Shown: piece after piece, positions 1-64,000 of the stretch | Numbering within the stretch: position 1 is the stretch's first letter | Layout of the letters: each line of letters starts with the position of its first letter | Assembly (NCBI GenBank): GCA_037127585.1 | Contig: JBAXYB010000001.1 | Span: 9,147-73,146 of the forward strand | Direction: 5' to 3' | From: Verrucomicrobiota bacterium | GTDB taxonomy: Bacteria; Verrucomicrobiota; Verrucomicrobiia; Palsa-1439 | DNA: 64,000 nucleotides | Program-made: the position numbers and the translations under genes | Notes under the pieces: model-generated | What the model saw: the letters and a program-made list of their open reading frames with translations, nothing else | Database searches by the model: none | Told to the model about the DNA's origin: nothing

Positions 1-2
1 CC

Positions 3-1223
3 GAGGCTTGCACCACGGTTATCGAACCCGGCCATGCTACCGCATTGTTGGATGAGCGGGCAGCGGTGATCAACGCCCTGGACCATCCGATCGCGGCGAA
101 GCCGCTGAAGACATGGATCAAACCGGGGGCCAAGGTCTGTATTACCTTCAGTGATATGACCCGGGCCACCCCGAACGAGCGCATCATCCCGTGGGTGCTG
201 GCCCATCTGTCGCACATCCCCCGGAACGACATCATCCTTGTCAATCAACTGGGAACCCATCGCCCCAACACCCGTGCCGAGCTTCAACGAATGCTCACAC
301 CCGAAGTTGTGGCCAATTACACTGTCGTCAATCACGAGCCTGAGAACCCGGATGAACTCGTCCAGGTTGGAACGACGCGCGATGGAACCCCGGCCCTGCT
401 CAACCGACATGTGGTCGGCGCTGATGTGCGGATCATCACTGGATTCATCGAGCCGCATTTCTTCGCCGGGTTCAGCGGCGGTCCGAAAGGGATCATGCCC
501 GGCACGGCCGGCCTTCAAACGGTAATGAGCAACCACGGCGCCAGAAACATCGGCAGCCCGCAGGCCACCTTCGGGATCACCCAAGGCAACCCGCTTTGGG
601 AGGAACTCCGTGATATCGCATTGCGGGCGGGCCCGAGCTTTGTTCTCAATGTTACCCTCGACGTCCAACGCCGCATTACCGGGGTGTTCGCCGGCGACTT
701 GATTCTGGCGCATCGGGAGGGGTGCGCGTTTGTCCGGCAGACGGCCATGCAGCGGGTGGACGCGCCATTCGACATCGTGATTACGACGAACAGCGGCTAT
801 CCGCTGGATCTGAATCTTTACCAGAGCGTTAAAGGGTTGAGCGCCGGTGCGCGCATCGTGAAACCGGGCGGGCTGCTGATTGTGGCCGCCGAATGCCGCG
901 AAGGCGTGCCCGCCGGCAGCCCGTATGACACCCTGTTGCGCAGTGTCTCCGGTCTGGAGGAATTGCTGGCCAAGATCGAGTCGCCGGGCTTTCGCTATGC
1001 CGAACAGTGGCAGACGCAGATCCTGGCGGTGATCCAACGCCAGGTGGAGGTGCAGGTCTATAGTTCATTGCCGGACGAAACGCTCCGGAACGTTCATCTC
1101 ACAGCCTGCCACGATATTGCGGCGGCTGTCGGGCAGCGTCTGGCAGCGCTGGGTCCCGATGCGCGCATTGCCGTGCTGCCGCAAGGCCCGCTAACCATTC
1201 CGTATCTTGCCGGGAAATCGTAG
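3..1223 (+). CDS. larA: Nickel-pincer-dependent lactate racemase family protein (LarA homolog), 5'-truncated by the window edge
   Basis: Motifs SDMTRATPN, GTHRPN, GFIEPHFFAGFSGGPKGIMPG and GYPLDLNLYQSVKG; the frame is open back to the window start. Confidence 0.88.
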   Translation, partial: EACTTVIEPGHATALLDERAAVINALDHPIAAKPLKTWIKPGAKVCITFSDMTRATPNERIIPWVLAHLSHIPRNDIILVNQLGTHRPNTRAELQRMLTPEVVANYTVVNHEPENPDELVQVGTTRDGTPALLNRHVVGADVRIITGFIEPHFFAGFSGGPKGIMPGTAGLQTVMSNHGARNIGSPQATFGITQGNPLWEELRDIALRAGPSFVLNVTLDVQRRITGVFAGDLILAHREGCAFVRQTAMQRVDAPFDIVITTNSGYPLDLNLYQSVKGLSAGARIVKPGGLLIVAAECREGVPAGSPYDTLLRSVSGLEELLAKIESPGFRYAEQWQTQILAVIQRQVEVQVYSSLPDETLRNVHLTACHDIAAAVGQRLAALGPDARIAVLPQGPLTIPYLAGKS

Positions 1224-1225
1224 TT

Positions 1226-1720
1226 ATGGACGGGGCATTGACGATGCAGATCTTCAAGCACATCACCGGCGATCCGGTGCTATTTGCCGATGTGCGGCAT
1301 TACGAGAAGGAAGACGACGTCTGGTACTTCTCCAACTCCGACACCCACGCCACCTATTTCGCCGGCAAGTCCAAGAAACCGGCCGAGAACCTCAAGCCCG
1401 TCACCTTCTACCCCGAGAGCAGCTACTACCCGGCCGGTGGCGCCAGCGTGCATCACTTCGCCGCGCCCGGTCCGGTGACGCTGGCGCGGTTGGCGCGCAA
1501 GAACGGCCGGTATTGGCTGGCCATCGTGCCGGCGGAATTCGTCGAGTTCCCCCGTGAGGTGGCTCTGAAGAAAGGCGCGACGGTTACACCGGAGTGGCCC
1601 ATTGCGTTCGCGAAGCTGCAATGCCTGGCTGAGAAGTTTCTGGCGACCTTCCCCTGCAACCACATCCACGGCTGCTACGGCGATTGGGTCAACGAACTCC
1701 TTCAAGTTGCTGGGGATTGA
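1226..1720 (+). pseudogene. C-terminal fragment of an L-fucose/L-arabinose isomerase family protein
   Basis: Begins at an internal-looking motif (MDGALTMQ...PVLFADVRH) and contains PGPVTLARL, WPIAF and CNHIHGCYGD; N-terminal domains are absent. Confidence 0.7.
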
Positions 1721-1797
1721 AGCGAAGCTAATGTGAAACAAAGGCTGGACACCGGAAAAGTTCTCTGCGATATAATCTGCAAACCCGTTATTGAAAA

Positions 1798-4308
1798 ATG
1801 AACACTCGAATTGTTGATCTATCCAAGTATTTGAACTGGTCGGATCGTGGACGAAAAGATTCATACAGCGAACAGGTGCGCCGGCGGGTGGGCTGGTATC
1901 CTGTGGGACGACAGACGGCTTGGGGCATCCCTTTTGCTCTTGCCGGCAAGCGTGGCCGACGTCTGCTCTCTGTGGCCAAGGACGAAAGCGAGATCACTGT
2001 TCCGCTGCAAGGAACGGCCACCTACCTTTGCTTTCTGCATGAATGGATTCAGTCAATAGAGTCCGCGCGGCCACAGGACCCGCACGAAGGCCTGGTCGTG
2101 GGTGAATACGAACTGCAATACCGGGACGGGACCCGGCATGTCCAATTGATCCGTGCGCGGTTTGAAGTCGGTATCCATGAAGCCGAAAGCCCGGGGCCCT
2201 CGTGGCTGGCCGTGCCTTGGGACATGTGGCAGTCTGGGGATGAGACCGTCGCACCGGAGAATCTCCAGCATTTTGAAATCAGGGGTGGGCTGCGGAACCG
2301 CAATCCCAACGGGCCGCTACTCTATGCCATGCCCAACCCGCACCCTGGAAAGCCGCTGCAGTCGCTCACCCTTCGCGGGCTGAGCGAATCCTATTTGCTG
2401 GTGGCAGCGCTGACGCTTTACCGGGGGACGGCCCATCCGTTGACCCATTTGCCGCGTCGGGCGTACCGGGTGAAAGTCGCCGGCGCTCCGGCCCAAGTGA
2501 TTCAGGCCGAGGCGGATCTCGGTGTGGTGGCACGGATCGAGACCGCCAATGCGCCGCGCACCAAAGAATGGCTGAACAAGCCCGGCGTCAGCGAGCCGAT
2601 GGATGGAGGCGAAAAAATACTGCACCTGACGGGCGCGGCGGATGCCACAGTCACCGTGGGGCTGGAGCAGGACGGCAAGGTGAGAACGCACGCTTTCAAT
2701 CTGGGCGAGGCCTTCCGCGAGGGGCGCAGTGTTTCAGGGACGGCCAGTCTCGAAATCCTCGATCAACAGCGACAATGGATGCAGGTGCGCGTGATCGACT
2801 CCTCCACCGGGAAACCCACGCCGGTGCGGATTCACATTTCAGGTCCGCGTGGCAACTACATTGCCCCTTACGGCCATCATGATGAAATCAGGCACAACAG
2901 TTACGGCGCTGATATCCTCACCGGCGGGCGCGGTCATGCCTATGTCAATGGCGATTTCACAACGGACCTGCCGGTGGGCGATCTCTATGTGGAGGTCAGC
3001 AAAGGTTTCGAGTATGAGCCGAAACGCTGCAAGGTCACCATCCGTCCCGGGCAAAAGGAGCTCGACCTGCGCATTGATCGCTGGACCAATCTGCGGAAAC
3101 AAGGCTGGGTCACGGCGGACACCCACGTGCATTACCTCAGCCCGCACACGGCGTGGCTGGAGGGACAGGCCGAGGGGATCAACGTCATCAACCTGCTGGC
3201 CTCGCAGTGGGGCCGGATGTTTTCCAATGTCGGCGATCTCACCGGCCGGCCCGGCGTGGTGGAAAATGACACGATCGTTTTCGTCGGCACGGAAAACCGC
3301 AATCACATGCTGGGCCACATGTCGATGCTGGGCACGAAGGGGCCGCAGCCGGTCTATCCCATGTGTGGCGGTGGGCCGGCCGAGGCGTGGCTGGGCGACC
3401 CCGACGTGCGGCTGCTCGCGGACTGGGCGCGGGAGAATCGCGCCAAAGGCGGCGTGGTCATCCGTCCGCATTTCCCGGAATGTGGACACACGGAAGATCC
3501 TCTGCCGATCCTGCAGGGATTGGTGGATGCCGTCGAACTCCCCATCCAATGGGAGTTTCCGTATCAGGAGTGGTACCGGTATCTCAACTGCGGCTATCGC
3601 CTGGCCGTGTGCGGCGGGACCGACAAGATGGGACCGCAGACGGCACTGGGCTGGCAGCGGACCTACGCCCGGTTGGATCCCAACCGGCCCTTCACCTACG
3701 ATGCCTGGGCCGCCGCAGTAAAAAAAGGTCGGACCTTCTCCAGCAACGGCCCGCTCATCGACATGACCGTCGATGGCCAGAACGTCGGCGAGGCGATTGC
3801 CATGACGGCCCGTGGCGGCTCCGTCGAGGTGCGGGCTTGGGCGGAAGGCTTCGTGCCGCTCTGCGCCCTGGAGATCTTGTCCAACGGCAAAGTCATCGCG
3901 CAGACCACCAGCCGCCGCGGCCAGCGGCGGCTCGAACTCAAAGAGCGCGTGCCGATCACCGGCAGCGGCTGGCTCGCCGCGCGTTGCCGCGGACAACGCA
4001 AGCCGCCGCAATCCTGGCAATTCGTCTTCCCTGTGGCCCACACTTCACCGGTTTACATCACCTGCGGCGATCGGCGGGCGTTTGATGGTCCGGCGATGGA
4101 GCATATGCTGGCGTTGGTTTCCGGTGGAATCGAGTACATGCAGACCATCGCCACCTGCTTCGATGAGGCAACCCGCAAGCGCATGGTCAAACAGCTGCAG
4201 GAAGCGCAAAATGATTTGAAATGCCGCCTCGTTGTGGAAGGCGGTCATACGCACCATCACGGGGACGGCGTTTATCACACCCATGGGCACGGCGGGCTGA
4301 ATCTATAA
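1798..4308 (+). CDS. CehA/McbA-family (PHP-domain) metallohydrolase with a His-rich C-terminal tail
   Basis: GWVTADTHVHY, GTENRNHMLGH, WYRYLNCGYRLAVCGGTD, GRTFSSNGP, AHTSPVY; ends HTHHHGDGVYHTHGHGG. Confidence 0.8.
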   Translation: MNTRIVDLSKYLNWSDRGRKDSYSEQVRRRVGWYPVGRQTAWGIPFALAGKRGRRLLSVAKDESEITVPLQGTATYLCFLHEWIQSIESARPQDPHEGLVVGEYELQYRDGTRHVQLIRARFEVGIHEAESPGPSWLAVPWDMWQSGDETVAPENLQHFEIRGGLRNRNPNGPLLYAMPNPHPGKPLQSLTLRGLSESYLLVAALTLYRGTAHPLTHLPRRAYRVKVAGAPAQVIQAEADLGVVARIETANAPRTKEWLNKPGVSEPMDGGEKILHLTGAADATVTVGLEQDGKVRTHAFNLGEAFREGRSVSGTASLEILDQQRQWMQVRVIDSSTGKPTPVRIHISGPRGNYIAPYGHHDEIRHNSYGADILTGGRGHAYVNGDFTTDLPVGDLYVEVSKGFEYEPKRCKVTIRPGQKELDLRIDRWTNLRKQGWVTADTHVHYLSPHTAWLEGQAEGINVINLLASQWGRMFSNVGDLTGRPGVVENDTIVFVGTENRNHMLGHMSMLGTKGPQPVYPMCGGGPAEAWLGDPDVRLLADWARENRAKGGVVIRPHFPECGHTEDPLPILQGLVDAVELPIQWEFPYQEWYRYLNCGYRLAVCGGTDKMGPQTALGWQRTYARLDPNRPFTYDAWAAAVKKGRTFSSNGPLIDMTVDGQNVGEAIAMTARGGSVEVRAWAEGFVPLCALEILSNGKVIAQTTSRRGQRRLELKERVPITGSGWLAARCRGQRKPPQSWQFVFPVAHTSPVYITCGDRRAFDGPAMEHMLALVSGGIEYMQTIATCFDEATRKRMVKQLQEAQNDLKCRLVVEGGHTHHHGDGVYHTHGHGGLNL

Positions 4309-4413
4309 TAATGTAACTTGCCGCTTGGGAACCGGAGCCGATTCACTGGGAACGCTCGACCGAGATTGGGAAACGAACATCCCATGGTGGGCATTCAAAA
4401 TTCGAGTTGGGCC

Positions 4414-5192
4414 ATGAGAAAACTTCTTCAGTGGAACGGGGTGGTCTTGTGGTTAAGCTTGGCGAGTGTGGCGCAGGCGAACCTGAAGATTTATTATCTG
4501 CGTCACGCCGAAGCCGGTCACAATGTGGTCGCGAAATTTGTCGCAAGCGGGATCCCGACGAATGAGTGGCCGGTTTGGGTCGGCCACACCGACATGTTCA
4601 CGCCGGAGGGCGAAGCGCAGGTGCGCGGCGTGACCACCAATCTGCTGGCGTACAAGTTCGATTTCATCGCCGTCAGTCCGACGTGGCGGACCCGGCAAAC
4701 GATCTTCCCATACTTGCAGGCCACCGGGCGCACGGCGGAGATCTGACCGGAACTGACGGAAGTCAGCGGCGGCAAAAGCAATGATTGGTTCAACGCGGCG
4801 TCGGTCACGCCGGAGTTGGTGACCGGCCAGGTCCCCCTCTGCGGGTGCTGCGAGAGGAACGAAGGTGCTTCAAGCTTCGGTCGGATCGAACAGGCGGTTG
4901 CGAGTTGGCGGCGACCAATGCGGCGCAGGTGGCCGGCTTGGCAAAAAAGACTTTGGATTTGCTGTGCGCCCGTTTCGGCCGGCGGGACGCGACGGTGTTG
5001 CTGGTCGGGCACGGCGCTGCCGGGGTGGCGCTGATTCGCTATCTGACCCGTCAGCCGGCGTGGTTCGAGACCTGGCCAGATAACGCCGCGCTCTGGATGG
5101 CGACCGAGAAACCGGATGGGGCATTTGAGTTGCGAGTGCTGAACGGGGCGCCGTATCCCACTACTCAACCCTGTGGAGGAGACAAACGATAG
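4414..5192 (+). pseudogene. Secreted histidine phosphatase family protein, disrupted; paralog of 40921-41670
   Basis: YYLRHAEAGHN and LLVGHG motifs; in-frame TGA at 4744 where the paralog has TGG (Trp), plus a frameshift near 4830. Confidence 0.8.
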
Positions 5193-5388
5193 CGGGCACC
5201 CGTTGTCGCAACATAGATCATCGCCCGCTCGCCGTTCGGTTCGGATGGCGGGAACGTCATCGACTTCGGGGGGCATGACGGCAACGCCATCCCTGCCCAC
5301 AACATGGCATGGATCTTCAGTACGTCTTTGGAGAACGCCTTGCAGAGAGAGCAGCCCGACCCAGGGTGCGCGATGAAGAATGGCAGTC

Positions 5389-6909
5389 TTATCGGTCAGA
5401 TGAGTTTCTGGTTGTGCCGGGAACAGCCATCTTGGCCGCCGCTTCCGCCCGGCGTTTTTCCAGACGGGCGCGCACATCATTCATGAATTCCTCGGTAACC
5501 GGGATTTTGAACGCAATGAAAAATGTCACCCCGGTGGTGATGATCAGCGGAGTGAATGCCCACCACAGCATTCTCGTGAGCACTGCCGGCGATTGTTGTG
5601 GCAGGTCGGCGTCGAAGCCGATGAGTGAAAGCACCCACATGCTGACCAGCATGGCGATCGAAGTCTCCCACTTGCTGATACAGGACTGCACCGACGCGAA
5701 CAGCCCCTCCCGGCGTTCCCCCGAAGACAATTCATCGATATCGCAGATGTCAGGCATAATGGATGATCCAAACATGCCCGCAAGCATGTTTGGAAACATA
5801 AAGGCGAAGCCGGTGAAGACCAGCAGATAGATTCGGCCGGGAATCGTGATGAACGGGAGCAGGATGGCATACAGAAAACTGATGCCGGAGCAGAGGACGA
5901 TCCCCCACCGTTTGCCAATGTGCCGGGTCAGAGGTTTGGCCAGGGGCCACATCGTGAAGGCGCCCACGGCACCGAGGATGCCCCCCAGACCCTGTTGCGC
6001 CGCCAGGAACAACGACTTGTTTCCACCACAGACGTAGTAGATACCGATGTAGCCGGCAAAGGCACTGTACAACCCCAGGCCCCGGATGATTTGCATCAAC
6101 AAGATCAGAGCAAATGGGCGGCATTTCAGGGTGGTGAGGCAGGCCTGCCAAAGGCTGACGTGCGTGCGGTTGGCGTTGACAAAACGTTCGCGACAGAAGA
6201 AGACCGGGATGAAACCGCAAATCAGAATCATGACCGCCGAAAAAACCGAAAGGATGCGAATCCCATTGATCTCGCCACCCACCGACGGTATCGCCAGCGT
6301 CCATTCCCACCCGGCAAACTTCAAAGGCCAATGGATCCCATTGCCCAACTGAACGGCGGTCCAGTAGTAATAACCGCCACCAATGGACATGATCGCGGCG
6401 TAAACACCGAGAATGGCAAACACCCGGGAACGGTCATTGTAGTCGTCTGACAATTCATAGCCTAACGCCTGATGCGCCATGGTGTAAGTGCCCCACGTGG
6501 AGAATAACAGGGTCGCGCCGACCGTCAGCCATGCGCACTGCATCCACTGGGGCCAGGCGGTCGATGGCATCCAGATGGCCACCACCAGAAAGGCTCCGAG
6601 GATGGTCGTCATAAAGAGGAACGGACGTCGGCGCCCCCATTTAGTATGGGTAATGTCCGACAGGTGTCCGAGAATGGGATCAATCAAACCGTCGACGAGC
6701 CGGGGGAAAAACAGGGCGATACCAACCAGTCGCGGATCCAGTTTGAAGCCCGTGGTGTAGACGAGCATGATGGTCGCGAACTGGGTGTACATCCAGTAGT
6801 TCGCGCCGGCCCCCATGGCCCACTTGTGCATGTCCCAGGAACTGGCGGAATACGACTTTGGCGCCGGGGGCACCCCGGAATCGGTTGTGATCGTCGGTGT
6901 GTGGCTCAT
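5389..6909 (-). CDS. MFS glycoside-pentoside-hexuronide (GPH) sugar transporter
   Basis: DGLIDPILGHLSD..TKWGRRRPF, ELSDDYNDRSR, DICDIDELSSGERREGLF; multiple hydrophobic segments. Confidence 0.9.
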   Translation of the reverse strand: MSHTPTITTDSGVPPAPKSYSASSWDMHKWAMGAGANYWMYTQFATIMLVYTTGFKLDPRLVGIALFFPRLVDGLIDPILGHLSDITHTKWGRRRPFLFMTTILGAFLVVAIWMPSTAWPQWMQCAWLTVGATLLFSTWGTYTMAHQALGYELSDDYNDRSRVFAILGVYAAIMSIGGGYYYWTAVQLGNGIHWPLKFAGWEWTLAIPSVGGEINGIRILSVFSAVMILICGFIPVFFCRERFVNANRTHVSLWQACLTTLKCRPFALILLMQIIRGLGLYSAFAGYIGIYYVCGGNKSLFLAAQQGLGGILGAVGAFTMWPLAKPLTRHIGKRWGIVLCSGISFLYAILLPFITIPGRIYLLVFTGFAFMFPNMLAGMFGSSIMPDICDIDELSSGERREGLFASVQSCISKWETSIAMLVSMWVLSLIGFDADLPQQSPAVLTRMLWWAFTPLIITTGVTFFIAFKIPVTEEFMNDVRARLEKRRAEAAAKMAVPGTTRNSSDR

Positions 6910-7158
6910 CAGTTTCCCCGGTTGGGACACTTTCGGCCCGCGGGCGTGCAGGACGACCACCGACTCGGCCAGGCTGATGATGACGCACGGTTTCCTCGCG
7001 AATGGCGAGAAAAGCTCCCCCAGGCAAGATTTTCGCAGGGAAGCTCTTCACTGCCGAGAGGTCGGGCTATGCAACGACGACGCACAGTGTTTTTCACTAC
7101 ACGCGGAGTCCAAGGCGCGTCAAACACATATTCTGGTCAGTGTTGAATTTTTTCCTTG

Positions 7159-7188
7159 CTGATGTCGTCAAACGTTTGATATCATCAG
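7159..7188. promoter_or_regulatory. LacI-type operator palindrome between divergent genes
   Basis: CTGATG-tcg-TCAAACGTTTGA-tat-CATCAG, with a perfect 12-bp core at 7168-7179. Confidence 0.65.
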
Positions 7189-7280
7189 TCAAATAGAACC
7201 CACCATTCTGGTGATGATTCGCAGAGGGAAGAAGTCTGGAAATGTCGAGGAAACTTTTTCGAGGAAAGAAAGGAACCACC

Positions 7281-8576
7281 ATGAAACGCATCCGTGCCGT
7301 CACTGCCTTGCTCCTGCAGCCTTTATTTTGTCTGACGCTAGTCGCGGCCCCCTTGGTCGCCGCTGAGGAGAACAAGGCCCCGACCTCGCTGAACGCCGGC
7401 GCCGCCGGCAATCCCTACCAGCGCTGGAGCCGGGGTCCCAGCCGGGCCAAGGATTTCTTTCCCATCACGGTCTGGGGAGGGCGGCCGGAAAACGCCGCCC
7501 GCTTCAAGGCGGCCGGTATCAATATGATTGTCGACCTGTATGCCGGGCCGACTGAAAAACAACTGGAGATCATTCGCAAGGCTGGTATGCCGGTGATCTG
7601 CAAGATGAACGAAGTCGGATTGAAAAACATCGATGAACCGCTCATTGTCGGCTGGTTGCATGACGACGAGCCGGATATGCCGAAGAAGTTCAAACAATTC
7701 TGGGGCGGGGATGAGGAACGCCTCAAGGCGGCCTGGCCGGATGTCTACAAACCTGCAAGCAACAAGGACGGCTATCCCATTCCCCCGTCGTTCATCATCC
7801 GCGATTACGAGGCGATCAAAGCCAAGGATCCCACGCGCCCGGTGTTGGTCTGCTTGACCTGTGGCGTTGTCTATACCAACTGGGTTGGTCGCGGCATCCG
7901 CCGCAGAAAAGTGGAGGATTATCCCGAGTACATCAAGGGTTGTGACATTGCCCATTTCGACATCTACCCCTTCAACTCGCCTTCCAATGAACCGGAGGTC
8001 TATTGCAAACCTTGGATGACGGCCGACGGAGTGACCCGCATGCGCGAGTATACCAAGGACAAAAAGGTCATCTGGAATGCCATGGAATGCACGACGATGC
8101 ACCTCTCCGCAAACAATGATTACAAGCTCCGGCCGCGCGATGTGCGGGCCGAGGTTTGGATGAGCCTGATCCGCGGCAGCATGGGCATCGACTATTTTAT
8201 CGCCATATTCAAACCCGTCAATTATCAGGGCCTGCTTAGTGACTCCGAGATGCTTGACGGTGTGACCACCATCAATAAGCAGGTCCACGACCGGGCCACC
8301 TGGCTGAACACCCCGAACTCGGCCACGCCGGCGACGGTGACCAGCTCCAACGCGGAAGTCCCGGTGGAGTCGATGACCAAGGCAGACGGTGCGGTGGTGA
8401 ATGTGTACGCGGTGGCGATGCGCAAGGGCGACACCCAGGCAACGTTTACCGTGCCGGGCAAGACGACCGGGACCGTGACGGTGCTCTTCGAGGACCGGAC
8501 CATTCCCCTGAAAGCCGGCCGTTTCGAAGACGCTTTCAGCGACTGGGACGTCCACCTCTATGAGATCCGTCCGTAA
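7281..8576 (+). CDS. Secreted putative glycoside hydrolase-like (TIM-barrel) protein
   Basis: Signal peptide; GWLHDDEPD, DIAHFDIYP, VRAEVWMSLIRGSMGIDYF; beta-rich C-terminus. Confidence 0.55.
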   Translation: MKRIRAVTALLLQPLFCLTLVAAPLVAAEENKAPTSLNAGAAGNPYQRWSRGPSRAKDFFPITVWGGRPENAARFKAAGINMIVDLYAGPTEKQLEIIRKAGMPVICKMNEVGLKNIDEPLIVGWLHDDEPDMPKKFKQFWGGDEERLKAAWPDVYKPASNKDGYPIPPSFIIRDYEAIKAKDPTRPVLVCLTCGVVYTNWVGRGIRRRKVEDYPEYIKGCDIAHFDIYPFNSPSNEPEVYCKPWMTADGVTRMREYTKDKKVIWNAMECTTMHLSANNDYKLRPRDVRAEVWMSLIRGSMGIDYFIAIFKPVNYQGLLSDSEMLDGVTTINKQVHDRATWLNTPNSATPATVTSSNAEVPVESMTKADGAVVNVYAVAMRKGDTQATFTVPGKTTGTVTVLFEDRTIPLKAGRFEDAFSDWDVHLYEIRP

Positions 8577-8773
8577 TCGAGTATGGCGACCGAGACCACC
8601 CCACTCGAAGCACTTCAGGCGACAACGCCTGAACTGGAGGTGTATTACGCCAACCGACCGCGGGCCTGGCGAGAATCAAATCAACTGACTGCGATGGCCG
8701 ACGGAGTCAATGTCATTGTGGCTGCTTTGGTTGTCGGGACCGACACCCAATGAGCCATCGACCAGCGGGATGA

Positions 8774-11700
8774 ATGCATAGCGGCAGCAATCTAAAGAAA
8801 GAAGGGATGATCACGATGTCACCAAACGCTTGTTTTGTCTTGCGGATGCCACTGGCTAGAGCGTGGCGCTGGCTGTTGATGCTGGGGATCGCGCTGGTTG
8901 TCGCGAAGACTCCGGTCTGGGGCGGCGGCGGGCCGTGCGGGTATCTGGTGGTGTACGACCCGACGGACACCAACTCGATAGCGGTGGCGAATTACTACCA
9001 GCAGGTGCGCCACGTTCCCGAAGCCAACATGGTCCCGTACGTTTTTCCGAATACCGGTTTTTCTGATCGCCGAATCATGTCCACTGATGGGAGTTGGGCG
9101 TTCATCAGTACGTTAACGTCCATCGTCAATCAACGAGGAATGACCGGCCATTTCAATGGCATTGCCATGGCCGGAATATCGCCTGTGTGTGCGGGTGTAT
9201 CAATGCACTCGATCCTGTTTGCATCGCCGAACTACGCCAGCACAAATTATCTTTCTTTGCCCGGTTTCTATAATGGGGCGTTTCGGCCCAACGGCGCCAC
9301 CACCGAACTGCGCTCGGACTTGGTGCTGACGAATACGCGTTCGCCCTACTGGAGCAGTGGCTCGTATTCCGGTCAATACTGGGCCGTCTCATATGTCGGG
9401 TACACCGGCGCCGGCGGCAATTCGCCGCAGGATGTGTTCAATCTGTTGCAGCGGTCGAAGGCGGCGGATGGACATGGTCAAGGCGGGACAATCTATTGCC
9501 CGTACAGCGGCGATTCCGTGCGCTATCGGATCCGGGGCGGGACGTGGAGTGGCGTTGGGTCCGTGGTGGGCGAGATTGCCAAGGATGCCATTCCAGTCTG
9601 GAATTCGAATGGGATTGCGTATGTGCAATCGGCTCAACCCGACGCTTTTTGGATACAAAATGGCAGTATGACCAATGTCAGCGACAATGCCGGTGAGATT
9701 GTCGGGTACTCGCAAGTCGAATGGGGAAACAATAACAACACGTATTTACCCGGTGCCTTTGCCGATCATGCGACCAGCTATGCCGGCCAGATTGATTGGT
9801 GGCAAACGGGTAATCAAGGCACTTGCGCGCAGGAGATCCATAAAGGCCTCTATGGGAGCGCGGGCACGATTAATGAGCCGTATGCTCTGGCGGCGAAATT
9901 CCCCCATCCGAATCTTCACACGCATTTCCGCAACGGCGCGTCGCTGGCCGAGGCCGCTTGGGAGTCCATCCAGTATGCTGCGGAGATTGTTTTTGTGGGC
10001 GATCCCTTGCTGCAGCCGTATGCCACCTTCCCAACGGTCGCGGTGACCAGTCCGGCCGCCGATGGCACAACGGTGTCGAGCAATTTGGTCATCTCCGCCA
10101 ACGCCACCGTCGGTGCCGTCACCAGCCCCACCACCATGATACCGACCGGTGTGGAGTCCAATCTGGACGTGGCCGTGGACGGTCATGTCGTCAACATCGG
10201 CCAGGGGGGCGAGACCATTGCGGTAACCCGCACCAATGGGGGGACGGGATTCATCCTGGACACCACGACGCTCGCCGACGGCTGGCATGAGTTGCGCGTC
10301 ATTGCTTACAACCGCAACGCGGTGCGCACCCAGGGCGAAGCGACCCGCACCATTTTCGTCAATAACCATGGCCAAAGCGTGGCACTGAGCGGGCCGGCCA
10401 GCGTGGATTACGCCGGCGGTACCGCCGGCTTCACCGCCACACCGGCGGGGCCCGGCACCGTGACCAACTTGACGCTGCAAGTCAATGGCCGGACCTTGGC
10501 GAGCCTGCCGGTTAGCGGCGGCACAACCAATCTACCGGCGGCCATGTTTGGGTATCAAGGCACGACAACCGTGTATGCCGTTTCCTGGTTGAACAACGGC
10601 CAACAGGTTTGGAGCGCGCCCTGGAGTCTCAACGTGGCTTGGACGCCGAATGCACCGGCCAGCGTGACCCTGACCTCCAATCGAACCGCGACCGTGAAAT
10701 ACTTTGCCAATACGCAAACGAATACTTTTTCCTGGGCGAACCCGCCGACGGCGACGACAACCCTGACTAACAATCTGATCTTTAACACCAACAATCTGGC
10801 GGCGGTGCTTCCGACGGACTACTCGACACTGCCGGGCTATCAAGTGGACACGTATTACTGGGCGGCCACGACGAACCTGTACGAATTTGCCCTCGGTGAT
10901 GCGAATAATGCCTATACGCACACTTTGGGCAATATCACGATGTTGGTGGATGGACAACCTGTGGGCATCATCGCGGGAACGACGGTGCCCGTCCGGCTGG
11001 CCACCGGTGCGCATACGCTGACGATGCGGTTTGCGGTGCTGACGAATTCGTTCTTCGGGCGGGTTTATGTGCGGGATATCGCTGAACAGCAGGTGGGCGG
11101 GAGCACCGTCTCCCAACTGTATGCCATCGTACCGCAAACCTGTCTCTTTACGGCCACCAATGCCACACCGCCGGCGATCACGGCGGGAACGGCCAGCCGG
11201 TTGAGCACCAACCAGGTCAGTCTTTCCGTGACGGCCACCACCGGGAACCCGGGGCCGCTGACGTACACCTGGACGAAAGCCGACGGACCGGTTGAGGGTG
11301 TTGTCGCGTTTGCACAAAACGGCACCGCCGCTGCCTTCACCAACACGGCAACGTTCGGGATGGCGGGCACCTACTTGTTACAAGTCGCCGTGAATGACGG
11401 CACGGCTGTGACGTTCGACCAGTTTTCAGTGAAAGTGACGACCAATCAACCGCCTTCCATCAGCAGCGCCTTAAGCGCGACCGGCTTGGTGAATCTGGCT
11501 TTCAGCTACACGATCACGGCCAGTAACAGCCCCACCCGCTTCGATGCTGTCGGACTGCCGTCGGGCTTGAGTGTCAACACCAACAACGGCGTCATCGCCG
11601 GTATTCCTGTTGCCGCCGGGACGAACAATGTCACCATCAGCGCCACCAGTGATGACGGCACGGACAGCAAGACCTTGGTGCTAATCATCAATCCGGCCGT

Positions 11701-14700
11701 GACGATCAGCACCACCAGTCCACTGTCAACTGGCACCGTGGCCTATGCCTACAGCCAGACCTTGGCGGCGACCGGCGGGGTCACGCCGTACACGTGGGGC
11801 ATCGTCTCCGGGAGTTTGCCGGCGGGCTTGGGATTTGTCACCGCGACCGGCGCCATCACCGGCACGCCGACCACGGTTGGGACCGCCAACTTCAATGTGA
11901 GGGTCGCGGACAGTGTTGGCGGTTCCGCGACGAACGCGTTTAGTTTGACCGTCGTGCCGACCCCGCCGCCGAGTATCACTACGACGAGTCCGCTGCCGAA
12001 TGGCACGGTCGGCTGGGCCTACAACCAGACCTTGGTGGTGGCCGGCGGCATCGCGCCGTACACATGGGGCATCATCTCCGGGAGTTTGCCGGCGGGTTTG
12101 GGATTGGTCACCGCGACCGGCGCCATCACCGGCACGCCGACCACGGTTGGGACCGCCAACTTCAATGTGAGGGTCGCGGACAGTGTTGGCGGTTCTGCGA
12201 CGAACGCGTTTAGTTTGACCGTCGTGCCAACCCCACCCCTGATGATCACCACCACCAGTCCGCTGCCCGACGGTGCTCCGAATGCGTCCTACAATCTGAC
12301 CTTGGCGGCGACCGGCGGGATCACGCCGTACACGTGGGGGATTGCCTCCGGGAGTTTGCCGGCCGGTTTAGGGTTGGTGCCCGGTACCGGCGCCATCACC
12401 GGCACGCCGACCACGGTTGGTAGCACCGCCTTCAATATCATGGTGACGGACAATGTGGGGACCGTCGCGACGAACGCGTTCAACCTGACGATCAATCTGC
12501 TGGAGTTCTACTGGACCAATACCCAGGCTCGCGCGGATTTCACCAACCAATTCAACGTCTGGCAGCCGGCCTTGCCTGGCCCGTCCGACGAAGTCAACTT
12601 CACGAACAACCTGACCTATACGGCAAATTTCACCAATAACGTCCAGGTCCAGAACTTGAGTGCCTACTTCAATGCGACCAGCGGCACGGTGACGCAACAG
12701 TTCGCGAGCGGCGCCGTCTGGACAGTGGCTCACAGTTACGTGCTGAGCCAGAACCCCGGTGCGGCGGCGACAGTCGTACTCGCTGGTGCGGGCACCGTCG
12801 CGGTGACCAACGGCGGTACCGCGCAACTGCTCGTCGGCCAGAGCGGGCGGGGCACGCTGACGTTGAACGGGGGCAACCTGATTGTGGACCAGTTGTTCAT
12901 GACCAACAACACGACCACGACGACCAACTCATTCCTCACCAGCACTAGCAGCGCCAACGTCACCATCAATAACGGCTCGACGTTCTACGTGAATAGCAAC
13001 ACGAAACTGAATATCAACGGCACGTGGCTGATGGCCGGGGGCCAGAATACCGTCAGCAACATGGTCACAGGGGCGACTCCATTCTATATTGGCGGCACGC
13101 TGGCGGTCACCGGTGCGAACACGGTGCTGAGCTACATCGGGCCTTTGGACAATTCGTCTACTCCCGGGGCTGGCGTCGGCGGGTTATTGGTGGTGAGTAA
13201 CCAGGCGCGGGCGTTCTTCACCGGGGGCGGGGGGAATTTCGCCATTGCGCCAAACGCGACGGTCACGGTGAATAATGCCTCCATGACGTTTTCCAATGAG
13301 ATCGTGAAGGTCGGATTCAACACTGGCAATGGGTTACCCGACTCTCGAGGCACCCTCATCGTCACCAATCAGGGGTATTTGATTGCGGTGAGTGGGATCG
13401 ACCTCGGGGGCAACAACAACGCTACTGTCAGCGGCAATCTGCTGCTTATCGCCGGCGGCGGGGTGGTTAGCAATTATGGCGCCCTCCGTGTCGCCGGACA
13501 AAACGCCAACCTCGAGGGGCTTAACTATGGTAACCACGTGGACATTACTTCGGGCGGCCAGATGATCAACACCAACACGGGCAACACCATTGGATACGTG
13601 AACTTCAGCACCGCAACCATCAGATCGAACAACTACCTGTGGGTGTCGGGGCAGACCTCGACAGGTTTATTCTACCGGGACCTGACCGTTGGAAGTGATG
13701 GCTACAATTTCGGCCAAAAAGGCACATCGATAGGGAACTACCTACAGCTGGACAACGGCGGCACCCTGATCGCCAGCAATCTGAGCGTGTCGGCGGGGCT
13801 AATCACCTCGAACAATTACATCCTCGTCAACGGCGGCAACCTGTACGTAACCAACGCGCTGGGCAACGGCCGTCTGATGATCGGAGACCCCGGCAATGGC
13901 TCGACCGTGGACGGCGCCGGTACGGGCTGGCTGGTGATCAGCAATGGCGGGTTGGTGACGGTGGACAAACTGATTGTGACCAACACTCTCAGCACGGTCA
14001 CCTTCACCGGCGGCACGCTGGCGCTGAACAAATCCATCTACCTCGGCAACGCGATCACGGCCGGGGGCACGGTCAAGGGCAACGGCTACATCACCGGGAT
14101 CACGAACATCACCGGCGCGCTCAGCCCCGGCTTCTCGGTCGGCGCGCTGACGTTCAGCAACGACCTGACCTTCGGCAGTAGCGCCGTAGCGCGCTACGAC
14201 CTCGGCACCAACCAAGATCTGACTGTCGTGACCGGCACCTTGAACCTTGGCGGCACGCTCGTCGTGACCGATGCCGGTGGTCTCACCACGGGCACCTACA
14301 CATTGGTCAGCTACGGCGCGCTCGGCAGCCTGACCATGACCAATGACAACCCGTTGCCCGGCGGTTTGAGCGGCGTGATTTCCAACGATGCCGCGAACAA
14401 CCGCGTCGTGCTCGTGGTGACCAGTGGGGCACCGCCTCCGCCAGCGGCCAACTTCACAGCGGCGCCGCTCAGCGGTGTTGAGCCGCTGACGGTGGTCTTT
14501 ACCGATGTATCGACCGGCGGGACGCCTACGAGTTGGGTGTGGGATTTTGGGAATGGCACGGCCAGTGCCTCGCATCCGACCAATACCTATTGGGCGGGCA
14601 CATATCCAGTCAGTTTGACGGTGAGCAACGCGGGTGGCAGCAGCACGACCAACAAACTCAACTACATTACCGTGATCACCGCGGCGCAATCCTGGCAGAA

Positions 14701-15091
14701 TTATTATGGCGTGGCACCGGACTCAGCCGATCCGTTGGGCAAGGGCATCAGCAACACCAATCAGTTCCTGGCCGGTTTTGATCCGACCCACCCGGCGGCC
14801 TATCCCCACATCATCAGCCTCGCTGTTGTGGCCGGTACCAACATGGACATCACCTATCTCGGCGCTAACGGCGACACGAGCTATGTCGGCGGCCCGATTT
14901 CACGCACCAACGTGCTGGAGATCAGCGTCGGTGGGGCGAATGGCAGTTACACAAACGCCTTCGTCAGTGCCGGAGTGACGAATATCCTGACTGGCGGGAC
15001 CGGTTTGGGTGTCATCACGAACATGCTGGATGTCGGCGGGGCGACGAATAAACCGTCCCGGTTCTATCGCGTCCGCGTGGTGACGCCCTAA
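8774..15091 (+). CDS. Giant secreted surface protein: TIGR03790-like N-terminal domain, Ig-like and He_PIG repeats, beta-helix region, PKD domain and a C-terminal RFYR tail
   Basis: GGGP..YLVVYD...VANYYQQVRHVP, GTINEPYA..KFP and GDPLLQPYA (TIGR03790-like); ATGGxTPYTW..SGSLPAGL repeats; PTSWVWDFGNG (PKD); ends SRFYRVRVVTP. The true start may be 8807 or 8816. Confidence 0.8.
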   Translation: MHSGSNLKKEGMITMSPNACFVLRMPLARAWRWLLMLGIALVVAKTPVWGGGGPCGYLVVYDPTDTNSIAVANYYQQVRHVPEANMVPYVFPNTGFSDRRIMSTDGSWAFISTLTSIVNQRGMTGHFNGIAMAGISPVCAGVSMHSILFASPNYASTNYLSLPGFYNGAFRPNGATTELRSDLVLTNTRSPYWSSGSYSGQYWAVSYVGYTGAGGNSPQDVFNLLQRSKAADGHGQGGTIYCPYSGDSVRYRIRGGTWSGVGSVVGEIAKDAIPVWNSNGIAYVQSAQPDAFWIQNGSMTNVSDNAGEIVGYSQVEWGNNNNTYLPGAFADHATSYAGQIDWWQTGNQGTCAQEIHKGLYGSAGTINEPYALAAKFPHPNLHTHFRNGASLAEAAWESIQYAAEIVFVGDPLLQPYATFPTVAVTSPAADGTTVSSNLVISANATVGAVTSPTTMIPTGVESNLDVAVDGHVVNIGQGGETIAVTRTNGGTGFILDTTTLADGWHELRVIAYNRNAVRTQGEATRTIFVNNHGQSVALSGPASVDYAGGTAGFTATPAGPGTVTNLTLQVNGRTLASLPVSGGTTNLPAAMFGYQGTTTVYAVSWLNNGQQVWSAPWSLNVAWTPNAPASVTLTSNRTATVKYFANTQTNTFSWANPPTATTTLTNNLIFNTNNLAAVLPTDYSTLPGYQVDTYYWAATTNLYEFALGDANNAYTHTLGNITMLVDGQPVGIIAGTTVPVRLATGAHTLTMRFAVLTNSFFGRVYVRDIAEQQVGGSTVSQLYAIVPQTCLFTATNATPPAITAGTASRLSTNQVSLSVTATTGNPGPLTYTWTKADGPVEGVVAFAQNGTAAAFTNTATFGMAGTYLLQVAVNDGTAVTFDQFSVKVTTNQPPSISSALSATGLVNLAFSYTITASNSPTRFDAVGLPSGLSVNTNNGVIAGIPVAAGTNNVTISATSDDGTDSKTLVLIINPAVTISTTSPLSTGTVAYAYSQTLAATGGVTPYTWGIVSGSLPAGLGFVTATGAITGTPTTVGTANFNVRVADSVGGSATNAFSLTVVPTPPPSITTTSPLPNGTVGWAYNQTLVVAGGIAPYTWGIISGSLPAGLGLVTATGAITGTPTTVGTANFNVRVADSVGGSATNAFSLTVVPTPPLMITTTSPLPDGAPNASYNLTLAATGGITPYTWGIASGSLPAGLGLVPGTGAITGTPTTVGSTAFNIMVTDNVGTVATNAFNLTINLLEFYWTNTQARADFTNQFNVWQPALPGPSDEVNFTNNLTYTANFTNNVQVQNLSAYFNATSGTVTQQFASGAVWTVAHSYVLSQNPGAAATVVLAGAGTVAVTNGGTAQLLVGQSGRGTLTLNGGNLIVDQLFMTNNTTTTTNSFLTSTSSANVTINNGSTFYVNSNTKLNINGTWLMAGGQNTVSNMVTGATPFYIGGTLAVTGANTVLSYIGPLDNSSTPGAGVGGLLVVSNQARAFFTGGGGNFAIAPNATVTVNNASMTFSNEIVKVGFNTGNGLPDSRGTLIVTNQGYLIAVSGIDLGGNNNATVSGNLLLIAGGGVVSNYGALRVAGQNANLEGLNYGNHVDITSGGQMINTNTGNTIGYVNFSTATIRSNNYLWVSGQTSTGLFYRDLTVGSDGYNFGQKGTSIGNYLQLDNGGTLIASNLSVSAGLITSNNYILVNGGNLYVTNALGNGRLMIGDPGNGSTVDGAGTGWLVISNGGLVTVDKLIVTNTLSTVTFTGGTLALNKSIYLGNAITAGGTVKGNGYITGITNITGALSPGFSVGALTFSNDLTFGSSAVARYDLGTNQDLTVVTGTLNLGGTLVVTDAGGLTTGTYTLVSYGALGSLTMTNDNPLPGGLSGVISNDAANNRVVLVVTSGAPPPPAANFTAAPLSGVEPLTVVFTDVSTGGTPTSWVWDFGNGTASASHPTNTYWAGTYPVSLTVSNAGGSSTTNKLNYITVITAAQSWQNYYGVAPDSADPLGKGISNTNQFLAGFDPTHPAAYPHIISLAVVAGTNMDITYLGANGDTSYVGGPISRTNVLEISVGGANGSYTNAFVSAGVTNILTGGTGLGVITNMLDVGGATNKPSRFYRVRVVTP
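11699..12500 (+). repeat. Three tandem 270-bp copies encoding He_PIG/Ig-like domains
   Basis: Equivalent sequence at 11761, 12031 and 12301; copies 1 and 2 are nearly identical over much of their length. Confidence 0.9.
12834..13858 (+). repeat. ~1 kb beta-helix cassette, copy A (copy B at 19708-20753)
   Basis: Direct comparison shows long identical tracts (e.g. ~13434-13586 = ~20338-20490) separated by short divergent patches. Confidence 0.92.
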
Positions 15092-15167
15092 TCATGGGAG
15101 AAATTCTCGACGCGCTAGCGAAGGCGGACCCCAAGATGCCGGTGATCCTCTGCCACATCACGCCGCG

Positions 15168-15446
15168 GTCAATGTTTTCGGCACGCTGAACGTTGACGGG
15201 GCAACCTTGGCGTTCAACGATCTCTCCGGCGGCAACCTCACGAACAGTGTGTATGTCTCCGGCCAGTATGCCGGGACCTTGGGCGGGCAGTTCGCAGTGA
15301 CGAACGGCCTCCCTGCCAACTACGCGTTCAACAGTGTCTACAACGACAACGAACTGGCGCTGGAACTGATTCCAGAACCTTCGGCGTTGGTGTTGGCCGC
15401 GGTCGGACTGTTCGGTGTGGCACTGCTGCGGCGTCGCCGACGGTAA
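15168..15446 (+). pseudogene. Orphan C-terminal fragment carrying a PEP-CTERM sorting signal
   Basis: ...ELIPEPSALVLAAVGLFGVALLRRRRR*; no signal peptide or convincing start; out of frame with the upstream giant gene. Confidence 0.75.
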
Positions 15447-15597
15447 GCGCGCGGTGAGAGATTGGCCGCGCACCCTCGGCCTTCACCAGTCGTGTCCGGT
15501 CGGAAACAGGGGTGTAAAGACTCGGGAGCCCCCCACAACTTTGCTTCATTAAACATTTGCTTGATTGATATCACTGAGTTAAAACACTGGTGACTTT

Positions 15598-16657
15598 ATG
15601 GCCACCCTGAAGGACATTGCGGGGGAGTTGAACGTTTCCACCGCCTTGGTTTCGAAGGTGCTCAATGACCGGATGGGCAATACCGGTGTCAGCGACCGGA
15701 CGCGCCGGGCGATCATGGCCAAGGCCCAGGAACTGGATTACCGGCCGCACCCCTTGGCCGTGGCTTTGAAGGCCGGCAAACGCGGCGCCATCGGCGTGTT
15801 CCTGCACCCCTTTGGCGAGCCCGGCGCCGGCCTGACGGAAGCGCTGTTGGCGGGGATCGCCGACAGGCTCAATCAGCACGATCAGCGGATGTGGCTGACC
15901 TTCTATCAAACCGACCGCCAGTTTCTCCACTTCTGCTCGCACACCGTGGGGCACTATGTCGATGGCTTGCTCGTGGCGGGCCCTGTCGCACCACACCCTT
16001 GCCGACCCGATTCGCCGCATCCAGAAGAGCGAGGTGCCGGTCGTCTCGGTCGTTTCCGGTCTGCTCAGCCAGCACATTCCAAACGTTTTCAGCGATGATC
16101 GACAGCAGACGTACCTGTCAACCAGTCACCTGATCGCCTGCGGTTGCCGGCGCATTGCCCATATCCTTCCCACCCAGAACGAGTACGTGGCGGATCAGCG
16201 CTTTGAGGGGTACCGTCTTGCCCTGCGCGAGCACGGGCTGAAGTTCGATCAGGCTCTGGTGCATCAGACGAGTGGATTTCACCGTCAAAGCGGCCTGGAC
16301 GCGGTGTGTAGCTGGATCCAACAAGGAGTCATGTTCGATGGTGTGGTGGCGCAGTCGGACCATCAGGCACTGGGCGTCCTCCAGGAATTGTTGCACCGCG
16401 ACATCAAAGTCCCGGACGCCGTGCGCGTGATCGGCGTGGACGATTCGCCGTTGTGCGATGCCAGTCCGGTGCCGCTGAGTTCGGTGTCCCAGGAAATGAC
16501 GGAGGTGGGCCGGCGAGCCGTGGATTTGTTGATGAAACAGATCGCCGGCGAGCCGGTCAAATCAGTTGTGGTGCCCCCGCGGTTGCATATTCGCACCTCC
16601 ACGGGAGCCGAGCAGCCGGTTAGACAACTCAGCACGGCTGTCGTGGCGGCTCAGTGA
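15598..16657 (+). pseudogene. LacI-family transcriptional regulator, frameshifted
   Basis: HTH ATLKDIAGELNVSTALVSKVLN; the C-terminal domain (RFEGYRLAL, VPDAVRVIGVDD, PLSSVSQ) is in another frame; one extra C at ~15981-15983. Confidence 0.85.
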
Positions 16658-16817
16658 GCCGCACGCTGCTTTTCATGCTCCGCCATACCATTCCGTTGTG
16701 CGGTACCCACCTCCCGCTTTCAGTCGTAGCTGCAAGTGATAATCCAACAGAGCGTTAAAGTTGGTCGTAAGAAATCTTGGACGCCTCGTTTATTTTCCCA
16801 TTTTTTATCTTTTCTTG

Positions 16818-16866
16818 TTGACGCGAGTCGGTCCAAGTCGTATTTTACTATTGTTCAAACGTTTGA
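16818..16866 (+). promoter_or_regulatory. Putative sigma70 promoter with a downstream LacI-type operator
   Basis: TTGACG (16818), 17 bp spacer, TATTTT (16841), then TCAAACGTTTGA (16855-16866), identical to the core at 7168. Confidence 0.6.
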
Positions 16867-16985
16867 TACTCCGAATTGATCGGAGATCGTGGTGAGGTTG
16901 AACAGCCTGAAGCAAAAGGAACATGGCGAGTGCGAAGCAAGACGATGTATCGCGCGAGAAAGATTCTAACTGGAGAGGTTCTATC

Positions 16986-19900
16986 ATGAACATGGCAATG
17001 CCGTTTTCTCGAGTTTTGAAACTCCTGACAGGGTTCAACGTTCTGGCCGCGCTCCTCCTCGCGCCGCCGGCGAATGTCTTCGCCGCCGACTCCATTTGGA
17101 CCAACACGACAGCCGGCGGCAACTTTGGCGACACGACCGCGATTTGGAGCAACGGCGTCCCGGGCGTCAATGACAACGCCATCTTCACCAACAATTTCGC
17201 CTACTCGGTCACCAACGTCGCCGGCGCAAGTTTCCTCAACGCCAACGCTTCCTTCAACGGCACCAGCGGCATCGTGACCGGCAAGTTCGGCACGGGAACA
17301 TGGACGCTGACCAATAGTTTCATCGTCGGCCAAAACGCGGGCAACACTGCCACGGTCGTCTGGGTCAACGGCACGTTGGCGGTGACCAATGGCGGTACCG
17401 CACAACTGATCGTCGGCGGAATTGGAAGCACCGGCTCCTCGTTTAATCTCTACGGCGGCACCGCCATCGTCAATAAGGTCACGATCAACAGCGGCGCCAC
17501 GCTCAACTTCAACGGCGGCACGCTCGGCGTCGGGGCCGGCGGCACCACCGTTTCCGGGACGGGCGCTGTCAGGATCGCCGCCAGTCAGACCGCGTTTGTG
17601 GACACGATGGGCAACAACGCCACCATCAACAGCGTCATCCAAGGCAGCAACGGCGGCCTGACCAAGTCCGGTACCGGCATGCTCGTGCTCGGGACCAACA
17701 ACACTTTCACCGGCAACCTCACCGTCAATGCCGGCACGGTCATGGTCATGGCCACCAACACGCCGTTGGCGAACCAGACTGTGAACCTCACCGGTGGTAG
17801 CAAATTCACATTCGGCCAAGTGACCACGAATTTTACGACGAGCTTTACATCAAGCACGACGTGGGTAGATCCGGCGGGTGTCAGCAGCGCGAATCTATTG
17901 GTGGTCGGTGGTGGTGGCGGCGGTGGTGGGAATCGCGGTGGCGGTGGTGGCGGTGGTGGCGTCACCAACCTCACCGTATCGTTAACCCCCGGCAACACCT
18001 ACACCATTACCGTTGGCACGGGTGGCGGAGGGGGCAGTGCTAACGTGGCGGGAACAAAAGGTGGAAACTCGGCTTTCTCCAATGCCGTATTGACAGCACT
18101 GGGCGGTGGTGGCGGTGGCAGTTTCGGTGCCGCTGCGACCTCTGGCGGTTCGGGTGGCGGTGGCGATAACAATTCGGCTCACTTTGCCGGCGGCACTGGA
18201 ACCCCAGGACAGGGGAATGCCGGCGGGACTGGGGTTGCTAATGATTCTGCCGGCGGCGGCGGCGCCGGTGGGGTGGGGTCGAATGGACAAACCGGTGTTA
18301 AAGGTGGGAATGGCGGCATCGGATTGTATTTTGCGGCTTTTTCAAGTTATGGCGCCTCGGGCTATTTCGGCGGTGGTGGTGGTGGCGGCTCCGGCAGTAG
18401 CGGGAATGGCGGCGGCGGCGTCGCCGGAACCGGCGGGTTGGGCGGTGGCGCCAATGGAACCACCGGGGATAACAACGCAGCCCCGACCGCGGCTCAGGCG
18501 AATACCGGCGGTGGCGGCGGCGGAGAAACAGGGGGTGGCAGCGGAACTGGCAGCGCCGGTGGGTCCGGCATCGTCCTCGTGCAGTGGGTGGGGCAGACGA
18601 CTGCGAACTATCTACTCACCAACGTCAATTTCTCGCTCCTGACCGGGGCGATCTTGGATTTCAGCGGGAACAACGTCAGCATCGCCTCGCTGGCGGGCGG
18701 CGACGCGAGTGGCATCGTCACCAACAGCTCCAGCACGCTGGCTTCGATCTTCACCATCACCAACGCGACGGGCAGCGCCACCTATGACGGCCAGATCACG
18801 GGCGGTGGGGCGATCAGCCTCGTCAAGGCCGGCGGCGGCACTGAGATTCTGACCGGCTCCAACACCTTCTCTGGCACCGTGACCGTCAACGGCGGGACGT
18901 TGATGCTGGGCAGTCTCTACTCCCTCGGCGTCAGCAACTCCGTCACCGTCAGCACCGGCGGCAGCATCGTTGCCACCAACGCCGGCACCTCCTACATTGT
19001 CGGCAACGGCGGGAGCAACGTGACGGTGCTGATCAGCGGCAGCGGCTCGCTCTGGACCAATGCCGGCGCCTTTGTAATCGGCAGTGGCGCGGCGACCGGC
19101 AACGTCGTCACCGTCAACGCCGGCACGCTGGCGGCGGGGGCCTTGATGATCGGCACCAACGGTGCGATGCGCAACAGCCTGCTGATCACCAACGGCGGCC
19201 AAGTCGTCGGCACGGTGGCCAGCACGCTCGGGTTTACGGCCAACAGCAACACGATCACGGTCGCCGGCAACGGGGCCCTCTGGAATTCCAGCGCGGCCGG
19301 GATCACGGTGGGCACCGGCGGTTCGACCGGCAACGTGCTAAACGTCAACAGCGGCGGCAGCGTCATCGCCAATGGCCTGACCATCAATGCCGGCGCCACC
19401 GATTGGAGCAATTTTGTCAATGTCGCCGCGGGCAGCCTGTTTGTTACTAACGCTGCCGGGTCGGCCTCGTTGATCGTCGGTGGGAACGGACTGGTGTTGG
19501 CCAACAACGGTCTGGTGGTGGTCTCGAGCAATCTGGTGATCGGCGCCACTGGACTCGGCACCTTTACCACCAGCGGCGGATCGATCGCGGGCGTGGCCGG
19601 CCAGAACCTGAGCGTGATTCTCGGCCAGACCACCACCGGCACCGGGGTGTTCACCGTCGCCAGCGGCAGCACCTACATCACCAACGGCGGCAACGCCAAG
19701 TTGATCATCGGCCAGAGCGGGCGGGGCACGCTGACGTTGAACGGCGGCAACCTGATTGTGGACCAGTTGTTCATGACCAACAACACGGCCACGACGACCA
19801 ACTCATTCCTCACCAGCACTAGCAGCGCCAACGTCACCATCCAGAACGGCTCGAGGTTCAACGTGAATCTGGCGCAACTGGCGATCAATGGCACGTGGCT

Positions 19901-22256
19901 GATGGCCGGGGGCCAGAATACCGTCAGCAACATGGTCGCAGGGGCACAGAACCAGGGCACTGCATTCTACATTGGCGTTGGCGGCACGCTGGCGGTCACC
20001 GGTGCGAACACGGTGCTGAGCTACATCGGGCTTTTGGACAATCAGCCTTATCCCGGGGCTGGCGTCGCCGGGTTATTGGTGGTGAGTAACCAGGCGCGGG
20101 CGTTCTTCACCGGGGGGGGCGGGGCGAATGCTGTTTTCGCCATTGGGCCAAACGCGACGGTCACGGTGAATAATGCCTCCATGACGTTTTCCAATGAGAT
20201 CGTGGGGGTCGGACACGTTGCCAATTCCTCTGGTTCGACACCCGACTCTCGTGGCACCCTCATCGTCACCAATCAGGGGTATTTGACTGCGGTGAGTGGG
20301 ATCGACCTCGGGGGCAACAGCGGCGGTACTATCATCAGCAATCTGCTGCTTATCGCCGGCGGCGGGGTGGTTAGCAATTATGGCGCCCTCCGTGTCGCCG
20401 GACAAAACGCCAACCTCGAGGGGCTTAACTATGGTAACCACGTGGACATTACTTCGGGCGGCCAGATGATCAACACCAACACGGGCAACAACATTGGATT
20501 TGCGAGCTTTTCCGCCGCAACCATCAGATCGAACAACTACCTGTGGGTGTCGGGGCAGACCTCGACGGGGACGTTCTACCGCGACCTGACCGTAGGATTC
20601 GGCAACGGCTCCCAAGGCACGTCGGTGAACAACTATGTGCAGTTGGACACCGGTGGCACGCTGCTGGCCAGCAACCTGACCGTGTCGTCGGGGGCTGGCG
20701 CCAGCAACAATTACATCCTGGTCAACGGCGGCAACCTCTACGTGACCAACGCGGCGGCGGACGGTGGCGTCCTGGTGGTCGGTCAATCCGGCCAAGCTTC
20801 GCTGACGATTACCAATGGCGGCATGGTCAAAGTCGGCAGCCTGATTGTGACCAACTACGGCACCTACGTCAACACGGTCGCGTTCAACGGCGGCACCCTG
20901 AGCGCGAAGAACATCACCAACAACAATGGCTCGGCGTTCAAGATTGGCAATGGCATCTCAGCGGCGACGCTCAGTGAGCTTGGGGGTCAGAGCTATTTTG
21001 CCAATGGGATCAGCGTTGCCAACAACGGCACCATCACGGGCGGCGGCACCAATTGGCTGGGCAGCACGCTGCAGAACTCCGGGTATATTATTGCCAGTAG
21101 TCCGACCGCGGAACTGGCGTTCACCAACACGGTGGCCGGCATGGCCTTCGGCAATGGCGGCACGCTGATCGCCCAAGCGGGTGCGACGTTGAGTTTCCTC
21201 GGCTCACCCGGCAGCAGCGCGTTGACCAACTACGGCACGATCAACCTGCTCGGCGGCACCGTGCGCGGCACCACGATCACCAATCTGGCGAGCAGCGGCT
21301 GGATTACCGGTTACGGCACCATCAACAACTCCACCGTTTACAACCAGGGCACAATCCTGTTCAACTCCACCACGCCGTTGGTTTTCGGCGGTGGCCAACT
21401 CGTCAACGCCCCCGGCGGCGTGGTGACGGCCAACGTCGGCCGCATTAGCGTCAGCGGCATCTTCACCAATGCCGGCAAGTTCGTGGCGCTCAACAGCGTC
21501 GGCACATTTAACAGTACCGTGGTCAACAGCGGCACGTGGATCACTGATCCGACGACGCTGGTCTTCAACGGGACATTCAGCAATGGGCCAAACGCCTTGA
21601 TTCAAATGGCGCTGGGCGACGTGTACATTTTCAAGAGCAACTTCCTGAACCAAAGTGTGTCGTCGTTGAATTCGACGACGTACGTTGGTCGTTTTGTATT
21701 TGCGGGTGACTCGAACGTGGTGGGCAAACAGACCATGCAAGTGGCCGGGTTGGCGCTGGGCGGGTATGGCAGCACTTTGAACGTCGTGACCCAGAATGAG
21801 TTCTTCACGCACACGGATCTTTCCACCACCCAGACCGGCAACTTTTCGACCAATCGGTTCGACTACGTCCCAACGGATTCGATTACCGGATTCACAAACA
21901 ACTGGGCCTTGAGTGGGTTGGAAGTTGGCAGTCTGTCGATCACGTCGGAACTCTGGTTGGCCGACAGTTTTGCTAGTGGGACGCATACCGCTGGATTGTA
22001 TGTGTCGGAGTTGACGATCAATCCCGGGTCACGGTTGGTGATCAGCAACAACGTGCACTTGTACTTTGGGCGGACGAATTCGGTGTACGGGCTGGCGTTC
22101 GGCAGTTGGGGTGACAATCCCACCGCCAATATCTTGTTGTTGAACGGAGCTGGCTATCATCTGTTAGTGATCCCCGAGCCCGGTGTGGTCATGCTGTGGC
22201 TGGCCGGGGCGGCCACCCTCTGGTCCGCGCGCCGGCGACGCTCCAAAATTTCCTAA
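16986..22256 (+). CDS. Large PEP-CTERM surface protein with autotransporter-associated beta-strand repeats, a glycine-rich domain and a beta-helix
   Basis: Signal peptide (...NVFA/ADS); GLTKSGTGMLVLGTNNTFTG and LVKAGGGTEILTGSNTFSG repeats; Gly-rich block; ends IPEPGVVMLWLAGAATLWSARRRRSKIS. The ORF is open from 16923. Confidence 0.88.
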   Translation: MNMAMPFSRVLKLLTGFNVLAALLLAPPANVFAADSIWTNTTAGGNFGDTTAIWSNGVPGVNDNAIFTNNFAYSVTNVAGASFLNANASFNGTSGIVTGKFGTGTWTLTNSFIVGQNAGNTATVVWVNGTLAVTNGGTAQLIVGGIGSTGSSFNLYGGTAIVNKVTINSGATLNFNGGTLGVGAGGTTVSGTGAVRIAASQTAFVDTMGNNATINSVIQGSNGGLTKSGTGMLVLGTNNTFTGNLTVNAGTVMVMATNTPLANQTVNLTGGSKFTFGQVTTNFTTSFTSSTTWVDPAGVSSANLLVVGGGGGGGGNRGGGGGGGGVTNLTVSLTPGNTYTITVGTGGGGGSANVAGTKGGNSAFSNAVLTALGGGGGGSFGAAATSGGSGGGGDNNSAHFAGGTGTPGQGNAGGTGVANDSAGGGGAGGVGSNGQTGVKGGNGGIGLYFAAFSSYGASGYFGGGGGGGSGSSGNGGGGVAGTGGLGGGANGTTGDNNAAPTAAQANTGGGGGGETGGGSGTGSAGGSGIVLVQWVGQTTANYLLTNVNFSLLTGAILDFSGNNVSIASLAGGDASGIVTNSSSTLASIFTITNATGSATYDGQITGGGAISLVKAGGGTEILTGSNTFSGTVTVNGGTLMLGSLYSLGVSNSVTVSTGGSIVATNAGTSYIVGNGGSNVTVLISGSGSLWTNAGAFVIGSGAATGNVVTVNAGTLAAGALMIGTNGAMRNSLLITNGGQVVGTVASTLGFTANSNTITVAGNGALWNSSAAGITVGTGGSTGNVLNVNSGGSVIANGLTINAGATDWSNFVNVAAGSLFVTNAAGSASLIVGGNGLVLANNGLVVVSSNLVIGATGLGTFTTSGGSIAGVAGQNLSVILGQTTTGTGVFTVASGSTYITNGGNAKLIIGQSGRGTLTLNGGNLIVDQLFMTNNTATTTNSFLTSTSSANVTIQNGSRFNVNLAQLAINGTWLMAGGQNTVSNMVAGAQNQGTAFYIGVGGTLAVTGANTVLSYIGLLDNQPYPGAGVAGLLVVSNQARAFFTGGGGANAVFAIGPNATVTVNNASMTFSNEIVGVGHVANSSGSTPDSRGTLIVTNQGYLTAVSGIDLGGNSGGTIISNLLLIAGGGVVSNYGALRVAGQNANLEGLNYGNHVDITSGGQMINTNTGNNIGFASFSAATIRSNNYLWVSGQTSTGTFYRDLTVGFGNGSQGTSVNNYVQLDTGGTLLASNLTVSSGAGASNNYILVNGGNLYVTNAAADGGVLVVGQSGQASLTITNGGMVKVGSLIVTNYGTYVNTVAFNGGTLSAKNITNNNGSAFKIGNGISAATLSELGGQSYFANGISVANNGTITGGGTNWLGSTLQNSGYIIASSPTAELAFTNTVAGMAFGNGGTLIAQAGATLSFLGSPGSSALTNYGTINLLGGTVRGTTITNLASSGWITGYGTINNSTVYNQGTILFNSTTPLVFGGGQLVNAPGGVVTANVGRISVSGIFTNAGKFVALNSVGTFNSTVVNSGTWITDPTTLVFNGTFSNGPNALIQMALGDVYIFKSNFLNQSVSSLNSTTYVGRFVFAGDSNVVGKQTMQVAGLALGGYGSTLNVVTQNEFFTHTDLSTTQTGNFSTNRFDYVPTDSITGFTNNWALSGLEVGSLSITSELWLADSFASGTHTAGLYVSELTINPGSRLVISNNVHLYFGRTNSVYGLAFGSWGDNPTANILLLNGAGYHLLVIPEPGVVMLWLAGAATLWSARRRRSKIS
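19708..20753 (+). repeat. ~1 kb beta-helix cassette, copy B (copy A at 12834-13858)
   Basis: Near-identical DNA to copy A, with loop substitutions and in-frame indels. Confidence 0.92.
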
Positions 22257-22547
22257 TCAATCTACACGGCCGTGCCAGAACCTCACCGTGCAAAGGCGAC
22301 CCTCACCTGTCAAATTTGCCACACTTACTGGCGCGGCTGTTGTTTTCTTTTGAGACCATTTGCGAGTGCGGAAACACGCCTGGCAATTCGTTGATTGGTG
22401 ATGCTCGCTAACTGTGCACGGACCCTTGCGTGAGGGCGATGTCGGATGACGGGGGGGATGTGATCACTCACAGTACGCAGCTCAGCGCGCAAGGCTTGGT
22501 GCGCCGCTTGTCTAGCGTGGTCCAAACGGACCGGATATAGTCGGCAT

Positions 22548-22750
22548 GTGCCAACCGTTCATCGCGAAGCTGGATTTGTGTTCTACTTCTACTCGGAAGA
22601 AGGGACGGAGCCACCGCCTGTGCATGTGGACAAAGGCGACGGACAACTACGTTATGGCTGCGACCGATCCGGTTGGCTTGGACTGAGGGCATGAAGGCCA
22701 CTGATGTCCGGCACGCCTTGAGGATTGCGGAACAGCAACCGACAAAATGA
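22548..22750 (+). pseudogene. DUF4160-family small protein, frameshifted
   Basis: (V)PTVHREAGFVFYFYSEEGTEPPPVHVDKGDG, continuing in another frame as TLWLRPIRLAWTEGMK...; absent from the ORF track. Confidence 0.65.
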
Positions 22751-22768
22751 CCGCACACCCGTCGATGT

Positions 22769-23050
22769 TCACGCCAACTCTCGCTGTTGTTGCCGGTAGG
22801 CTTGTGGGGTCGAGCCAAATTGGTGGCGGAACAGCCGGTAGAAGTGGCTGAGGTTGGTCAGCCCACAATCGAGCGCGATGTCCATGATTTTGGCATCGCT
22901 CAACGCCAGTTGCCGGGCGGCGTATTGCAGGCGCACGCGGTTGACGAGATCGGAGGGCGTTTCGTGAAGGAGATCGCGGGTGACACGGGCGACGTGTTCG
23001 GCGCTACGACCAGCCAACTTGGCAAACGCCGGCGGAAAAATCGGCCCACG
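22769..23050 (-). pseudogene. AraC-family regulator, C-terminal HTH fragment
   Basis: AGRSAEHVAR...RLQYAARQL...IMDIALDCGLTNLSHFYRLFRHQFGSTPQAYR; no sensor domain. Confidence 0.8.
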
Positions 23051-23052
23051 CG

Positions 23053-23270
23053 ATCGTGCCGGGTGACATTCTGCTGTTGCAACCCGGTGCCAAGATCGCC
23101 GCCGACGCACGGATCATCGAGGCGGTCAATCTACAGATCGAGGAAGCGGCGTTGACCGGCAAATCGCTGCCGGTCGAGAAGCAGACGGCGGTGTTGCCGG
23201 GCGCGTACCTCGCCCTCGGTGACCAGACCAACACGGCCTACGCCGGCACTGCGGCGACTTATTCTCCTGA
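23053..23270 (+). pseudogene. P-type ATPase actuator-domain fragment
   Basis: IVPGDILLLQPGAKIAADARII...IEEAALTGKSLPVEK (degenerate TGES); the rest of the gene is missing. Confidence 0.8.
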
Positions 23271-23291
23271 TACAATGTTATTGCAAATTCG

Positions 23292-24086
23292 TCATGGTGA
23301 CGAAGGAAGTGTGCTTGCATTCGTGGCCGTGACGACCCTGAAAGAACGGTCAAACCATTCGCGCGGTGTCGTGGCTTTTGCTGGCGTGGTCAGTGGGGCC
23401 AGGCAGGGTTCAATCGTCACTTGCACCACGTCCTGCTTGATCAGCAGTCGCCGCGGGCCCGCCGGGCTCATCACCGGGTCGTAGCCGACGATGATTTTCG
23501 GTCGCGGTTCGGGCAACTCCTGAATCTGCTCCGCCGTCAATGGGGGCATTCCAGCAAACGACACGACCGCATCCACGGAGAGGTGTTTATGCAAGAGCCG
23601 ATGGAATTGATCCACGTCCAAGCCCCTCACGATCATTGGTGAAGCGGGGTCGAAAGGGATCGTTTCTTGGCCCAGTAGACTGATCCGTGAGCGCTGTCGG
23701 AGGGTCTCCTGAAAACTTGCAACCATCTTCTCGATGAATGGATTCTTCGTGCGGCTTGTGTCCAATGTCCAGATGACCACCTGCCCTCGCCCTTGCAACA
23801 AGCGGACAGTTTCCTCCGCCACGACTTCACCAATGCCAACAAATGGCGCGAAATTGATCTTCGGCTGGATCCTGACGACCCGGGGACAAAATGACAGTAA
23901 GGATCCACCAATGACCAGTAGGGAGGCGATGACGATGATCCGTTTGCGTGTTTCGCCTTCCTTGAAGTGTACCACCCGACCCAGCAACCGACAGACTGGT
24001 CCCAGACCAATCCAAACGACCGCCCACAACATCGCCAGTACCGCGCAGATAAACTGCCAGATGGCGATCAAAATGAATTTAAGCAT
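23292..24086 (-). CDS. Hypothetical membrane-anchored protein with a possible periplasmic-binding-like domain
   Basis: Two N-terminal hydrophobic segments, then an alpha/beta region (DAVVSFAGMPPL). Confidence 0.5.
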   Translation of the reverse strand: MLKFILIAIWQFICAVLAMLWAVVWIGLGPVCRLLGRVVHFKEGETRKRIIVIASLLVIGGSLLSFCPRVVRIQPKINFAPFVGIGEVVAEETVRLLQGRGQVVIWTLDTSRTKNPFIEKMVASFQETLRQRSRISLLGQETIPFDPASPMIVRGLDVDQFHRLLHKHLSVDAVVSFAGMPPLTAEQIQELPEPRPKIIVGYDPVMSPAGPRRLLIKQDVVQVTIEPCLAPLTTPAKATTPREWFDRSFRVVTATNASTLPSSP

Positions 24087-24237
24087 TATGATCCACCGCC
24101 TGCTGTTTCACAGCTTCCAACCCGGCTCCACCGGTAAGCCAATCGGCCAAGTTGTGCGGTGAAACCATCGTGCGACTGCGCACTTTACGTTTGCGGGTCA
24201 CGGCTTTTTTTCTCATAGTCCCACAAGTAATACAAGA

Positions 24238-24249
24238 TTAAACGATTGA
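24238..24249. promoter_or_regulatory. LacI-type operator-like site upstream of the GH3 remnant
   Basis: TTAAACGATTGA, 2 mismatches from TCAAACGTTTGA, in AT-rich intergenic DNA. Confidence 0.45.
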
Positions 24250-24354
24250 CATAATACAGCACTCATCCAAGAATCTGTCCAATTGATGATGGGTGCAGGT
24301 CAAAGAAACGATGACATTGAAAACCGATTCCCGACCTGATGGAGGTTGTGTGCC

Positions 24355-25221
24355 ATGCACATGAACCAGGCGTGGGTGGATGAGACCTTGGCCGGCCTGA
24401 CTTTGGAAGAGAAAATCGGCCAGGTGATGCTGACCTGCTTCTTCGATTTCAGTAAGGCGAGTTTGCGCGTCAATCTGGATAATCTCCGGCGGGACAAGTT
24501 TGGCGGGATCTTTCATTTCGGCGTTTCGCCGGACATGCTGTCGACGCATCTGGCCAAATACCAAGCGGAATCACGGGTCCCGCTCCTGTTCGCCAGCGAT
24601 TACGAGAGTGGCATCGGCCACATGTTACCGACCGGCGCGCGTTTCCCCCGGCCGATGGCCCGGGGGTTTGCAAGTGATGCCGCCACGGAGTATGAAATCG
24701 GCCGGATCACCGCGGAACAGGGCCGGGCGTTGGGAACGCACATCGCCTTTGCACCGGTTATCGATGTGAATACGGAACACCTCTGTCCAGACGTCAACGT
24801 TCGCGCTTACGGGGAGGATGTGGAGACCGTTTGACGGCTGGCGGTGCCGCTGATCAAGGGGATGCAGGAAAACGGGATGCTGGCCACGGTCAAGCACTTC
24901 CCCGGCAACTGCGGCACCGACTTGGATCAGCATATCTGCACGGCAACCATTGCGGCGTCGCGCGAAGAAATGGGCCGTGTTTACCTGGAGCCGTACCGCC
25001 GGGTCTTCCAGGAGACCGATGTGGCCGCCGTGATGGTGGCCCATCTGGAAGTGCCGGCGCTGACCACCGAACGGCATCCCCGAACCGGCCGGTTGATGCC
25101 CGCCTCGCTCTCCAAGGAAGTCATTACCGGCGTGCTTCGTAACGAACTTGGATTTGATGGCTTGGTGATCCCCGCGAACAAGCTTGGCAAACAGAATCAA
25201 GTCAAAGTGGTCTTGGGATAA
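24355..25221 (+). pseudogene. GH3 (beta-hexosaminidase/beta-glucosidase) N-terminal domain, disrupted and truncated
   Basis: LTLEEKIGQ, PLLFASDYESG, FAPVIDVN, VKHFPG, LRNELGFDGLVI; in-frame TGA at 24832; homology ends abruptly after GLVI. Confidence 0.85.
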
Positions 25222-25336
25222 CCCGAGGAACCGCCGATGAAGCTGGCCGGATCCAACTGGACGTTTGGTCCAAATGTGGATTGGTGCGCCACGAAAGGTT
25301 AGGCGTGCCAGATTGATGCCATCCGCGAGGATCTCC

Positions 25337-26257
25337 TCAACGGCGGAGGGATCGCTCCGTGCGGCGCCGGCCGTCCTGGCGGTTTTGCATCATGCTGGGC
25401 GGCACACCCAGGACGCGTTTGAAGGTGCGGCTGAACGTGTACACGGAGGTGAACCCGCAGGCCGCGGCAGCTTCCGTTACCGTGAGCCGTCCTTCTTGCA
25501 GGCGGAGAGCGGCCGACCGGCAGCGCGTCTCGCGCACGTATCGGCCCAGACTTAATCCGAACTGCTGCCGGAAAACGGCGCGCAGATGGCTTTCCGAACA
25601 GCCGATCCCGCGCGCCAATTCGGCCAAGTGCACCGGTCCGTCGCGATGCGCATGCAACCACTCGTTGATCCGCCGCAACACCACGGCCGGCCCGGCCGGC
25701 GCGGGGACCGTTGGGACCGGAGTCACCCGGCGCAGGGACAACAGCAGCAGCGCCACCAGTACGGCCAACCGCGCGGCGCGCAGCGAACTGAGGTCGGCCG
25801 GCTGCCACAGGGCCAGAACCTCGCCTAGCACCCGCCGTCCGTCGAGTGACAGGCGGCCGGGTTGAGGTGGGGCGGCGCCGGCGTCGGCCGTTGGCAACTC
25901 GAAAGTCAAAAATAGCCAGTGGATCGGGCCCGGTGTGATGGATCGGTACTGATGCAGGCGCAGCGGTGGCACCAAAAGCGTCCGTCCCGGCCGCAGCGGA
26001 TAGTCATTCTCGTCCACCACCATCCGGCCCCTGCCCTGCAACGGGATCACCAGCACCCAGCGATGATGGAAATGCGGCTGCAACGATCCGTCCCGCAGTT
26101 CTTCCACGGATCTTCGGCAAAACAACACGATGCTGTCCGGCACAATGAATGACGGGCACGGCGGGCCATGGGAATAGTCCCGCGGCGGGACAAGCCGGTC
26201 AATGGTCCGGAGCAGATCCGGCAGTGTGGGTTTACGATTATGGCGATACCGGGTCAT
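25337..26257 (-). CDS. AraC-family transcriptional regulator with a cupin sensor domain
   Basis: HFHHRWVLVI cupin; LAELARGIGCSESHLRAVFR and AAAACGFTSVYTFSRTFKR HTH; the ORF is open to 26290. Confidence 0.88.
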   Translation of the reverse strand: MTRYRHNRKPTLPDLLRTIDRLVPPRDYSHGPPCPSFIVPDSIVLFCRRSVEELRDGSLQPHFHHRWVLVIPLQGRGRMVVDENDYPLRPGRTLLVPPLRLHQYRSITPGPIHWLFLTFELPTADAGAAPPQPGRLSLDGRRVLGEVLALWQPADLSSLRAARLAVLVALLLLSLRRVTPVPTVPAPAGPAVVLRRINEWLHAHRDGPVHLAELARGIGCSESHLRAVFRQQFGLSLGRYVRETRCRSAALRLQEGRLTVTEAAAACGFTSVYTFSRTFKRVLGVPPSMMQNRQDGRRRTERSLRR

Positions 26258-26324
26258 CGGAATTGCTAACAGATTCGTCGGCCCGGCCATGGCTTGTCAA
26301 GCACGATTGCGTTAGAAAAAAAAC

Positions 26325-27653
26325 ATGGAGACTGGTTGCGTGAAATTCCCGGCCCCCCTTGATGCCGATTTTCAACCGGCCGTGCTCGCTGCTCGCCGCC
26401 ATCGCCGTCAGGCGGCCGTGCCGCTGGTCATTGCCTTGGAGCGCGAAGGCGGTCGAGTGTCGCGATACGAAACGGTCGTCAACCCCGATGCCCCCGCAGC
26501 GGCCCGGTCTATCGACCGGCTCGTGAAGTTTCTGCTCTGGGCGCGGGGCGGGTGGCGGTTGTATTTGGACGGACCGCGCGCGGTGGGCGAACGTGTGACC
26601 GTGCGCGATTTTGACCGGCAGATCATGGAGCGGATTTACGAGCGGCCCTTTGAAATCGTCCTCGGGGCCGCGCCGCCGGCCCAGGAAGCCGTCGCAAGAC
26701 TTGGCGGGCACCGCGACGGTTGCCGTCTGGGATTCGATCTGGGGGCGAGCGACTACAAGGTCGCGGCGGTGGTGGATGGAGAGGCGGTGTTCAGCGCCGA
26801 GTTTCCGTGGGATCCGGTGACGCAGCCCGATCCGGAGTATCATTATCGGCTGCTCCACGACGGATTGAAGAAGGCCGCGGCGCATTTACCGCGCGTCGAG
26901 GCCATCGGCGGCAGCACGGCCGGCGCGGTGGTGGACAACCAACTCAGGTCTGCATCGTTGTTCCGCAGCGTGCCGGCAGCGGACTTTGCGCGGGCGAAGA
27001 CGATTTTCCTCCGGTTGCGCGACGAATGGCGCGTGCCGGTTGCGGTGGCCAACGACGGCGATGTCACCGCGCTGGCAGGCGCGATGACGCTCGGCGTGAC
27101 CGGCCTGTTGGGTGTCGCGATGGGGTCGAGTCAGGCGGCCGGATGGATTGACCGGCAAGGAATGATGACCGGCTGGATCAATGAATTGGCGTTCACGCCG
27201 GTCGACGAGAATCCGCAAGCGGCCGTGGATGAATGGTCGGGTGACCGGGGCGTGGGCGCGCAGTATTTCTCGCAGCAGGCGGTGAACAAGCTCTTGCCGG
27301 CGGCGGGGATCGCGGTGCCGGCCGGGATGCCGTTGCCGGAACGGTTGCTGGAAGTGCAGGCGTTGATGGCAAGGGGCGATCGGCGGGCGGAGAAAATCTA
27401 TGAGACCCTGGGCGTCTATCTCGGTTACACGGTGCCGCACTATGCGGAGTTTTACGAATTGGCGCATCTGCTCGTGCTCGGTCGGGTGACGACCGGCGAA
27501 GGCGGCAATATCATCTTGGCGAAGGCGCGCGAGGTCCTGGGCGCGGAATTCCCGGAAGTGGCGGCGCGGGTGGCGTTGCATCTGCCGGATGAAAAGACCA
27601 AGCGCTTGGGGCAAGCCGTGGCGGCCGCCAGTTTACCGGAGATTCGACGATGA
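26325..27653 (+). CDS. ROK-family sugar kinase-like protein
   Basis: LGFDLGASDYKVAAV, VANDGDVTALAG, AMGSSQAAG, DEWSGDRGVG. Confidence 0.85.
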   Translation: METGCVKFPAPLDADFQPAVLAARRHRRQAAVPLVIALEREGGRVSRYETVVNPDAPAAARSIDRLVKFLLWARGGWRLYLDGPRAVGERVTVRDFDRQIMERIYERPFEIVLGAAPPAQEAVARLGGHRDGCRLGFDLGASDYKVAAVVDGEAVFSAEFPWDPVTQPDPEYHYRLLHDGLKKAAAHLPRVEAIGGSTAGAVVDNQLRSASLFRSVPAADFARAKTIFLRLRDEWRVPVAVANDGDVTALAGAMTLGVTGLLGVAMGSSQAAGWIDRQGMMTGWINELAFTPVDENPQAAVDEWSGDRGVGAQYFSQQAVNKLLPAAGIAVPAGMPLPERLLEVQALMARGDRRAEKIYETLGVYLGYTVPHYAEFYELAHLLVLGRVTTGEGGNIILAKAREVLGAEFPEVAARVALHLPDEKTKRLGQAVAAASLPEIRR

Positions 27654-28498
27654 AATTTCACAACCCGACTGCGGACGTATTCGTGCCGGATGGTCAACCC
27701 TTGGACCGGGCGCTGGCGCGCGTGACGCACCTCGGCATTGGCGCACACCCGGACGATCTGGAGTTCGGAGTGTTGCACGGGATCATTGCCGGGTACGAGC
27801 ATCGATGTTTCGCCGGAGTGACCTGCACCAATGGCGCCGGCAGCGCCCGCACCGGTCCGTTTGCCAACCATACCGACGAACAGATGATGGCCGTGCGCCG
27901 CCAGGAACAGAAGCGCGCCGCCGCGATCGGCCAGTACGCGGCTATCTTTCAACTGGATTATCCGAGCCGCGCGGTGAAAGATCCAAACAATGTTTCGCTC
28001 CGCGATGATCTCCAGCAAATCCTCGCGGCGACCCGGCCCCAGGTTGTTTACACGCACAACCCGGCTGACAAACACGAAACGCACATCGGCGTGATGATTG
28101 CGGCGTTGCAGGCGCTGCGGGCGTTACCGGCCCAGGATCGCCCGGAAAAAGTGTACGGCTACGAAAGCTGGCGCAGTCTGGATTGGTTGTCGGATGCGCA
28201 CAAGGTGGTGCTGGATGAAAGCGGCCACGTAAAACTATTCGAACAACTGGCGGCAGTGTTTGCGTCGCAAATTGCCGGCGGCAAACGCTACGATGTGGCC
28301 ATCCTCGGCCGCCGTCGCGCCAACGCGACCATGTTGGATTCGCATGCGGCGGACACCACCACGGAGGCCACATTTGCGCTGGACCTGACGCCGTTGGTCA
28401 CCGACCCGACGCGCGACATGATTGGCTACGTGATGGGCTTCATCGATGAATTTCGGGAAGATGTCAGAAGTAAATTACAGAAACGAATATACCCCTAA
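27650..28498 (+). CDS. PIG-L/LmbE-family de-N-acetylase
   Basis: GAHPDDLE, RRQEQKRAA, HNPADKHETH; ATGA overlap with the ROK gene. Confidence 0.85.
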   Translation: MKFHNPTADVFVPDGQPLDRALARVTHLGIGAHPDDLEFGVLHGIIAGYEHRCFAGVTCTNGAGSARTGPFANHTDEQMMAVRRQEQKRAAAIGQYAAIFQLDYPSRAVKDPNNVSLRDDLQQILAATRPQVVYTHNPADKHETHIGVMIAALQALRALPAQDRPEKVYGYESWRSLDWLSDAHKVVLDESGHVKLFEQLAAVFASQIAGGKRYDVAILGRRRANATMLDSHAADTTTEATFALDLTPLVTDPTRDMIGYVMGFIDEFREDVRSKLQKRIYP

Positions 28499-28512
28499 CC
28501 AGGAGACAGTTC

Positions 28513-29079
28513 ATGCAGGTTGGATTCTACGGGCATGTTCGGCAGTATCACAATCTCAAGGCGGAGATTGACGCCAACATCGCCAAGGTGTTGGAAAGCG
28601 GCGAGTATGTTCATGGACCGATGAACCAGCAGTTCGAGAAGGAACTCGCGGCGTTCCACGGCATGAAATACGCCATCGGCAACGGCAGCGGCACCGACGC
28701 GATCTGGCTGGCGTTGATGGCGCTCGGCATCGGACCGGGCGACGAGGTCATCACCAACGGCGGTTGGCGCGCCGTGACCAGGACCGGCGGTTATCAGAGT
28801 GGCCCCGGCGTGATGGACTACGTGGCCGACATGCCACCGTACATCCAGCAAATGGCCGACTGGCTCGACGACGACCAACGCGTGCATCCATGCGCGTTGG
28901 CCCATGCGTATTCGGGTTTCGAAATCATGGCGGCGTTGTACCGGTCGGCGGCGGAAGGCGGTCAGGTTTCGCTGCCGCTCACGACCGGCGCGGATGAGAT
29001 CGCGTTGCTGAAGGAGAAAGTGCCGGCGCGCAAAGTGTTGTTTTCGATTCCCGAAAGCGCGCAGGAGTTCCCGGGCTAA
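28513..29079 (+). pseudogene. In-frame chimera: DegT/DnrJ aminotransferase N-terminus fused to a probable Gfo/Idh/MocA oxidoreductase C-terminus
   Basis: First ~80 aa: FEKELAAF..AIGNGSGTDAIWLALMALGIGPGDEVIT; then a switch to NGGWRAV...GFEIMAALYRSAAEGGQVSLPL. Confidence 0.7.
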
Positions 29080-29201
29080 ATGGAAGTCATCATCCAATCC
29101 GATTGGAAAAGAGTCTCCAGACAGAGCGGCGGCGGGGAAGTTGAGAAATCCCCGTAGGATTGTTGGATCCAAGAAATCAAGAAAGGCGCAAACCAATGAA
29201 G

Positions 29202-30479
29202 GGTTCCTCCGGTAACTCAGGAAAAGTGACAGAGGGATAGCGAAACCGTTGGCCTTGGGAAAAGGCGCTGGGTACAATTCGCATCATGAAGATCTACAAG
29301 CCCTCTCAAACTCCCGGTTTTTTTGATGTGGAACTGCGCGTGCAATTCCTGTTGGCCAAGGGCAACCCGTTGAGTCGTCTGGATGCCGTCATCGACTGGG
29401 AGAGTTTCCGCCCCCTGCTGGAAGCGGCGCTGGACAAACCCGCCCAAGGTCCCGGCGGTCCGCGTCCCAACGATCCGCTCAAGCTGTTCAAGGCACTGCT
29501 GGTGCAACGCTTCTACGGTCTATCCGACGAGCAAACCGAATATCAGATCAATGACCGGTTGAGTTTCCAGCAGTTCATTGGCTGGACGCTGGCCGACAAG
29601 ATCCCGGATGCCAACACGCTGTGGGACTTCCGCGAGGCGTTGATCCAAGCGGGCGCGTTTGAGAAACTCTTCGCGCTGTTTGATGAGCAGTTGCGCACAC
29701 GCGGTTTGCTGGCGCAGCCAGGCAAGTTGGTGGACGCCAGTTTTGTGGACGTGCCGCGCCAGCGCAACACGCGGGAGGAAAACGCGACGATCAAGAGCGG
29801 CGGCACGCCGGTGAAGTGGGCCGAGCAACCGGCCAAGCAACGGCAAAAGGACGTGGATGCGCGCTGGACCAAGAAGAACGACGAGCGGCATTACGGCTAC
29901 AAGAACCACGTGAAAGCCGATGCCCAGTGCAAACTCATCGAGTCGTATGCGGTGACCGACGCCAGTGTACACGACTCGCAGATGCTGGAACCGCTGCTGG
30001 ACGGCACCGAAGGCGCAGTGTATGCCGACAGCGCATATCGGAGTGCGGAAGCGGAAACGATGTTGACGAAGAAAGAAGTGCATAGTCAAATTCACGAGCG
30101 GGCGTATCGGAATCGGCCACTGACCGACGCGCAGAAAGAAACCAATCGGCAGAAGTCGAAGGTGCGGGCGCGCATTGAGCATGTGTTTGGGTACATGAGC
30201 CAGACGATGAAAGGATTCTATCTGCGCTACATTGGAAAGCGGCGCAACGGTGCCGCGATCGGATTCATCAACTTGATCTACAACCTGGCCCGCTATGAAC
30301 AGATTGTGCGGTTGAAGTTGTTACCGTTGCGAGCCGTCTGAAACGAAGAACCCACGAACCGAAACCAGAAACCAACGTCAGAAAATCAACAACGAAAGGA
30401 AAGACCATGACCAGTAAAACACCAAAAACCGTTCCGCAACCCACAACGGGGTTCCGAAAAGCAGTTATCGGAGGTTCCT
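29202..30479 (+). mobile_element. IS5-family insertion sequence
   Basis: Imperfect IRs GGTTCCTCCGGTAACT (29202) and AGTTATCGGAGGTTCC (30463-30478); flanking direct repeat TGAA(G) at 29197 and 30480. Confidence 0.85.
29286..30341 (+). CDS. IS5-family DDE transposase
   Basis: LVDASFV, DVDARWTKK, YGYKNHVKAD, VHDSQ, YADSAY, RARIEHVFG. Confidence 0.95.
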   Translation: MKIYKPSQTPGFFDVELRVQFLLAKGNPLSRLDAVIDWESFRPLLEAALDKPAQGPGGPRPNDPLKLFKALLVQRFYGLSDEQTEYQINDRLSFQQFIGWTLADKIPDANTLWDFREALIQAGAFEKLFALFDEQLRTRGLLAQPGKLVDASFVDVPRQRNTREENATIKSGGTPVKWAEQPAKQRQKDVDARWTKKNDERHYGYKNHVKADAQCKLIESYAVTDASVHDSQMLEPLLDGTEGAVYADSAYRSAEAETMLTKKEVHSQIHERAYRNRPLTDAQKETNRQKSKVRARIEHVFGYMSQTMKGFYLRYIGKRRNGAAIGFINLIYNLARYEQIVRLKLLPLRAV

Positions 30480-33337
30480 TGAAGACGTTCTCCAGGCTCA
30501 CGGTCGGGTTGGTCGCGGGAATTACTTTTGTCAATGGCGCGCTGGCCCTGGAAAAGTGCAAACCAGTCGACGCGGCCAGACTCGCGCAGATTGTCCAGAA
30601 CGCCCCGCCCGTCCCGGTCGACCTGAAACTGGGACTCAAATACCATCTCATTGATTTCATCGACTGCACCGATCCCAACGACCCGCACGATTTTCGCGAC
30701 CAGGGCACCAGCCAGGTGGTGACCGGCCCAGCGGGCAAATACCGCGAGACGGCACCGCACCGCTATGGATTCTTCTCCTATGCCTACCGGACGGCCGGCA
30801 AGGACAAACCCGTGGTCCTGATCATCGAGTATCCCGACGACGCCAAGCGCAACATCCAGTTCCACTCGCATGATGCCACGCGGCCGGGAACCCCGCACCA
30901 TTCATTCGGTTTTGAAAATGGAGTCTATACAGGCGAACCGCTGCCGCTTACGAACAAGATGCAATATTTCACGCCCTTTCTCTGGCCGCAGGACGAGTGG
31001 TCCCCGATCGGCGTCATGAGCTATGGCCGCACCGGCAGCGCCGCCGCGGCCAGCCGGATCTGGGTCTATGCCATCGACGAAATGCCGCCGCTGGAGGTGG
31101 CGGCCCCGGATCCCAACAACCCGCGTGTGCTGGACGCGTTTTTCGCTCTCTTCAACCTGGCATCCCGCGGCGATTATTTTGGCTGGAAGAGCCCCAAGTG
31201 GGCGGATCACATCGTGGATTATTACCGGTATATCGGCGTCAACCGTGTGACCATGGAGGTTTACGCCAACAGTAGCTGGGGGGCCGAATGGGTTGACATT
31301 CCCGCTTGGGATACCAAGGACAAAGGCGAGTTGGATGGCATGTTGAGCGTGTTCGACAAACGGGGCGGACTCGATTTCATCGCCGGCATCGTGGCGCCGT
31401 CGGGCTACGGTCCGATGACCGCCGGCGGCAAAAATGTCATTACGCTGAACGACGAGGAATTCCGCGCGGTGATGATCAAGGGGTTTGACCAATTCATCGA
31501 TCACTATGGCAAGTACAAGTCCCTCAAGGGGGTCGCCTTGGGCAGCTTGGAATTCGTGGGATTTTGTGACCTGCTTCGCGAAAAAAAGGCGCTGGCGGAG
31601 GTCGTGGCGCACATCAAGAAACGGCGGCCGGATTGGACTGTGCTCACTTACGGCGGTGGCCCGTGGTGTCTTCAACGTCCCTATTTCGACGGAAATCCGG
31701 GCAAACCCAACGCGACGGTGGAAGAGTTTGTCACCGGTACGCGGCGAACGCCCACGCCGTCAGCCGGCGATGTGATCCAGCGATGGGAAACCAGCGGTAA
31801 ACCCTGGAGCGATTTCCTGGGTGATGAAGTTTTTGCCATCTGGAAATCGTGGAACCGCGATCCCGCCGGGATGAAAGCCGTCCAGGGCTTGGACGTTTAC
31901 GAATACTACGCCGCGGAAGACAGCCAGAACTATGCTTCCTATTGTAGTGAACCCAGGGAGTTGATCTACTTTGACCTGGACAACTCGCCCGCCCGCAGCC
32001 GCCATGTGGATTCGCCTTACGCTGCCATCTTTGACCAGTTCCAGGAAGGTTGGATCGGACTCTCGCCGGAGCTCAACTTCTGGTATCGCAAGGATTGGAC
32101 CGCGGCAACGACAAGTCCCGGCGGGCCGTTTACCCTAGCCAACTTCGCCCGCGTAATGGGGCATCGCGATCGCCTGGCCATCAGCGAGGGCGCGTGGAGT
32201 CCCAAACACTTCGGGTCTGAGTCCGCCTTCCGCACATTCGCCAAGGCGTTCCGCTCCCTGCCGCCCGTCGTCATGACGGACTGTCCACCGGCGATTGTGA
32301 CGCAGGATCCGACGGGGCATGATACGGATACCGTGAAAGTGTACTCCGCCGAATATCAAGGGCGGCGTTATGTGGCGGCACAGAATCGCCTTCCGTTCGC
32401 GGCCGGCGTGACTATTGATGGCGCGGCGCATGAGTTGAAGCCTTACGAGCTGGCCGCTTGGAGCGAGCTGGAAAAAAAGGGCGCGCCCGCATGCGTTTTC
32501 AAGAATTCACCGGACTATCGGGCCTACCTGAATGACCGGTTGACGGGCTTCACCAAGCTGTACAGAGACCTCCGCGCCGTTCAAGCTGAAGCGGCCCCGG
32601 AGATTTATCTCCAGACTGCACAGAAAGCCAGGGCCAGCCTCGACGCCGGTCGTCCAGTTGCCGCGGATCGGATTCTCGGCCTCGGTCTGTTCAATGAACT
32701 GCGTCTGCGGAAGGATATCCTGCAAAGACCGGAGCTCCACGCCCCGAAAATCGTCGCGCCACCAATGAAGGGGGACATGAATGCGTGGCCAAAGGAAGCC
32801 TCCGACCTGAAGGCCGACACCGGGAATTTTCTCGTCGCTCACGTTCACTTTCCCACCAGTTGGTCCGGTCCGGATGATTTGTCAGCGCGACTGCGCCTTG
32901 GACATGACGGGCAGAAACTCTACGTAGGGCTGGAGGTTCGCGATAATGTTCTGGAAAAAAAGGATGGCGTGAGAATCTATCTCTCCCGGACCGGATACTC
33001 GGACTGGAAAAAGAATAAGGTGCCTTACGATAGCGAGTGGAGTATCGCCGCCCCCTTCGACAAGGAGGAGTTCACGGGCACCGGCGACTTCCGCTACACT
33101 TGCCGGAAAACCAAAACGGGGTACGTGATTGAAGGTGAGACGGATCTCGCCAAACTGGGAGTGCAGTCCGGAGACTCCCTCGGCTTTCTCGTGCAGATTA
33201 CCGACGGCGACAATACCCGTCTCTCTGACTTTTCCTGGGCCATGAAACAGATGCTGTCGATCCCCAACAAACCGAACTTCCCCAACTGGGATGACGCCCG
33301 CAACTGCGGTCGCCTGATTCTGGAAGCCGGCCGTTGA
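30407..33337 (+). CDS. Large secreted putative glycoside hydrolase-like protein with a C-terminal CBM9-like sugar-binding domain; N-terminus derived from the IS end
   Basis: The native signal peptide (M)KTFSRLTVGLVAGITFVNGALA resumes at 30482; C-terminal DDLSARLRLGHDGQKLYVGLEVRDN. Confidence 0.6.
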   Translation: MTSKTPKTVPQPTTGFRKAVIGGSLKTFSRLTVGLVAGITFVNGALALEKCKPVDAARLAQIVQNAPPVPVDLKLGLKYHLIDFIDCTDPNDPHDFRDQGTSQVVTGPAGKYRETAPHRYGFFSYAYRTAGKDKPVVLIIEYPDDAKRNIQFHSHDATRPGTPHHSFGFENGVYTGEPLPLTNKMQYFTPFLWPQDEWSPIGVMSYGRTGSAAAASRIWVYAIDEMPPLEVAAPDPNNPRVLDAFFALFNLASRGDYFGWKSPKWADHIVDYYRYIGVNRVTMEVYANSSWGAEWVDIPAWDTKDKGELDGMLSVFDKRGGLDFIAGIVAPSGYGPMTAGGKNVITLNDEEFRAVMIKGFDQFIDHYGKYKSLKGVALGSLEFVGFCDLLREKKALAEVVAHIKKRRPDWTVLTYGGGPWCLQRPYFDGNPGKPNATVEEFVTGTRRTPTPSAGDVIQRWETSGKPWSDFLGDEVFAIWKSWNRDPAGMKAVQGLDVYEYYAAEDSQNYASYCSEPRELIYFDLDNSPARSRHVDSPYAAIFDQFQEGWIGLSPELNFWYRKDWTAATTSPGGPFTLANFARVMGHRDRLAISEGAWSPKHFGSESAFRTFAKAFRSLPPVVMTDCPPAIVTQDPTGHDTDTVKVYSAEYQGRRYVAAQNRLPFAAGVTIDGAAHELKPYELAAWSELEKKGAPACVFKNSPDYRAYLNDRLTGFTKLYRDLRAVQAEAAPEIYLQTAQKARASLDAGRPVAADRILGLGLFNELRLRKDILQRPELHAPKIVAPPMKGDMNAWPKEASDLKADTGNFLVAHVHFPTSWSGPDDLSARLRLGHDGQKLYVGLEVRDNVLEKKDGVRIYLSRTGYSDWKKNKVPYDSEWSIAAPFDKEEFTGTGDFRYTCRKTKTGYVIEGETDLAKLGVQSGDSLGFLVQITDGDNTRLSDFSWAMKQMLSIPNKPNFPNWDDARNCGRLILEAGR

Positions 33338-33406
33338 TCGTCCGGTTCCAGATTTTGCAGACAGAACAGAAATACGCCCGAGTAGGCATTACTCAAGGAG
33401 CCGGTC

Positions 33407-34678
33407 ATGATTGAAACCATTCCATCGCTTGATGAACGGATGCGCTGGTGGCGCGAGGCCAAGTTCGGCATGATCATTCACTGGGGTCTTTACAGCCTGC
33501 TCGGCCGCCACGAGTGGGTGATGAACCGGGAACGCATCCCCTTGGCAGAATATGAAGCGTTGGCCAACCGGTTCACCGCTGAGAAGTTCGATCCCCGGGC
33601 CTGGGCCCGGTTGGCCCGTGAGGCCGGACAGAAGTACGTCGTCCTGACGACGAAGCACCACGAGGGCTTCTGTCTGTTTGACTCGCAGCTCACAGACTAC
33701 ACCGCGCCGCACTCCCCGGCGCGGCGCGACGTCGTGGCCGAGTTTGTCGAGGCCGTGCGGGCCGAAGGGCTGCGCGTCGGCCTCTACTACAGCCTGATGG
33801 ACTGGCACCATCCCGATGGGGCGCGTTGTTTTCACGACGCGGCGGCGCGCACTCGGTTCATCGCCTACATCCACGGCCAGGTCCGTGAACTGATGACCCG
33901 CTACGGTCGTATCGACATCCTGTGGTACGACGTGCCTTGGCCGCTCAAGCCCAACGGCTGGGACTCGACCGGGCTTAACCACATGGTGCGGTCGCTGCAA
34001 CCGGAGATCCTGATCAACAACCGGTCGGGCATGGATTCGCGTGGTTCCATGATACTCGAGGATTTTGACACGCCGGAGAACTCCGTGCACGCCAGTCCTC
34101 CCTATCGCGATTGGGAAAGCTGCGACACCATCAATCGCTCTTGGGGCTGGAACAAGGCTGACCAAGATTGGAAGAGTGTGCCTAAACTGCTCGGGAATCT
34201 CGTGGCCTGCGCTGGCTGCGGCGGTAATCTGCTGCTCAATATCGGACCGCGCGGTGACGGATCGGTCGAGGAAGAAGCCGTTTCGAGATTGCGTGAGATG
34301 GGGGCTTGGTTGCGGCGCAACAACAACGGTGAGTCAATCTTCGGAGCCGAGCGCGCCGAGTGCGAGTGGATGAACTTCGCCCCCGGCGGCACTGCGGCGA
34401 CTGCCAAAGGCAACACCATGTACTGGCACGTCAGCCAGTGGTATGGCACAGAACTGTGGATCGGCGGTATCCAGACGAAGGTCAAGCAGGCCCGCATCGT
34501 CAGCACCGGTGCTGAGATCAAATTCCAGCAGACATTCGAGCCGACCACGCGCCTGCACTTGTACGACCTACCGGCGACGCCCCCCGATCCCTGGATGACG
34601 GTCATCGCCTTGGAGTGCGACGCCGCACCTCGCCAACGCCTCGGGGCCGGTTGCGTCTGGGTCGACGGCATCCCGTAA
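33407..34678 (+). CDS. Alpha-L-fucosidase family (GH29)
   Basis: WWREAKFGMIIHWG, VLTTKHHEGF, YYSLMDWHHP, LWYD, NLLLNIGPRGDG. Confidence 0.93.
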   Translation: MIETIPSLDERMRWWREAKFGMIIHWGLYSLLGRHEWVMNRERIPLAEYEALANRFTAEKFDPRAWARLAREAGQKYVVLTTKHHEGFCLFDSQLTDYTAPHSPARRDVVAEFVEAVRAEGLRVGLYYSLMDWHHPDGARCFHDAAARTRFIAYIHGQVRELMTRYGRIDILWYDVPWPLKPNGWDSTGLNHMVRSLQPEILINNRSGMDSRGSMILEDFDTPENSVHASPPYRDWESCDTINRSWGWNKADQDWKSVPKLLGNLVACAGCGGNLLLNIGPRGDGSVEEEAVSRLREMGAWLRRNNNGESIFGAERAECEWMNFAPGGTAATAKGNTMYWHVSQWYGTELWIGGIQTKVKQARIVSTGAEIKFQQTFEPTTRLHLYDLPATPPDPWMTVIALECDAAPRQRLGAGCVWVDGIP

Positions 34679-34747
34679 TCGTTCCGACGGGCTCCCGGTC
34701 AGCGGTCTGACGGGAGCAGGGATTCGGAAATGTCGGCCCTTTGCGTC

Positions 34748-35747
34748 ATGGATTATAGAATGATAACGACATCATCGTTTGGAAGATTGTTGAAGCTTCT
34801 TGCAATCATCGAAGTTTCGACCTGCTGCGTTGGGCTTGTTGCGGCTCATGCCGGGGAGGTTGCATCCAAATCAGCGGCCCCGGCTGCAGGGCCGGAGGAA
34901 ATCACCGTTGCTTCTGACGGTTGTGCCATCAAGAAATTCTTCGTCCCATCGAAATCCATGGGCAGAGAGATTCAGACCGTCGTCGTGCTGCCTCCGGAAT
35001 ATGCAGTCAAGACCGGAGCGCGGTATCCGGTTCTGTATGGGCTGCACGGCTCGGGGGGATCGCATGCTGCCTGGTCGAGCATGCCGCCGCTACGCCGGTC
35101 GCTGCGCGAACATCCAATGTTGGTGGTGAGTTTTGATGGCGATGCCGAGGGTTGGTATATCGACGCGACGCAAAAGCCCGAGAGTCAGTTCGCCACGTTT
35201 TTCTTCGACGAATTGGTCCCGTACATCGACACCCACTACCGGACGCGTGCCGATGGAAAGTCACGGGGGGTCACCGGGTTTTCCATGGGGGGGCTATGGG
35301 GCGTTTCAATATATGCTCACGCATCCGGAGCGGTTTGCCTCCGCGAGCTGCTTGAGCGGTGTCTTTAGCTACTTTGGAGAACGTGGTGCGAAACCGGATG
35401 TGTCACTTACGGCGCTCTTGGGACCGATCGAGCGGAACAAAGAGGTGTACCTCAAATACGGCATCTACAATCGCCTGGAAACGCGGGTGGCTGAAGGCGT
35501 CCATTTGCCGCCGATGCTCATGCATTGCGGAACGGAGGACACACTCATCGGCGAAAGCCGCTCACTCCAAGCCTTCCTCGTCGAACAGAATCAAAAGTTG
35601 GCAAAGAGCGGGAAGAGGACATTGGTGTTCCAATACAAGGAATCACCGGGTAAACATGATTGGCCATTTTGGTGTGATGCATCGGTTGGCATCGCCGACT
35701 TCCACTGGCGGTCGTTTGAGCAGGCTGGCAAAGTTGCTGGCCCCTGA
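34748..35747 (+). pseudogene. Alpha/beta-hydrolase esterase (CE1-like), frameshifted in a G7 run
   Basis: YPVLYGLHG, GFSMGG(Y)G, CGTED, PGKHDW; G7 at 35287-35293, where six G would keep the frame. Confidence 0.85.
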
Positions 35748-35900
35748 AATCGTCAGGATGAAGATTTCAGCTGCTTGAGCAGCAGGGACAATTCATGAGC
35801 AAATTTGGGGAGTACGAAGACTCTGAACTTTATAACATTGAGCTTTCGCCGCTACACCCCTGAGCCCTTGGCAGCGCGTTGTGATGCGGCCTATTTTCTT

Positions 35901-36037
35901 GACCTTCCGGCGAAACCCTCGATCCAGGGATGACAATCATCGCCCTGGCGTGCGATGTCGTAACGCGCCAACGCCACGGGGCCGGTTGTGTCTGGGTCGA
36001 TGGCATACCGCGAGCGCCCGCCAACCGTCTCCCGGTC
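35901..36037 (+). repeat. Degenerate direct copy of the GH29 gene 3' end (34565-34700)
   Basis: Encodes MTIIALACD..RQRHGAGCVWVDGIP versus MTVIALECD..RQRLGAGCVWVDGIP; both copies end CTCCCGGTC. Confidence 0.85.
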
Positions 36038-36064
36038 CTCGCCCCGCGATCCCAGGATCCGTCC

Positions 36065-38296
36065 TCAGCCGCAGTCGATTGTCTGGCGGCCGCCATGCAG
36101 CGGCAGGGTTGTGCTTCCGCGGATGAACGTTCCGGTAACACCGCGCGGCAGGCTGACGTGACCGCGGAGCCGATGGTTCTGCTGGCGGAAGTTTACGGCG
36201 ATCACACCGGCGGGATGGACGAGGCGCCCGCGCGCGGCAGTCAGACGGCCGAGTTGCGGTTCAATGCGGACCGTCTTGAATCCCATGCTCGCCGGGCGAA
36301 TCCCGAGAATCGTGCCGTAAAAGTGGAACAACGGGTGCGCGCCCCAACCGTGGCAATCGGAGCGTGCTGGCTCTGGCGATTCGACGGTGGTCTTCAGCCC
36401 CAGTTTCTCCAACTCAAACCACAGTCCCAGGCGGCGGAACAGCGCGTCCGTCGCCCCCAGTCGCTGGTAGGCCTCGAACAGGTAGTGCGTGAAATAGATC
36501 GTGGTGCGCTCCAGATGCCGGTCGCCAAGCAACGCCGGTTGCAGTCGCGACTGGATCGTGGCCGGCAGCCGGCCGCTGAGGATCGCGAGGCATTGCGTGT
36601 GTTCGGAGAACTGTTTCTTCGCGAGATCATCGGCCAGCAAGGACCGTCGCTCACTCCAAAACGTGGCGAGCAATCGCGTTGCCAGATCGGCAGAGAGATG
36701 TTCCGCGCGGGTGGCAAGTTCCGGCTCGTTCATCCATTGCTCCAACTCGGCCACCTGCGTCAATACGAGCGCGAATTGCCAGTTGATCAAGCCACTGACG
36801 CCCGATTCGCCATCGGGCGGGATGCCCAAGTGCCAAGCCGGCACCCAATCCACATTGTTCCACCCCGGCGGCGCCGCGACGAAACCGTCCTGGTTAAGAA
36901 AACTCACGAAGGCTTCCACCACCGCCCGGACGCCAGGCATCAAACGGCGAACCAATGCCCGGTCGCCACGCCAGCGGGCATAATCATGGACCATCGCCAC
37001 CCACCACAGTGAGAAGGGCGGAATAACTTGCGCGAGGCGTGTCGGATAGCGGCACTGCGTCAGGCCGTTCAGTCGGCGGGAGGCATCGAACATCTGCAGC
37101 GCCTTGCGCGGCAAGCGGTCATCCCGCGTGAGGACAAACGTAATCAGCGATTCCAGCCGGGTGTCGGCAACATACATCAGTTGCTCGTAGTACGGACAGT
37201 CCATATAAGTTTCGTGTGCCGACATCTGGAGCGCACGGATGGCCATGGTGGTGATGCGTTGGAGCCGCGGATCGCTCGTGGCGAAGGTGCTCTCGGCTTC
37301 CAGCGGGTAACGCGTCTCGCGCACGACCAATTGCTCGAGGGTCAGCGGTTCAGCACCGGTTTCGACAGCCAACTCGATGAACCGGCCGGCGCACCACCAC
37401 AGCGGTTCAAATCTCCGGTGGGCGCCGCCGTCCGGCAGGAACACGTCACCAACCCCGATGAAATGCTTGCCGGTGATGTCGTTGCGGTTGCCCTTGATGC
37501 GCCCGCCCCGCTCCTCGTACAACGACTCCGCCCACGACCAGCGAATCCGGCTGCCGCGGCCACCGCTCACCACCAGTTCCGGGTAGGCGCAATAGTAATT
37601 CTTCAAATCGATGACGATGCGCCGCGTGGTATTCGCCGGGAAAAGAATTGCCCGGGTCGGTCCGACCCGCCGCGCCGCCTCCAACATCGACGGCAAGGTC
37701 GCCGGTCGCAGCCGACGTGGCGAGAAACATTCACCGGTCGGAGAAAACTCCGCGTGGACCTCTTCGCCCGCCAGCGCGGGAGTCCACCCTTCGCCCGCAC
37801 CGCTCTCGAATCCCCAGTCAAAGTGCGCACCATCAATGATGAACCTTGCGCCGGCGGCATAGTAATGATTGCCGGGTCTCTGGGAGTTGTCGAAGCTGTA
37901 ACCGCCCAGTTTCTTCGCATCCCAAGCCGCCAGGCCGGTGGTGAGCAGTGCCGCGTACCGGCCCCCAGCGGTCAGCAAGAACCCCGGCGCCACGCTCATC
38001 TGGGCCAACGGGGCGGCATCACCGAGCGACCAGACGCGCGCCACCAGCACATGCGCGCCTGGGGTCAGTGCTAGATCGTAGGTCTCGAAGAACCAGTTGG
38101 CCGGATCGCCGCGCTCGCTGCCGCGACCGATGCGCCGTCCATCGAGGAATAACTCATACCGTTCGTCCGCGGTGACCTGCACGCGGATCCGCGCCGCCGC
38201 CGCCAATTGAAAGCAGCGCCGATAAGCGGTGACGAACGGCGGGGCACCGGCCGCGGCGCATCGGATCCATTGACTGGTTGTGTTTGTGCTCATCAC
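36065..38296 (-). CDS. Alpha-L-rhamnosidase family (GH78)
   Basis: VTADERYELFLDG, HETYMDCPYYEQLMYVAD, RSDCHGWGAHP. Confidence 0.92.
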   Translation of the reverse strand: MMSTNTTSQWIRCAAAGAPPFVTAYRRCFQLAAAARIRVQVTADERYELFLDGRRIGRGSERGDPANWFFETYDLALTPGAHVLVARVWSLGDAAPLAQMSVAPGFLLTAGGRYAALLTTGLAAWDAKKLGGYSFDNSQRPGNHYYAAGARFIIDGAHFDWGFESGAGEGWTPALAGEEVHAEFSPTGECFSPRRLRPATLPSMLEAARRVGPTRAILFPANTTRRIVIDLKNYYCAYPELVVSGGRGSRIRWSWAESLYEERGGRIKGNRNDITGKHFIGVGDVFLPDGGAHRRFEPLWWCAGRFIELAVETGAEPLTLEQLVVRETRYPLEAESTFATSDPRLQRITTMAIRALQMSAHETYMDCPYYEQLMYVADTRLESLITFVLTRDDRLPRKALQMFDASRRLNGLTQCRYPTRLAQVIPPFSLWWVAMVHDYARWRGDRALVRRLMPGVRAVVEAFVSFLNQDGFVAAPPGWNNVDWVPAWHLGIPPDGESGVSGLINWQFALVLTQVAELEQWMNEPELATRAEHLSADLATRLLATFWSERRSLLADDLAKKQFSEHTQCLAILSGRLPATIQSRLQPALLGDRHLERTTIYFTHYLFEAYQRLGATDALFRRLGLWFELEKLGLKTTVESPEPARSDCHGWGAHPLFHFYGTILGIRPASMGFKTVRIEPQLGRLTAARGRLVHPAGVIAVNFRQQNHRLRGHVSLPRGVTGTFIRGSTTLPLHGGRQTIDCG

Positions 38297-38899
38297 TTGT
38301 TTGATATCGCTGGCGCACTTGTACCAAAACTTTCCGGCTCGGTCATCTAGAATCCCTGAGTACGCGTCGGCGGGAGCATCTTGAGACAGCCGCCAATAAC
38401 GGCAGTCGGTCTCGCCGCACCCCGCCGGCTGCTCGGACGCGGGCGGTTTCGCCGGTTGGCACCGGGAACGGACGGCGACTCACTGACCCGTTCTGCCCCA
38501 GATCGACGGATAGGCCGGCGGCACTGTCACGCCGCGACCGGGGCAGCAACCGGTTCGGATATTCTGTTGCTTCGGCGGTGAGGATGGTGCTAGGTTAAAC
38601 GAATGATTTCTCGCTTGCAGGGAAGATGGGACGGCGTGCGCGAGTTGATCTTGGGTGAAGTGAACCAGGTCGACCGGTGGGATGCGACGATCGGTGGTGC
38701 CCCACGGCTGTCGCTTTCCCCATGATCGTTCAGAGAAAAAGCATTGGCACGCTGCTCGATCCGGATTTCTGGCCGGCCATCCCCGTGCAGTGGGCCGAGG
38801 TAGCCGCGATGGAGAATTTCGACAAAGCGAGCCCACTCGCGATTTCTCTCAAGCGCCGAGGTGGCCGGGGATCGCGGGAAAACGGGAAGGGACGGACTC

Positions 38900-40837
38900 A
38901 TGCATTGGATTGATTGGACATTCGTAGTGGCGACGCTGGTGCTGGTGTTTGGCATCATGCTGTACACGCGGCGCTACCTGCGCAGTGTGGCGGATTTCAT
39001 GGCCGGCGGGCGACATGCCGGCCGGTATTTGCTGGCCAATGCCCGGGACACGTCCGGTTTTGGCGTCGCGACGTTTGTCGCGGTCTTTGAGGGGAGCTAC
39101 GCGGCGGGTTGCACTTGGACCTGGTGGGGGGTGCTGATGGCGCCGGTAGGATTGATCTTTGGAATTCTGGGCTTCGTCGGCTACCGGTATCGCGAGACGC
39201 GGGCCCTGACGATGGCTCAGTTTTTCGAGATGCGGTACAGCCGGAAATTCCGTTTGTTCACCGGCATGCTGGCATTTCTGGCCGGCATCTTGAACTACGG
39301 CATCACGCCGGCCATTCAGGCGCGTTTTTTTGTGTATTTTCTGCACTTGCCGGTCACGGTGGAGATTGGCCCATGGCCGGTGCCAACGTTTGCCCTCATT
39401 ATGGCGGCGTATCTGTTGTGCGTGGTGCTGATGGTGACCCTGGGCGGGCAGATCTCCTTGATGGTGACCGATTGTTTCGAGGGGATGATCTCGATGGTTT
39501 TTTACATGGTCATTGCCATCGGGTTGCTCTCGCTGTTCAGTTGGGCGCAGATCACCGAGGTGATGACGAATCGGCCGCCCGGACACTCACTGCTGAATCC
39601 GTTTGATGGTTTTGCCATCGCGGACTTCAACCTCGGCTTCGCTTTGATGTTCACCGTCATGGGGATTTACGGGACGATGGCGTTTCAATTTGGGGCCGGG
39701 TTTAATGCGGCGGCGCAGACGCCGCACGAGGGGCGCATGGGCGGCATTCTTGGAGGATGGCGGATGTTTGCGCGCGGTGCGATGTTTTTCCTCTTGGTGG
39801 GCGGGGCGATGGTCTTCCTGAACCATCCCAAGTTCGTGACGCAATCGGAACCGGTACGGCAGACGCTGTCCCAGATCAGCAACCCGCAACTGGCCAACCA
39901 AACGCGGGCGGCGATCGTCTTGAGTTACATGCTGCCGGTGGGGATAAAAGGAGCGTTTTGCGTGATCATGCTTCTGAGTTTGTTTGCGGCCGACGCGTCG
40001 CACCTGCATTCGTGGGGCACGATCTTCATTCAGGACGTGGTGCTTCCGCTGCGAAAGACGCATTTCGAAACGAAAATGCATATCCGGGTTTTGCGATTGG
40101 CGGTGGTGCTGGTGGCGGTGGTGGCGTTTCTGTTTAGCCTGCTGTTTCGCCAGACCGAGTACATCATGATGTGGTGGACGATCACCGGCGCGGTGTACGT
40201 CTCGGGTGCGGGTGCGGTGATCATCGGGGGGTTGTACTGGAGCCGCGGCACAGCACCGGCCGCTTGGACAACGATGATTGCCGGTGCGGTCCTGTCTTTG
40301 GGCGGGATTCTGTACAAACAGTTCAACCCCGCATTCCCGCTGAACGGACAGGTGGTGGCGTTTCTGGTCATGCTCGTTTGTATTGTGTTGTATGTGACCG
40401 TGTCCTTGCTCACCTGCCGGCAGCCATTCAACATGCAGCAGTTGCTGCATCGCGGTCAGTATGCAGTTGACAACGGGGCGTCCGCGCCGGCCGCAGCGGC
40501 GGTGGCTCAACGCAAGTGGTACAATCCGGCGCGGATCCTGGATTTTGACGCGAACTTTACGCGGGGCGACAAGATCCTTGCCAGCAGCGTGTTTGGCTGG
40601 GGCGTGTTCTGGAGTGTGGCGGTGCTCATCGGCACCATCTGGAACCTGATCAGTCCGTGGCCGATTCAGTGGTGGAAGAACTTCTGGTTTATTTATTGTA
40701 TTTGCCTGCCGTTCTTGATCGGCGTGGTGACGACCGTCTGGTTCACGTGGGGCGGTGTGCGGGATTTGCGGTCGTTCTTCCGCCGCCTGCGGGCCGAAAA
40801 GGTGGATGAAGCGGACGACGGGACCGTCGAAAAATAG
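38900..40837 (+). CDS. Sodium:solute symporter (SSS) family transporter
   Basis: SVADFMAGGRHAG, RYRETRALTMAQFFEMRYS, LGGQISLMVTD; many TM segments. Confidence 0.92.
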   Translation: MHWIDWTFVVATLVLVFGIMLYTRRYLRSVADFMAGGRHAGRYLLANARDTSGFGVATFVAVFEGSYAAGCTWTWWGVLMAPVGLIFGILGFVGYRYRETRALTMAQFFEMRYSRKFRLFTGMLAFLAGILNYGITPAIQARFFVYFLHLPVTVEIGPWPVPTFALIMAAYLLCVVLMVTLGGQISLMVTDCFEGMISMVFYMVIAIGLLSLFSWAQITEVMTNRPPGHSLLNPFDGFAIADFNLGFALMFTVMGIYGTMAFQFGAGFNAAAQTPHEGRMGGILGGWRMFARGAMFFLLVGGAMVFLNHPKFVTQSEPVRQTLSQISNPQLANQTRAAIVLSYMLPVGIKGAFCVIMLLSLFAADASHLHSWGTIFIQDVVLPLRKTHFETKMHIRVLRLAVVLVAVVAFLFSLLFRQTEYIMMWWTITGAVYVSGAGAVIIGGLYWSRGTAPAAWTTMIAGAVLSLGGILYKQFNPAFPLNGQVVAFLVMLVCIVLYVTVSLLTCRQPFNMQQLLHRGQYAVDNGASAPAAAAVAQRKWYNPARILDFDANFTRGDKILASSVFGWGVFWSVAVLIGTIWNLISPWPIQWWKNFWFIYCICLPFLIGVVTTVWFTWGGVRDLRSFFRRLRAEKVDEADDGTVEK

Positions 40838-40920
40838 CTGGCATTGAACAGGCGGTCCGCGAGACAATCGTCAAGGATCGGAACTGAAATGATACGCGGC
40901 ATGGGGAAGCACAGGACAGG

Positions 40921-41670
40921 ATGAGAAAATTACTCGGATTGAGCGGGTTGGTGTTGTGGTTGAGCATGACCGGGGCGGCGCAGGCGAAGTTGACAATTTA
41001 TTATTTGCGCCACGCCGAAGCCGGTCACAATGTGGTCGCGAAATTTGTCGCGAGTGGTATACCGACCAACCAGTGGCCGGCCTATGTTGGCCACGGCGAC
41101 ATCTTCACGCCGGACGGCGAGGCGCAGGTCCGGGGCGTGACCACGAATCTGCTGGCGTACAAATTTGATTTCATTGCGGTGAGTCCCACCTGGCGGACGC
41201 GGCAGACGATCTTGCCGTTTTTGAAGGCCACCGGTCGCACGGCGGAGATCTGGCCGGAATTGACGGAGGTCGGTCTGGAGGCGACCAACTCGGAGCCAGT
41301 CATTCCAGAGGTGGTGATCGGTCATGAACCGCTCAAGGTGCCGCAGGATGAGCAAACGAGCTTCAAGTTTCGGTTGGATTCAGCCGGCTGTTGCGAGATG
41401 TGGGCGACGAATGTCGCGCAGGTGACCTGGCAGGCGAAACAGGTTTTGGATTTACTGCGGACCCGGTTTGGCAAGCGGGACGCGACCGTGTTGCTGGTTG
41501 GCCACGGTACCGCTGGGCGCACGTTGATTCGCTATCTGACGCGTCAGCCCTCGTGGAATGAGGACTGGCTGCACAACGCTGCGCTCTGGATGGCAGTCGA
41601 AAAACCGGGTGGCACATTTGAGCTGAAACTGCTGAACGGGGCGCCATATCCGGCGGCGCCCCCCCATTGA
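40921..41670 (+). CDS. Secreted histidine phosphatase family protein
   Basis: Signal peptide; YYLRHAE, SPTWRTRQT, LTEV, LLVGHG. Confidence 0.82.
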   Translation: MRKLLGLSGLVLWLSMTGAAQAKLTIYYLRHAEAGHNVVAKFVASGIPTNQWPAYVGHGDIFTPDGEAQVRGVTTNLLAYKFDFIAVSPTWRTRQTILPFLKATGRTAEIWPELTEVGLEATNSEPVIPEVVIGHEPLKVPQDEQTSFKFRLDSAGCCEMWATNVAQVTWQAKQVLDLLRTRFGKRDATVLLVGHGTAGRTLIRYLTRQPSWNEDWLHNAALWMAVEKPGGTFELKLLNGAPYPAAPPH

Positions 41671-41838
41671 CGCGACACGCAACCCGGCCCCCCCCTCGGC
41701 TGGTGGAGTTGAATAGCGTTGCTCTGAAATCTTCTATTTAACGATTGATTAATGTAAGATGAATGTCCTAGTCTGGCATATCATTCTATGAGTCGGAAAA
41801 GTGTGCGGGTGAAAGATCCAACGGAAAGGAAAAACAAA

Positions 41839-42600
41839 ATGCGGATGACAACAATCGTGGCGGCGCTGGCAGTTCTCGGCCTCGCGTTTGGGGCGCAGGC
41901 GGCGGACGTGAAGGTGTGGACCAGCGATGTGGTGTCGGACGAGACGTGGACGAATGCGGTGAAGGAGTTGAAGCTGATCACGTTGGTCGGCGCCCGGAAT
42001 GGGTTCTATTCCGGCAAGCTCGTGGTGGAATCCACGCACACCATCACGGGAGTGAAGGCTTCCGTGGATTCGCTGACTGGGCCCGGTGGTGCCATTCCCG
42101 CTGCGGATGTGCAAGTTCGCTACGCGCAGTATTGGCCGGGAATGCATTGGGGGGGTGTCAGAATGGCGGCCATTCAGGCCGGATATCTTGCTGGACAATG
42201 CGCCGGCGGTGACGCCGGTAAAAGGACGTGCCTTGCTGCCAATATGGGTCACGGTGCAACTCCCCAGGGAAACCAAGGCCGGGACCTGCACGGGCGAAGT
42301 CACGGTCCTGCTGGATGGCGACAAGAAAACCAAGCTTGGCGATGAGTTGGCCAAGCGCTGTCAGGTGGCCCTGGACGCGCATCAGCGGGCGATGTGGAAG
42401 ACGCAATGGAGCAATGATGAAGATTTGAACAGTCTGGGAACGTTGGGCGATTCAGGAGGCTTCATCTTGAATGGTGTGCCGCAGTACGGGATATGGAATG
42501 TCCTGCAGAAGGATGCGCAGAAATTGGCGGAGAGGCATCCCGGACTAAAAGGCCAGAGCCCCCACAATGCCAGCGACTATCGAAACGAATCGGTACAATG
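41839..42600 (+). pseudogene. Fragments of a secreted GH123/DUF6067-like glycoside hydrolase
   Basis: Signal peptide; LVGARNGFYSGKLVV, IPAADVQVRYA, PIWVTVQLP..KAGTCTGEVTV; then a jump to LGDELAKRCQ; frameshifted. Confidence 0.55.
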
Positions 42601-42669
42601 AATGGAACTATTATGATTAGACGGGTTTATTATATGAAGACGAGATCACCAAGGCAAGGGAGTCAGCTC

Positions 42670-44535
42670 ATGAAAATCAGTGTTGCCCTGTTATTCGCCC
42701 TCTGCGCAACCGCGCAGGCTCTTATCAATCCGAACTTTACGCCGATCCACCTGATGAAACAGTCGGACACGGTTCTCGATCTGCAGTTGAACCCGGCAAA
42801 GGACGGTGTGGTCACCGCTTCGGTCAAGTCCGTGATCAAGGGCAAGTTCGCAGCCAAGACCATTTCGTTGGATCTCAAGGACGTGACGATTCCGGCGCAG
42901 CGAGAGGTTGTGGAACAGATCGCGGGCGCACCGAGAGCCGAACCGGCGCTCTTTTTCATCGGCAAGATCGGTGAGGAGGGCGATGCCGCTGGTGGGGGAG
43001 GCAATGCCGGCAACGACGTGCGGGGGTTCCTGCATGCCGAATGCCAATGGATCTCGTTCGACAAGGACAAGGATGTCTGGTCCATGAACGACATCAATAA
43101 CAAGATGTTGGGAACCTGGAACGGCGGCACCGACATGCTGCGCAAGTTGGTGGACTATATCCTGACGGATCCGGATGCCGATGTTCCCTGCGAGGAAAAA
43201 GTGTCCTGGGGCAAGCCGGTGAAGTTTGCCACCCTCAGCGGCAAGGTGCGCGCCGTGGCCCCGGTGACGCTGGTGAACGGTGGCCGGCAGTTGCTCTTTG
43301 TAACGGCTGATTCCGGCGACAAACTGTTCGTGTACGACGACAAGAGCCGTGGCCTGAACGATGTCTCCTCCGAGCACAAGCTGGCCGCCAAATCCACCGT
43401 CGCGACCTGGGGCGACCTGAATGCCGATGGGCGCATGGACCTGGTGAGCTGGAATGGCACAGCCGTGACCGTCTATCTTCAGGATTCAAATGGTGTGCTG
43501 CAGGCAGACGCCAAACTGCCGGCCAGCGAAGTCAAGGGCGGCTGCACGTCGCTTGCCGTGATTGACTCCGGCGTGGCTGGTCATCCCGCCGTGTTGATTG
43601 GCACAGCCGCCATGCCGTTGCTCTGGACACCCGCCCTCGGCGCCGAGGCGCAGGCCGCCAAACCCGTGGCTGCCGGCGAGGCGCCGGTCAAGGATCTCGG
43701 CGCGGCTGGTCGCTGTTTCGTGGCCGACTTCGATGGCGACGGTTACGCGGACATCCTGCAACTCTTTGCCAAGGGGAGCCTGGTCTACAAGGGCAAGGCG
43801 GTCGGGCAATTCGAATCGCCGAAGCCGTGCGATGTGTTCCTCGGTCCCGGGAACTCCGACGCCTTTCTGGGCGATATCGACGGCGACGGGTTGCTCGATC
43901 TCTTCACCCTCGGCGACAACACGCGGGTCTGGAACAACCGCGGTGCGATGAAGTTCGTCAATGTCATGCAGGAGAGTGGGGAATTTACCTACAAAGGGGC
44001 CACCTATTCCCACTGCGGTGCGGTCGGCGATATTAACGGCGATGGCCGTCAGGATGTGATCTGCTTCTATGAGAACGGCGTGCCGCACATCAACTTCAAC
44101 CGCGGCTTCCGCAGTTTCGGCCACGCGAACAGCATCGACCTGCAATCGACTGGCGTGATCCCGGGAGCCGGCGATGGTCAGCAGACCGGTTGCTGGACGA
44201 ATCTCAAAGGCGATGGCATCCAGGAAATCGTCATTGTCCTCACCAACGGGGAGATCTGGTTCATGCCCGTGATACCGGACGGCGGCAGTGAAAAGGGTGG
44301 TTGTGTCCGTGTCATGCTTTCGTCCACGGGATCGTACGCCGGCCCGCTGAACGTGGTCGGCTGGCGGGGCAAGCGCTGCCTGGGCACCTGGAACGTTCTG
44401 CCCGGCACGACCGAGGGGTTTGTTGCCCAGAATGAAGCCGGACCTGTGACCATCAAGTGGCGGCTCCCCGGCGGCAAACTGATGGAAAAGAAGGTCACGG
44501 TTGAAAACGCACCGGTGAAATTGATGTTGCCGTGA
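42670..44535 (+). CDS. Secreted FG-GAP/VCBS-repeat (Ca-binding beta-propeller) protein
   Basis: Signal peptide MKISVALLFALCATAQA; GDLNADGRMDL, ADFDGDGYADI, GDIDGDGLLDL, GDINGDGRQDV. Confidence 0.85.
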   Translation: MKISVALLFALCATAQALINPNFTPIHLMKQSDTVLDLQLNPAKDGVVTASVKSVIKGKFAAKTISLDLKDVTIPAQREVVEQIAGAPRAEPALFFIGKIGEEGDAAGGGGNAGNDVRGFLHAECQWISFDKDKDVWSMNDINNKMLGTWNGGTDMLRKLVDYILTDPDADVPCEEKVSWGKPVKFATLSGKVRAVAPVTLVNGGRQLLFVTADSGDKLFVYDDKSRGLNDVSSEHKLAAKSTVATWGDLNADGRMDLVSWNGTAVTVYLQDSNGVLQADAKLPASEVKGGCTSLAVIDSGVAGHPAVLIGTAAMPLLWTPALGAEAQAAKPVAAGEAPVKDLGAAGRCFVADFDGDGYADILQLFAKGSLVYKGKAVGQFESPKPCDVFLGPGNSDAFLGDIDGDGLLDLFTLGDNTRVWNNRGAMKFVNVMQESGEFTYKGATYSHCGAVGDINGDGRQDVICFYENGVPHINFNRGFRSFGHANSIDLQSTGVIPGAGDGQQTGCWTNLKGDGIQEIVIVLTNGEIWFMPVIPDGGSEKGGCVRVMLSSTGSYAGPLNVVGWRGKRCLGTWNVLPGTTEGFVAQNEAGPVTIKWRLPGGKLMEKKVTVENAPVKLMLP

Positions 44536-44579
44536 TGTGCATCAATCCGGCCTTGGAATAGGATCTTCTTGGAGAAAAC

Positions 44580-47231
44580 ATGCTGACATCCATTATTGAA
44601 GGGTCGATACATCTGGCTGTTGTACCGATTCTGATTGGTCCGCTTCAGGTGCTGCTGGCAATTCTGCCGGCAATCCTCGTGGCCATTGGCGGCGTCATTG
44701 CCGCCATGCTGAAACCCGCCTCGATCAAGATCGGGCTGCAGGTGCTTTGGCGCAACAAGATCCCGACGCTGGCCATCGTGGCCGTGATCGGCGGCGCCTG
44801 TTACGGGTTCTCATACCTCCACGGATTCGGCGGCGGCAAGGCCGCCGCTTTCCAGGGCAAAACGGAGTGGGCCATGTACCGCGGCGGGCTTGACCGTCGC
44901 GGCGGCGGGAGGGACGGCGCGCCGGACCCCGTGGGCGGTGGCGAGGTATGGGCCTTTGCGCAGAAATTCAAGACGTACTACTCCTCGCCCGCGATCATCG
45001 GCAACCGCATCGTGGCCGGGGCCGCGAAGAAGGAAGTGTTTGCCGACCGTGGCGGCATCTACTGCCTCGACGCCCAGAGCGGCGCCATGGTGTGGGAGTT
45101 TGCCCCGTCCGACTTCCGCGCCACCTATTCCTCGCCAGCGGTCTCCGGTAAGTACGTGGTATGCGGCGAGGGGCTCCACCTTACGACCGACGCCCGCATT
45201 TTTTGCCTCTCGTTCGAAACCGGTAAGAAACTGTGGGAAGTCAAGTCCGCCAGCCACGTCGAATCGTCGCCCTGCATCTACACCAACATGGTCTTCTGCG
45301 GGGCCGGCGCGGATGGCGTGTATGCCATGCGGCTCGACACGCCGCCCGGCAAATCGCCCGTGGTGTGGCATCTCAAGAGCTTCCGCGACATGGGGCTGGA
45401 CTCCGCCAATACGTTCCATTGCGACTCTTCGCTCGCCGCGGTGAACGGGCGCGTCTATTTCACTTCGGCCGAGTTGCATGACGGCGACTGGAGCGGCATC
45501 GCCTGCGTGGACGCCGCCACCGGCAAGTGCATTTGGAAAGTGGATACCTCCATGCCGGTCTGGGGGTCGCCCACGATCATCAGCAACCGCCTGTTCGTTG
45601 GCATGGGCAACGGCAACATGGTGGAGAGCGCCGAGCAATACTGGGCCCGCAAACAGCAGGAACTGCGCAAGGCCGGCAAAAGCCCGAAAGAGATCAGCGC
45701 CCTCGCGCCGAAGTACGCGGCGGGCGGCGAACTCTGGGCCATTGACGCCATCACCGGCAAAACCAACTGGGTTCGCAAACTGGGCAAGACCATGCTGGGC
45801 ACCGTGGCGGTTGCCGACGATCGACTCTACTTCGCCGGATCGGATGGCATTTTCACGTGCATTACCATGGACAACGAACTGCTCGGACAGTGGGACGCCC
45901 ACGAGCCCATCAACACCTGTCCCGCCGTCGGTAGCAACCACGTGTATGTGGCGACGGACAGCGGCCGCTTCTTCGGCCTCGACCGACGCACGCTCAAGCC
46001 AGTCTGGCAAACGCGCCTCGGCAACGGCGCTCTCTTCTCCAGTTCGCCGGCCCTCGGTTTTGGGCACATCTACATCGGCACCCCTGAAAGAGGCCTGGTC
46101 TGCATGGGCAGCCCGGCTGACCAGCAAATCGAAATGGTCTGGAACGGCGCCCGTGGCGGCCACGGCAATTACGGTTCCGTGGACGGCAGTTTCCTGCCAG
46201 CCAAGGGGAGTTATTCCGACCGCTGGCCGAAAGACTTCGAAGGCGATCTGCCGCCAGTCAGTGGCTCCCTAGCCTGCCTGAACAACACGCTCTATGTGCC
46301 GGTCACCTTCGGCAGCCAGACCGGTCTGGCTGCCATGGCTGTCAGCAGCACTTCCTCCAAGTTGCCGGAGACCAATCAGTGGTTTGCCGCCACGGTCCTG
46401 CCGATCGCCGGAGCCGTGGCTGCCACCACCAGCCGTGTTTACTTTGTTGAAGGTAAGATCGGGGACGCCGGTCGCAAACTCCATTGCGTGGATGCGGTCA
46501 GCGGCAAGGATACCTGGCAGGCGACCGTTGATGCCGGAGCATCAGGAGAACTTCTGCTGACCACCTCCCATCTGTTCCTCTTCGGCCGGAATGGCGAACT
46601 CTCCTGCCTGGCCACCAAGGGGGCTGACGCTGGCAAGACGATCTGGTCGACCCCCGTGGGAGCCGGCATCGGTGTGCCATGCCTGATTGGCGACATCGTG
46701 GCCATCGCCACCAAGGAGGGTGTGGCCGCGCTGCAAAGCAGCACCGGCAAGCCACTCTGGAAACAGTCGTCGCCGAAGGCTCCCGTGACCGGGCCGGCCG
46801 CCAATGAAGACGTCGTGGTTGTCGCAACGGCGGACGGTCTGGCCGGGCTCAGCATCGTGAACGGGGCGACGTTGTGGTCGCTGAAGTGCGCCCCCTCGTC
46901 TGCGCCGCTGGTGACGGACGACAAGCGCGTGCTCTGCACCACGGCCGATGGCGAAATCAAGGCCGTGGGCTGGGACGGCAAGGAACTGTTCCATCTGGCG
47001 AACGCCATCCCCGGCATGCCGGCGATGCTGCTCGGCGACAAACTTCTTTTCTGCGCGCAAGGTGAGTTTACGGCCGTCGACCTTTCCGCGAAGAACGAAG
47101 AGAGCCGCTGGCTGGAAATAACACCGGATTTCCTGGGCAAGGTTATTGCGCCGCCGATTCTGGCCAATGGGTTTGTCTATTTCGTCACCGACCAAAAAGG
47201 GCTAGTCTCCACCAAACAGGGGAAACGATGA
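44580..47231 (+). CDS. Membrane-anchored protein with two PQQ-like (BamB-type) beta-propellers
   Basis: Hydrophobic N-terminus; EWAMYRGGLDRRG, repeated SSPA/CLDAQSGAMVW/DAATGKCIW blades; second propeller starts near VWNGARGG. Confidence 0.85.
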   Translation: MLTSIIEGSIHLAVVPILIGPLQVLLAILPAILVAIGGVIAAMLKPASIKIGLQVLWRNKIPTLAIVAVIGGACYGFSYLHGFGGGKAAAFQGKTEWAMYRGGLDRRGGGRDGAPDPVGGGEVWAFAQKFKTYYSSPAIIGNRIVAGAAKKEVFADRGGIYCLDAQSGAMVWEFAPSDFRATYSSPAVSGKYVVCGEGLHLTTDARIFCLSFETGKKLWEVKSASHVESSPCIYTNMVFCGAGADGVYAMRLDTPPGKSPVVWHLKSFRDMGLDSANTFHCDSSLAAVNGRVYFTSAELHDGDWSGIACVDAATGKCIWKVDTSMPVWGSPTIISNRLFVGMGNGNMVESAEQYWARKQQELRKAGKSPKEISALAPKYAAGGELWAIDAITGKTNWVRKLGKTMLGTVAVADDRLYFAGSDGIFTCITMDNELLGQWDAHEPINTCPAVGSNHVYVATDSGRFFGLDRRTLKPVWQTRLGNGALFSSSPALGFGHIYIGTPERGLVCMGSPADQQIEMVWNGARGGHGNYGSVDGSFLPAKGSYSDRWPKDFEGDLPPVSGSLACLNNTLYVPVTFGSQTGLAAMAVSSTSSKLPETNQWFAATVLPIAGAVAATTSRVYFVEGKIGDAGRKLHCVDAVSGKDTWQATVDAGASGELLLTTSHLFLFGRNGELSCLATKGADAGKTIWSTPVGAGIGVPCLIGDIVAIATKEGVAALQSSTGKPLWKQSSPKAPVTGPAANEDVVVVATADGLAGLSIVNGATLWSLKCAPSSAPLVTDDKRVLCTTADGEIKAVGWDGKELFHLANAIPGMPAMLLGDKLLFCAQGEFTAVDLSAKNEESRWLEITPDFLGKVIAPPILANGFVYFVTDQKGLVSTKQGKR

Positions 47232-49924
47232 GCAACGGATCTACTTCCGCGAAGGAGCAAAAACCGATGAGTGTCGCGCCATCCAGCCTTCCTCACATCC
47301 GATTCTTCGGGCTGGGCTTCACCGCCGATGCCATCCCGGAACTCGATGACGTGGGCGGCAAAGGGATCAACCTTTGCAAACTGACGGTCGCCAAATTTCC
47401 GGTCCCGCCCGGCTTTCTCGTCACAACCGAGGCCTACCGGCAGTTCGTCTCCGAGAACCACATGGGGGAACGTGTCCGGGCGATCGCGGAATCCATCGAC
47501 GAAAACGATGTCGAGGAACTGGAGCGGCTTTCCGCCAGTATCCGCGAGATCTTCGCCCAGAATCCGATCCCCAAGGCGCTGGAAGAGGAGATCCTGACCG
47601 CCTATCGCCAGCTGTGCAGCGCCGGCAGTGATCGCGTGGCGGTGCGTTCCTCAGCCACCGCCGAGGACCTGCCGGAAGCGACGTTTGCCGGCCAGCAGGA
47701 CACCTACCTCAACATCAGCGGCGAAGCGTCGGTGCTGAAACACGTCAAGTCCTGCTGGGGCAGCCTCTGGACCGCGCGTGCCGTGGCTTACCGGGCGAAG
47801 CAGGAAACTTCCATGGACGGCCTGGCGATGGCAGTCGTGGTGCAGCAGATGGCGCGCGCCGAGGCGGCAGGCGTCATGTTCACCGCCAACCCCGTCACCG
47901 GCGCCAAGGACGAAATCGTCATCAATGCCGCGTGGGGTCTGGGCGAATCCATTGTGGGCGGCAACGTCACGCCGGACAACATCGTGGTCGACAAGCCGAC
48001 CTTGAAGATCAAGGCCATCACGGTGGCCGAGAAGACCGTGATGACCGCTACCACCGAAACCGGAACCGTGGAAACGGAAGTGTCCGCGACCATGCGCAAG
48101 GCGCGCGTGCTGGACGACGATGCCGTGGCGCGTCTGGCGGAACTCGGCCGGCGCATCGAGCAGCACTACGGCACCGCCCAAGACATTGAATGGGCCGTAA
48201 TCGCCGGCGGCCAATTTGCCATGCTCCAGGCGCGCCCGATTCGCGGTCTGGACGTGATTGAGGATACTGCAGTCGGCCGCCAGGAAGAGATCAATCGCTT
48301 GCGCGCAGTTGCCGGCGCCAACCGCCGCGTCTGGGTCACGCACAACCTCGGCGAAACGCTTCCCTCGCCCACACCACTCACCTGGGACATTATCCGCGGA
48401 TTCATGAGCGGCAATGGCGGCTTCGGTCGCATGTACCAAGACCTCGGTTATCAACCCAGCGAGCAAGTCTGCCGCGAAGGATTCCTGGAATTGATTGCCG
48501 GACGCATTTACGCCGATCCCGAGCGCGCCGCCCAACTGTTCTGGGGCGGGATGCCGCTCTCCTACGACCTCGATGCCGTGGCCAAGAATCCCACCGTCAT
48601 GGATGCGGCACCGACCAAGTTCGATCCCGCCCGCGCCGACGGCAAGTTCCTGGTCGCGCTGCCGGGCCTGATCCGCCGCATGCTCAAATGCTCCAAAACC
48701 ATGAAGGCCGTGCGCCGGACCGTGCTGGACCGCTTCGAGAAGGAAATCCTGCCGCCCTACCTGAAGTGGGTCGCGGAGAAACGCCGGCAGAATCTGGCCA
48801 AGCTTTCCGTCGACGAGCTGCGCGCAGAGCTGCGGACCCGCGTCGACCGCGCACTCAACGAATTCGGCGGCGAATCGCTCATGCCCGGCTTCTTCGGCGG
48901 CCTGGCGGACGCTTCCCTCAAAGGCACGCTGACACAGCTCATGGGGCAGGAGTCCGGTACGCAGTTGGCCCTGGAACTGACGCAGGCGCTGGAAGGCGAC
49001 ACCACCATCGCGCAAAGCGTGGCCTTGTCGGACGTCGCCCAAGGCAAGCGCACGATCGAGAGTTTTCTGGAGGAATATGGCCACCGCACCGTGGAGGAGA
49101 TGGAACTCTCCCGCCCGCGCTGGCGCGAGGATTCTTCCTATATCAATCAGATGCTCGCCGTGTACAAAGGCCCCGGCGCGCATTCGCCCGAGGAAAAGCA
49201 CCACCGCAACGTCGAGCACCGCCAAAAGGTCGAGCACCACCTGCCCGAGACGCTGCGCCACTTCGGCGGCAGTTGTCTGTACGAGGATATCCTGATCGAC
49301 CTCAAGGACGCGCAACGGATGCTGCCATACCGTGAATCCGGCAAGCACTACCTGATGATGGGGTACGAGACCATCCGCCTCGTGATCGTCGAACTCGCCA
49401 AACGCTGGGATCTCGGCCGCGACATCTTTTTCCTCACCCTGGAGGAACTGCAGACCTACGAGGGGCGCCGCCAGGCAATGACCCCGATCATTGCCAGCCG
49501 CAAGCTTCGCTGGCAGTCGGCCCGGCGACTGGAAATGGCCGCGGTCGTGGATTCGCAGCAACTCGACGAACTTGGCCTGCCGAAAAAGTACGACAGCACG
49601 AACGAACTGCACGGCGACCCCATCGCCTCCGGTATTGCGGTGGGCATGGCCCGAATCGTGTTCGATCCAACCAAGGCCGCTGACTTCACCTCCGACTATG
49701 TGCTGGTCTGTCCGTCCACCGATCCCGGCTGGACCGCACTCTTTGTCCACGCCAAGGCGCTCATCGTGGAGCGCGGCGGCGTGCTGAGCCATGGCGCCAT
49801 CGTGGCGCGTGATTTTGGCATCCCGGCGCTCGTCTGCCCGGATGCCACCCGCCGCATCCCGGATCGCACCATGATCCGGGTCGACGGCAACCATGGTCGG
49901 ATCACCTTCGTGGAGGCCAAGTAA
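47228..49924 (+). CDS. PEP-utilising-family enzyme with RPH/PigC-like architecture (ATP-grasp, central substrate domain, swivelling phospho-His domain)
   Basis: VGGKGINL, VAVRSSATAED..FAGQQDTYLN, QDIEWA, LQARPI; C-terminal TDPGWT..GGVLSHGAIVARDFGIP; no pyruvate-binding TIM barrel. Confidence 0.88.
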   Translation: MSNGSTSAKEQKPMSVAPSSLPHIRFFGLGFTADAIPELDDVGGKGINLCKLTVAKFPVPPGFLVTTEAYRQFVSENHMGERVRAIAESIDENDVEELERLSASIREIFAQNPIPKALEEEILTAYRQLCSAGSDRVAVRSSATAEDLPEATFAGQQDTYLNISGEASVLKHVKSCWGSLWTARAVAYRAKQETSMDGLAMAVVVQQMARAEAAGVMFTANPVTGAKDEIVINAAWGLGESIVGGNVTPDNIVVDKPTLKIKAITVAEKTVMTATTETGTVETEVSATMRKARVLDDDAVARLAELGRRIEQHYGTAQDIEWAVIAGGQFAMLQARPIRGLDVIEDTAVGRQEEINRLRAVAGANRRVWVTHNLGETLPSPTPLTWDIIRGFMSGNGGFGRMYQDLGYQPSEQVCREGFLELIAGRIYADPERAAQLFWGGMPLSYDLDAVAKNPTVMDAAPTKFDPARADGKFLVALPGLIRRMLKCSKTMKAVRRTVLDRFEKEILPPYLKWVAEKRRQNLAKLSVDELRAELRTRVDRALNEFGGESLMPGFFGGLADASLKGTLTQLMGQESGTQLALELTQALEGDTTIAQSVALSDVAQGKRTIESFLEEYGHRTVEEMELSRPRWREDSSYINQMLAVYKGPGAHSPEEKHHRNVEHRQKVEHHLPETLRHFGGSCLYEDILIDLKDAQRMLPYRESGKHYLMMGYETIRLVIVELAKRWDLGRDIFFLTLEELQTYEGRRQAMTPIIASRKLRWQSARRLEMAAVVDSQQLDELGLPKKYDSTNELHGDPIASGIAVGMARIVFDPTKAADFTSDYVLVCPSTDPGWTALFVHAKALIVERGGVLSHGAIVARDFGIPALVCPDATRRIPDRTMIRVDGNHGRITFVEAK

Positions 49925-49925
49925 C

Positions 49926-50843
49926 ATGATGGAGTTCTTCAACACTCTCAACGCCTGGGTCGCCAACGGCGCCGACTGGATTTTCGGTTGGATTCTCTAC
50001 CTGCCACGCGACCTGCAATTGTTCGCCGTCGCGCTGTTCACTTCCGCCGCGCTCAACATTGCGCGCAAACTGCGCACCAAGGACCAGGAGTGGCTGCACC
50101 GCTCCGTGGCTGACGTGAGCCGCCAGAACGCGTTGATCAAGGAAGCAAAGAAGCGCGGCGACAAGGAGTCCGTGAATCGGCACAAGGACACCATCAACCT
50201 GATCAAAATGAAGACAATGCGCTTCGAAGGAAAACCGTTGCTGTGGGCATTGCTGCCGGTTGGACTGATCGCCACCTGGGCCTTCATGCGCGTTGCCTAC
50301 CTGCCGCCGCGTCTCAACGAGCCGGTCACTGTGAACGCCTACGTGGCGCGCACCGACATCGGCAAGACCGCGCACCTGGTGCCGGAACCCGGAATCGAAG
50401 CTGTGGACGGCTGGGTCCAACCGGTGGTGGAGGACAAGGTTCTTCCAATGACCGGTATCTGGGACCAGATCGGCGTCTGGATCGGCGATCACCTCCGCGG
50501 CATCCTCCACGGGAAATTGGCAGGCGTGCCGGCGCCGCCGCCCAACCTCGAAGGGGTGGTGACGTGGCACGTGATCGCCCACGATGCGAACCCGCACACG
50601 CTGAAAGTCCGCTACGCCGGACACACCTTCGAAATATCGTTTGTCGCCGGCCGACATCAGTACGAGGATCCGGTCAAGACCTTCAAAGATGCGTCGGTGC
50701 AGACCCTGGAAGTGATGTTGAAGCCGATGCGCCTCTTTGACTTCGTGGGCGATCTCTGGTTCCTCCCAGCGTGGATGACTGCCTACCTGATGATCTGTAT
50801 CGCGTTCTTCTACATCTTTCGGGGCGTTCTCAATATTGCGTAG
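49926..50843 (+). CDS. DUF106/EMC3/TMCO1-like (Oxa1 superfamily) membrane protein
   Basis: TM1, charged coiled coil (KEAKKRGDKE), KPLLWALLP TM2, soluble insert, then a C-terminal TM (AWMTAYLMICIAFFYIFRGVLNIA). Confidence 0.65.
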   Translation: MMEFFNTLNAWVANGADWIFGWILYLPRDLQLFAVALFTSAALNIARKLRTKDQEWLHRSVADVSRQNALIKEAKKRGDKESVNRHKDTINLIKMKTMRFEGKPLLWALLPVGLIATWAFMRVAYLPPRLNEPVTVNAYVARTDIGKTAHLVPEPGIEAVDGWVQPVVEDKVLPMTGIWDQIGVWIGDHLRGILHGKLAGVPAPPPNLEGVVTWHVIAHDANPHTLKVRYAGHTFEISFVAGRHQYEDPVKTFKDASVQTLEVMLKPMRLFDFVGDLWFLPAWMTAYLMICIAFFYIFRGVLNIA

Positions 50844-51000
50844 GTTCTCCAGAACCAAGAGACAACGGCATGCGAATACTCGCTTGGTTGCTGGATCACA
50901 TGGGGGGGGTGGGGGGGCGCAACACACGGAACGTCAGTGATGCGTCGGCGGTTCCGGGAGCACGTTCGTGGGCCGAGACGCTGTCGCGAGAGTCAGAGAC

Positions 51001-51434
51001 ATGAACAATCCCATCGGCATCACCGTGGTCATCACGCTCCTGATTCTGTCCCCCAATATCCTGCAGGCGGAAAGCCACCAGCCGCCCATGCGACAGCGGA
51101 TCGTGGGCGCGACAGCAGAGAATCCAACAAATGTCCCAACCGCTTCAGCCGCTGCGCTGAAACGAGTCCACGCCTTCATCAGCGGCAAGGTGCAAGGGGT
51201 CGGTTTTCGTGATTTCACCGCCCGGCAGGTCGCCACGCGCAAACTGTTGGTGACAGGTTGATCCGGAATTTGGCGGACGGTCGAGTGGAACTGGTCGCTG
51301 AAGGACCGGCTGCCGACCTCGAGAAACTCCTGGCGGAGGTGGCGAAGGGTCCTACCGGTTCCCGGGTGGACAAGGTGGAGCGGCGGGAAGAGGATTGTAC
51401 CGGCGAGTTCAAGGGATTTGCGGTGCGAAACTGA
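51001..51434 (+). pseudogene. acyP: Acylphosphatase with an N-terminal signal-like extension, frameshifted
   Basis: RVHAFISGKVQGVGFR; after a 1-nt loss at ~51260 it continues IRNLADGRVELVAEG...KGPTGSRVDKV...GEFKGFAVRN. Confidence 0.8.
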
Positions 51435-51579
51435 TCTGGGCCCCTCGGTGCACAAAAAACGGATGTTGATCTTCACCACGCGGCTCACGGCGCACGTTCT
51501 TGAGCGGGCAAGAATGTCCTTACGGAGTCAGAAGTTTGGGCTTGGGATGCGAAATCGCAGGCTGGTGTACCCTGTTCGC

Positions 51580-51837
51580 GATGATAAAAGGACGGCCCTG
51601 CAACTCAAGGCCTTGTGGACGTCAATGTTCGTGGAGATTCGGAAGCGGATGGAAAAGCGTGGTCTGGACAAGACCATGATGCTGGGGATGGTGTCCGACC
51701 TCTGGCCGGACAAAGAGCAAGTGACTTTCTGGAAGGAGGTGTCGGGGGAAATGCCGTGGGCGATCAGTGCGCACGGCTGCCCGACCGGCAATGGTATCGT
51801 TCAAGTGCAGCCACAGTTCTCCTGGGATGGCAGGTGA
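51580..51837 (+). pseudogene. Probable internal fragment of a GH123/DUF6067-like gene
   Basis: LWTSMFVEIRKRMEKRGLDKTMMLGMVSDLWPDKEQVTFWKEVSGEMPWAISAHG. Confidence 0.4.
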
Positions 51838-51921
51838 CCGCGAGTTGATAGTGGAATAATGAGGATCATTTGAAAAGCAGGGCCGGAGAGCTGTTGGCTG
51901 GCACGACTGGTTCGCCATTAT

Positions 51922-52503
51922 TCATAAGGTCGTCAGCCATATCAACTGCGTTTCATCCGGCAGTTCAGCATACGCAAAGCGATCCATGCTACGAAGGATG
52001 CAACCCTGGGCCGCATAGAACCGGCATGCCGGAACGTTGATGTTTTGAGTTTCAGCCAACAAAATTCGGCACCCTTGCTTCTCTGCCCATTCGGTGGCTG
52101 CAGTAAACAGCTTCGATCCAATGCCGTGACCTCGGTGGCGCGGATGGACGCGAATATCCCAGAGAACAGCGATGTCGTCTCTTCCTTCAAGCATCTCCAG
52201 TCCTGCTGTCTTGTAGGCCAAAACGCATCCCCCAACTCGTCGACCTGCGGTAACCGCTGACATCACTCCCCAATTAGCGATGTTCCATTTACTCGCCCAT
52301 CGAGTTGGCCCTTCCCCCTTCAGGGCATCATAGTCTTTCGTGAATGGCGCATCGAGTTTGCGTTCCACAAGAGATATTCCACCCAGTCCGGAATCCTGAA
52401 GTTGAACGTCAAACACGCTGAGAACGTCATAGCGGATAGGAATCTCGCCATACGCTTCCAAGATACTGAGCGGTTCCTCCACGATCTTGCAGTCAAAAGT
52501 CAT
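51922..52503 (-). CDS. GNAT acetyltransferase (streptothricin-acetyltransferase-like)
   Basis: LWDIRVHPRHRGHGIGSKL, AETQNINVPACRFYAAQG. Confidence 0.85.
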   Translation of the reverse strand: MTFDCKIVEEPLSILEAYGEIPIRYDVLSVFDVQLQDSGLGGISLVERKLDAPFTKDYDALKGEGPTRWASKWNIANWGVMSAVTAGRRVGGCVLAYKTAGLEMLEGRDDIAVLWDIRVHPRHRGHGIGSKLFTAATEWAEKQGCRILLAETQNINVPACRFYAAQGCILRSMDRFAYAELPDETQLIWLTTL

Positions 52504-52509
52504 GATTCT

Positions 52510-52771
52510 CTTCTGGCGAACATTGGCCATAAGGCCTTGCACAAGATCGCGGATCTCGGCTATGGGGCCAACGTCTACAGCATCAGTTATAATGTCAACC
52601 CGGATAAGGGCCGGAAGAAATGTCCCGCGCGTCTTTTCTCCCCCAACCATACCACTGATGTATGATGAAGGGAAGAAAGGCCAGGCGCAATTCGTCATCG
52701 GCTGGCAGGACCGGGAGAAGAAGCTCTTTGAGCTTGCAGGCGAAGTTGCGGTCAAACTCAACTTTAAGTAG
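52510..52771 (+). pseudogene. Further probable GH123/DUF6067-like fragments, including a C-terminus
   Basis: KIADLGYGANVYSISYNVNPDKGR, then FVIGWQDREKKLFELAGEVAVKL* in another frame. Confidence 0.35.
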
Positions 52772-53114
52772 CACAAAGAAAAGAGGCGGTTATCAGACGG
52801 AGATCATGAAGCGCGCTTGGGACACGCAGGAGGCCATCGCGATCAAGCGCATCCTTACGGATTTCCGCGCGGGGGTGGCGCCGGCCAAGATGGAAAGCGG
52901 CACGAAGATGGGTTTCTTTTCACCCTAAAAGACGATGGGAAATTTTTTTGGAGACATTCACGCCTCTGCCCCAACCCTTGGGCGACTTCTTGACGACGCC
53001 CATCGACTGGGGCATGCTGCGATTTGCCGAGGGGACAGAATGATCCGGTGAGACAGGTAACGGCGGTCAACCGCTCCGTACCGGGTGAAAGAAAATCACA
53101 AGCAAGAAAAGGAC

Positions 53115-53900
53115 ATGACAATGCAGACGACGACGATTCATCCCCTGTTGAAACTGCCGCGGCTGACCCAGCAGCAGGTTGAGCGATATCATCAAGAAGG
53201 TTACGTCCTGACGGGGCGGATCATCGACGATGCCACACTGGAAATGTTGCGACGGGAAGAAGCGCGGTTTCGCGGGACGCTAGGGCCGGGAGAACTGACG
53301 GTGTTTCGCAACCAGCTCTGTCACCACTCCGCCGTGATTCGCGAGGTGGCGACGCGCGGGGCACACTTGGATTGGGTCGAGCAACTGGTCGGGCCGAATG
53401 TTTGTCTCTGGTTCAACCAGTACGTCACCAAGATGCCGGACGCCCACAGCGGCAAAAGTGAGTTTCCCTGGCATCAGGACAACGGCTACAGCGTGATTGA
53501 TCCGGCCACCAACGTGACGATCTGGATCGCGTTGGATGATGTGGATGAGCAGAACGGCTGCGTCTGGGTGGTGCCGGGCAGCCACCAACGCGGGTTGTTG
53601 CCCCATCGGGCGAAGAATGCAGACAGTTGGCATCTCAGCGTGACCGTGGAGGGTGACGGCGTGCCGGCGCGGATGAAAGCGGGCGAAGCGGTGGTCTTCA
53701 GCGGCCTCACCTTGCACCGGTCCAAGTTGAACCACACCGACCGTCCGCGGCGGGCTTTTTTCTTGGAGTACACCGACGCGATCAGCACGTACTCGAAGAA
53801 TGACGGCACGCGGCATCCGGTCGCCGTGGGGGGTCATTCATGGGTGGTGCGCGGGGCGATTGCCTGGCCGTCACCGTTGGCGTTGCCGATCTGCCGGTAA
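53115..53900 (+). CDS. Phytanoyl-CoA dioxygenase (PhyH) family Fe(II)/2-oxoglutarate oxygenase
   Basis: PWHQDNGY, WIALDD...NGCVWVVPGSH, TLHRS..N. Confidence 0.9.
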   Translation: MTMQTTTIHPLLKLPRLTQQQVERYHQEGYVLTGRIIDDATLEMLRREEARFRGTLGPGELTVFRNQLCHHSAVIREVATRGAHLDWVEQLVGPNVCLWFNQYVTKMPDAHSGKSEFPWHQDNGYSVIDPATNVTIWIALDDVDEQNGCVWVVPGSHQRGLLPHRAKNADSWHLSVTVEGDGVPARMKAGEAVVFSGLTLHRSKLNHTDRPRRAFFLEYTDAISTYSKNDGTRHPVAVGGHSWVVRGAIAWPSPLALPICR

Positions 53901-53943
53901 TCCATGGATGGCAGATTGATGAACAAAGATTGGGGCGGAAACA

Positions 53944-55017
53944 ATGGGAAAACTAATTGAAGAACGCAAGGCCCGCTGGACTGATTTTTATGACCTGAGC
54001 CAGAAGCCAAGTCAGATGTTTCTGATCCGGGTCCCGGAAACAGTACCGGAACAGGTTGTGCCGATGCCCGACCGGAAAATGGAGCGCATTGAATGGGCGT
54101 GGAATCAGTACCGGAGACAAAGGGAGAAAGCGGCCTGGCTGGATGATGACGCGATTCCCTATCTGCATGTGCATACCGGCACGGAGATTTTTGCGGCGGC
54201 CTTCGGGAGTCCGGTTCACCAGGTTGGCAAGGACATGCCGTGTGCGTTACCGTTTATCACCGACGCCTCCCAGGTGTCGAAGATAAAAGTCCCCGATCTT
54301 GATACTCCCTGCTTAAGAATCATCTTTGAGATTGCCGACGAACTGAAGAAGCGCGCCGGGCCGGACGCGATCTTGAGGATGGTGGATGTTCAGAGCCCGA
54401 TGGGGATTGCTTCCTCGATGTGGGCGAAAGACTCATTCTTTCTCGCGATCACCGATCAACCCGAGGCGGTCAAAGAGCTGGCCGCCAAAGTGAATCAGTT
54501 GATCGTTACTTTTCTTGAGGAATGGTTTCAGCGCTACGGGGCCGGTTTTGTCGCGCACTATCCGGATTACTACATGCCGAAGGGAATTACGCTGTCGGAA
54601 GATGAGATTGGCTGTGTGGGGCCGGAGGTATTCCACGATCTGTTTCGTCCGGAACTGGCCAAATTATCGCAGCATTTCGGGGGGATTGGTTTGCACTGCT
54701 GTGCCAACGCCCGGCATCAGTGGGCCGGTTTGAAGAGCATCCCGGGGTTGAAACTCCTGAATCTGAATCAATCAGAGGAGGTCTTGCGTGAGGCCTATTC
54801 TTTCTTTGGCGCCAACGTGCCGCAAATGCATATTCCGTGTGTGGGCACCTATCCGCTAACCTGGAAGGACCACCTTGACGGGCGCGTTGTGTTGGAGGTG
54901 CCGGTGGAGTCCAAGGAACAAGCGATAGATCTGGCCGCCCAGATCAGGAAGAAAGTAAGCGTCAGCCAGGACTTTCAATTACCCACAAGTTGTGAGCGGG
55001 AAAAGAATTGTAAGTAG
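53944..55017 (+). CDS. Uroporphyrinogen decarboxylase/cobalamin methyltransferase (URO-D) superfamily protein; last codons lie inside IS4
   Basis: TGTEIFAAAFG, DVQSPMGIAS, LSEDEIG, LHCCANARHQW. Confidence 0.7.
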   Translation: MGKLIEERKARWTDFYDLSQKPSQMFLIRVPETVPEQVVPMPDRKMERIEWAWNQYRRQREKAAWLDDDAIPYLHVHTGTEIFAAAFGSPVHQVGKDMPCALPFITDASQVSKIKVPDLDTPCLRIIFEIADELKKRAGPDAILRMVDVQSPMGIASSMWAKDSFFLAITDQPEAVKELAAKVNQLIVTFLEEWFQRYGAGFVAHYPDYYMPKGITLSEDEIGCVGPEVFHDLFRPELAKLSQHFGGIGLHCCANARHQWAGLKSIPGLKLLNLNQSEEVLREAYSFFGANVPQMHIPCVGTYPLTWKDHLDGRVVLEVPVESKEQAIDLAAQIRKKVSVSQDFQLPTSCEREKNCK

Positions 55018-56063
55018 GCCGGGCGCAAGGATATATTTTGATTCCGGTTTGGTCGCGGTTGTAGTTCAGCATAGGTATGCGAATCAAGAAAGCCCCCCCA
55101 CGCCAACAGAAACTGCAATTCACTCGCCTGCCCAGACATGGACTGATCATGAAGTGGGCGGCGGCCATTTTAACGATGTGCGGTTGGCCAGGCGTTTCAG
55201 TAAACTGATGCGAATGATGTCCAATGGCATTGGCGAAAGCGTCCCTTCTGCCTGTCAGGACTGGGCCAATACCAAAGCGGCGTATCGCTTCTTCGCCAAT
55301 GAGAATGTGAGCGAAGAGCACATCTTGTGTCGATCGGTTGGCCGAAGATGGCGACCACACAATTGCCGAACGGATGCGCCAGGCAAAAGTTAAAGGGGTG
55401 CACCGTATTCAGGCTTGGAGCAAGACGGGCGAGCTTTATGAAGCGGACTTGGAAATCAAGTATGAGTCCCTGCAGGTTCTTCCTCCCATCGGCAAACAGA
55501 AAGACTATCCGCAACTGTCGCTTACGGTCATTCACGCCACCGAACGTGGAAGACCGAGGGGGCGGGAAAAGATTGTCTGGAAGTTGATCACGAACCTCCC
55601 GGTGGACTCTCGCTCGTCGGCCATCGAGAAACTGAAGTGGTATGCCCGGCGGTGGAAGATCGAACTGTTCCACAAAATCCTGAAGTCCGGCTGCAAAGCC
55701 GAGGAGTCCAAATTGCGAAGCTCAGAAAGATTGGCGAACTTGATCTCGATCTTCTGCATTATCGGCTGGCGAATCTTCTGGATGACAATACTGAACCGAA
55801 CGGAGCCCAACCAGTCTCCCGCCATCGCTCTGACCGCAACCGAAGTATGTCTGCTGGATGAACTGGTCAAAGCCAAACCGTGCCGCTCGCACTCCAAGAA
55901 AACAATCTCACGCTACCTCATCAAAATCGCGCGCCTCGGTGGCTATCTCGCCCGCGCCTCTGATCCTCCTCCCGGGAACATGGTCATGTGGCGAGGCATG
56001 TCCCGACTTAATGACATTTAACTGGGATTCTCATAGGGCGCCCAACTTGGGGGTAATTGAAAG
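54972..56063 (+). mobile_element. IS4-family (IS50/Tn5-like) element with an internally deleted transposase
   Basis: IRs CTTTCAATTACCCACAAGTT (54972) and AACTTGGGGGTAATTGAAAG (56044-56063), 19/20 match; CQDWANTKAAYRFF, YARRWKIELFHKILKSGCKAE, LGGYLARASDPPPG; central part missing; no target duplication. Confidence 0.9.
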
Positions 56064-57598
56064 CACTGATCCAGAGCCGCGCCCGTCTCGTCTCCCCTCA
56101 CCTGTGGGCCCTCCGGGAACACGAGATCGGCCCCGCTCTGCCGCAGCGCGTCCCACACCGGCCGGGCGATGAACCGCGCGCCGTCGAGGTGGATCCGCGC
56201 GTATTGTTTCAGTCGCGCGGGTCGCTGAAGAATGGTGTCATCGAGCACGACATCAACTGCCCTGCCCTGACGGCGCAGTTTCTGGAAACAGGCCTTCGCT
56301 GTTTCCAACACTGCGCCGGGCTGTTCCTCCCACTCGCGGAACCTTCGCAGGTAGCTGTCCCATTTGCCCACGTACACGGCGTCGGCTGCCACCGGAATCG
56401 TGAACTCGCCCTGCTTCGCGGCGGCGGCGTGCTGGAACATCCCCGCCGCCACGCCCCGCTCATAGTCACGGAGCTCAGACCAATTGGCATGGCAGACGTA
56501 ATCAGCCCCGTGCTCGTAACACCAGCGCGTCTGATCGGCGTAGAGCGTCGAAAGCTGCGGCTCGCAATGCAGTCGGCGGTACATGTCCGGGCCATCGAGT
56601 TCGACGGCCACTTTCTTCCCACCCGCCCGCGCAATGGCCATTTCCCAGGCGTAGTCGTCGGTCGGCGCGGGATCGACGAAAATCCACTCGCAGTTCTCGG
56701 CCCAGTGGAAGGCGCTGATCGCGCCGCGCAGCATCCCGACCGGACAGACGATGCGGCCCACCTGCGGCCCATACTCGGCCCGGGCATCGCCGGCCTTGAG
56801 GGCGTCGTGCAGGGCGTCGAAGAAACGGCGCCCGGCCCACTCGCGATACTTCATAAAGTCCACATACCGGGCGTCCGGCCGGTCGCCCCTCATCGTTTCC
56901 CCGGGCCGCCAGGCGATGGATACGTCATTCCACGTCGCGTACTGCGTCAACCACGCCGCGTTGAGTTTATCGAGCGACGGGTAGACGGCCTGCAGATAGG
57001 TGCGGAACTGCCGCTGCGCCGCCGGCGAATAATCGGTCCAGATTGTGCCGTGATATTCTGATTCAAAGGAACAGGCGAAGGCGCTGCAATAAAAAAGGTT
57101 CGGCAGACCGCGGCAATGCTCGGCCACCTGGCGGTAAAAGCCCTGCAAACCGGCGATGGTTTGCGGGTCAGCAAAACCGTGAAAGGGCGAAGAGATCACG
57201 CCGGGCCACTCGCCCTGCACTAGGTTTCCGTCCGCGTCGCACAGGAGCGCGTCACGATTCGCCATCGCCCATGCCGGCATCATCCGCGAGTTCAATTTCA
57301 GTTGCAGGGTCAGTCCCGCGTCCACGATGACGTCGAGATAGGCATCGTATCCGGTGAAATCGTACGTCCCGCGCTGCGCTTCGATGTCGGCCCACGACAG
57401 GTCGAGGCTGATGTTGTTGTACCCCAGGCGCCGATGCAGGTGCACATATTTCTTCCACGTCGCCAGTCCCCCGCACCACGCGCGACTCCAGGACCGGATC
57501 GTGTAGCCATGCGCCCGGCCCGCGCCGGGGTACTGCGGAGCGGCCAATTCACCGGTTTTCAAATAATCATAGATGGTCTGGTTTGTCTCGGAACTCAT
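56018..57598 (-). CDS. GH42/GH14-like glycoside hydrolase (beta-galactosidase-like); 3' end runs into IS4
   Basis: LSWADIEAQRGTYDF, DYSPAAQRQFRTYL..YPSLDKLNAAW. Confidence 0.7.
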   Translation of the reverse strand: MSSETNQTIYDYLKTGELAAPQYPGAGRAHGYTIRSWSRAWCGGLATWKKYVHLHRRLGYNNISLDLSWADIEAQRGTYDFTGYDAYLDVIVDAGLTLQLKLNSRMMPAWAMANRDALLCDADGNLVQGEWPGVISSPFHGFADPQTIAGLQGFYRQVAEHCRGLPNLFYCSAFACSFESEYHGTIWTDYSPAAQRQFRTYLQAVYPSLDKLNAAWLTQYATWNDVSIAWRPGETMRGDRPDARYVDFMKYREWAGRRFFDALHDALKAGDARAEYGPQVGRIVCPVGMLRGAISAFHWAENCEWIFVDPAPTDDYAWEMAIARAGGKKVAVELDGPDMYRRLHCEPQLSTLYADQTRWCYEHGADYVCHANWSELRDYERGVAAGMFQHAAAAKQGEFTIPVAADAVYVGKWDSYLRRFREWEEQPGAVLETAKACFQKLRRQGRAVDVVLDDTILQRPARLKQYARIHLDGARFIARPVWDALRQSGADLVFPEGPQVRGDETGAALDQCFQLPPSWAPYENPS

Positions 57599-57976
57599 GG
57601 AATCGGTTCTCCGTGAACGCGGTTATAGCTCGCACCGCACTTTGGCGGCAACGCTAGAGGCACACGCCTGTTCGATTTTGTTCCTGGTCAACGGATCAGG
57701 AGCATTCGTCCGTCACGGCTGGGTGTCTCCAGCCGGCTCCGTGATTGCAAACGTCACCGGTTCCGTCTTGACGTGGCTTGTCCAGAAGGCGACATCCATC
57801 TTACGCACCGGACCTTCCTGCAGATCTCCTTTTCTGATTGTTTTGCTTGCAGGGTGCGTCACCGCACCGGCGGTATGGTTCCCGGCAACCATATTACCCG
57901 GCGCGGTGAAACTGCCGGAGAACGCCCTGTAATCGTTGCACTTCCGCGTGGCTTGGCGGCTTTCTGACCGTTCAAA

Positions 57977-60295
57977 TCACTCTTGCCCGATGTGACAGTC
58001 AACTTGGATGACGGATTTTCTCAACCCCTCTTTCGGGATCAGAATCAAATCGCCGATGATCGGTTTCCCGTCCACATAAATCGCCGCGGGCCGGCCCCGG
58101 CGAATGTGAATTTCATAGTTCGTGCCGCGGAACGGACGGACGAACCGGACGTGCTTCCACACGGAAGGCAGTTGCGGTCGCAGTTGGAATCCTTCCCGTG
58201 TCCGGCGGAAACCGAGCAGCCGATCCACGACGTTCAGGAAATTCCACGCCACAGTCCCGGTGCGCCAGGGATCGTCCGAGATGTGTCGTTTCATCCGCCA
58301 GGCGGTCGGACCGACGTAGCCATTGACCTGCGCGTATGGCTCCGACCTCTCCGCCGCCGGCAGAATCCGCCGCAACGTGTCGTACGCCTTGTCGTTTCGG
58401 CCGGCCTCGAAATCGGCGGCGATCTTGAAGCTGGCTGCGTGGCAATAAACGTTGCCGTTGGTGCAGAACCCCGGCGGCGTGCCGGTCAGTTGACCGATGC
58501 CCGGATCGTACTCCGAGAAGGGCGGCCAGTGATGCACCGGGCCCACCGGCGTGTCCACGATCGTCTCCAGCCGCTTGGCGATCCGGGTGTACGCCTTGGC
58601 GTCGAGCACGCCGGACAAGATCGCCCACGATTGCGGGTTGATAAAGTACCGCCCTTCCCGGGACTTGCGGGAACCGATCCGTTTCCCATCGTCGTTGATC
58701 GCGTAGATGAAATGGTCGCCATCCCAGCCGTGTTTGAGAATCGCCTTCCGCACCATCTTGTACCGGCGGGCGCAGAGTTGTGCGATGCGCCGGTCCCCGC
58801 GCCACGCGGCAATCTGGCCGACCAACCGCAGCACCCGCGCCAACGCAAAACTCATCCAGACACCCTCCCCCTTGCCGCCCGCGCCGGCTTTGTCGATCAG
58901 ATCATTCCAGTCACCGCAGTGCAAGAGGCTCAGCCCGTGCCGGCCGCGGTCGTTCCACAAGAATTCCAGCGCCCGCAGGTTGTGTTCCCAGATCGTCCCC
59001 TCCCCCTGGTCGGAATACTCCACGACCTGGTTTAACAACGACAGGTCGCCGGTCTCGCGCAGCAGCGCGTCGGTGGCGTGGCTGATCCACGACGGCGAAT
59101 CGGCGTAATGTTTGTCCGCCGACGCGATGTCCATGCTCGGCACGCGGAACGCCCGTGGACAGAACCCGTCGCTGCGCTGGTTGCGTAACGCCTTCTGCAA
59201 CATCGCCAGCGCCCGATCGGGATTGATGATGCTCATACCGGCTGCGTCCTGACACGTATCCCGGTACCCTTTGAAATAAAACCGCGCCCAATCGGCCATC
59301 AGGTACAGCTGATGCTTGAGCCAGACATTGAACAGCCGGTTGAAATCGCCGTCCGGCGTTTCGAGCCGCAGGCCGCCAAGCCGGCGGACATTCGCCGCCT
59401 TCATCGCCCGGAACTCTTGCTCGATCTTGACGGTATTCGCAAACGCGTTGCGCATCCGCCGGGCCTCGTGGATGTTCATCACAATCCCCAGAACGAAATT
59501 GATCCGCCGCGCTTTGCCGGGCGCGAGCCGGAGGTTGTGTTGCATCGCGCCGACGAGGTACTCGTGGCTGGCCACGCTGTTGCCCAACCGGCCTTGCATC
59601 ACCCGTTCCGGCCGCGCGTAGCTCCGGTCGCTCCCCAGAAAGTAATCGCGACTGACATCCCAACGGGCCGGCCGCACGTCGGCAAACATGAACGCCCGGT
59701 AGCGTTCGTCCACCACCGTGTGCGTCAGGTTCTTGAAAAACAGGAACCCGTCGCGCGGCTCGTACGCCGCGCTCAAGCCGCCGACGTAGCCGTACGGCAT
59801 GTTGACGCCATCGAGCATGACGTTGGCGACCGTGAACAGCGAGAGGTTGCGGGCCCGGCGCGATTCGTTCGTCACCCGGACCGTCCAAATCTCGCCGGAA
59901 TCCCGGCGCGGCACGAACACCCGAAATTCCACCCGGATGCCGTTCTTCTTGGTGGTCAGGATCGAATAACCGAGTCCGTGCCGGCACTCAAACTCGTCGT
60001 GCCTGGTCCAGCACGGCAGATAACCGGCGCTCCAGACTTCGCCGGAGGTGTTGTCGCGGACATACAACCACCGGGGATCTTCGCGCATGTCCTGTTTGCC
60101 GAAGAGGTTCGTCACCACACCGCCTTCGCTCTGGTACAGCGAACAACCGTTCAAGCTCTGCCCCGCACAGGCGAGGTAGGTCGGGTTCCAGAAGAAGTTG
60201 AACCAATCCCGTGGCGTCTGCGGGGTCGCGACCACGTACTCCAGACCGTCCGGACTAAAATGCCCGTAATTCCTTCCTGTCTTCATAGTCTTCAT
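57977..60295 (-). CDS. GH94 glycoside phosphorylase (cellobiose/chitobiose phosphorylase-like)
   Basis: YGHFSPDGLEYV, CRHGLGYS, GYRDTCQD, GDWND, NPQSWAILSG, NGNVYCHA, WRTGT. Confidence 0.9.
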   Translation of the reverse strand: MKTMKTGRNYGHFSPDGLEYVVATPQTPRDWFNFFWNPTYLACAGQSLNGCSLYQSEGGVVTNLFGKQDMREDPRWLYVRDNTSGEVWSAGYLPCWTRHDEFECRHGLGYSILTTKKNGIRVEFRVFVPRRDSGEIWTVRVTNESRRARNLSLFTVANVMLDGVNMPYGYVGGLSAAYEPRDGFLFFKNLTHTVVDERYRAFMFADVRPARWDVSRDYFLGSDRSYARPERVMQGRLGNSVASHEYLVGAMQHNLRLAPGKARRINFVLGIVMNIHEARRMRNAFANTVKIEQEFRAMKAANVRRLGGLRLETPDGDFNRLFNVWLKHQLYLMADWARFYFKGYRDTCQDAAGMSIINPDRALAMLQKALRNQRSDGFCPRAFRVPSMDIASADKHYADSPSWISHATDALLRETGDLSLLNQVVEYSDQGEGTIWEHNLRALEFLWNDRGRHGLSLLHCGDWNDLIDKAGAGGKGEGVWMSFALARVLRLVGQIAAWRGDRRIAQLCARRYKMVRKAILKHGWDGDHFIYAINDDGKRIGSRKSREGRYFINPQSWAILSGVLDAKAYTRIAKRLETIVDTPVGPVHHWPPFSEYDPGIGQLTGTPPGFCTNGNVYCHAASFKIAADFEAGRNDKAYDTLRRILPAAERSEPYAQVNGYVGPTAWRMKRHISDDPWRTGTVAWNFLNVVDRLLGFRRTREGFQLRPQLPSVWKHVRFVRPFRGTNYEIHIRRGRPAAIYVDGKPIIGDLILIPKEGLRKSVIQVDCHIGQE

Positions 60296-60491
60296 AGTCT
60301 TCGTCAAGTTACCGGCAGCTTGGCGACTGTCGCGCGCACCGGGACATTCTCCGCGTCCAGCATGAGTGTCAGAGGCGACCGATGCCATCGATCTCAAACC
60401 GACATCTCCCATCCGACCGATCTCCGCGACTATCGCGAGGGGTTACCGCTCCTTGAAATATCAATCCTATGATATCTGAGATATTCTGCAA

Positions 60492-60503
60492 GCAAATGTT
60501 TGC
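60492..60503. promoter_or_regulatory. LacI-type operator-like site upstream of GH94
   Basis: GCAAATGTTTGC, a near-palindrome; its reverse complement resembles TTAAACATTTGC upstream of lacI (15549). Confidence 0.4.
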
Positions 60504-60771
60504 CAGACCAGAATCTTGACGGTCTTGCTTCCGTCCGCGTGCGGCCGTTGAATTGTAGATCCGGCGCTCGGTGCCGTGTAGACCGGACAGACGCGGCGTT
60601 CACCCCGAAGGCTTTCGGGGTAGGGGCCGCCGCGGCTACAACGAGATCGTAAAGATTCGGGTGCCAGAATTCGCCAACGGTAAACGCAGCGATCCCGGAG
60701 GGGCGGGTGGGCCGGCGCGGCGCGACGCCCCAGCGGTTGCGGGAGTTGACGCATCCGGTTGGGCGCCGTGT

Positions 60772-60985
60772 TCGACCAGGCCGCGTGAGACCCGCCGGAG
60801 CCGTGCAGCGCATCGAGGACAGGATCACGCGCTTCCGTCCGGGATGCATATTCCGGCGGCAGCCCGACAGTGGCCTTGATTTTCCCGCCCATGGACTTCG
60901 AGGGGACGGTGAACTCCTCGATGGTGCAACCGTCAGGAGCAACTGCGATTTCCCTTGGCACTCCCGCTGTGGCGGCCGGTTTGGC
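60772..60985 (-). pseudogene. N-terminal fragment of an esterase paralogous to 34748-35747
   Basis: EIAVAPDGCTIEEFTVPSKSMG...LHGSGGSHAAWS versus EITVASDGCAIKKFFVPSKSMG...LHGSGGSHAAWS. Confidence 0.8.
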
Positions 60986-61257
60986 TCCAGCGCCAGCGGT
61001 TTGCCGGGCAGAACGGCACCGGCTGCAACGCGCGGATGACGCCGAAGCAGATCAAGGAACATTGCCGTTTGGACGAGGAGTGTCAGGAGTTATTGAAGAT
61101 GGCGATGACCGAACTCAACCTCAGCGCCCGTGCCTACGACCGGATCCTGAAAGTCGCTCGCACCATCGCTGATCTCGCCGGCAGTGAGCGTATCCAATCT
61201 GACCACATCTCCGAGGCCATCCAGTACCGCTCCCTCGACCGGCAGTTGTGGGTCTGA
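60986..61257 (+). pseudogene. comM: 3' remnant of comM/yifB (Mg-chelatase-like AAA ATPase)
   Basis: QRQRF...CNARM...LNLSARAYDRILKVARTIADLAGSERIQSDHISEAIQYRSLDR. Confidence 0.88.
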
Positions 61258-61320
61258 GGATATATAAGACGATGAAGTTTTAATTGACAGTGGTTGCCGG
61301 CTATGTTCAATTCGCACAAA

Positions 61321-62898
61321 ATGAGTAAGGAAACAACATCTAGTTGTTTTTGCGGTTTTCTGCCGGTGGTCATGTCGGTGGCCGACTTGATCGGCTCGGA
61401 GCGCAGTACAGCCATCGCGCACGCCCGGGCCGCGCTGACCGGGGAAGAAATCTCCACGCTTCTGGCACTGGCTACGGAGCGGGTTGAGTTTCTGTCCGCA
61501 GCCTTTCTCGACCGGCAACACGCGTTGCTGGGGCAGGTTGGCGAAAGGATCACCGCGCCGGTGGCGGGTGAGTCGGTGCGGGGTGCTTCGACACGGATGT
61601 TTGACGCCGCGACCAAGACGGGCCAGTCGCCATTGAGCGCGTCCGGTATCTACCGCGTGGGTGAGGATGGCCGGCTGCGGTTGATTTCCAAAAGCGAACA
61701 TTATCATGCTCCGCTCGGCCACGGTTTTCCCGGCTACGCGTTGCTGGAGCGGGCGCGACGACTCGGTATTCCCAACGCCACCCACAACAACACCCGGGGC
61801 CAGATTACGCGGTTGTTGGAGGAGGAATTGGTGCGCACCGCCAACGGACTGGCTCTCGGCGACCGCGCCGGGCTGGATCAAATACTGGCGAGCGCCGATC
61901 CGTACGTGGTCAACCGGGTGCTGAATCTGGAAACCGGCAGTCTCGCCGTGGAAGCCGCGTTGAAGATGATCTTGGCGCGGTTTTACCGTGTCGAGCCGGG
62001 CGTCCCGACGCCGAAATACCACGGGCGAACGCCGGTCTTGCTGGTGATGGGCAATGACGATGCCGGCTTGCTGGCCAACTATCACGGCACCACCATTCTG
62101 ACGCAGACAATGCGTGGGATGTGGCCGGAGTTCTGTGCCGGATTGGAGTCGGCCGGGTTGTTTCGCGTGTGTCCGATTCGTCCGAACCACGCCGAGGACC
62201 TCGATGCGGCTTTCGCGCAATGGGACCGGGGCGCAACCAAGATCGCGGGGTTCTTCCACGAAATCGTGATGATGAACTACGGTGGCCGTTTGTTGACGCG
62301 CGAGTTCCTGCAACGGGCGTACGCGCTCTGCCGCGACCACGATGTGCCGACCGTCTGCGACGAAATCCAGTCCTGCCTCTGGCATCCGGACTTGTTCATG
62401 TTCCGTGAATGGGGGCTGACACCGTCGTTTGTGGCGGTGGGGAAAGGATTCCCCGGCGGCGAGTATCCCGCCTCGCGATTGCTGTTCAGCGCCGCGATGG
62501 ATTGCCTGCCGCAATTCGGAGCGCTCGTGACCAACGGCCAAGAAGAGCTTGCTTCGTTGGCGTACCTGATCACCATGCGTTGGGCCATCGCCAACTCCGC
62601 CATCACCCGTGCCGTGGGTGACTACTATGAAACGCGCTTGCGCGAGTTCGCGGCCGGGCACTCCGACAAAATCACCGCCGTCGAAGGCAAACGGCACATG
62701 ACGACGCTCTATTTCACTGGGTTGGACGCAGCCAAGAAGTTTGCCGGCCACCTGAACCAACGCGGCTTGGACGCCAGTGCGCAGGTGTACAAGGCGGATT
62801 GTCCGCCGGCAGTCCTGACGAAGATTCCGTTGATCAGCACGCCCGCCGTCGTGGATTTCATCGTCGCGCGGATGGACGAGGCGGTCCGGGTTCACTGA
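61321..62898 (+). CDS. Class III PLP-dependent aminotransferase (start uncertain)
   Basis: TGSLAVEAALK, NYHGTT, VCDEIQS, VGKGFPGG. Confidence 0.8.
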   Translation: MSKETTSSCFCGFLPVVMSVADLIGSERSTAIAHARAALTGEEISTLLALATERVEFLSAAFLDRQHALLGQVGERITAPVAGESVRGASTRMFDAATKTGQSPLSASGIYRVGEDGRLRLISKSEHYHAPLGHGFPGYALLERARRLGIPNATHNNTRGQITRLLEEELVRTANGLALGDRAGLDQILASADPYVVNRVLNLETGSLAVEAALKMILARFYRVEPGVPTPKYHGRTPVLLVMGNDDAGLLANYHGTTILTQTMRGMWPEFCAGLESAGLFRVCPIRPNHAEDLDAAFAQWDRGATKIAGFFHEIVMMNYGGRLLTREFLQRAYALCRDHDVPTVCDEIQSCLWHPDLFMFREWGLTPSFVAVGKGFPGGEYPASRLLFSAAMDCLPQFGALVTNGQEELASLAYLITMRWAIANSAITRAVGDYYETRLREFAAGHSDKITAVEGKRHMTTLYFTGLDAAKKFAGHLNQRGLDASAQVYKADCPPAVLTKIPLISTPAVVDFIVARMDEAVRVH

Positions 62899-62905
62899 GG
62901 TTCGC

Positions 62906-64000
62906 ATGAAGATTGGCATACCCAAAGAGATCAAAATCAAAGAGAACCGCGTCGCCTGCACTCCGGGTGGCGCCCGCATGTTTGTCCAGCAGGGCCACCA
63001 GGTGCTCGTCCAGCAAGGGGCGGGTGTGGGTGCCGGGTTCAGCGACGACCTGTACCGGGAAGTCGGGGCCACAATCGTGCCGACTGCGGCTGACGCCTGG
63101 GCAGCGGAGATGGTGATCAAGGTCAAGGAACCCCAAGCCGCCGAGTACGGTTATCTGCGGCCGGAGCTGGTGCTGTTCACCTACCTGCACCTGGCGGCGG
63201 AACCCGCACTGACCAAACGGCTGATCGAGTCGCGCACCTGTGGCATCGCCTACGAGACCGTCGAGGTCGGCCGCCGGCGGCCATTGCTGGAGCCGATGAG
63301 CGAGATTGCCGGGCGGATGAGCGCGATCATCGGCGCGTATTACCTGAGCAAGGCGCAGGGCGGGAAGGGCGTGCTGCTCGGCGGCGTGCCGGGCGTGTTG
63401 CCGGGCAACGTGCTCGTCCTTGGCGGCGGCACCTCGGGCGTCAACGCCGGCCGCATGGCGGCCGGCCTCGGCGCGGCGGTCACGATCCTCGAAGTGGACC
63501 TCGACCGGATGCGGTTCCTCGACATCACGCTCGAACACTCGGCGAGCACGCTGTTTTCCAACGAGCAGAATTTGCTGGAGCGCCTCGCCGCAGTGGACCT
63601 GCTGGTCGGCGCTGTTCTCGTGCCGGGCGCGGTCGCGCCCAAGCTGATCCGGCGCGACATGCTCGCCATGATGAAACCGGGCTCGGTCTTTGTCGACATC
63701 GCCATTGACCAGGGCGGTTGCGCCGAAACCTCGCGCTCGACAACCCATGACGACCCGGTCTACGTTGAGCAGGAGGTGATTCACTACTGCGTGACCAACA
63801 TGCCGGGCGCCTACGCCCGCACCGCGACGCAGGGGCTGACCAACGCGACCATGCCCTACGCCCTCAAGCTCGCCAACCTCGGCGCCGAACGCGCCCTCGA
63901 ACTGATGCCGGATCTGCGGCGCGGGCTGAACACCTATCGCGGCGCGGTCGTGTACCGGGCGGTCGCGGAAGCGCACGGGTTGCCCGGCAGCGCCAATCCG
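62906..64000 (+). CDS. ald: Alanine dehydrogenase, 3'-truncated by the window edge
   Basis: [67 protein letters not shown]; absent from the ORF track because it has no stop in the window. Confidence 0.95.

Follow-up and report, generated by a model that had tools for sequence, protein, structure and literature searches.

How do two genes of different architecture within one bacterial genome come to share a cassette whose framework is almost identical in nucleotide sequence and is interrupted by short, strongly divergent patches? The question is raised by genes A and B of a Verrucomicrobiota bacterium, both located in the 64,000-nt stretch of DNA analyzed here (the window; contig JBAXYB010000001.1, assembly GCA_037127585.1). 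An earlier, sequence-only reading of the window had interpreted the patches as exposed loops of successive beta-helix coils, varied by segmental gene conversion or loop-cassette shuffling together with diversifying selection.

Genes and protein family

The product of gene A consists of an N-terminal TIGR03790-like region (56.7 bits, below the cut-off of 67), He_PIG Ig-like domains, a beta-helix module with the cassette and a PKD domain (Pfam matches: He_PIG, 5.1e-33; PKD_4, 1.9e-08). Gene B leads from a signal-peptide-like start through an N-module, a Gly-rich/PATR insertion (Gly_rich_2 in Pfam, 1.5e-17; PATR, 34.3 bits versus a cut-off of 27), the cassette and a beta-helix tail to a PEP-CTERM end. 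This end scored above the cut-off with TIGR02595 (Table 1) and below it with Pfam PF07589 (17.1, cut-off 20.7), and three PF09721 exosortase genes were found above the cut-off in the genome. Gene B thus combines the C-terminal domain of a PEP-CTERM/exosortase substrate with an exosortase in the same genome.

A third paralog, gene C, lies on another contig, and its reading frame runs off the end of that contig. Besides A, B and C, no cassette-bearing gene was found in the genome, a metagenome-derived draft assembly of 3.39 Mb (276 contigs, 94.9% complete). The stretch of B that is missing from C is bordered by similar TNGGxAxLxxG-coding segments; the corresponding joint (17384 to 19680) is present in a contig of public run X1, in agreement with the gene C translation and alignment.

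The best explanation of these data is that A, B and C are paralogous surface proteins built round one unnamed right-handed beta-helix module. The cassette matched no family in Pfam or NCBIfam, and its family is small: a search of 1.84 billion representative proteins returned 21 relatives at E<=0.001. None of 40 related genomes gave a match at E<=1e-10. A search of 5.8 billion proteins returned four matches at E<=1e-5 among 8000 candidates scored, namely B and C of this genome and two remote proteins, and no closer relatives. Of 82 pattern matches from a scan of metagenome proteins, not one was confirmed, and a metagenome scan with an exact 33-nt framework pattern gave no match.

Table 1. Features of genes A and B in the window (positions count from its first letter; loop residues are those of the AlphaFold models)
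Feature	Gene A	Gene B	Strand	Description	Predicted structure
Gene A	8774..15091		+	2105 aa; intact ORF with translation	
Gene B		16923..22256	+	1777 aa; intact ORF with translation	
PEP-CTERM sorting signal		22170..22241	+	TIGR02595, 17.5 bits (cut-off 16)	
N-module	~12479-12833	17070..17417	+	B-C 92-100% nt identity, ~50 codons fully identical; A to B or C 43-63%	
Stretch missing from C		17385..19679	+	2295 nt; Gly-rich domain and PATR repeat	
Cassette core	12834..13717	19708..20612	+	~880 nt; near-identical framework with eight divergent patches	
Conserved segment GQSGRG...ANVTI	12834..12967		+	87-98% nt identity in A, B and C	
Patch 1	12968..13012	19842-19883	+	3-nt indel; differs in all three paralogs	Overlaps long loop, residues 90-94 (A)
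Patch 2	13067..13090	19938-19979	+	12-nt and 6-nt indels	Loop 113-119 (A), 111-122 (B)
Patch 3	13142..13162	20031-20051	+	No indel	Loop 142-148 (A), 144-153 (B)
Patch 4	13235..13249	20124-20147	+	9-nt indel	Short turn (A), 7-residue loop 172-178 (B)
Patch 5	13307..13336	20205-20240	+	6-nt indel	Loop 197-209 (A), 205-219 (B); pLDDT <50 at B residues 210-213
Patch 6	13415..13435	20319-20339	+		Loop 228-234 (A), 238-244 (B)
Patch 7	13586..13612	20490-20516	+		Loop 292-298 (A), 303-307 (B)
Patch 8	13691..13717	20595-20612	+	9-nt indel; right end of homogenized tract	Loop 325-333 (A); no long loop overlapped (B)
Right flank	13718..13870	20613-20765	+	Homologous, not homogenized; ~77% A/B nt identity; dS 0.50, dN 0.23	
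A=C block	13928..13984		+	~50 nt, silent sites included; directly after a B=C block	

A shared cassette with eight divergent patches

The cassette is real. A direct-repeat search recovered it as six two-copy blocks (189, 73, 146, 79, 300 and 151 nt; 77-96% identity), whose spacing drifts from 6871 to 6904 nt because of in-frame indels. In a protein-guided codon alignment of A and B, the core comprised 305 columns, of which 234 were identical, 15 differed silently, 41 changed the residue and 15 were gapped. Only 15/672 framework nucleotides differed (dS 0.060, dN 0.010), compared with 68/198 aligned nucleotides in the eight patches (dN 0.52). All six indels are multiples of three and fall in five of the eight patches (81 patch codons), and none was found in the 224 framework codons. 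The longest run identical between A and B is 153 nt (13434-13586), followed by runs of 58, 53, 52 and 52 nt.

All eight peptide pairs listed in the sequence-only reading were recovered in this alignment. Their spacing had been put at 20-30 codons and proved to be wider: from one patch center to the next there are 27.5-35.5 codons, except for a single interval of 58, in which one loop is invariant. Variable codons are clustered far more than expected by chance: 35 close pairs were counted, and 20,000 permutations gave 18.4 on average and 30 at most. The left cassette edge at 12834 is sharp, and the segment that follows it, conserved in all three paralogs, is also the most conserved part among remote homologs in the family alignment. 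The identity at synonymous sites that had been described for the whole shared region holds until about 13690; it does not extend into the right flank, where silent divergence (Table 1) reflects an older separation and A, B and C are about equidistant (62-85% nucleotide identity).

Such a pattern could be false if a short-read assembler had merged or cross-phased two repeats, so that either the perfect framework identity or the allocation of patches to A and B is spurious. The genome is a metagenome-derived draft, the longest stretch without a difference is close to read length, Logan contigs of the best-covering run break at or inside the cassette, patch 3 appears in a Logan contig only as the B-type version, and a lacI-like gene of the same window has a likely 1-nt error. 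Run X1 contains 0.90 of the sampled words, compared with 0.05-0.06 for runs X2-X4, whose contigs have zero depth over bins 12951-13584 and leave the cassette uncovered. However, both copies lie on one contig in different, intact long reading frames, the indels all preserve the frame, and 15 isolated framework differences survive, so not all single-base differences were flattened. On either side of the cassette, contigs specific to A, B or C have plausible depths of 12-23, and summed depth is higher over shared tracts. Mis-phasing would swap patches between the genes and leave the pattern itself intact; which patch is phased with which gene is taken from the original assembly. We therefore regard an artefact as very improbable.

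Predicted fold and position of the patches

AlphaFold models of both copies (pTM 0.90) predicted a right-handed beta-helix resembling autotransporter passengers. In the B model, all patches but one (7/8) overlap a long loop. In the A model, variable sites occur in seven of nine long loops of the core, and 35 of the 52 variable positions lie outside strands (odds ratio 2.8, p=0.0012). The patches also coincide with indel-prone columns of a 10-sequence family alignment. On these models the variable segments map to exposed loops, as had been proposed from the sequence. Long loops occur about once per coil of ~30 residues; because each coil has one, all of them are probably stacked on one edge of the helix.

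Foldseek detected no PDB match at E<=0.001 (best E, 7.5e-3). In a wide search with VIA-align, the top match was Vag8 (7akv_G; Z 24.8, rmsd 3.1, 346 aligned), and further matches included TibA (Z 21.9), UpaB (Z 20.6) and pertactin (2iou_H; Z 19.2).

Silent divergence and selection

If selection on residues alone had shaped the patches, silent sites should tell patch and framework apart little. Among codons for the same residue, silent differences were found in 6/29 patch codons versus 9/220 framework codons (Fisher p=0.0035), and in 20/61 codons of the unconverted flank. Likewise, pS was 0.237 in patches and 0.057 in the framework (p=0.001), and patch and flank pS did not differ (p=0.24). Patch dN is also close to that of loops in the unconverted flank (0.47). 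With silent divergence five-fold higher than in the framework and near the flank level, the patches look like old islands spared homogenization and not like fresh adaptive point mutations.

These data bear on a simpler history, in which the whole cassette was transferred or duplicated once, recently, with the copied tract anchored in conserved flanks, and point mutations and indels, strongly favored by positive selection, afterwards made the loops diverge within each copy. The sharp left boundary and the single contiguous ~880-nt tract fit this history, as do an omega of 1.58 in structure-defined long loops versus 0.62 elsewhere and the small number of diverged four-fold sites in core loops (3/29 clean sites, compared with 7/116 in the rest of the core and 13/37 in the flank). 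However, an omega of ~9 would be needed (patch dN over framework dS), together with six indel events in the patch codons and none in the framework. The omega above 1, estimated from two sequences only, is not significant (Fisher p=0.26 for the structure-defined loops; p=0.08 in a second comparison), loops of the unconverted flank have an omega of 0.6, and selection on residues alone does not produce the silent enrichment of the patches. We consider this history unlikely. The diversifying selection suggested earlier was not demonstrated, given the p value of the loop omega, the raised silent divergence and the flank loops.

Base composition differs as well. The patches are poorer in GC (0.47 and 0.55 against 0.61). 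GC-biased conversion was considered as the cause and rejected because the unconverted flank also has a GC content of 0.60; the residue composition of loops may explain the GC-poorer patches. In addition, A patches are AT-richer than B patches (39 vs 18 directional differences, p=0.0075). This AT excess may point to AT-biased mutation of recent date in A, an effect that conversion between paralogs does not predict and that would be expected of fresh mutations after a single copying event.

Dedicated targeted mutagenesis, by a diversity-generating retroelement (DGR) or otherwise, might also rewrite loops, and would account both for variation confined to exposed positions of a surface protein and for changes at silent sites. 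However, no RVT_1 (PF00078) match was found in the 94.9%-complete genome (3/14 control genomes gave one), nor was any template repeat. The 83 substitutions include all 12 types, adenine being the base in 31/83 cases in copy A and in 14/83 in copy B, indels are present, and there are eight separate targets instead of one variable region. The earlier statement that this is not a classical DGR is borne out, and a DGR is already close to refuted; we give targeted mutagenesis of any kind hardly any weight.

Mosaic ancestry of the three paralogs

Ancestry along A, B and C is mosaic, with conflicting relationships in neighboring segments. In the N-module, B and C are the close pair (Table 1). In windows of the cassette, A and B are mostly 82-100% identical, down to 69% across patch 5, and C is 25-55% identical to either. 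Within block 13928..13984 of the tail, window identity is 0.91 for A-C versus 0.76 for A-B. A runs test on the three paralogs gave 202 runs at 754 informative sites versus 443 expected (minimum of 398 in 5000 shuffles), and the tail alone gave 116 versus 156 (p<0.0002). The succession of a B=C N-module, an A=B cassette and an A=C tail block indicates recurrent segmental gene conversion, one of the mechanisms that the sequence-only reading had suggested and one that this mosaic supports.

We consider it somewhat probable that the locus reflects concerted evolution, in which gene conversion homogenized the A/B framework and left the loops apart. The paralogs would keep swapping short stretches by homologous recombination (interlocus gene conversion), which would keep the strand-forming framework nearly the same, nucleotide by nucleotide, in the A and B cassettes, while the long loop of each coil would have escaped homogenization and diverged in sequence and length. 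Two reasons for this escape, either or both of which may apply, can be envisaged: conversions that overwrite loops could be removed by selection if distinct loop surfaces are required in A and B, or local heterology and indels could block strand exchange, so that tracts start and stop in identical segments. The outcome would be eight narrow divergence peaks on a common scaffold, that is, the same beta-helix with two different loop ridges. Conversion between the paralogs is presumably still ongoing, selection presumably keeps the A and B loops apart, and the loops probably bind something; most plausibly, the two ridges would correspond to two binding specificities. Parts of PMC3924837 describe narrow divergence peaks between duplicates under gene conversion as marks of maintained difference, and also report that gene conversion can mimic positive selection.

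Several observations do not fit concerted evolution well. About nine framework segments of 32-153 nt would have been homogenized separately, which implies many events or discontinuous tracts. Four-fold divergence in core loops is not clearly above that of the rest of the core and is below that of the flank. Framework differences are not crowded near patch edges (median distance of 22 vs 23.5, p=0.46; mean, p=0.17). The conversion model is built on two close copies from one genome, with no orthologs among the 40 related genomes.

Shuffling of loop cassettes offers a different use of recombination: after the scaffolds became identical, single loops would have been overwritten by very short recombination patches from donors outside the assembly, such as unassembled paralogs, pseudogene cassettes or DNA of other strains. 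The patches do differ as whole blocks, in which codons are changed at several nucleotides, indels occur and silent divergence is raised, and tracts of ~50 nt exist in the family. Repeats may be missing from a draft of 276 contigs that is 94.9% complete, and a variant adjoining patch 4 in run X1 (20151 A>G, depth 10.5 of 16.4) is unexplained. However, 16 patch queries found no second copy covering >=70% of their length in the assembly, apart from chance-level matches to the two shortest patches (15 and 18 nt). The detection of just three cassette-bearing genes, and the lack of closer relatives in the 5.8-billion-protein search and the two metagenome scans, also argue against shuffling. Since no donors were found, this part of the earlier proposal finds no support here, and we consider it quite unlikely.

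A related and similarly doubtful idea is that the cassette is a programmable display scaffold, whose identical framework segments serve as recombination handles for the exchange of single loops. Loops would then be swapped among expressed paralogs, perhaps also with donor fragments missing from the assembly or with other strains; phages, grazers or shifts in polysaccharide targets would be the driving force. The combinatorial, stacked loop ridge would be a form of non-retroelement, "minicassette"-type variation in a free-living Verrucomicrobiota bacterium.

Discussion

Surface proteins with a framework and hypervariable loops have been studied mostly in pathogens under antibody pressure. We judge the present locus to be a clean new instance of something already known, concerted evolution in which divergence peaks at surface loops; here it is seen very cleanly on a beta-helix scaffold, in an uncultured Verrucomicrobiota bacterium from freshwater. 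If selection holds the loops apart, the eight loops would mark the functional, probably binding, ridge of an unannotated domain family. The locus also carries a caution for genome scans: in patches of this type, dN/dS values above 1 can arise as a side effect of gene conversion and are not necessarily a sign of adaptive evolution.

Several known systems invite comparison. With DGRs, the locus shares localized hypervariation in a surface or binding protein; it differs in having no reverse transcriptase, template repeat or adenine specificity, in its indels and in its fold. Borrelia vlsE, Neisseria pilE/pilS and Mycoplasma MgPa are similar in that variable and invariant regions alternate, conversion is segmental and variable regions are exposed; in the parts of PMC4534519 that deal with vlsE, six variable and six invariant regions are described, with segmental and sometimes discontinuous gene conversion. 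Unlike in these silent-cassette systems, a search of the genome revealed no archive of promoterless donors serving an expression site, and no further cassette or patch copies were found in the 3.39-Mb, 94.9%-complete assembly.

Closer in organization are Neisseria Opa, Wolbachia Wsp and Treponema Tpr, in which conserved and exposed hypervariable segments alternate in several full-length genes, and each variable region has its own recombination history according to portions of PMC4534519 and PMC3656149. A and B are likewise intact reading frames that share near-identical nucleotide segments (15/672 differences in the framework). However, Opa, Wsp and Tpr are outer-membrane beta-barrels from bacteria that live with hosts and face immune pressure, whereas here a beta-helix is carried by two giant proteins of unlike architecture in a free-living freshwater bacterium, with three copies known.

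In predicted fold, the cassette resembles the right-handed beta-helix passengers of pertactin, Vag8, TibA and UpaB (VIA-align Z 19-25, predicted models) and of Ag43, and variable regions of pertactin sit in loops. Unlike autotransporters, neither A nor B has a PF03797 beta-barrel, which is absent from the whole genome, and B ends in PEP-CTERM. Finally, the evolutionary pattern is that of human red/green opsins, RHCE/RHD and yeast and Drosophila duplicates, for which sections of PMC3924837 describe low divergence with narrow peaks at functionally different sites. Those duplicates are eukaryotic and have one or a few peaks, whereas here there are eight regularly spaced ones, at intervals dictated by the period of the coils in a solenoid fold.

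The shared cassette of A and B

The two surface-protein genes A and B share a beta-helix-coding cassette, whose core is listed in the table together with other features. A repeat search recovered six co-linear two-copy blocks between the ranges named in a sequence-only reading, with spacing drift in multiples of three, and the A/B codon alignment reproduced all of the peptide pairs that this reading had reported. Identical codons occupied 234 of 305 alignment columns of the core. Variable codons no more than 4 codons apart were grouped, and groups with at least 3 variable codons each gave eight patches. These comprised 66 aligned codons with 68 of 198 nucleotides differing (dS 0.28, dN 0.52); the near-identical remainder, or framework, comprised 224 codons with 15 of 672 nucleotides differing (dS 0.060, dN 0.010). 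Variable codons were more clustered than in all 20,000 permutations, six in-frame indels were spread over five of the eight patches, and patch centres lay 27.5-35.5 codons apart, save for one double gap of 58. Past 13717, A and B were still homologous, with ordinary divergence (dS 0.50).

At differing patch sites (12968-13717 versus 19842-20612), A was AT-richer than B (39 versus 18, p=0.0075). GC content was 0.47 in A patches, 0.55 in B patches and 0.61 in the framework. Residue composition or relatively recent mutation in A may account for the AT enrichment.

Features of A, B, C and their surroundings (window coordinates unless a contig is named)
Feature	Position	Strand	Description
A	8774-15091	+	reading frame, 2105 aa
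He_PIG repeats of A	11705-12514	+	three tandem 270-nt repeats
N-module, A	~12479-12833		
Core, A	12834-13717		
Right flank, A	13718-13870		homologous, unconverted
LacI-family regulator	15598-16657	+	two overlapping frames
LacI HTH part	15598-16098	+	
LacI ligand-binding domain	15956-16657	+	
B	16923-22256	+	reading frame, 1777 aa
N-module, B	17070-17417		
2295-nt stretch of B	17385-19679	+	absent from C
Core, B	19708-20612		
Right flank, B	20613-20765		homologous, unconverted
Gene upstream of C	L003 1-741, contig C106	-	prepilin-type motif

Genes and assembly

A contained He_PIG Ig-like and PKD domains and a TIGR03790-like N-terminus of sub-threshold score. B contained a glycine-rich domain and a PATR repeat and ended in a PEP-CTERM sorting signal (17.5 bits, passing the NCBIfam cut-off of 16). 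Three exosortase (PF09721) genes were present in the 3.4-Mb genome, on contigs C32, C9 and C17, suggesting several PEP-CTERM sorting systems.

The assembly was compared with X1, a public freshwater metagenome run containing 0.90 of the sampled words. Independently built X1 contigs spanned the flanking sequence unique to A, to B and to a third paralog, C; they ended at the cassette, where contigs built with k=31 should break. A contig with B-type patch 3 was present; the A-type patch was not among the X1 contigs examined, which drop minority paths. The intact frames of A and B, the exclusively in-frame indels and the preserved isolated differences argue against an assembly artefact.

Among the variants listed for X1 contigs was 20151 A>G (Asn to Asp; depth 10.5/16.4), just past patch 4 of B, which could represent variation within the sample or an additional copy. 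The second and third He_PIG repeats of A were 89% and 72% identical to the first, and an X1 contig joint (12267 to 12000, going back 268 nt, depth 11.8) suggests that in the sample the repeats vary in number or are otherwise arranged. Between A and B, the LacI-family regulator was split; the sole X1 contig covering it had one base fewer at 15981 (depth 19.2/19.2), which would unite both parts in one frame and makes an assembly error or a strain variant the probable cause of the split.

Fold and loop position

The beta-helix domain was unannotated and rare (21 relatives at E<=0.001). AlphaFold2 models from an 11-sequence alignment both reached pTM 0.90, with pLDDT 85.1 for A residues 1318-1760 and 83.1 for the B equivalent. 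Foldseek matches to PDB were weak; an exhaustive structural search ranked autotransporter-passenger beta-helices highest (Z: Vag8 24.8, TibA 21.9, UpaB 20.6, HMW1 19.9, pertactin 19.2).

In both models, each coil had roughly one long loop outside the strands, and this periodicity suggests that the loops may stack as one ridge. Of 52 variable positions in the A model, 35 lay outside strands (odds ratio 2.8, p=0.0012), and variable sites occurred in 7 of 9 long core loops. The earlier placing of patches in beta-helix loops was supported by the B model, in which 7 of the 8 overlapped a long loop. Between the copies, a poly-Thr loop was nearly invariant and an AGQNANLEG loop invariant. Loop and patch columns were also the indel-prone columns in an alignment of A, B, C and seven remote homologs, chosen for matches spanning the cassette, with partial hits left out.

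A three-gene mosaic

C, found by genome search, lies on a 10-kb contig whose end cuts the gene. In sliding windows of nucleotide identity, the N-modules of B and C were 92-100% identical, with ~50 codons fully identical, and A was 43-63% identical to either. All three pairs were 87-98% identical over the first ~130 nt of the cassette. In the remainder, most windows showed A and B to be 82-100% identical, with a fall to 69% across patch 5, and C was 25-55% identical to either; in the right flank, all pairs were again comparable (62-85%). Further downstream, B and C shared an 8-codon deletion, and directly after it came ~50 nt in which A matched C, with silent-site support. Informative sites formed 202 runs versus 443 expected, and 116 versus 156 in the tail only. 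This mosaic shows repeated segment exchange within the family, with some tracts only ~50 nt long.

The 2295-nt stretch of B contained a long poly-glycine/Gly_rich_2 domain (residues 309-555) and the PATR repeat. Similar TNGGxAxLxxG-coding segments lie on either side of it, which suggests that B gained the stretch by insertion or that C lost it through recombination between these segments; the C-type joint was present in an X1 contig. The gene upstream of C encoded a prepilin-type N-terminal methylation motif (GFTLIELLVV...), and genes with this motif are common in the Planctomycetes-Verrucomicrobia group.

Origin of the patch differences

Positive selection on the patches after a recent copy event would predict that silent sites differ no more in the patches than in the framework. 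However, same-residue codons differed at 6 of 29 positions in patches and 9 of 220 in the framework (p=0.0035), and at 20 of 61 in the unconverted flank. Patch dN (0.52) matched that of loops in this flank (0.47), where omega was 0.6. When loops were delimited from structure rather than variability, omega was 1.58 in loops and 0.62 elsewhere, an excess over 1 that was not significant (p=0.26), and the diversifying selection proposed from sequence was not demonstrated. The patches could instead have been imported from donors, but a search of the assembly found none.

We propose that the patches are islands that may have been spared by homogenisation between paralogs. Such escape fits the silent sites and the indel content, as well as the short tracts shown for the family, and it matches the "peak of divergence" signature between converting duplicates described in PMC3924837, which also warns that gene conversion can mimic positive selection. 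Against escaped islands, the four-fold-site contrast was weak (3/29 versus 7/116), framework differences did not crowd at patch edges, and the AT enrichment in A patches is unexplained.

Comparison with known systems

A DGR is excluded within the reach of the methods used, because reverse transcriptase (searched genome-wide), adenine bias and template repeat are lacking and indels are present; the sequence-only reading had also held that this was no classical DGR. A silent-cassette system was rejected after the donor search, and an autotransporter because no barrel was found in the genome. A programmed loop-exchange system appears improbable. A and B are a new example of concerted evolution with divergence peaks at loops. 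In working principle, A, B and C are similar to paralog families of the Opa/Wsp/Tpr type, and the A/B cassette resembles vlsE in its alternating variable and invariant regions, as vlsE is described in PMC4534519.

What the first reader, a model, noticed from the sequence alone, without database searches (positions are those of the whole stretch)
42670..50843. Intact four-gene envelope operon: FG-GAP protein, double PQQ propeller, RPH/PigC-like phosphotransferase and EMC3/TMCO1-like membrane protein
Seen: four co-directional, undisrupted genes with tight junctions (ATGA overlap at 47228-47231; 1-nt gap at 49925), flanked on both sides by decayed DNA. Established: the ATP-grasp + central domain + phospho-His layout without a pyruvate barrel is that of rifampin phosphotransferase and the PigC/RedH condensing enzymes, which act on non-pyruvate small molecules. 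DUF106/EMC3/TMCO1/Get1 proteins are Oxa1-superfamily insertases known mainly from archaea and eukaryotes. Inference: this may be an undescribed PVC system coupling cytoplasmic dikinase-type substrate activation to a periplasmic propeller platform, with its own insertase or channel-like subunit. I know of no described pathway with this combination.
Basis: partly seen in the sequence, partly recalled or inferred. Interest (0 to 1): 0.85.

Follow-up and report, generated by a model that had tools for sequence, protein, structure and literature searches.

The report
Conserved dikinase–DUF106–propeller envelope gene module
This stretch holds an intact gene cluster, kept together across many PVC bacteria, that pairs a rifampin-phosphotransferase-like enzyme with a bacterial relative of the archaeal/eukaryotic EMC3/TMCO1 membrane insertases and a membrane-anchored double propeller; its job is unknown and seems undescribed.

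Summary
Four intact + strand genes lie at 42670-50843, with the stated junctions, and broken glycoside-hydrolase-123-like gene fragments sit on both flanks.

The core is three genes, not four. In 46 related loci, the dikinase-like gene sits directly upstream of the DUF106-like gene in 45. The propeller gene sits directly upstream of the dikinase in 36 of 37 loci with room. The FG-GAP gene is adjacent in only 7 of 24. In 401 genomes of the window's phylum, the same 9 hold both the dikinase ortholog and the DUF106-like gene.

The enzyme has the rifampin phosphotransferase (RPH) layout. It keeps the swivel His and the acceptor-site Arg/Glu/Lys, but it fails every NCBIfam equivalog cut-off, so it is not RPH, PigC or PEP synthase.

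The membrane protein is a divergent DUF106/Oxa1-superfamily member with a beta-sandwich insert. The genome also has a normal YidC.

A fold of the enzyme with the membrane protein's coiled coil gave only weak support.

The function is unknown. My best guess is a membrane-docked dikinase-type phosphotransferase complex. I found no description in the papers searched.

The parts
41890..42526 (+). Remnant of a GH123-like (PF13320-family) gene. It has pieces matching residues 37-112, 121-178 and 570-636 of a 684-aa intact relative, with a frame change and the middle ~390 residues missing.
   Evidence: tblastn of intact GH123-like neighbours from L029/L035/L049 against the window. Pfam of those neighbours. 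No Pfam hit for the local ORFs.
42670..44535 (+). FG-GAP/VCBS-type propeller protein with an N-terminal hydrophobic signal-like segment. Alternative starts are 42634 and 42493. It is a variable accessory of the module.
   Evidence: Pfam FG-GAP_3 E 9.9e-22. One N-terminal hydrophobic segment at residues 60-78 of the long frame. Orthologs align from residues 46-83 on. Adjacent in 7 of 24 loci.
44580..47231 (+). Membrane-anchored tandem beta-propeller (BamB/PQQ_2-like). It has three N-terminal helices (19-43, 46-58, 60-82) with conserved Pro/Gly, followed by two all-beta regions at 122-509 and 543-880.
   Evidence: Pfam PQQ_2 E 9e-49. AlphaFold2 model with pLDDT 82. Foldseek hits: tetrathionate hydrolase E 5.6e-19, BamB, and tandem-WD proteins over ~800 columns. 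Conserved N-terminal residues in 23 orthologs. Directly upstream of the dikinase in 36 of 37 loci.
47228..49924 (+). Cytoplasmic RPH-family dikinase-type phosphotransferase. It consists of an ATP-grasp domain (about 40-345), an Rph_4th-type central domain (about 345-790) and a C-terminal swivel domain with His855. The alternative start is 47267.
   Evidence: Pfam. NCBIfam hits all below cut-off. RPH-Lm 5fbs at E 7.1e-91, with R702/E703/K706 aligned to R666/E667/K670. Invariant residues in 28 orthologs. PF27448 Rph_4th. No hydrophobic segment.
49926..50843 (+). DUF106/EMC3/TMCO1-like three-TM protein (305 aa). It has a basic coiled-coil hairpin between TM1 and TM2 (about 51-102) and a beta-sandwich insert between TM2 and TM3 (about 127-264).
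   Evidence: Always paired with the dikinase ortholog.
51562..52768 (+). Fragments of a second GH123-like gene, matching residues 349-417, 426-455 and 631-684 of the 684-aa relative. About 745 nt lie between the first two pieces, and that stretch carries a GNAT gene on the minus strand.
   Evidence: tblastn. ORF cluster link. GNAT domain in the minus-strand ORF 51922-52776.

Best explanation
SHOWN. The region encodes a module conserved across the PVC superphylum. Its obligate core is three genes in fixed order:
- a membrane-anchored periplasmic tandem beta-propeller;
- a cytoplasmic enzyme of the rifampin-phosphotransferase (RPH) family;
- a divergent DUF106/Oxa1-superfamily three-TM protein.
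An FG-GAP propeller and GH123-like glycosidases are variable accessories. In this window the glycosidase genes are decayed.

The enzyme keeps the residues needed for both half-reactions of an RPH-type dikinase: the ATP-grasp Lys45, the swivel His855, and the acceptor-site Arg702/Glu703/Lys706. It is not RPH, PigC or PEP synthase by the curated models.

INFERRED. The three core proteins form one inner-membrane complex.
- The basic cytoplasmic coiled coil of the DUF106-like protein holds the enzyme at the membrane, much as Get1's coiled coil receives Get3.
- The DUF106-like TM helices pack against the conserved N-terminal helices of the propeller protein.
- Its beta-sandwich insert and the propellers face the periplasm.
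- The enzyme uses ATP (giving AMP + Pi) to phosphorylate, via His855, a hydroxyl on an unknown substrate. That substrate is probably hydrophobic or membrane-bound.
- The phosphorylation is coupled to a periplasmic, probably glycan-related, process.

The genome's ordinary YidC does the housekeeping insertion.
For: Synteny:
- The dikinase is directly upstream of the DUF106-like gene in 45 of 46 related loci.
- The propeller is directly upstream of the dikinase in 36 of 37 loci with at least 300 nt of room.

Co-occurrence:
- Of 401 genomes of the phylum, 9 hold a strong DUF106-like match and 1 more a weak one.
- Exactly the same 9 hold a central-domain ortholog of at least 457 bits. The two genes are adjacent on one contig in 8 of them, and at contig ends in the ninth.
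- 6 genomes hold only a 31-34% paralog of the central domain, without the membrane gene next to it.

Gene junctions are tight: an ATGA overlap or 35-nt gap, and a 1-nt gap.

Enzyme:
- The best solved relative is RPH-Lm (5fbs/5hv1, E 7.1e-91), aligned over 42-344 and 598-894.
- H855, R702, E703 and K45 are invariant, and K706 is at least 90% conserved, in 28 orthologs.
- By the alignment these residues correspond to RPH-Lm His825, Arg666, Glu667, Lys22 and Lys670. Passages of PMC4844700 name those residues as catalytic.
- The central domain carries Pfam Rph_4th.
- The enzyme has no hydrophobic segment.

Membrane protein:
- 25 of 30 family members hit PF01956.
- The family profile hits Mj0480 at E 1.1e-4.
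- The model shows TM1, a coiled coil, TM2, a beta domain, then TM3.
- The top of 48,161 chains by VIA-align is 7tut_8: Z 9.9, 139 residues aligned, rmsd 3.8.
- The coiled coil carries 13 K/R against 8 D/E and many invariant charged residues.

Other:
- A separate YidC is present in the genome, at 199.7 bits.
- The N-terminal helices of the propeller protein have invariant P16, P21, L29 and P46.
- Complex prediction of the full enzyme with residues 26-124 of the membrane protein gave weak support: score 0.52, best of 3 controls 0.00. The mark was reached by 58 of 80 solved complexes and 2 of 110 mismatched pairs. At 0.60 or under it was reached by only 7 of those 80 and by both mismatches that passed. 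The runs agree in at least 55% of contacts, and the partner's pLDDT is at least 63.
Against: - No direct evidence exists for any contact. The one complex prediction is weak, and by the tool's own calibration is more often wrong than right unless the guess was likely beforehand.
- The window's own DUF106-like protein has no Pfam hit at all.
- Foldseek against the PDB found nothing at E<=0.001.
- The VIA Z of 9.9 lies below the level (about 13) at which helical matches are safe.
- The substrate is unknown. The first half of the central domain (345-597) does not align to RPH-Lm.
- One locus (L028) has the membrane gene without the dikinase, and one (L037) has no propeller gene next to the dikinase.
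- Neighbours beyond the core are variable and give no pathway.
- Expression and co-transcription are untested.
- The loci and 45/79 come from overlapping genome collections and from related organisms, so the counts are not independent events.
Confidence: 0.5

Rival explanations
1. Dedicated insertase. The DUF106-like protein is a private YidC-like insertase or assembly factor that puts the unusual three-helix anchor of the co-encoded propeller protein into the membrane. The dikinase-like enzyme has a separate cytoplasmic task and is linked only by regulation.
For: - Characterised Oxa1-superfamily members are insertases (passages of PMC5868721).
- The fold and profile evidence place the protein in that superfamily.
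- The propeller protein has conserved N-terminal TM helices.
- Archaeal DUF106 proteins pair with a small TM partner through their last helix (passages of PMC8675477).
Against: - The genome has a normal YidC.
- The tightest and most exclusive link of the membrane gene is to the dikinase, not the propeller: 45 of 46 adjacency and identical presence in 9 of 401 genomes.
- A private insertase would not explain why an RPH-type enzyme with all catalytic residues conserved is always there.
Confidence: 0.2
2. Phosphorylation-coupled conduit. The DUF106-like protein uses its hydrophilic groove to flip or pass a lipid-linked or amphipathic substrate. The docked dikinase phosphorylates that substrate at the inner leaflet, as an ATP-driven analogue of PTS group translocation. 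The periplasmic propellers and GH123-like enzymes receive or supply the substrate.
For: - The RPH central domain resembles EIIA and HPr of the PTS (passage of PMC4844700).
- Insertases of this superfamily are reported to scramble lipids (bioRxiv 10.1101/2023.09.01.555937; listing and start of the abstract only).
- GH123-like and FG-GAP genes recur beside the core.
- The prediction that the enzyme docks on the coiled coil has weak support: score 0.52 against a best control of 0.00.
Against: - No transport or scrambling evidence exists for this family.
- A three-TM protein is a poor transporter on its own.
- The accessory genes are absent from most loci (7 of 24 and 8 of 46) and are decayed in this window while the core is intact. 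The core therefore does not need them.
Confidence: 0.15
3. Ordinary antibiotic-resistance RPH (or a PEP synthase) that merely sits beside unrelated envelope genes.
For: - The best solved relative is Listeria RPH.
- Two public records name relatives 'rifampicin phosphotransferase', and many name them 'pyruvate,water dikinase'.
Against: - NCBIfam scores are below cut-off: RIF_Ptrans_rph 425.5 against 999, Rph NF000283 299.1 against 1700, and PEP synthase TIGR01418 406.4 against 739.75.
- No PEP/pyruvate barrel domain is present.
- The part of RPH-Lm that holds its rifampin-contact residues 356-387 (PMC4844700 passage) is not aligned.
- The fixed gene order across phyla argues against a chance neighbour.
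Confidence: 0.04

Closest known systems
Rifampin phosphotransferase (RPH-Lm, PDB 5fbs/5hv1) and the wider RPH-homolog group
   Same: - The order is ATP-grasp domain, then a central acceptor-binding domain (Pfam Rph_4th), then a C-terminal swivel His domain.
- The aligned catalytic residues are Lys45, His855, Arg702, Glu703 and Lys706.
- PMC4844700 (passage) says many homologs have diverged to substrates other than rifampin.
   Different: - It is below the curated RPH cut-offs.
- The first half of the central domain is not alignable.
- It is always encoded with a DUF106-like membrane protein and a propeller protein, which I did not find described for RPH.
- Most orthologs carry a PPDK-type rather than a PEPS/RPH-type ATP-grasp sequence.
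PigC / RedH prodiginine-condensing enzymes
   Same: Same three-domain layout without a pyruvate barrel (NCBIfam hits).
   Different: Scores are 352.9 against cut-off 1300, and 348.8 against 1350. No pigment-pathway genes lie nearby.
DUF106 / archaeal YidC (Mj0480/Ylp1), EMC3, TMCO1, Get1 (Oxa1 superfamily)
   Same: [quoted passage not shown]
- Relatives hit PF01956.
- The ESM Atlas places an archaeal (Woesearchaeota) EMC3/TMCO1 cluster of 281 aa at TM 0.75/0.81 over 272 residues.
   Different: - It is bacterial (PVC).
- It has a beta-sandwich domain of about 140 residues between TM2 and TM3.
- It co-exists with a normal YidC.
- It is obligately paired with a dikinase-type enzyme.
- No ribosome or insertase link is shown.
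Get1/Get2-Get3 receptor arrangement
   Same: By analogy only: an Oxa1-superfamily protein whose cytosolic coiled coil would receive a cytosolic nucleotide-using partner, plus a second TM partner. The Get1-Get3 docking is recalled, and Fig. 1 legend of PMC5868721 mentions delivery by TRC40/Get3.
   Different: The partner is a dikinase, not an ArsA-type ATPase. Binding is only weakly predicted. No tail-anchored clients are known.
BamB and PQQ-type eight-bladed propellers
   Same: The fold and repeats match.
   Different: - It is tandem and anchored by N-terminal TM helices.
- BamB equivalog scores 133.7 against 285.2, and PQQ alcohol dehydrogenase 56 against 480.
- It is therefore neither BamB nor a quinoprotein by those models.

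Membership tests
Rifampin phosphotransferase (RPH) | ATP-grasp, then central domain, then C-terminal swivel phosphohistidine domain, with no PEP/pyruvate barrel | tested here: met
   Pfam PPDK_N at 41-342 and PEP-utilizers at 822-890, with no PF02896. Rph_4th on the protein. Alignment to 5fbs.
Rifampin phosphotransferase (RPH) | Catalytic His of the swivel domain and acceptor-site Arg/Glu/Lys | tested here: met
   H855, R702 and E703 are invariant and K706 is at least 90% conserved in 28 orthologs. They align to RPH-Lm His825/R666/E667/K670 (roles from PMC4844700 passages).
Rifampin phosphotransferase (RPH) | Score at or above the curated equivalog cut-off | tested here: not met
   NF041857 scores 425.5 against 999. 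NF000283 scores 299.1 against 1700.
Rifampin phosphotransferase (RPH) | Rifampin-binding pocket, and rifampin phosphorylation | tested here: inconclusive
   Query residues 345-597 are not aligned to RPH-Lm by phmmer. Activity cannot be tested with these tools.
PEP synthase / PPDK | C-terminal PEP/pyruvate-binding barrel, and equivalog score | tested here: not met
   No barrel domain in Pfam. TIGR01418 scores 406.4 against 739.75. PRK06241.1-3 scores 491.7 against 945.
PigC/RedH | Equivalog score | tested here: not met
   352.9 against 1300, and 348.8 against 1350.
DUF106 / EMC3_TMCO1 (PF01956) | Match to the family profile | tested here: inconclusive
   The window's own protein has 0 hits at E<=10. 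25 of 30 aligned relatives hit at E<=1, best 2.3e-7. 3 of 31 relatives have a precomputed PF01956 hit and 4 are named DUF106 by JGI. The family profile hits Mj0480 at E 1.1e-4.
Oxa1 superfamily | [quoted passage not shown] | tested here: met
   The AlphaFold2 model (pLDDT 77) has helices 28-50, 54-77, 80-123 and 282-302. Hydrophobic segments lie at 105-123 and 277-302, and the hairpin is basic.
Oxa1 superfamily | Fold match to a solved member | tested here: inconclusive
   - VIA-align wide: 7tut_8 ranks first of 48,161 chains at Z 9.9, 139 aligned, rmsd 3.8. That this chain is TMCO1 is recalled, not verified.
- WRB 6so5_D scores Z 7.2.
- Both are below the tool's caution level for helical proteins.
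- Foldseek found none at E<=0.001.
Oxa1 superfamily | Insertase activity / ribosome or targeting-factor binding | not testable with these tools
   No assay is available.
BamB | Equivalog score; lipoprotein of the BAM complex | tested here: not met
   TIGR03300 scores 133.7 against 285.2. NF008351 scores 85.1 against 423. It has N-terminal TM helices instead of a lipoprotein signal.
FG-GAP repeat proteins | Pfam FG-GAP_3 above cut-off | tested here: met
   77.8 bits against 26.9, in 4 stretches.

The most novel reading that the evidence does not exclude
PVC bacteria have co-opted an archaeal-type Oxa1-superfamily (DUF106) protein as the membrane receptor and conduit of an RPH-type dikinase, not as a general insertase. 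Together with a TM-anchored tandem propeller, it would form a new kind of trans-membrane machine. In that machine, ATP-driven phospho-His transfer at the inner face is coupled to the handling or flipping of a membrane-bound substrate used in the periplasm. This would be a GET-like architecture doing PTS-like chemistry.
Probability: 0.15. Interest if true: 0.9.

Novelty: new variant of a known kind. Interest (0 to 1): 0.68.

Why it matters
DUF106/EMC3/TMCO1 proteins are treated in the papers I read as archaeal and eukaryotic insertases. Here a large bacterial branch exists: 816 clusters at 50% identity have E<=0.001, and 244 have E<=1e-30. It is found beside a normal YidC and is always encoded with a dikinase-type enzyme.

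RPH homologs are described as a large unexplored enzyme group with unknown substrates (PMC4844700 abstract and passage). A branch with a fixed membrane partner gives a concrete handle on one such function.

If the proteins do form a complex, it would show a new use of the Oxa1 fold. It would also add a new envelope system in a superphylum known for unusual cell envelopes and polysaccharide use.

The pairing is easy to test by co-purification and by a His855 mutant.

Tried and rejected
- Anti-phage defence: none of the four proteins hits PADLOC at E<=0.01.
- Foldseek of the DUF106-like model against the PDB gave nothing at E<=0.001. The list was filled by beta-sandwich proteins matching the insert.
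- Expression: the look-up of sequencing runs listed no RNA holder. Three metatranscriptome runs of the same study held next to none of the words. Read laying was therefore not used, and co-transcription stays untested.
- A further conserved partner: clustering all ORFs of at least 100 aa in the 46 loci plus the window found only the three core genes, FG-GAP (12 loci) and GH123-like (8 loci) as recurrent real genes. The other recurrent clusters were opposite-strand shadow frames of the core. Pfam of ten genes next to the core in nine loci (nine just downstream, one upstream) gave unrelated families or none: CheR-TPR, metallophosphatase, URO-D, esterase, VWA/MG2, FKBP and SdiA-regulated, with no family for three.
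- A tree separating this enzyme clade from true RPH, PigC and PEP synthase was not built. The search by central domain listed only close orthologs (the best 120 of 551, all at least 53% identical). I had no tool-given sequences of the reference enzymes. The curated NCBIfam cut-offs stand in for that test.
- The far tail of the DUF106-like family, which would show an archaeal link, could not be seen. The best 150 of 816 hits were all strong, at E<=1e-50. The archaeal look-alike cluster in the ESM Atlas is a lead only.
- Only one complex job was allowed.
- Literature: searches for DUF106 with bacteria and 'Oxa1 superfamily', DUF106 with Planctomycetes, Ylp1/DUF106/EMC3 with PVC names, and RPH terms with PVC names found no description of this module. 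No listed paper held an RPH term. Supplements were closed and were not seen. The homolog lists of PMC8887752 and PMC4844700 might contain such proteins.


Full report
**1. What is there**

Four + strand frames fill 42493/42670-50843 without interruption.

- Gene 1: FG-GAP_3 (E 9.9e-22).
- Gene 2: PQQ_2/BamB-like repeats (E 9e-49).
- Gene 3: PPDK_N (E 4.4e-108) plus the PEP-utilizers mobile domain (E 1.2e-19), with no PEP/pyruvate barrel.
- Gene 4: nothing in Pfam, even at E<=10, and nothing in NCBIfam.

- ATGA at 47228-47231.
- TAA at 49922-49924, one base, then ATG at 49926.
- A 44-nt spacer before gene 2.

Two details on starts:
- The public gene call of the enzyme begins at its residue 14, i.e. 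47267. The overlap is therefore one of two possible starts.
- The long frame of gene 1 from 42493 overlaps a pseudogene remnant.

**2. The flanks**

Intact GH123-like proteins (Pfam GH123_cat) are encoded next to the cluster in other genomes. They match the window in broken pieces on the + strand.

- Upstream: 41890-42135, 42170-42337 and 42305-42526. These match residues 37-112, 121-178 and 570-636 of a 684-aa relative, with a frame change and the middle missing.
- Downstream: 51562-51780, 52525-52614 and 52607-52768. These match residues 349-417, 426-455 and 631-684. A GNAT gene on the other strand lies between the first two pieces.

Further out the genes are intact and unrelated: SSF symporter, histidine phosphatase, PhyH and URO-D-like.

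**3. Conservation**

The membrane protein has 31 relatives in the 5.8-billion-protein set. Four of them are named 'DUF106 family' by JGI, and three have a precomputed PF01956 hit. A profile of 30 of them (A1) finds 816 clusters at 50% identity with E<=0.001, and 244 with E<=1e-30.

Scanning one genome per species found 44 loci. All are MAGs labelled Planctomycetota, Verrucomicrobiota, Kiritimatiellia, Lentisphaerae/Victivallales or unclassified, plus one Firestonebacteria. Two more loci came from relatives of the window's genome.

Across these 46 loci:
- The dikinase-like gene lies directly upstream of the DUF106-like gene in 45. The miss is L028.
- The propeller gene lies directly upstream of the dikinase in 36 of the 37 loci with at least 300 nt of room. 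The miss is L037.
- The FG-GAP gene is directly upstream of the propeller gene in 7 of 24 loci with at least 600 nt of room, and somewhere in the locus in 12 of those 24.
- GH123-like genes occur in 8 loci, 7 of which also hold FG-GAP.

The Firestonebacteria locus L025 has the full order GH123-like, FG-GAP, propeller, dikinase, DUF106-like. That is the order of this window with its first member decayed.

The module is sparse:
- It is in 2 of 40 relatives.
- It is in 10 of 401 genomes of the phylum, counting the window's own genome and one weak hit.
- In the same 401 genomes, central-domain orthologs of the enzyme (at least 457 bits, at least 49% identity) occur in exactly the 9 genomes with a strong DUF106-like match. 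They sit next to it on the same contig in 8, and at contig ends in the ninth.
- Six genomes hold a 31-34% paralog of the central domain in frames of about 1200 aa, without the membrane gene next to it. Four of those six have no DUF106-like match.

These genome sets overlap and the organisms are related, so the counts are not independent events. The pattern is nevertheless an obligate pair inside an obligate triad.

**4. The enzyme**

- The best solved relative is Listeria RPH (5fbs/5hv1, deposited as 'phosphoenolpyruvate synthase') at E 7.1e-91. It aligns over residues 42-344 and 598-894.
- The protein and its relatives carry Pfam PF27448. The ESM Atlas names this Rph_4th. It is missing from the local Pfam copy.
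- In 28 orthologs (A2), K45, H855 (in GGVLSHGAIVARDFGIP), Y701, R702 and E703 are invariant, and K706 is at least 90% conserved.
- By the printed alignment, these residues correspond to RPH-Lm Lys22, His825, Arg666, Glu667 and Lys670. Passages of PMC4844700 give those as the residues of the two phosphotransfer steps. The dikinase chemistry is therefore very likely kept.
- It is not RPH, PigC, RedH or PEP synthase by NCBI's curated models. Every hit is far below its cut-off.
- Residues 345-597, where RPH binds rifampin, do not align.
- Most orthologs have a PPDK-type ATP-grasp sequence, while the window's is PEPS/RPH-type.
- The protein has no hydrophobic segment.

**5. The membrane protein**

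The window's copy misses Pfam, but the family evidence is good:
- 25 of 30 relatives hit PF01956 EMC3_TMCO1 at E<=1, best 2.3e-7.
- The family profile hits archaeal Mj0480 (5c8j) at E 1.1e-4, over TM1, the coiled coil and TM2.

The AlphaFold2 model (pLDDT 77) shows:
- an N-terminal helix;
- TM1 (28-50);
- a long hairpin (54-102) running into TM2 (to 123);
- a beta domain (127-264);
- TM3 (282-302).

Fold comparisons:
- Foldseek found nothing significant.
- A Foldseek-independent scan ranked chain 8 of the multipass-translocon entry 7TUT first of 48,161 chains: Z 9.9, 139 of 177 residues aligned, rmsd 3.8. I recall this chain as TMCO1 but could not verify it.
- WRB/Get1 (6so5_D) scored Z 7.2.
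- Invasin/intimin Ig-like domains matched the insert at Z 7.3.
- All these Z values lie in the range the tool calls unsafe for helical or common folds.
- The ESM Atlas puts a Planctomycetota cluster first (0.95; PF01956 on 17% of members). By structure it puts an archaeal Woesearchaeota EMC3/TMCO1 cluster of 281 aa at TM 0.75/0.81 over 272 residues. This hints that the insert also exists in some archaeal DUF106 proteins, but it is a lead only.

Topology:
- The hairpin has 13 K/R against 8 D/E and many invariant charged residues.
- With the N-out/C-in topology described for the superfamily (PMC5868721), the hairpin is cytoplasmic and the beta domain periplasmic. This is inference.
- The genome has a normal YidC at 199.7 bits. 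This protein is therefore an extra, not the housekeeping insertase.

**6. The propellers**

The model of gene 2 (pLDDT 82) has helices at 19-43, 46-58 and 60-82, a disordered linker, and two all-beta regions at 122-509 and 543-880.

- Foldseek gives tetrathionate hydrolase (E 5.6e-19), BamB, a designed eight-bladed propeller, and tandem-WD proteins aligned over about 800 columns. 'Double propeller' holds.
- It is neither BamB nor a quinoprotein by the NCBIfam cut-offs.
- Its N-terminal helices carry invariant P16, P21, L29 and P46, and near-invariant G20, L22, Q23, L25 and P30. That is more conservation than a plain anchor needs.

**7. How it may work**

Shown:
- a fixed triad;
- a cytoplasmic enzyme with intact dikinase residues;
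- an Oxa1-like membrane protein with a conserved basic cytoplasmic hairpin;
- a periplasmic tandem propeller on a conserved TM anchor.

Inferred:
- The three form one inner-membrane complex.
- The hairpin docks the enzyme.
- The last TM helix of the DUF106-like protein packs against the anchor of the propeller protein. Archaeal and eukaryotic relatives pair with EMC6/Get2-like partners in this way (PMC8675477 passages).
- The enzyme phosphorylates an unknown substrate, probably hydrophobic or membrane-bound. RPH and PigC act on hydrophobic small molecules.

The one test of contact was the full enzyme with residues 26-124 of the membrane protein. It gave weak support:
- Score 0.52 (runs 0.53, 0.51, 0.52), best of 3 controls 0.00.
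- The mark was reached by 58 of 80 solved complexes and 2 of 110 mismatched pairs.
- At 0.60 or under, it was reached by only 7 of those 80 and by both mismatches that passed.
- The runs agree in at least 55% of contacts, and the partner's pLDDT is at least 63.
- No interface was released.

The recurring GH123-like and FG-GAP genes hint at a glycan-related periplasmic side. The core survives here without intact GH123-like genes, however, so they are dispensable.

**8. Rivals**

- A private insertase for the propeller anchor is possible. It does not explain the exclusive tie to the enzyme.
- A phosphorylation-coupled conduit is the boldest reading and is untested. It draws on the PTS-like ancestry of RPH and on reported lipid scrambling by insertases (listing and start of the abstract only).
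- Plain RPH or PEP synthase is rejected by the cut-offs and the missing barrel.
- Anti-phage defence has no support.

**9. Novelty and verdict**

Each part belongs to a known superfamily. The fixed pairing of an RPH-type enzyme with a bacterial DUF106-like protein and a TM-anchored tandem propeller was not found in four literature searches. The papers read treat DUF106 as archaeal and eukaryotic. Supplements could not be opened.

I rate it a new variant of known kinds: real, widespread in PVC metagenomes, function unknown. Interest is 0.68.

Noticed in passing
window 51922-52776 (-): The GNAT acetyltransferase ORF has its Pfam domain only in residues 174-258. Its N-terminal part overlaps the GH123-like remnant on the other strand, so the real gene is probably shorter. 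It sits inside the gap of the decayed GH123-like gene.
   Followed up: partly
window 53944-55017 (+) and L026 10469-11629 (+): A URO-D-like gene lies a short way downstream of the module both in the window and in a Thermoguttaceae MAG. That is only two cases, so it may be chance.
   Followed up: no
A2 alignment; L006 2371-5196: Orthologs of the enzyme come with two kinds of ATP-grasp sequence. Most are PPDK-type, while the window's is PEPS/RPH-type. The central and swivel domains stay 45-60% identical, which suggests domain replacement within one orthologous family.
   Followed up: partly
G410:C73, G072:C1, G071:C236, G316:C137, G200:C11, G139:C10: A second class of Rph_4th-type proteins occurs in 6 of 401 genomes of the phylum. 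It is 31-34% identical in the central domain, in open frames of about 1200 aa, and has no DUF106-like gene beside it.
   Followed up: no
L042, L043, L046, L047; G289, G398, G071, G410, G425: In some lineages the DUF106-like protein aligns only over its first ~165-170 residues, or in two separate stretches. The beta insert is therefore much more variable than the TM1-hairpin-TM2 part.
   Followed up: no
L028 2791-3648: This is the only locus where the DUF106-like gene has no dikinase gene upstream, although 2.8 kb of upstream sequence is available. The upstream ORFs were not identified.
   Followed up: no
window 8774-15091 (+) and 16923-22256 (+): Two very long open frames, of 2105 and 1777 aa, lie elsewhere in the window. 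They were not examined.
   Followed up: no
ESM Atlas rows for P0005: By predicted structure, clusters from Aminicenantota (TM 0.64) and Acidobacteriota (TM 0.62, auto-named ResB-like) also resemble the whole membrane protein. The family may therefore reach beyond PVC.
   Followed up: no
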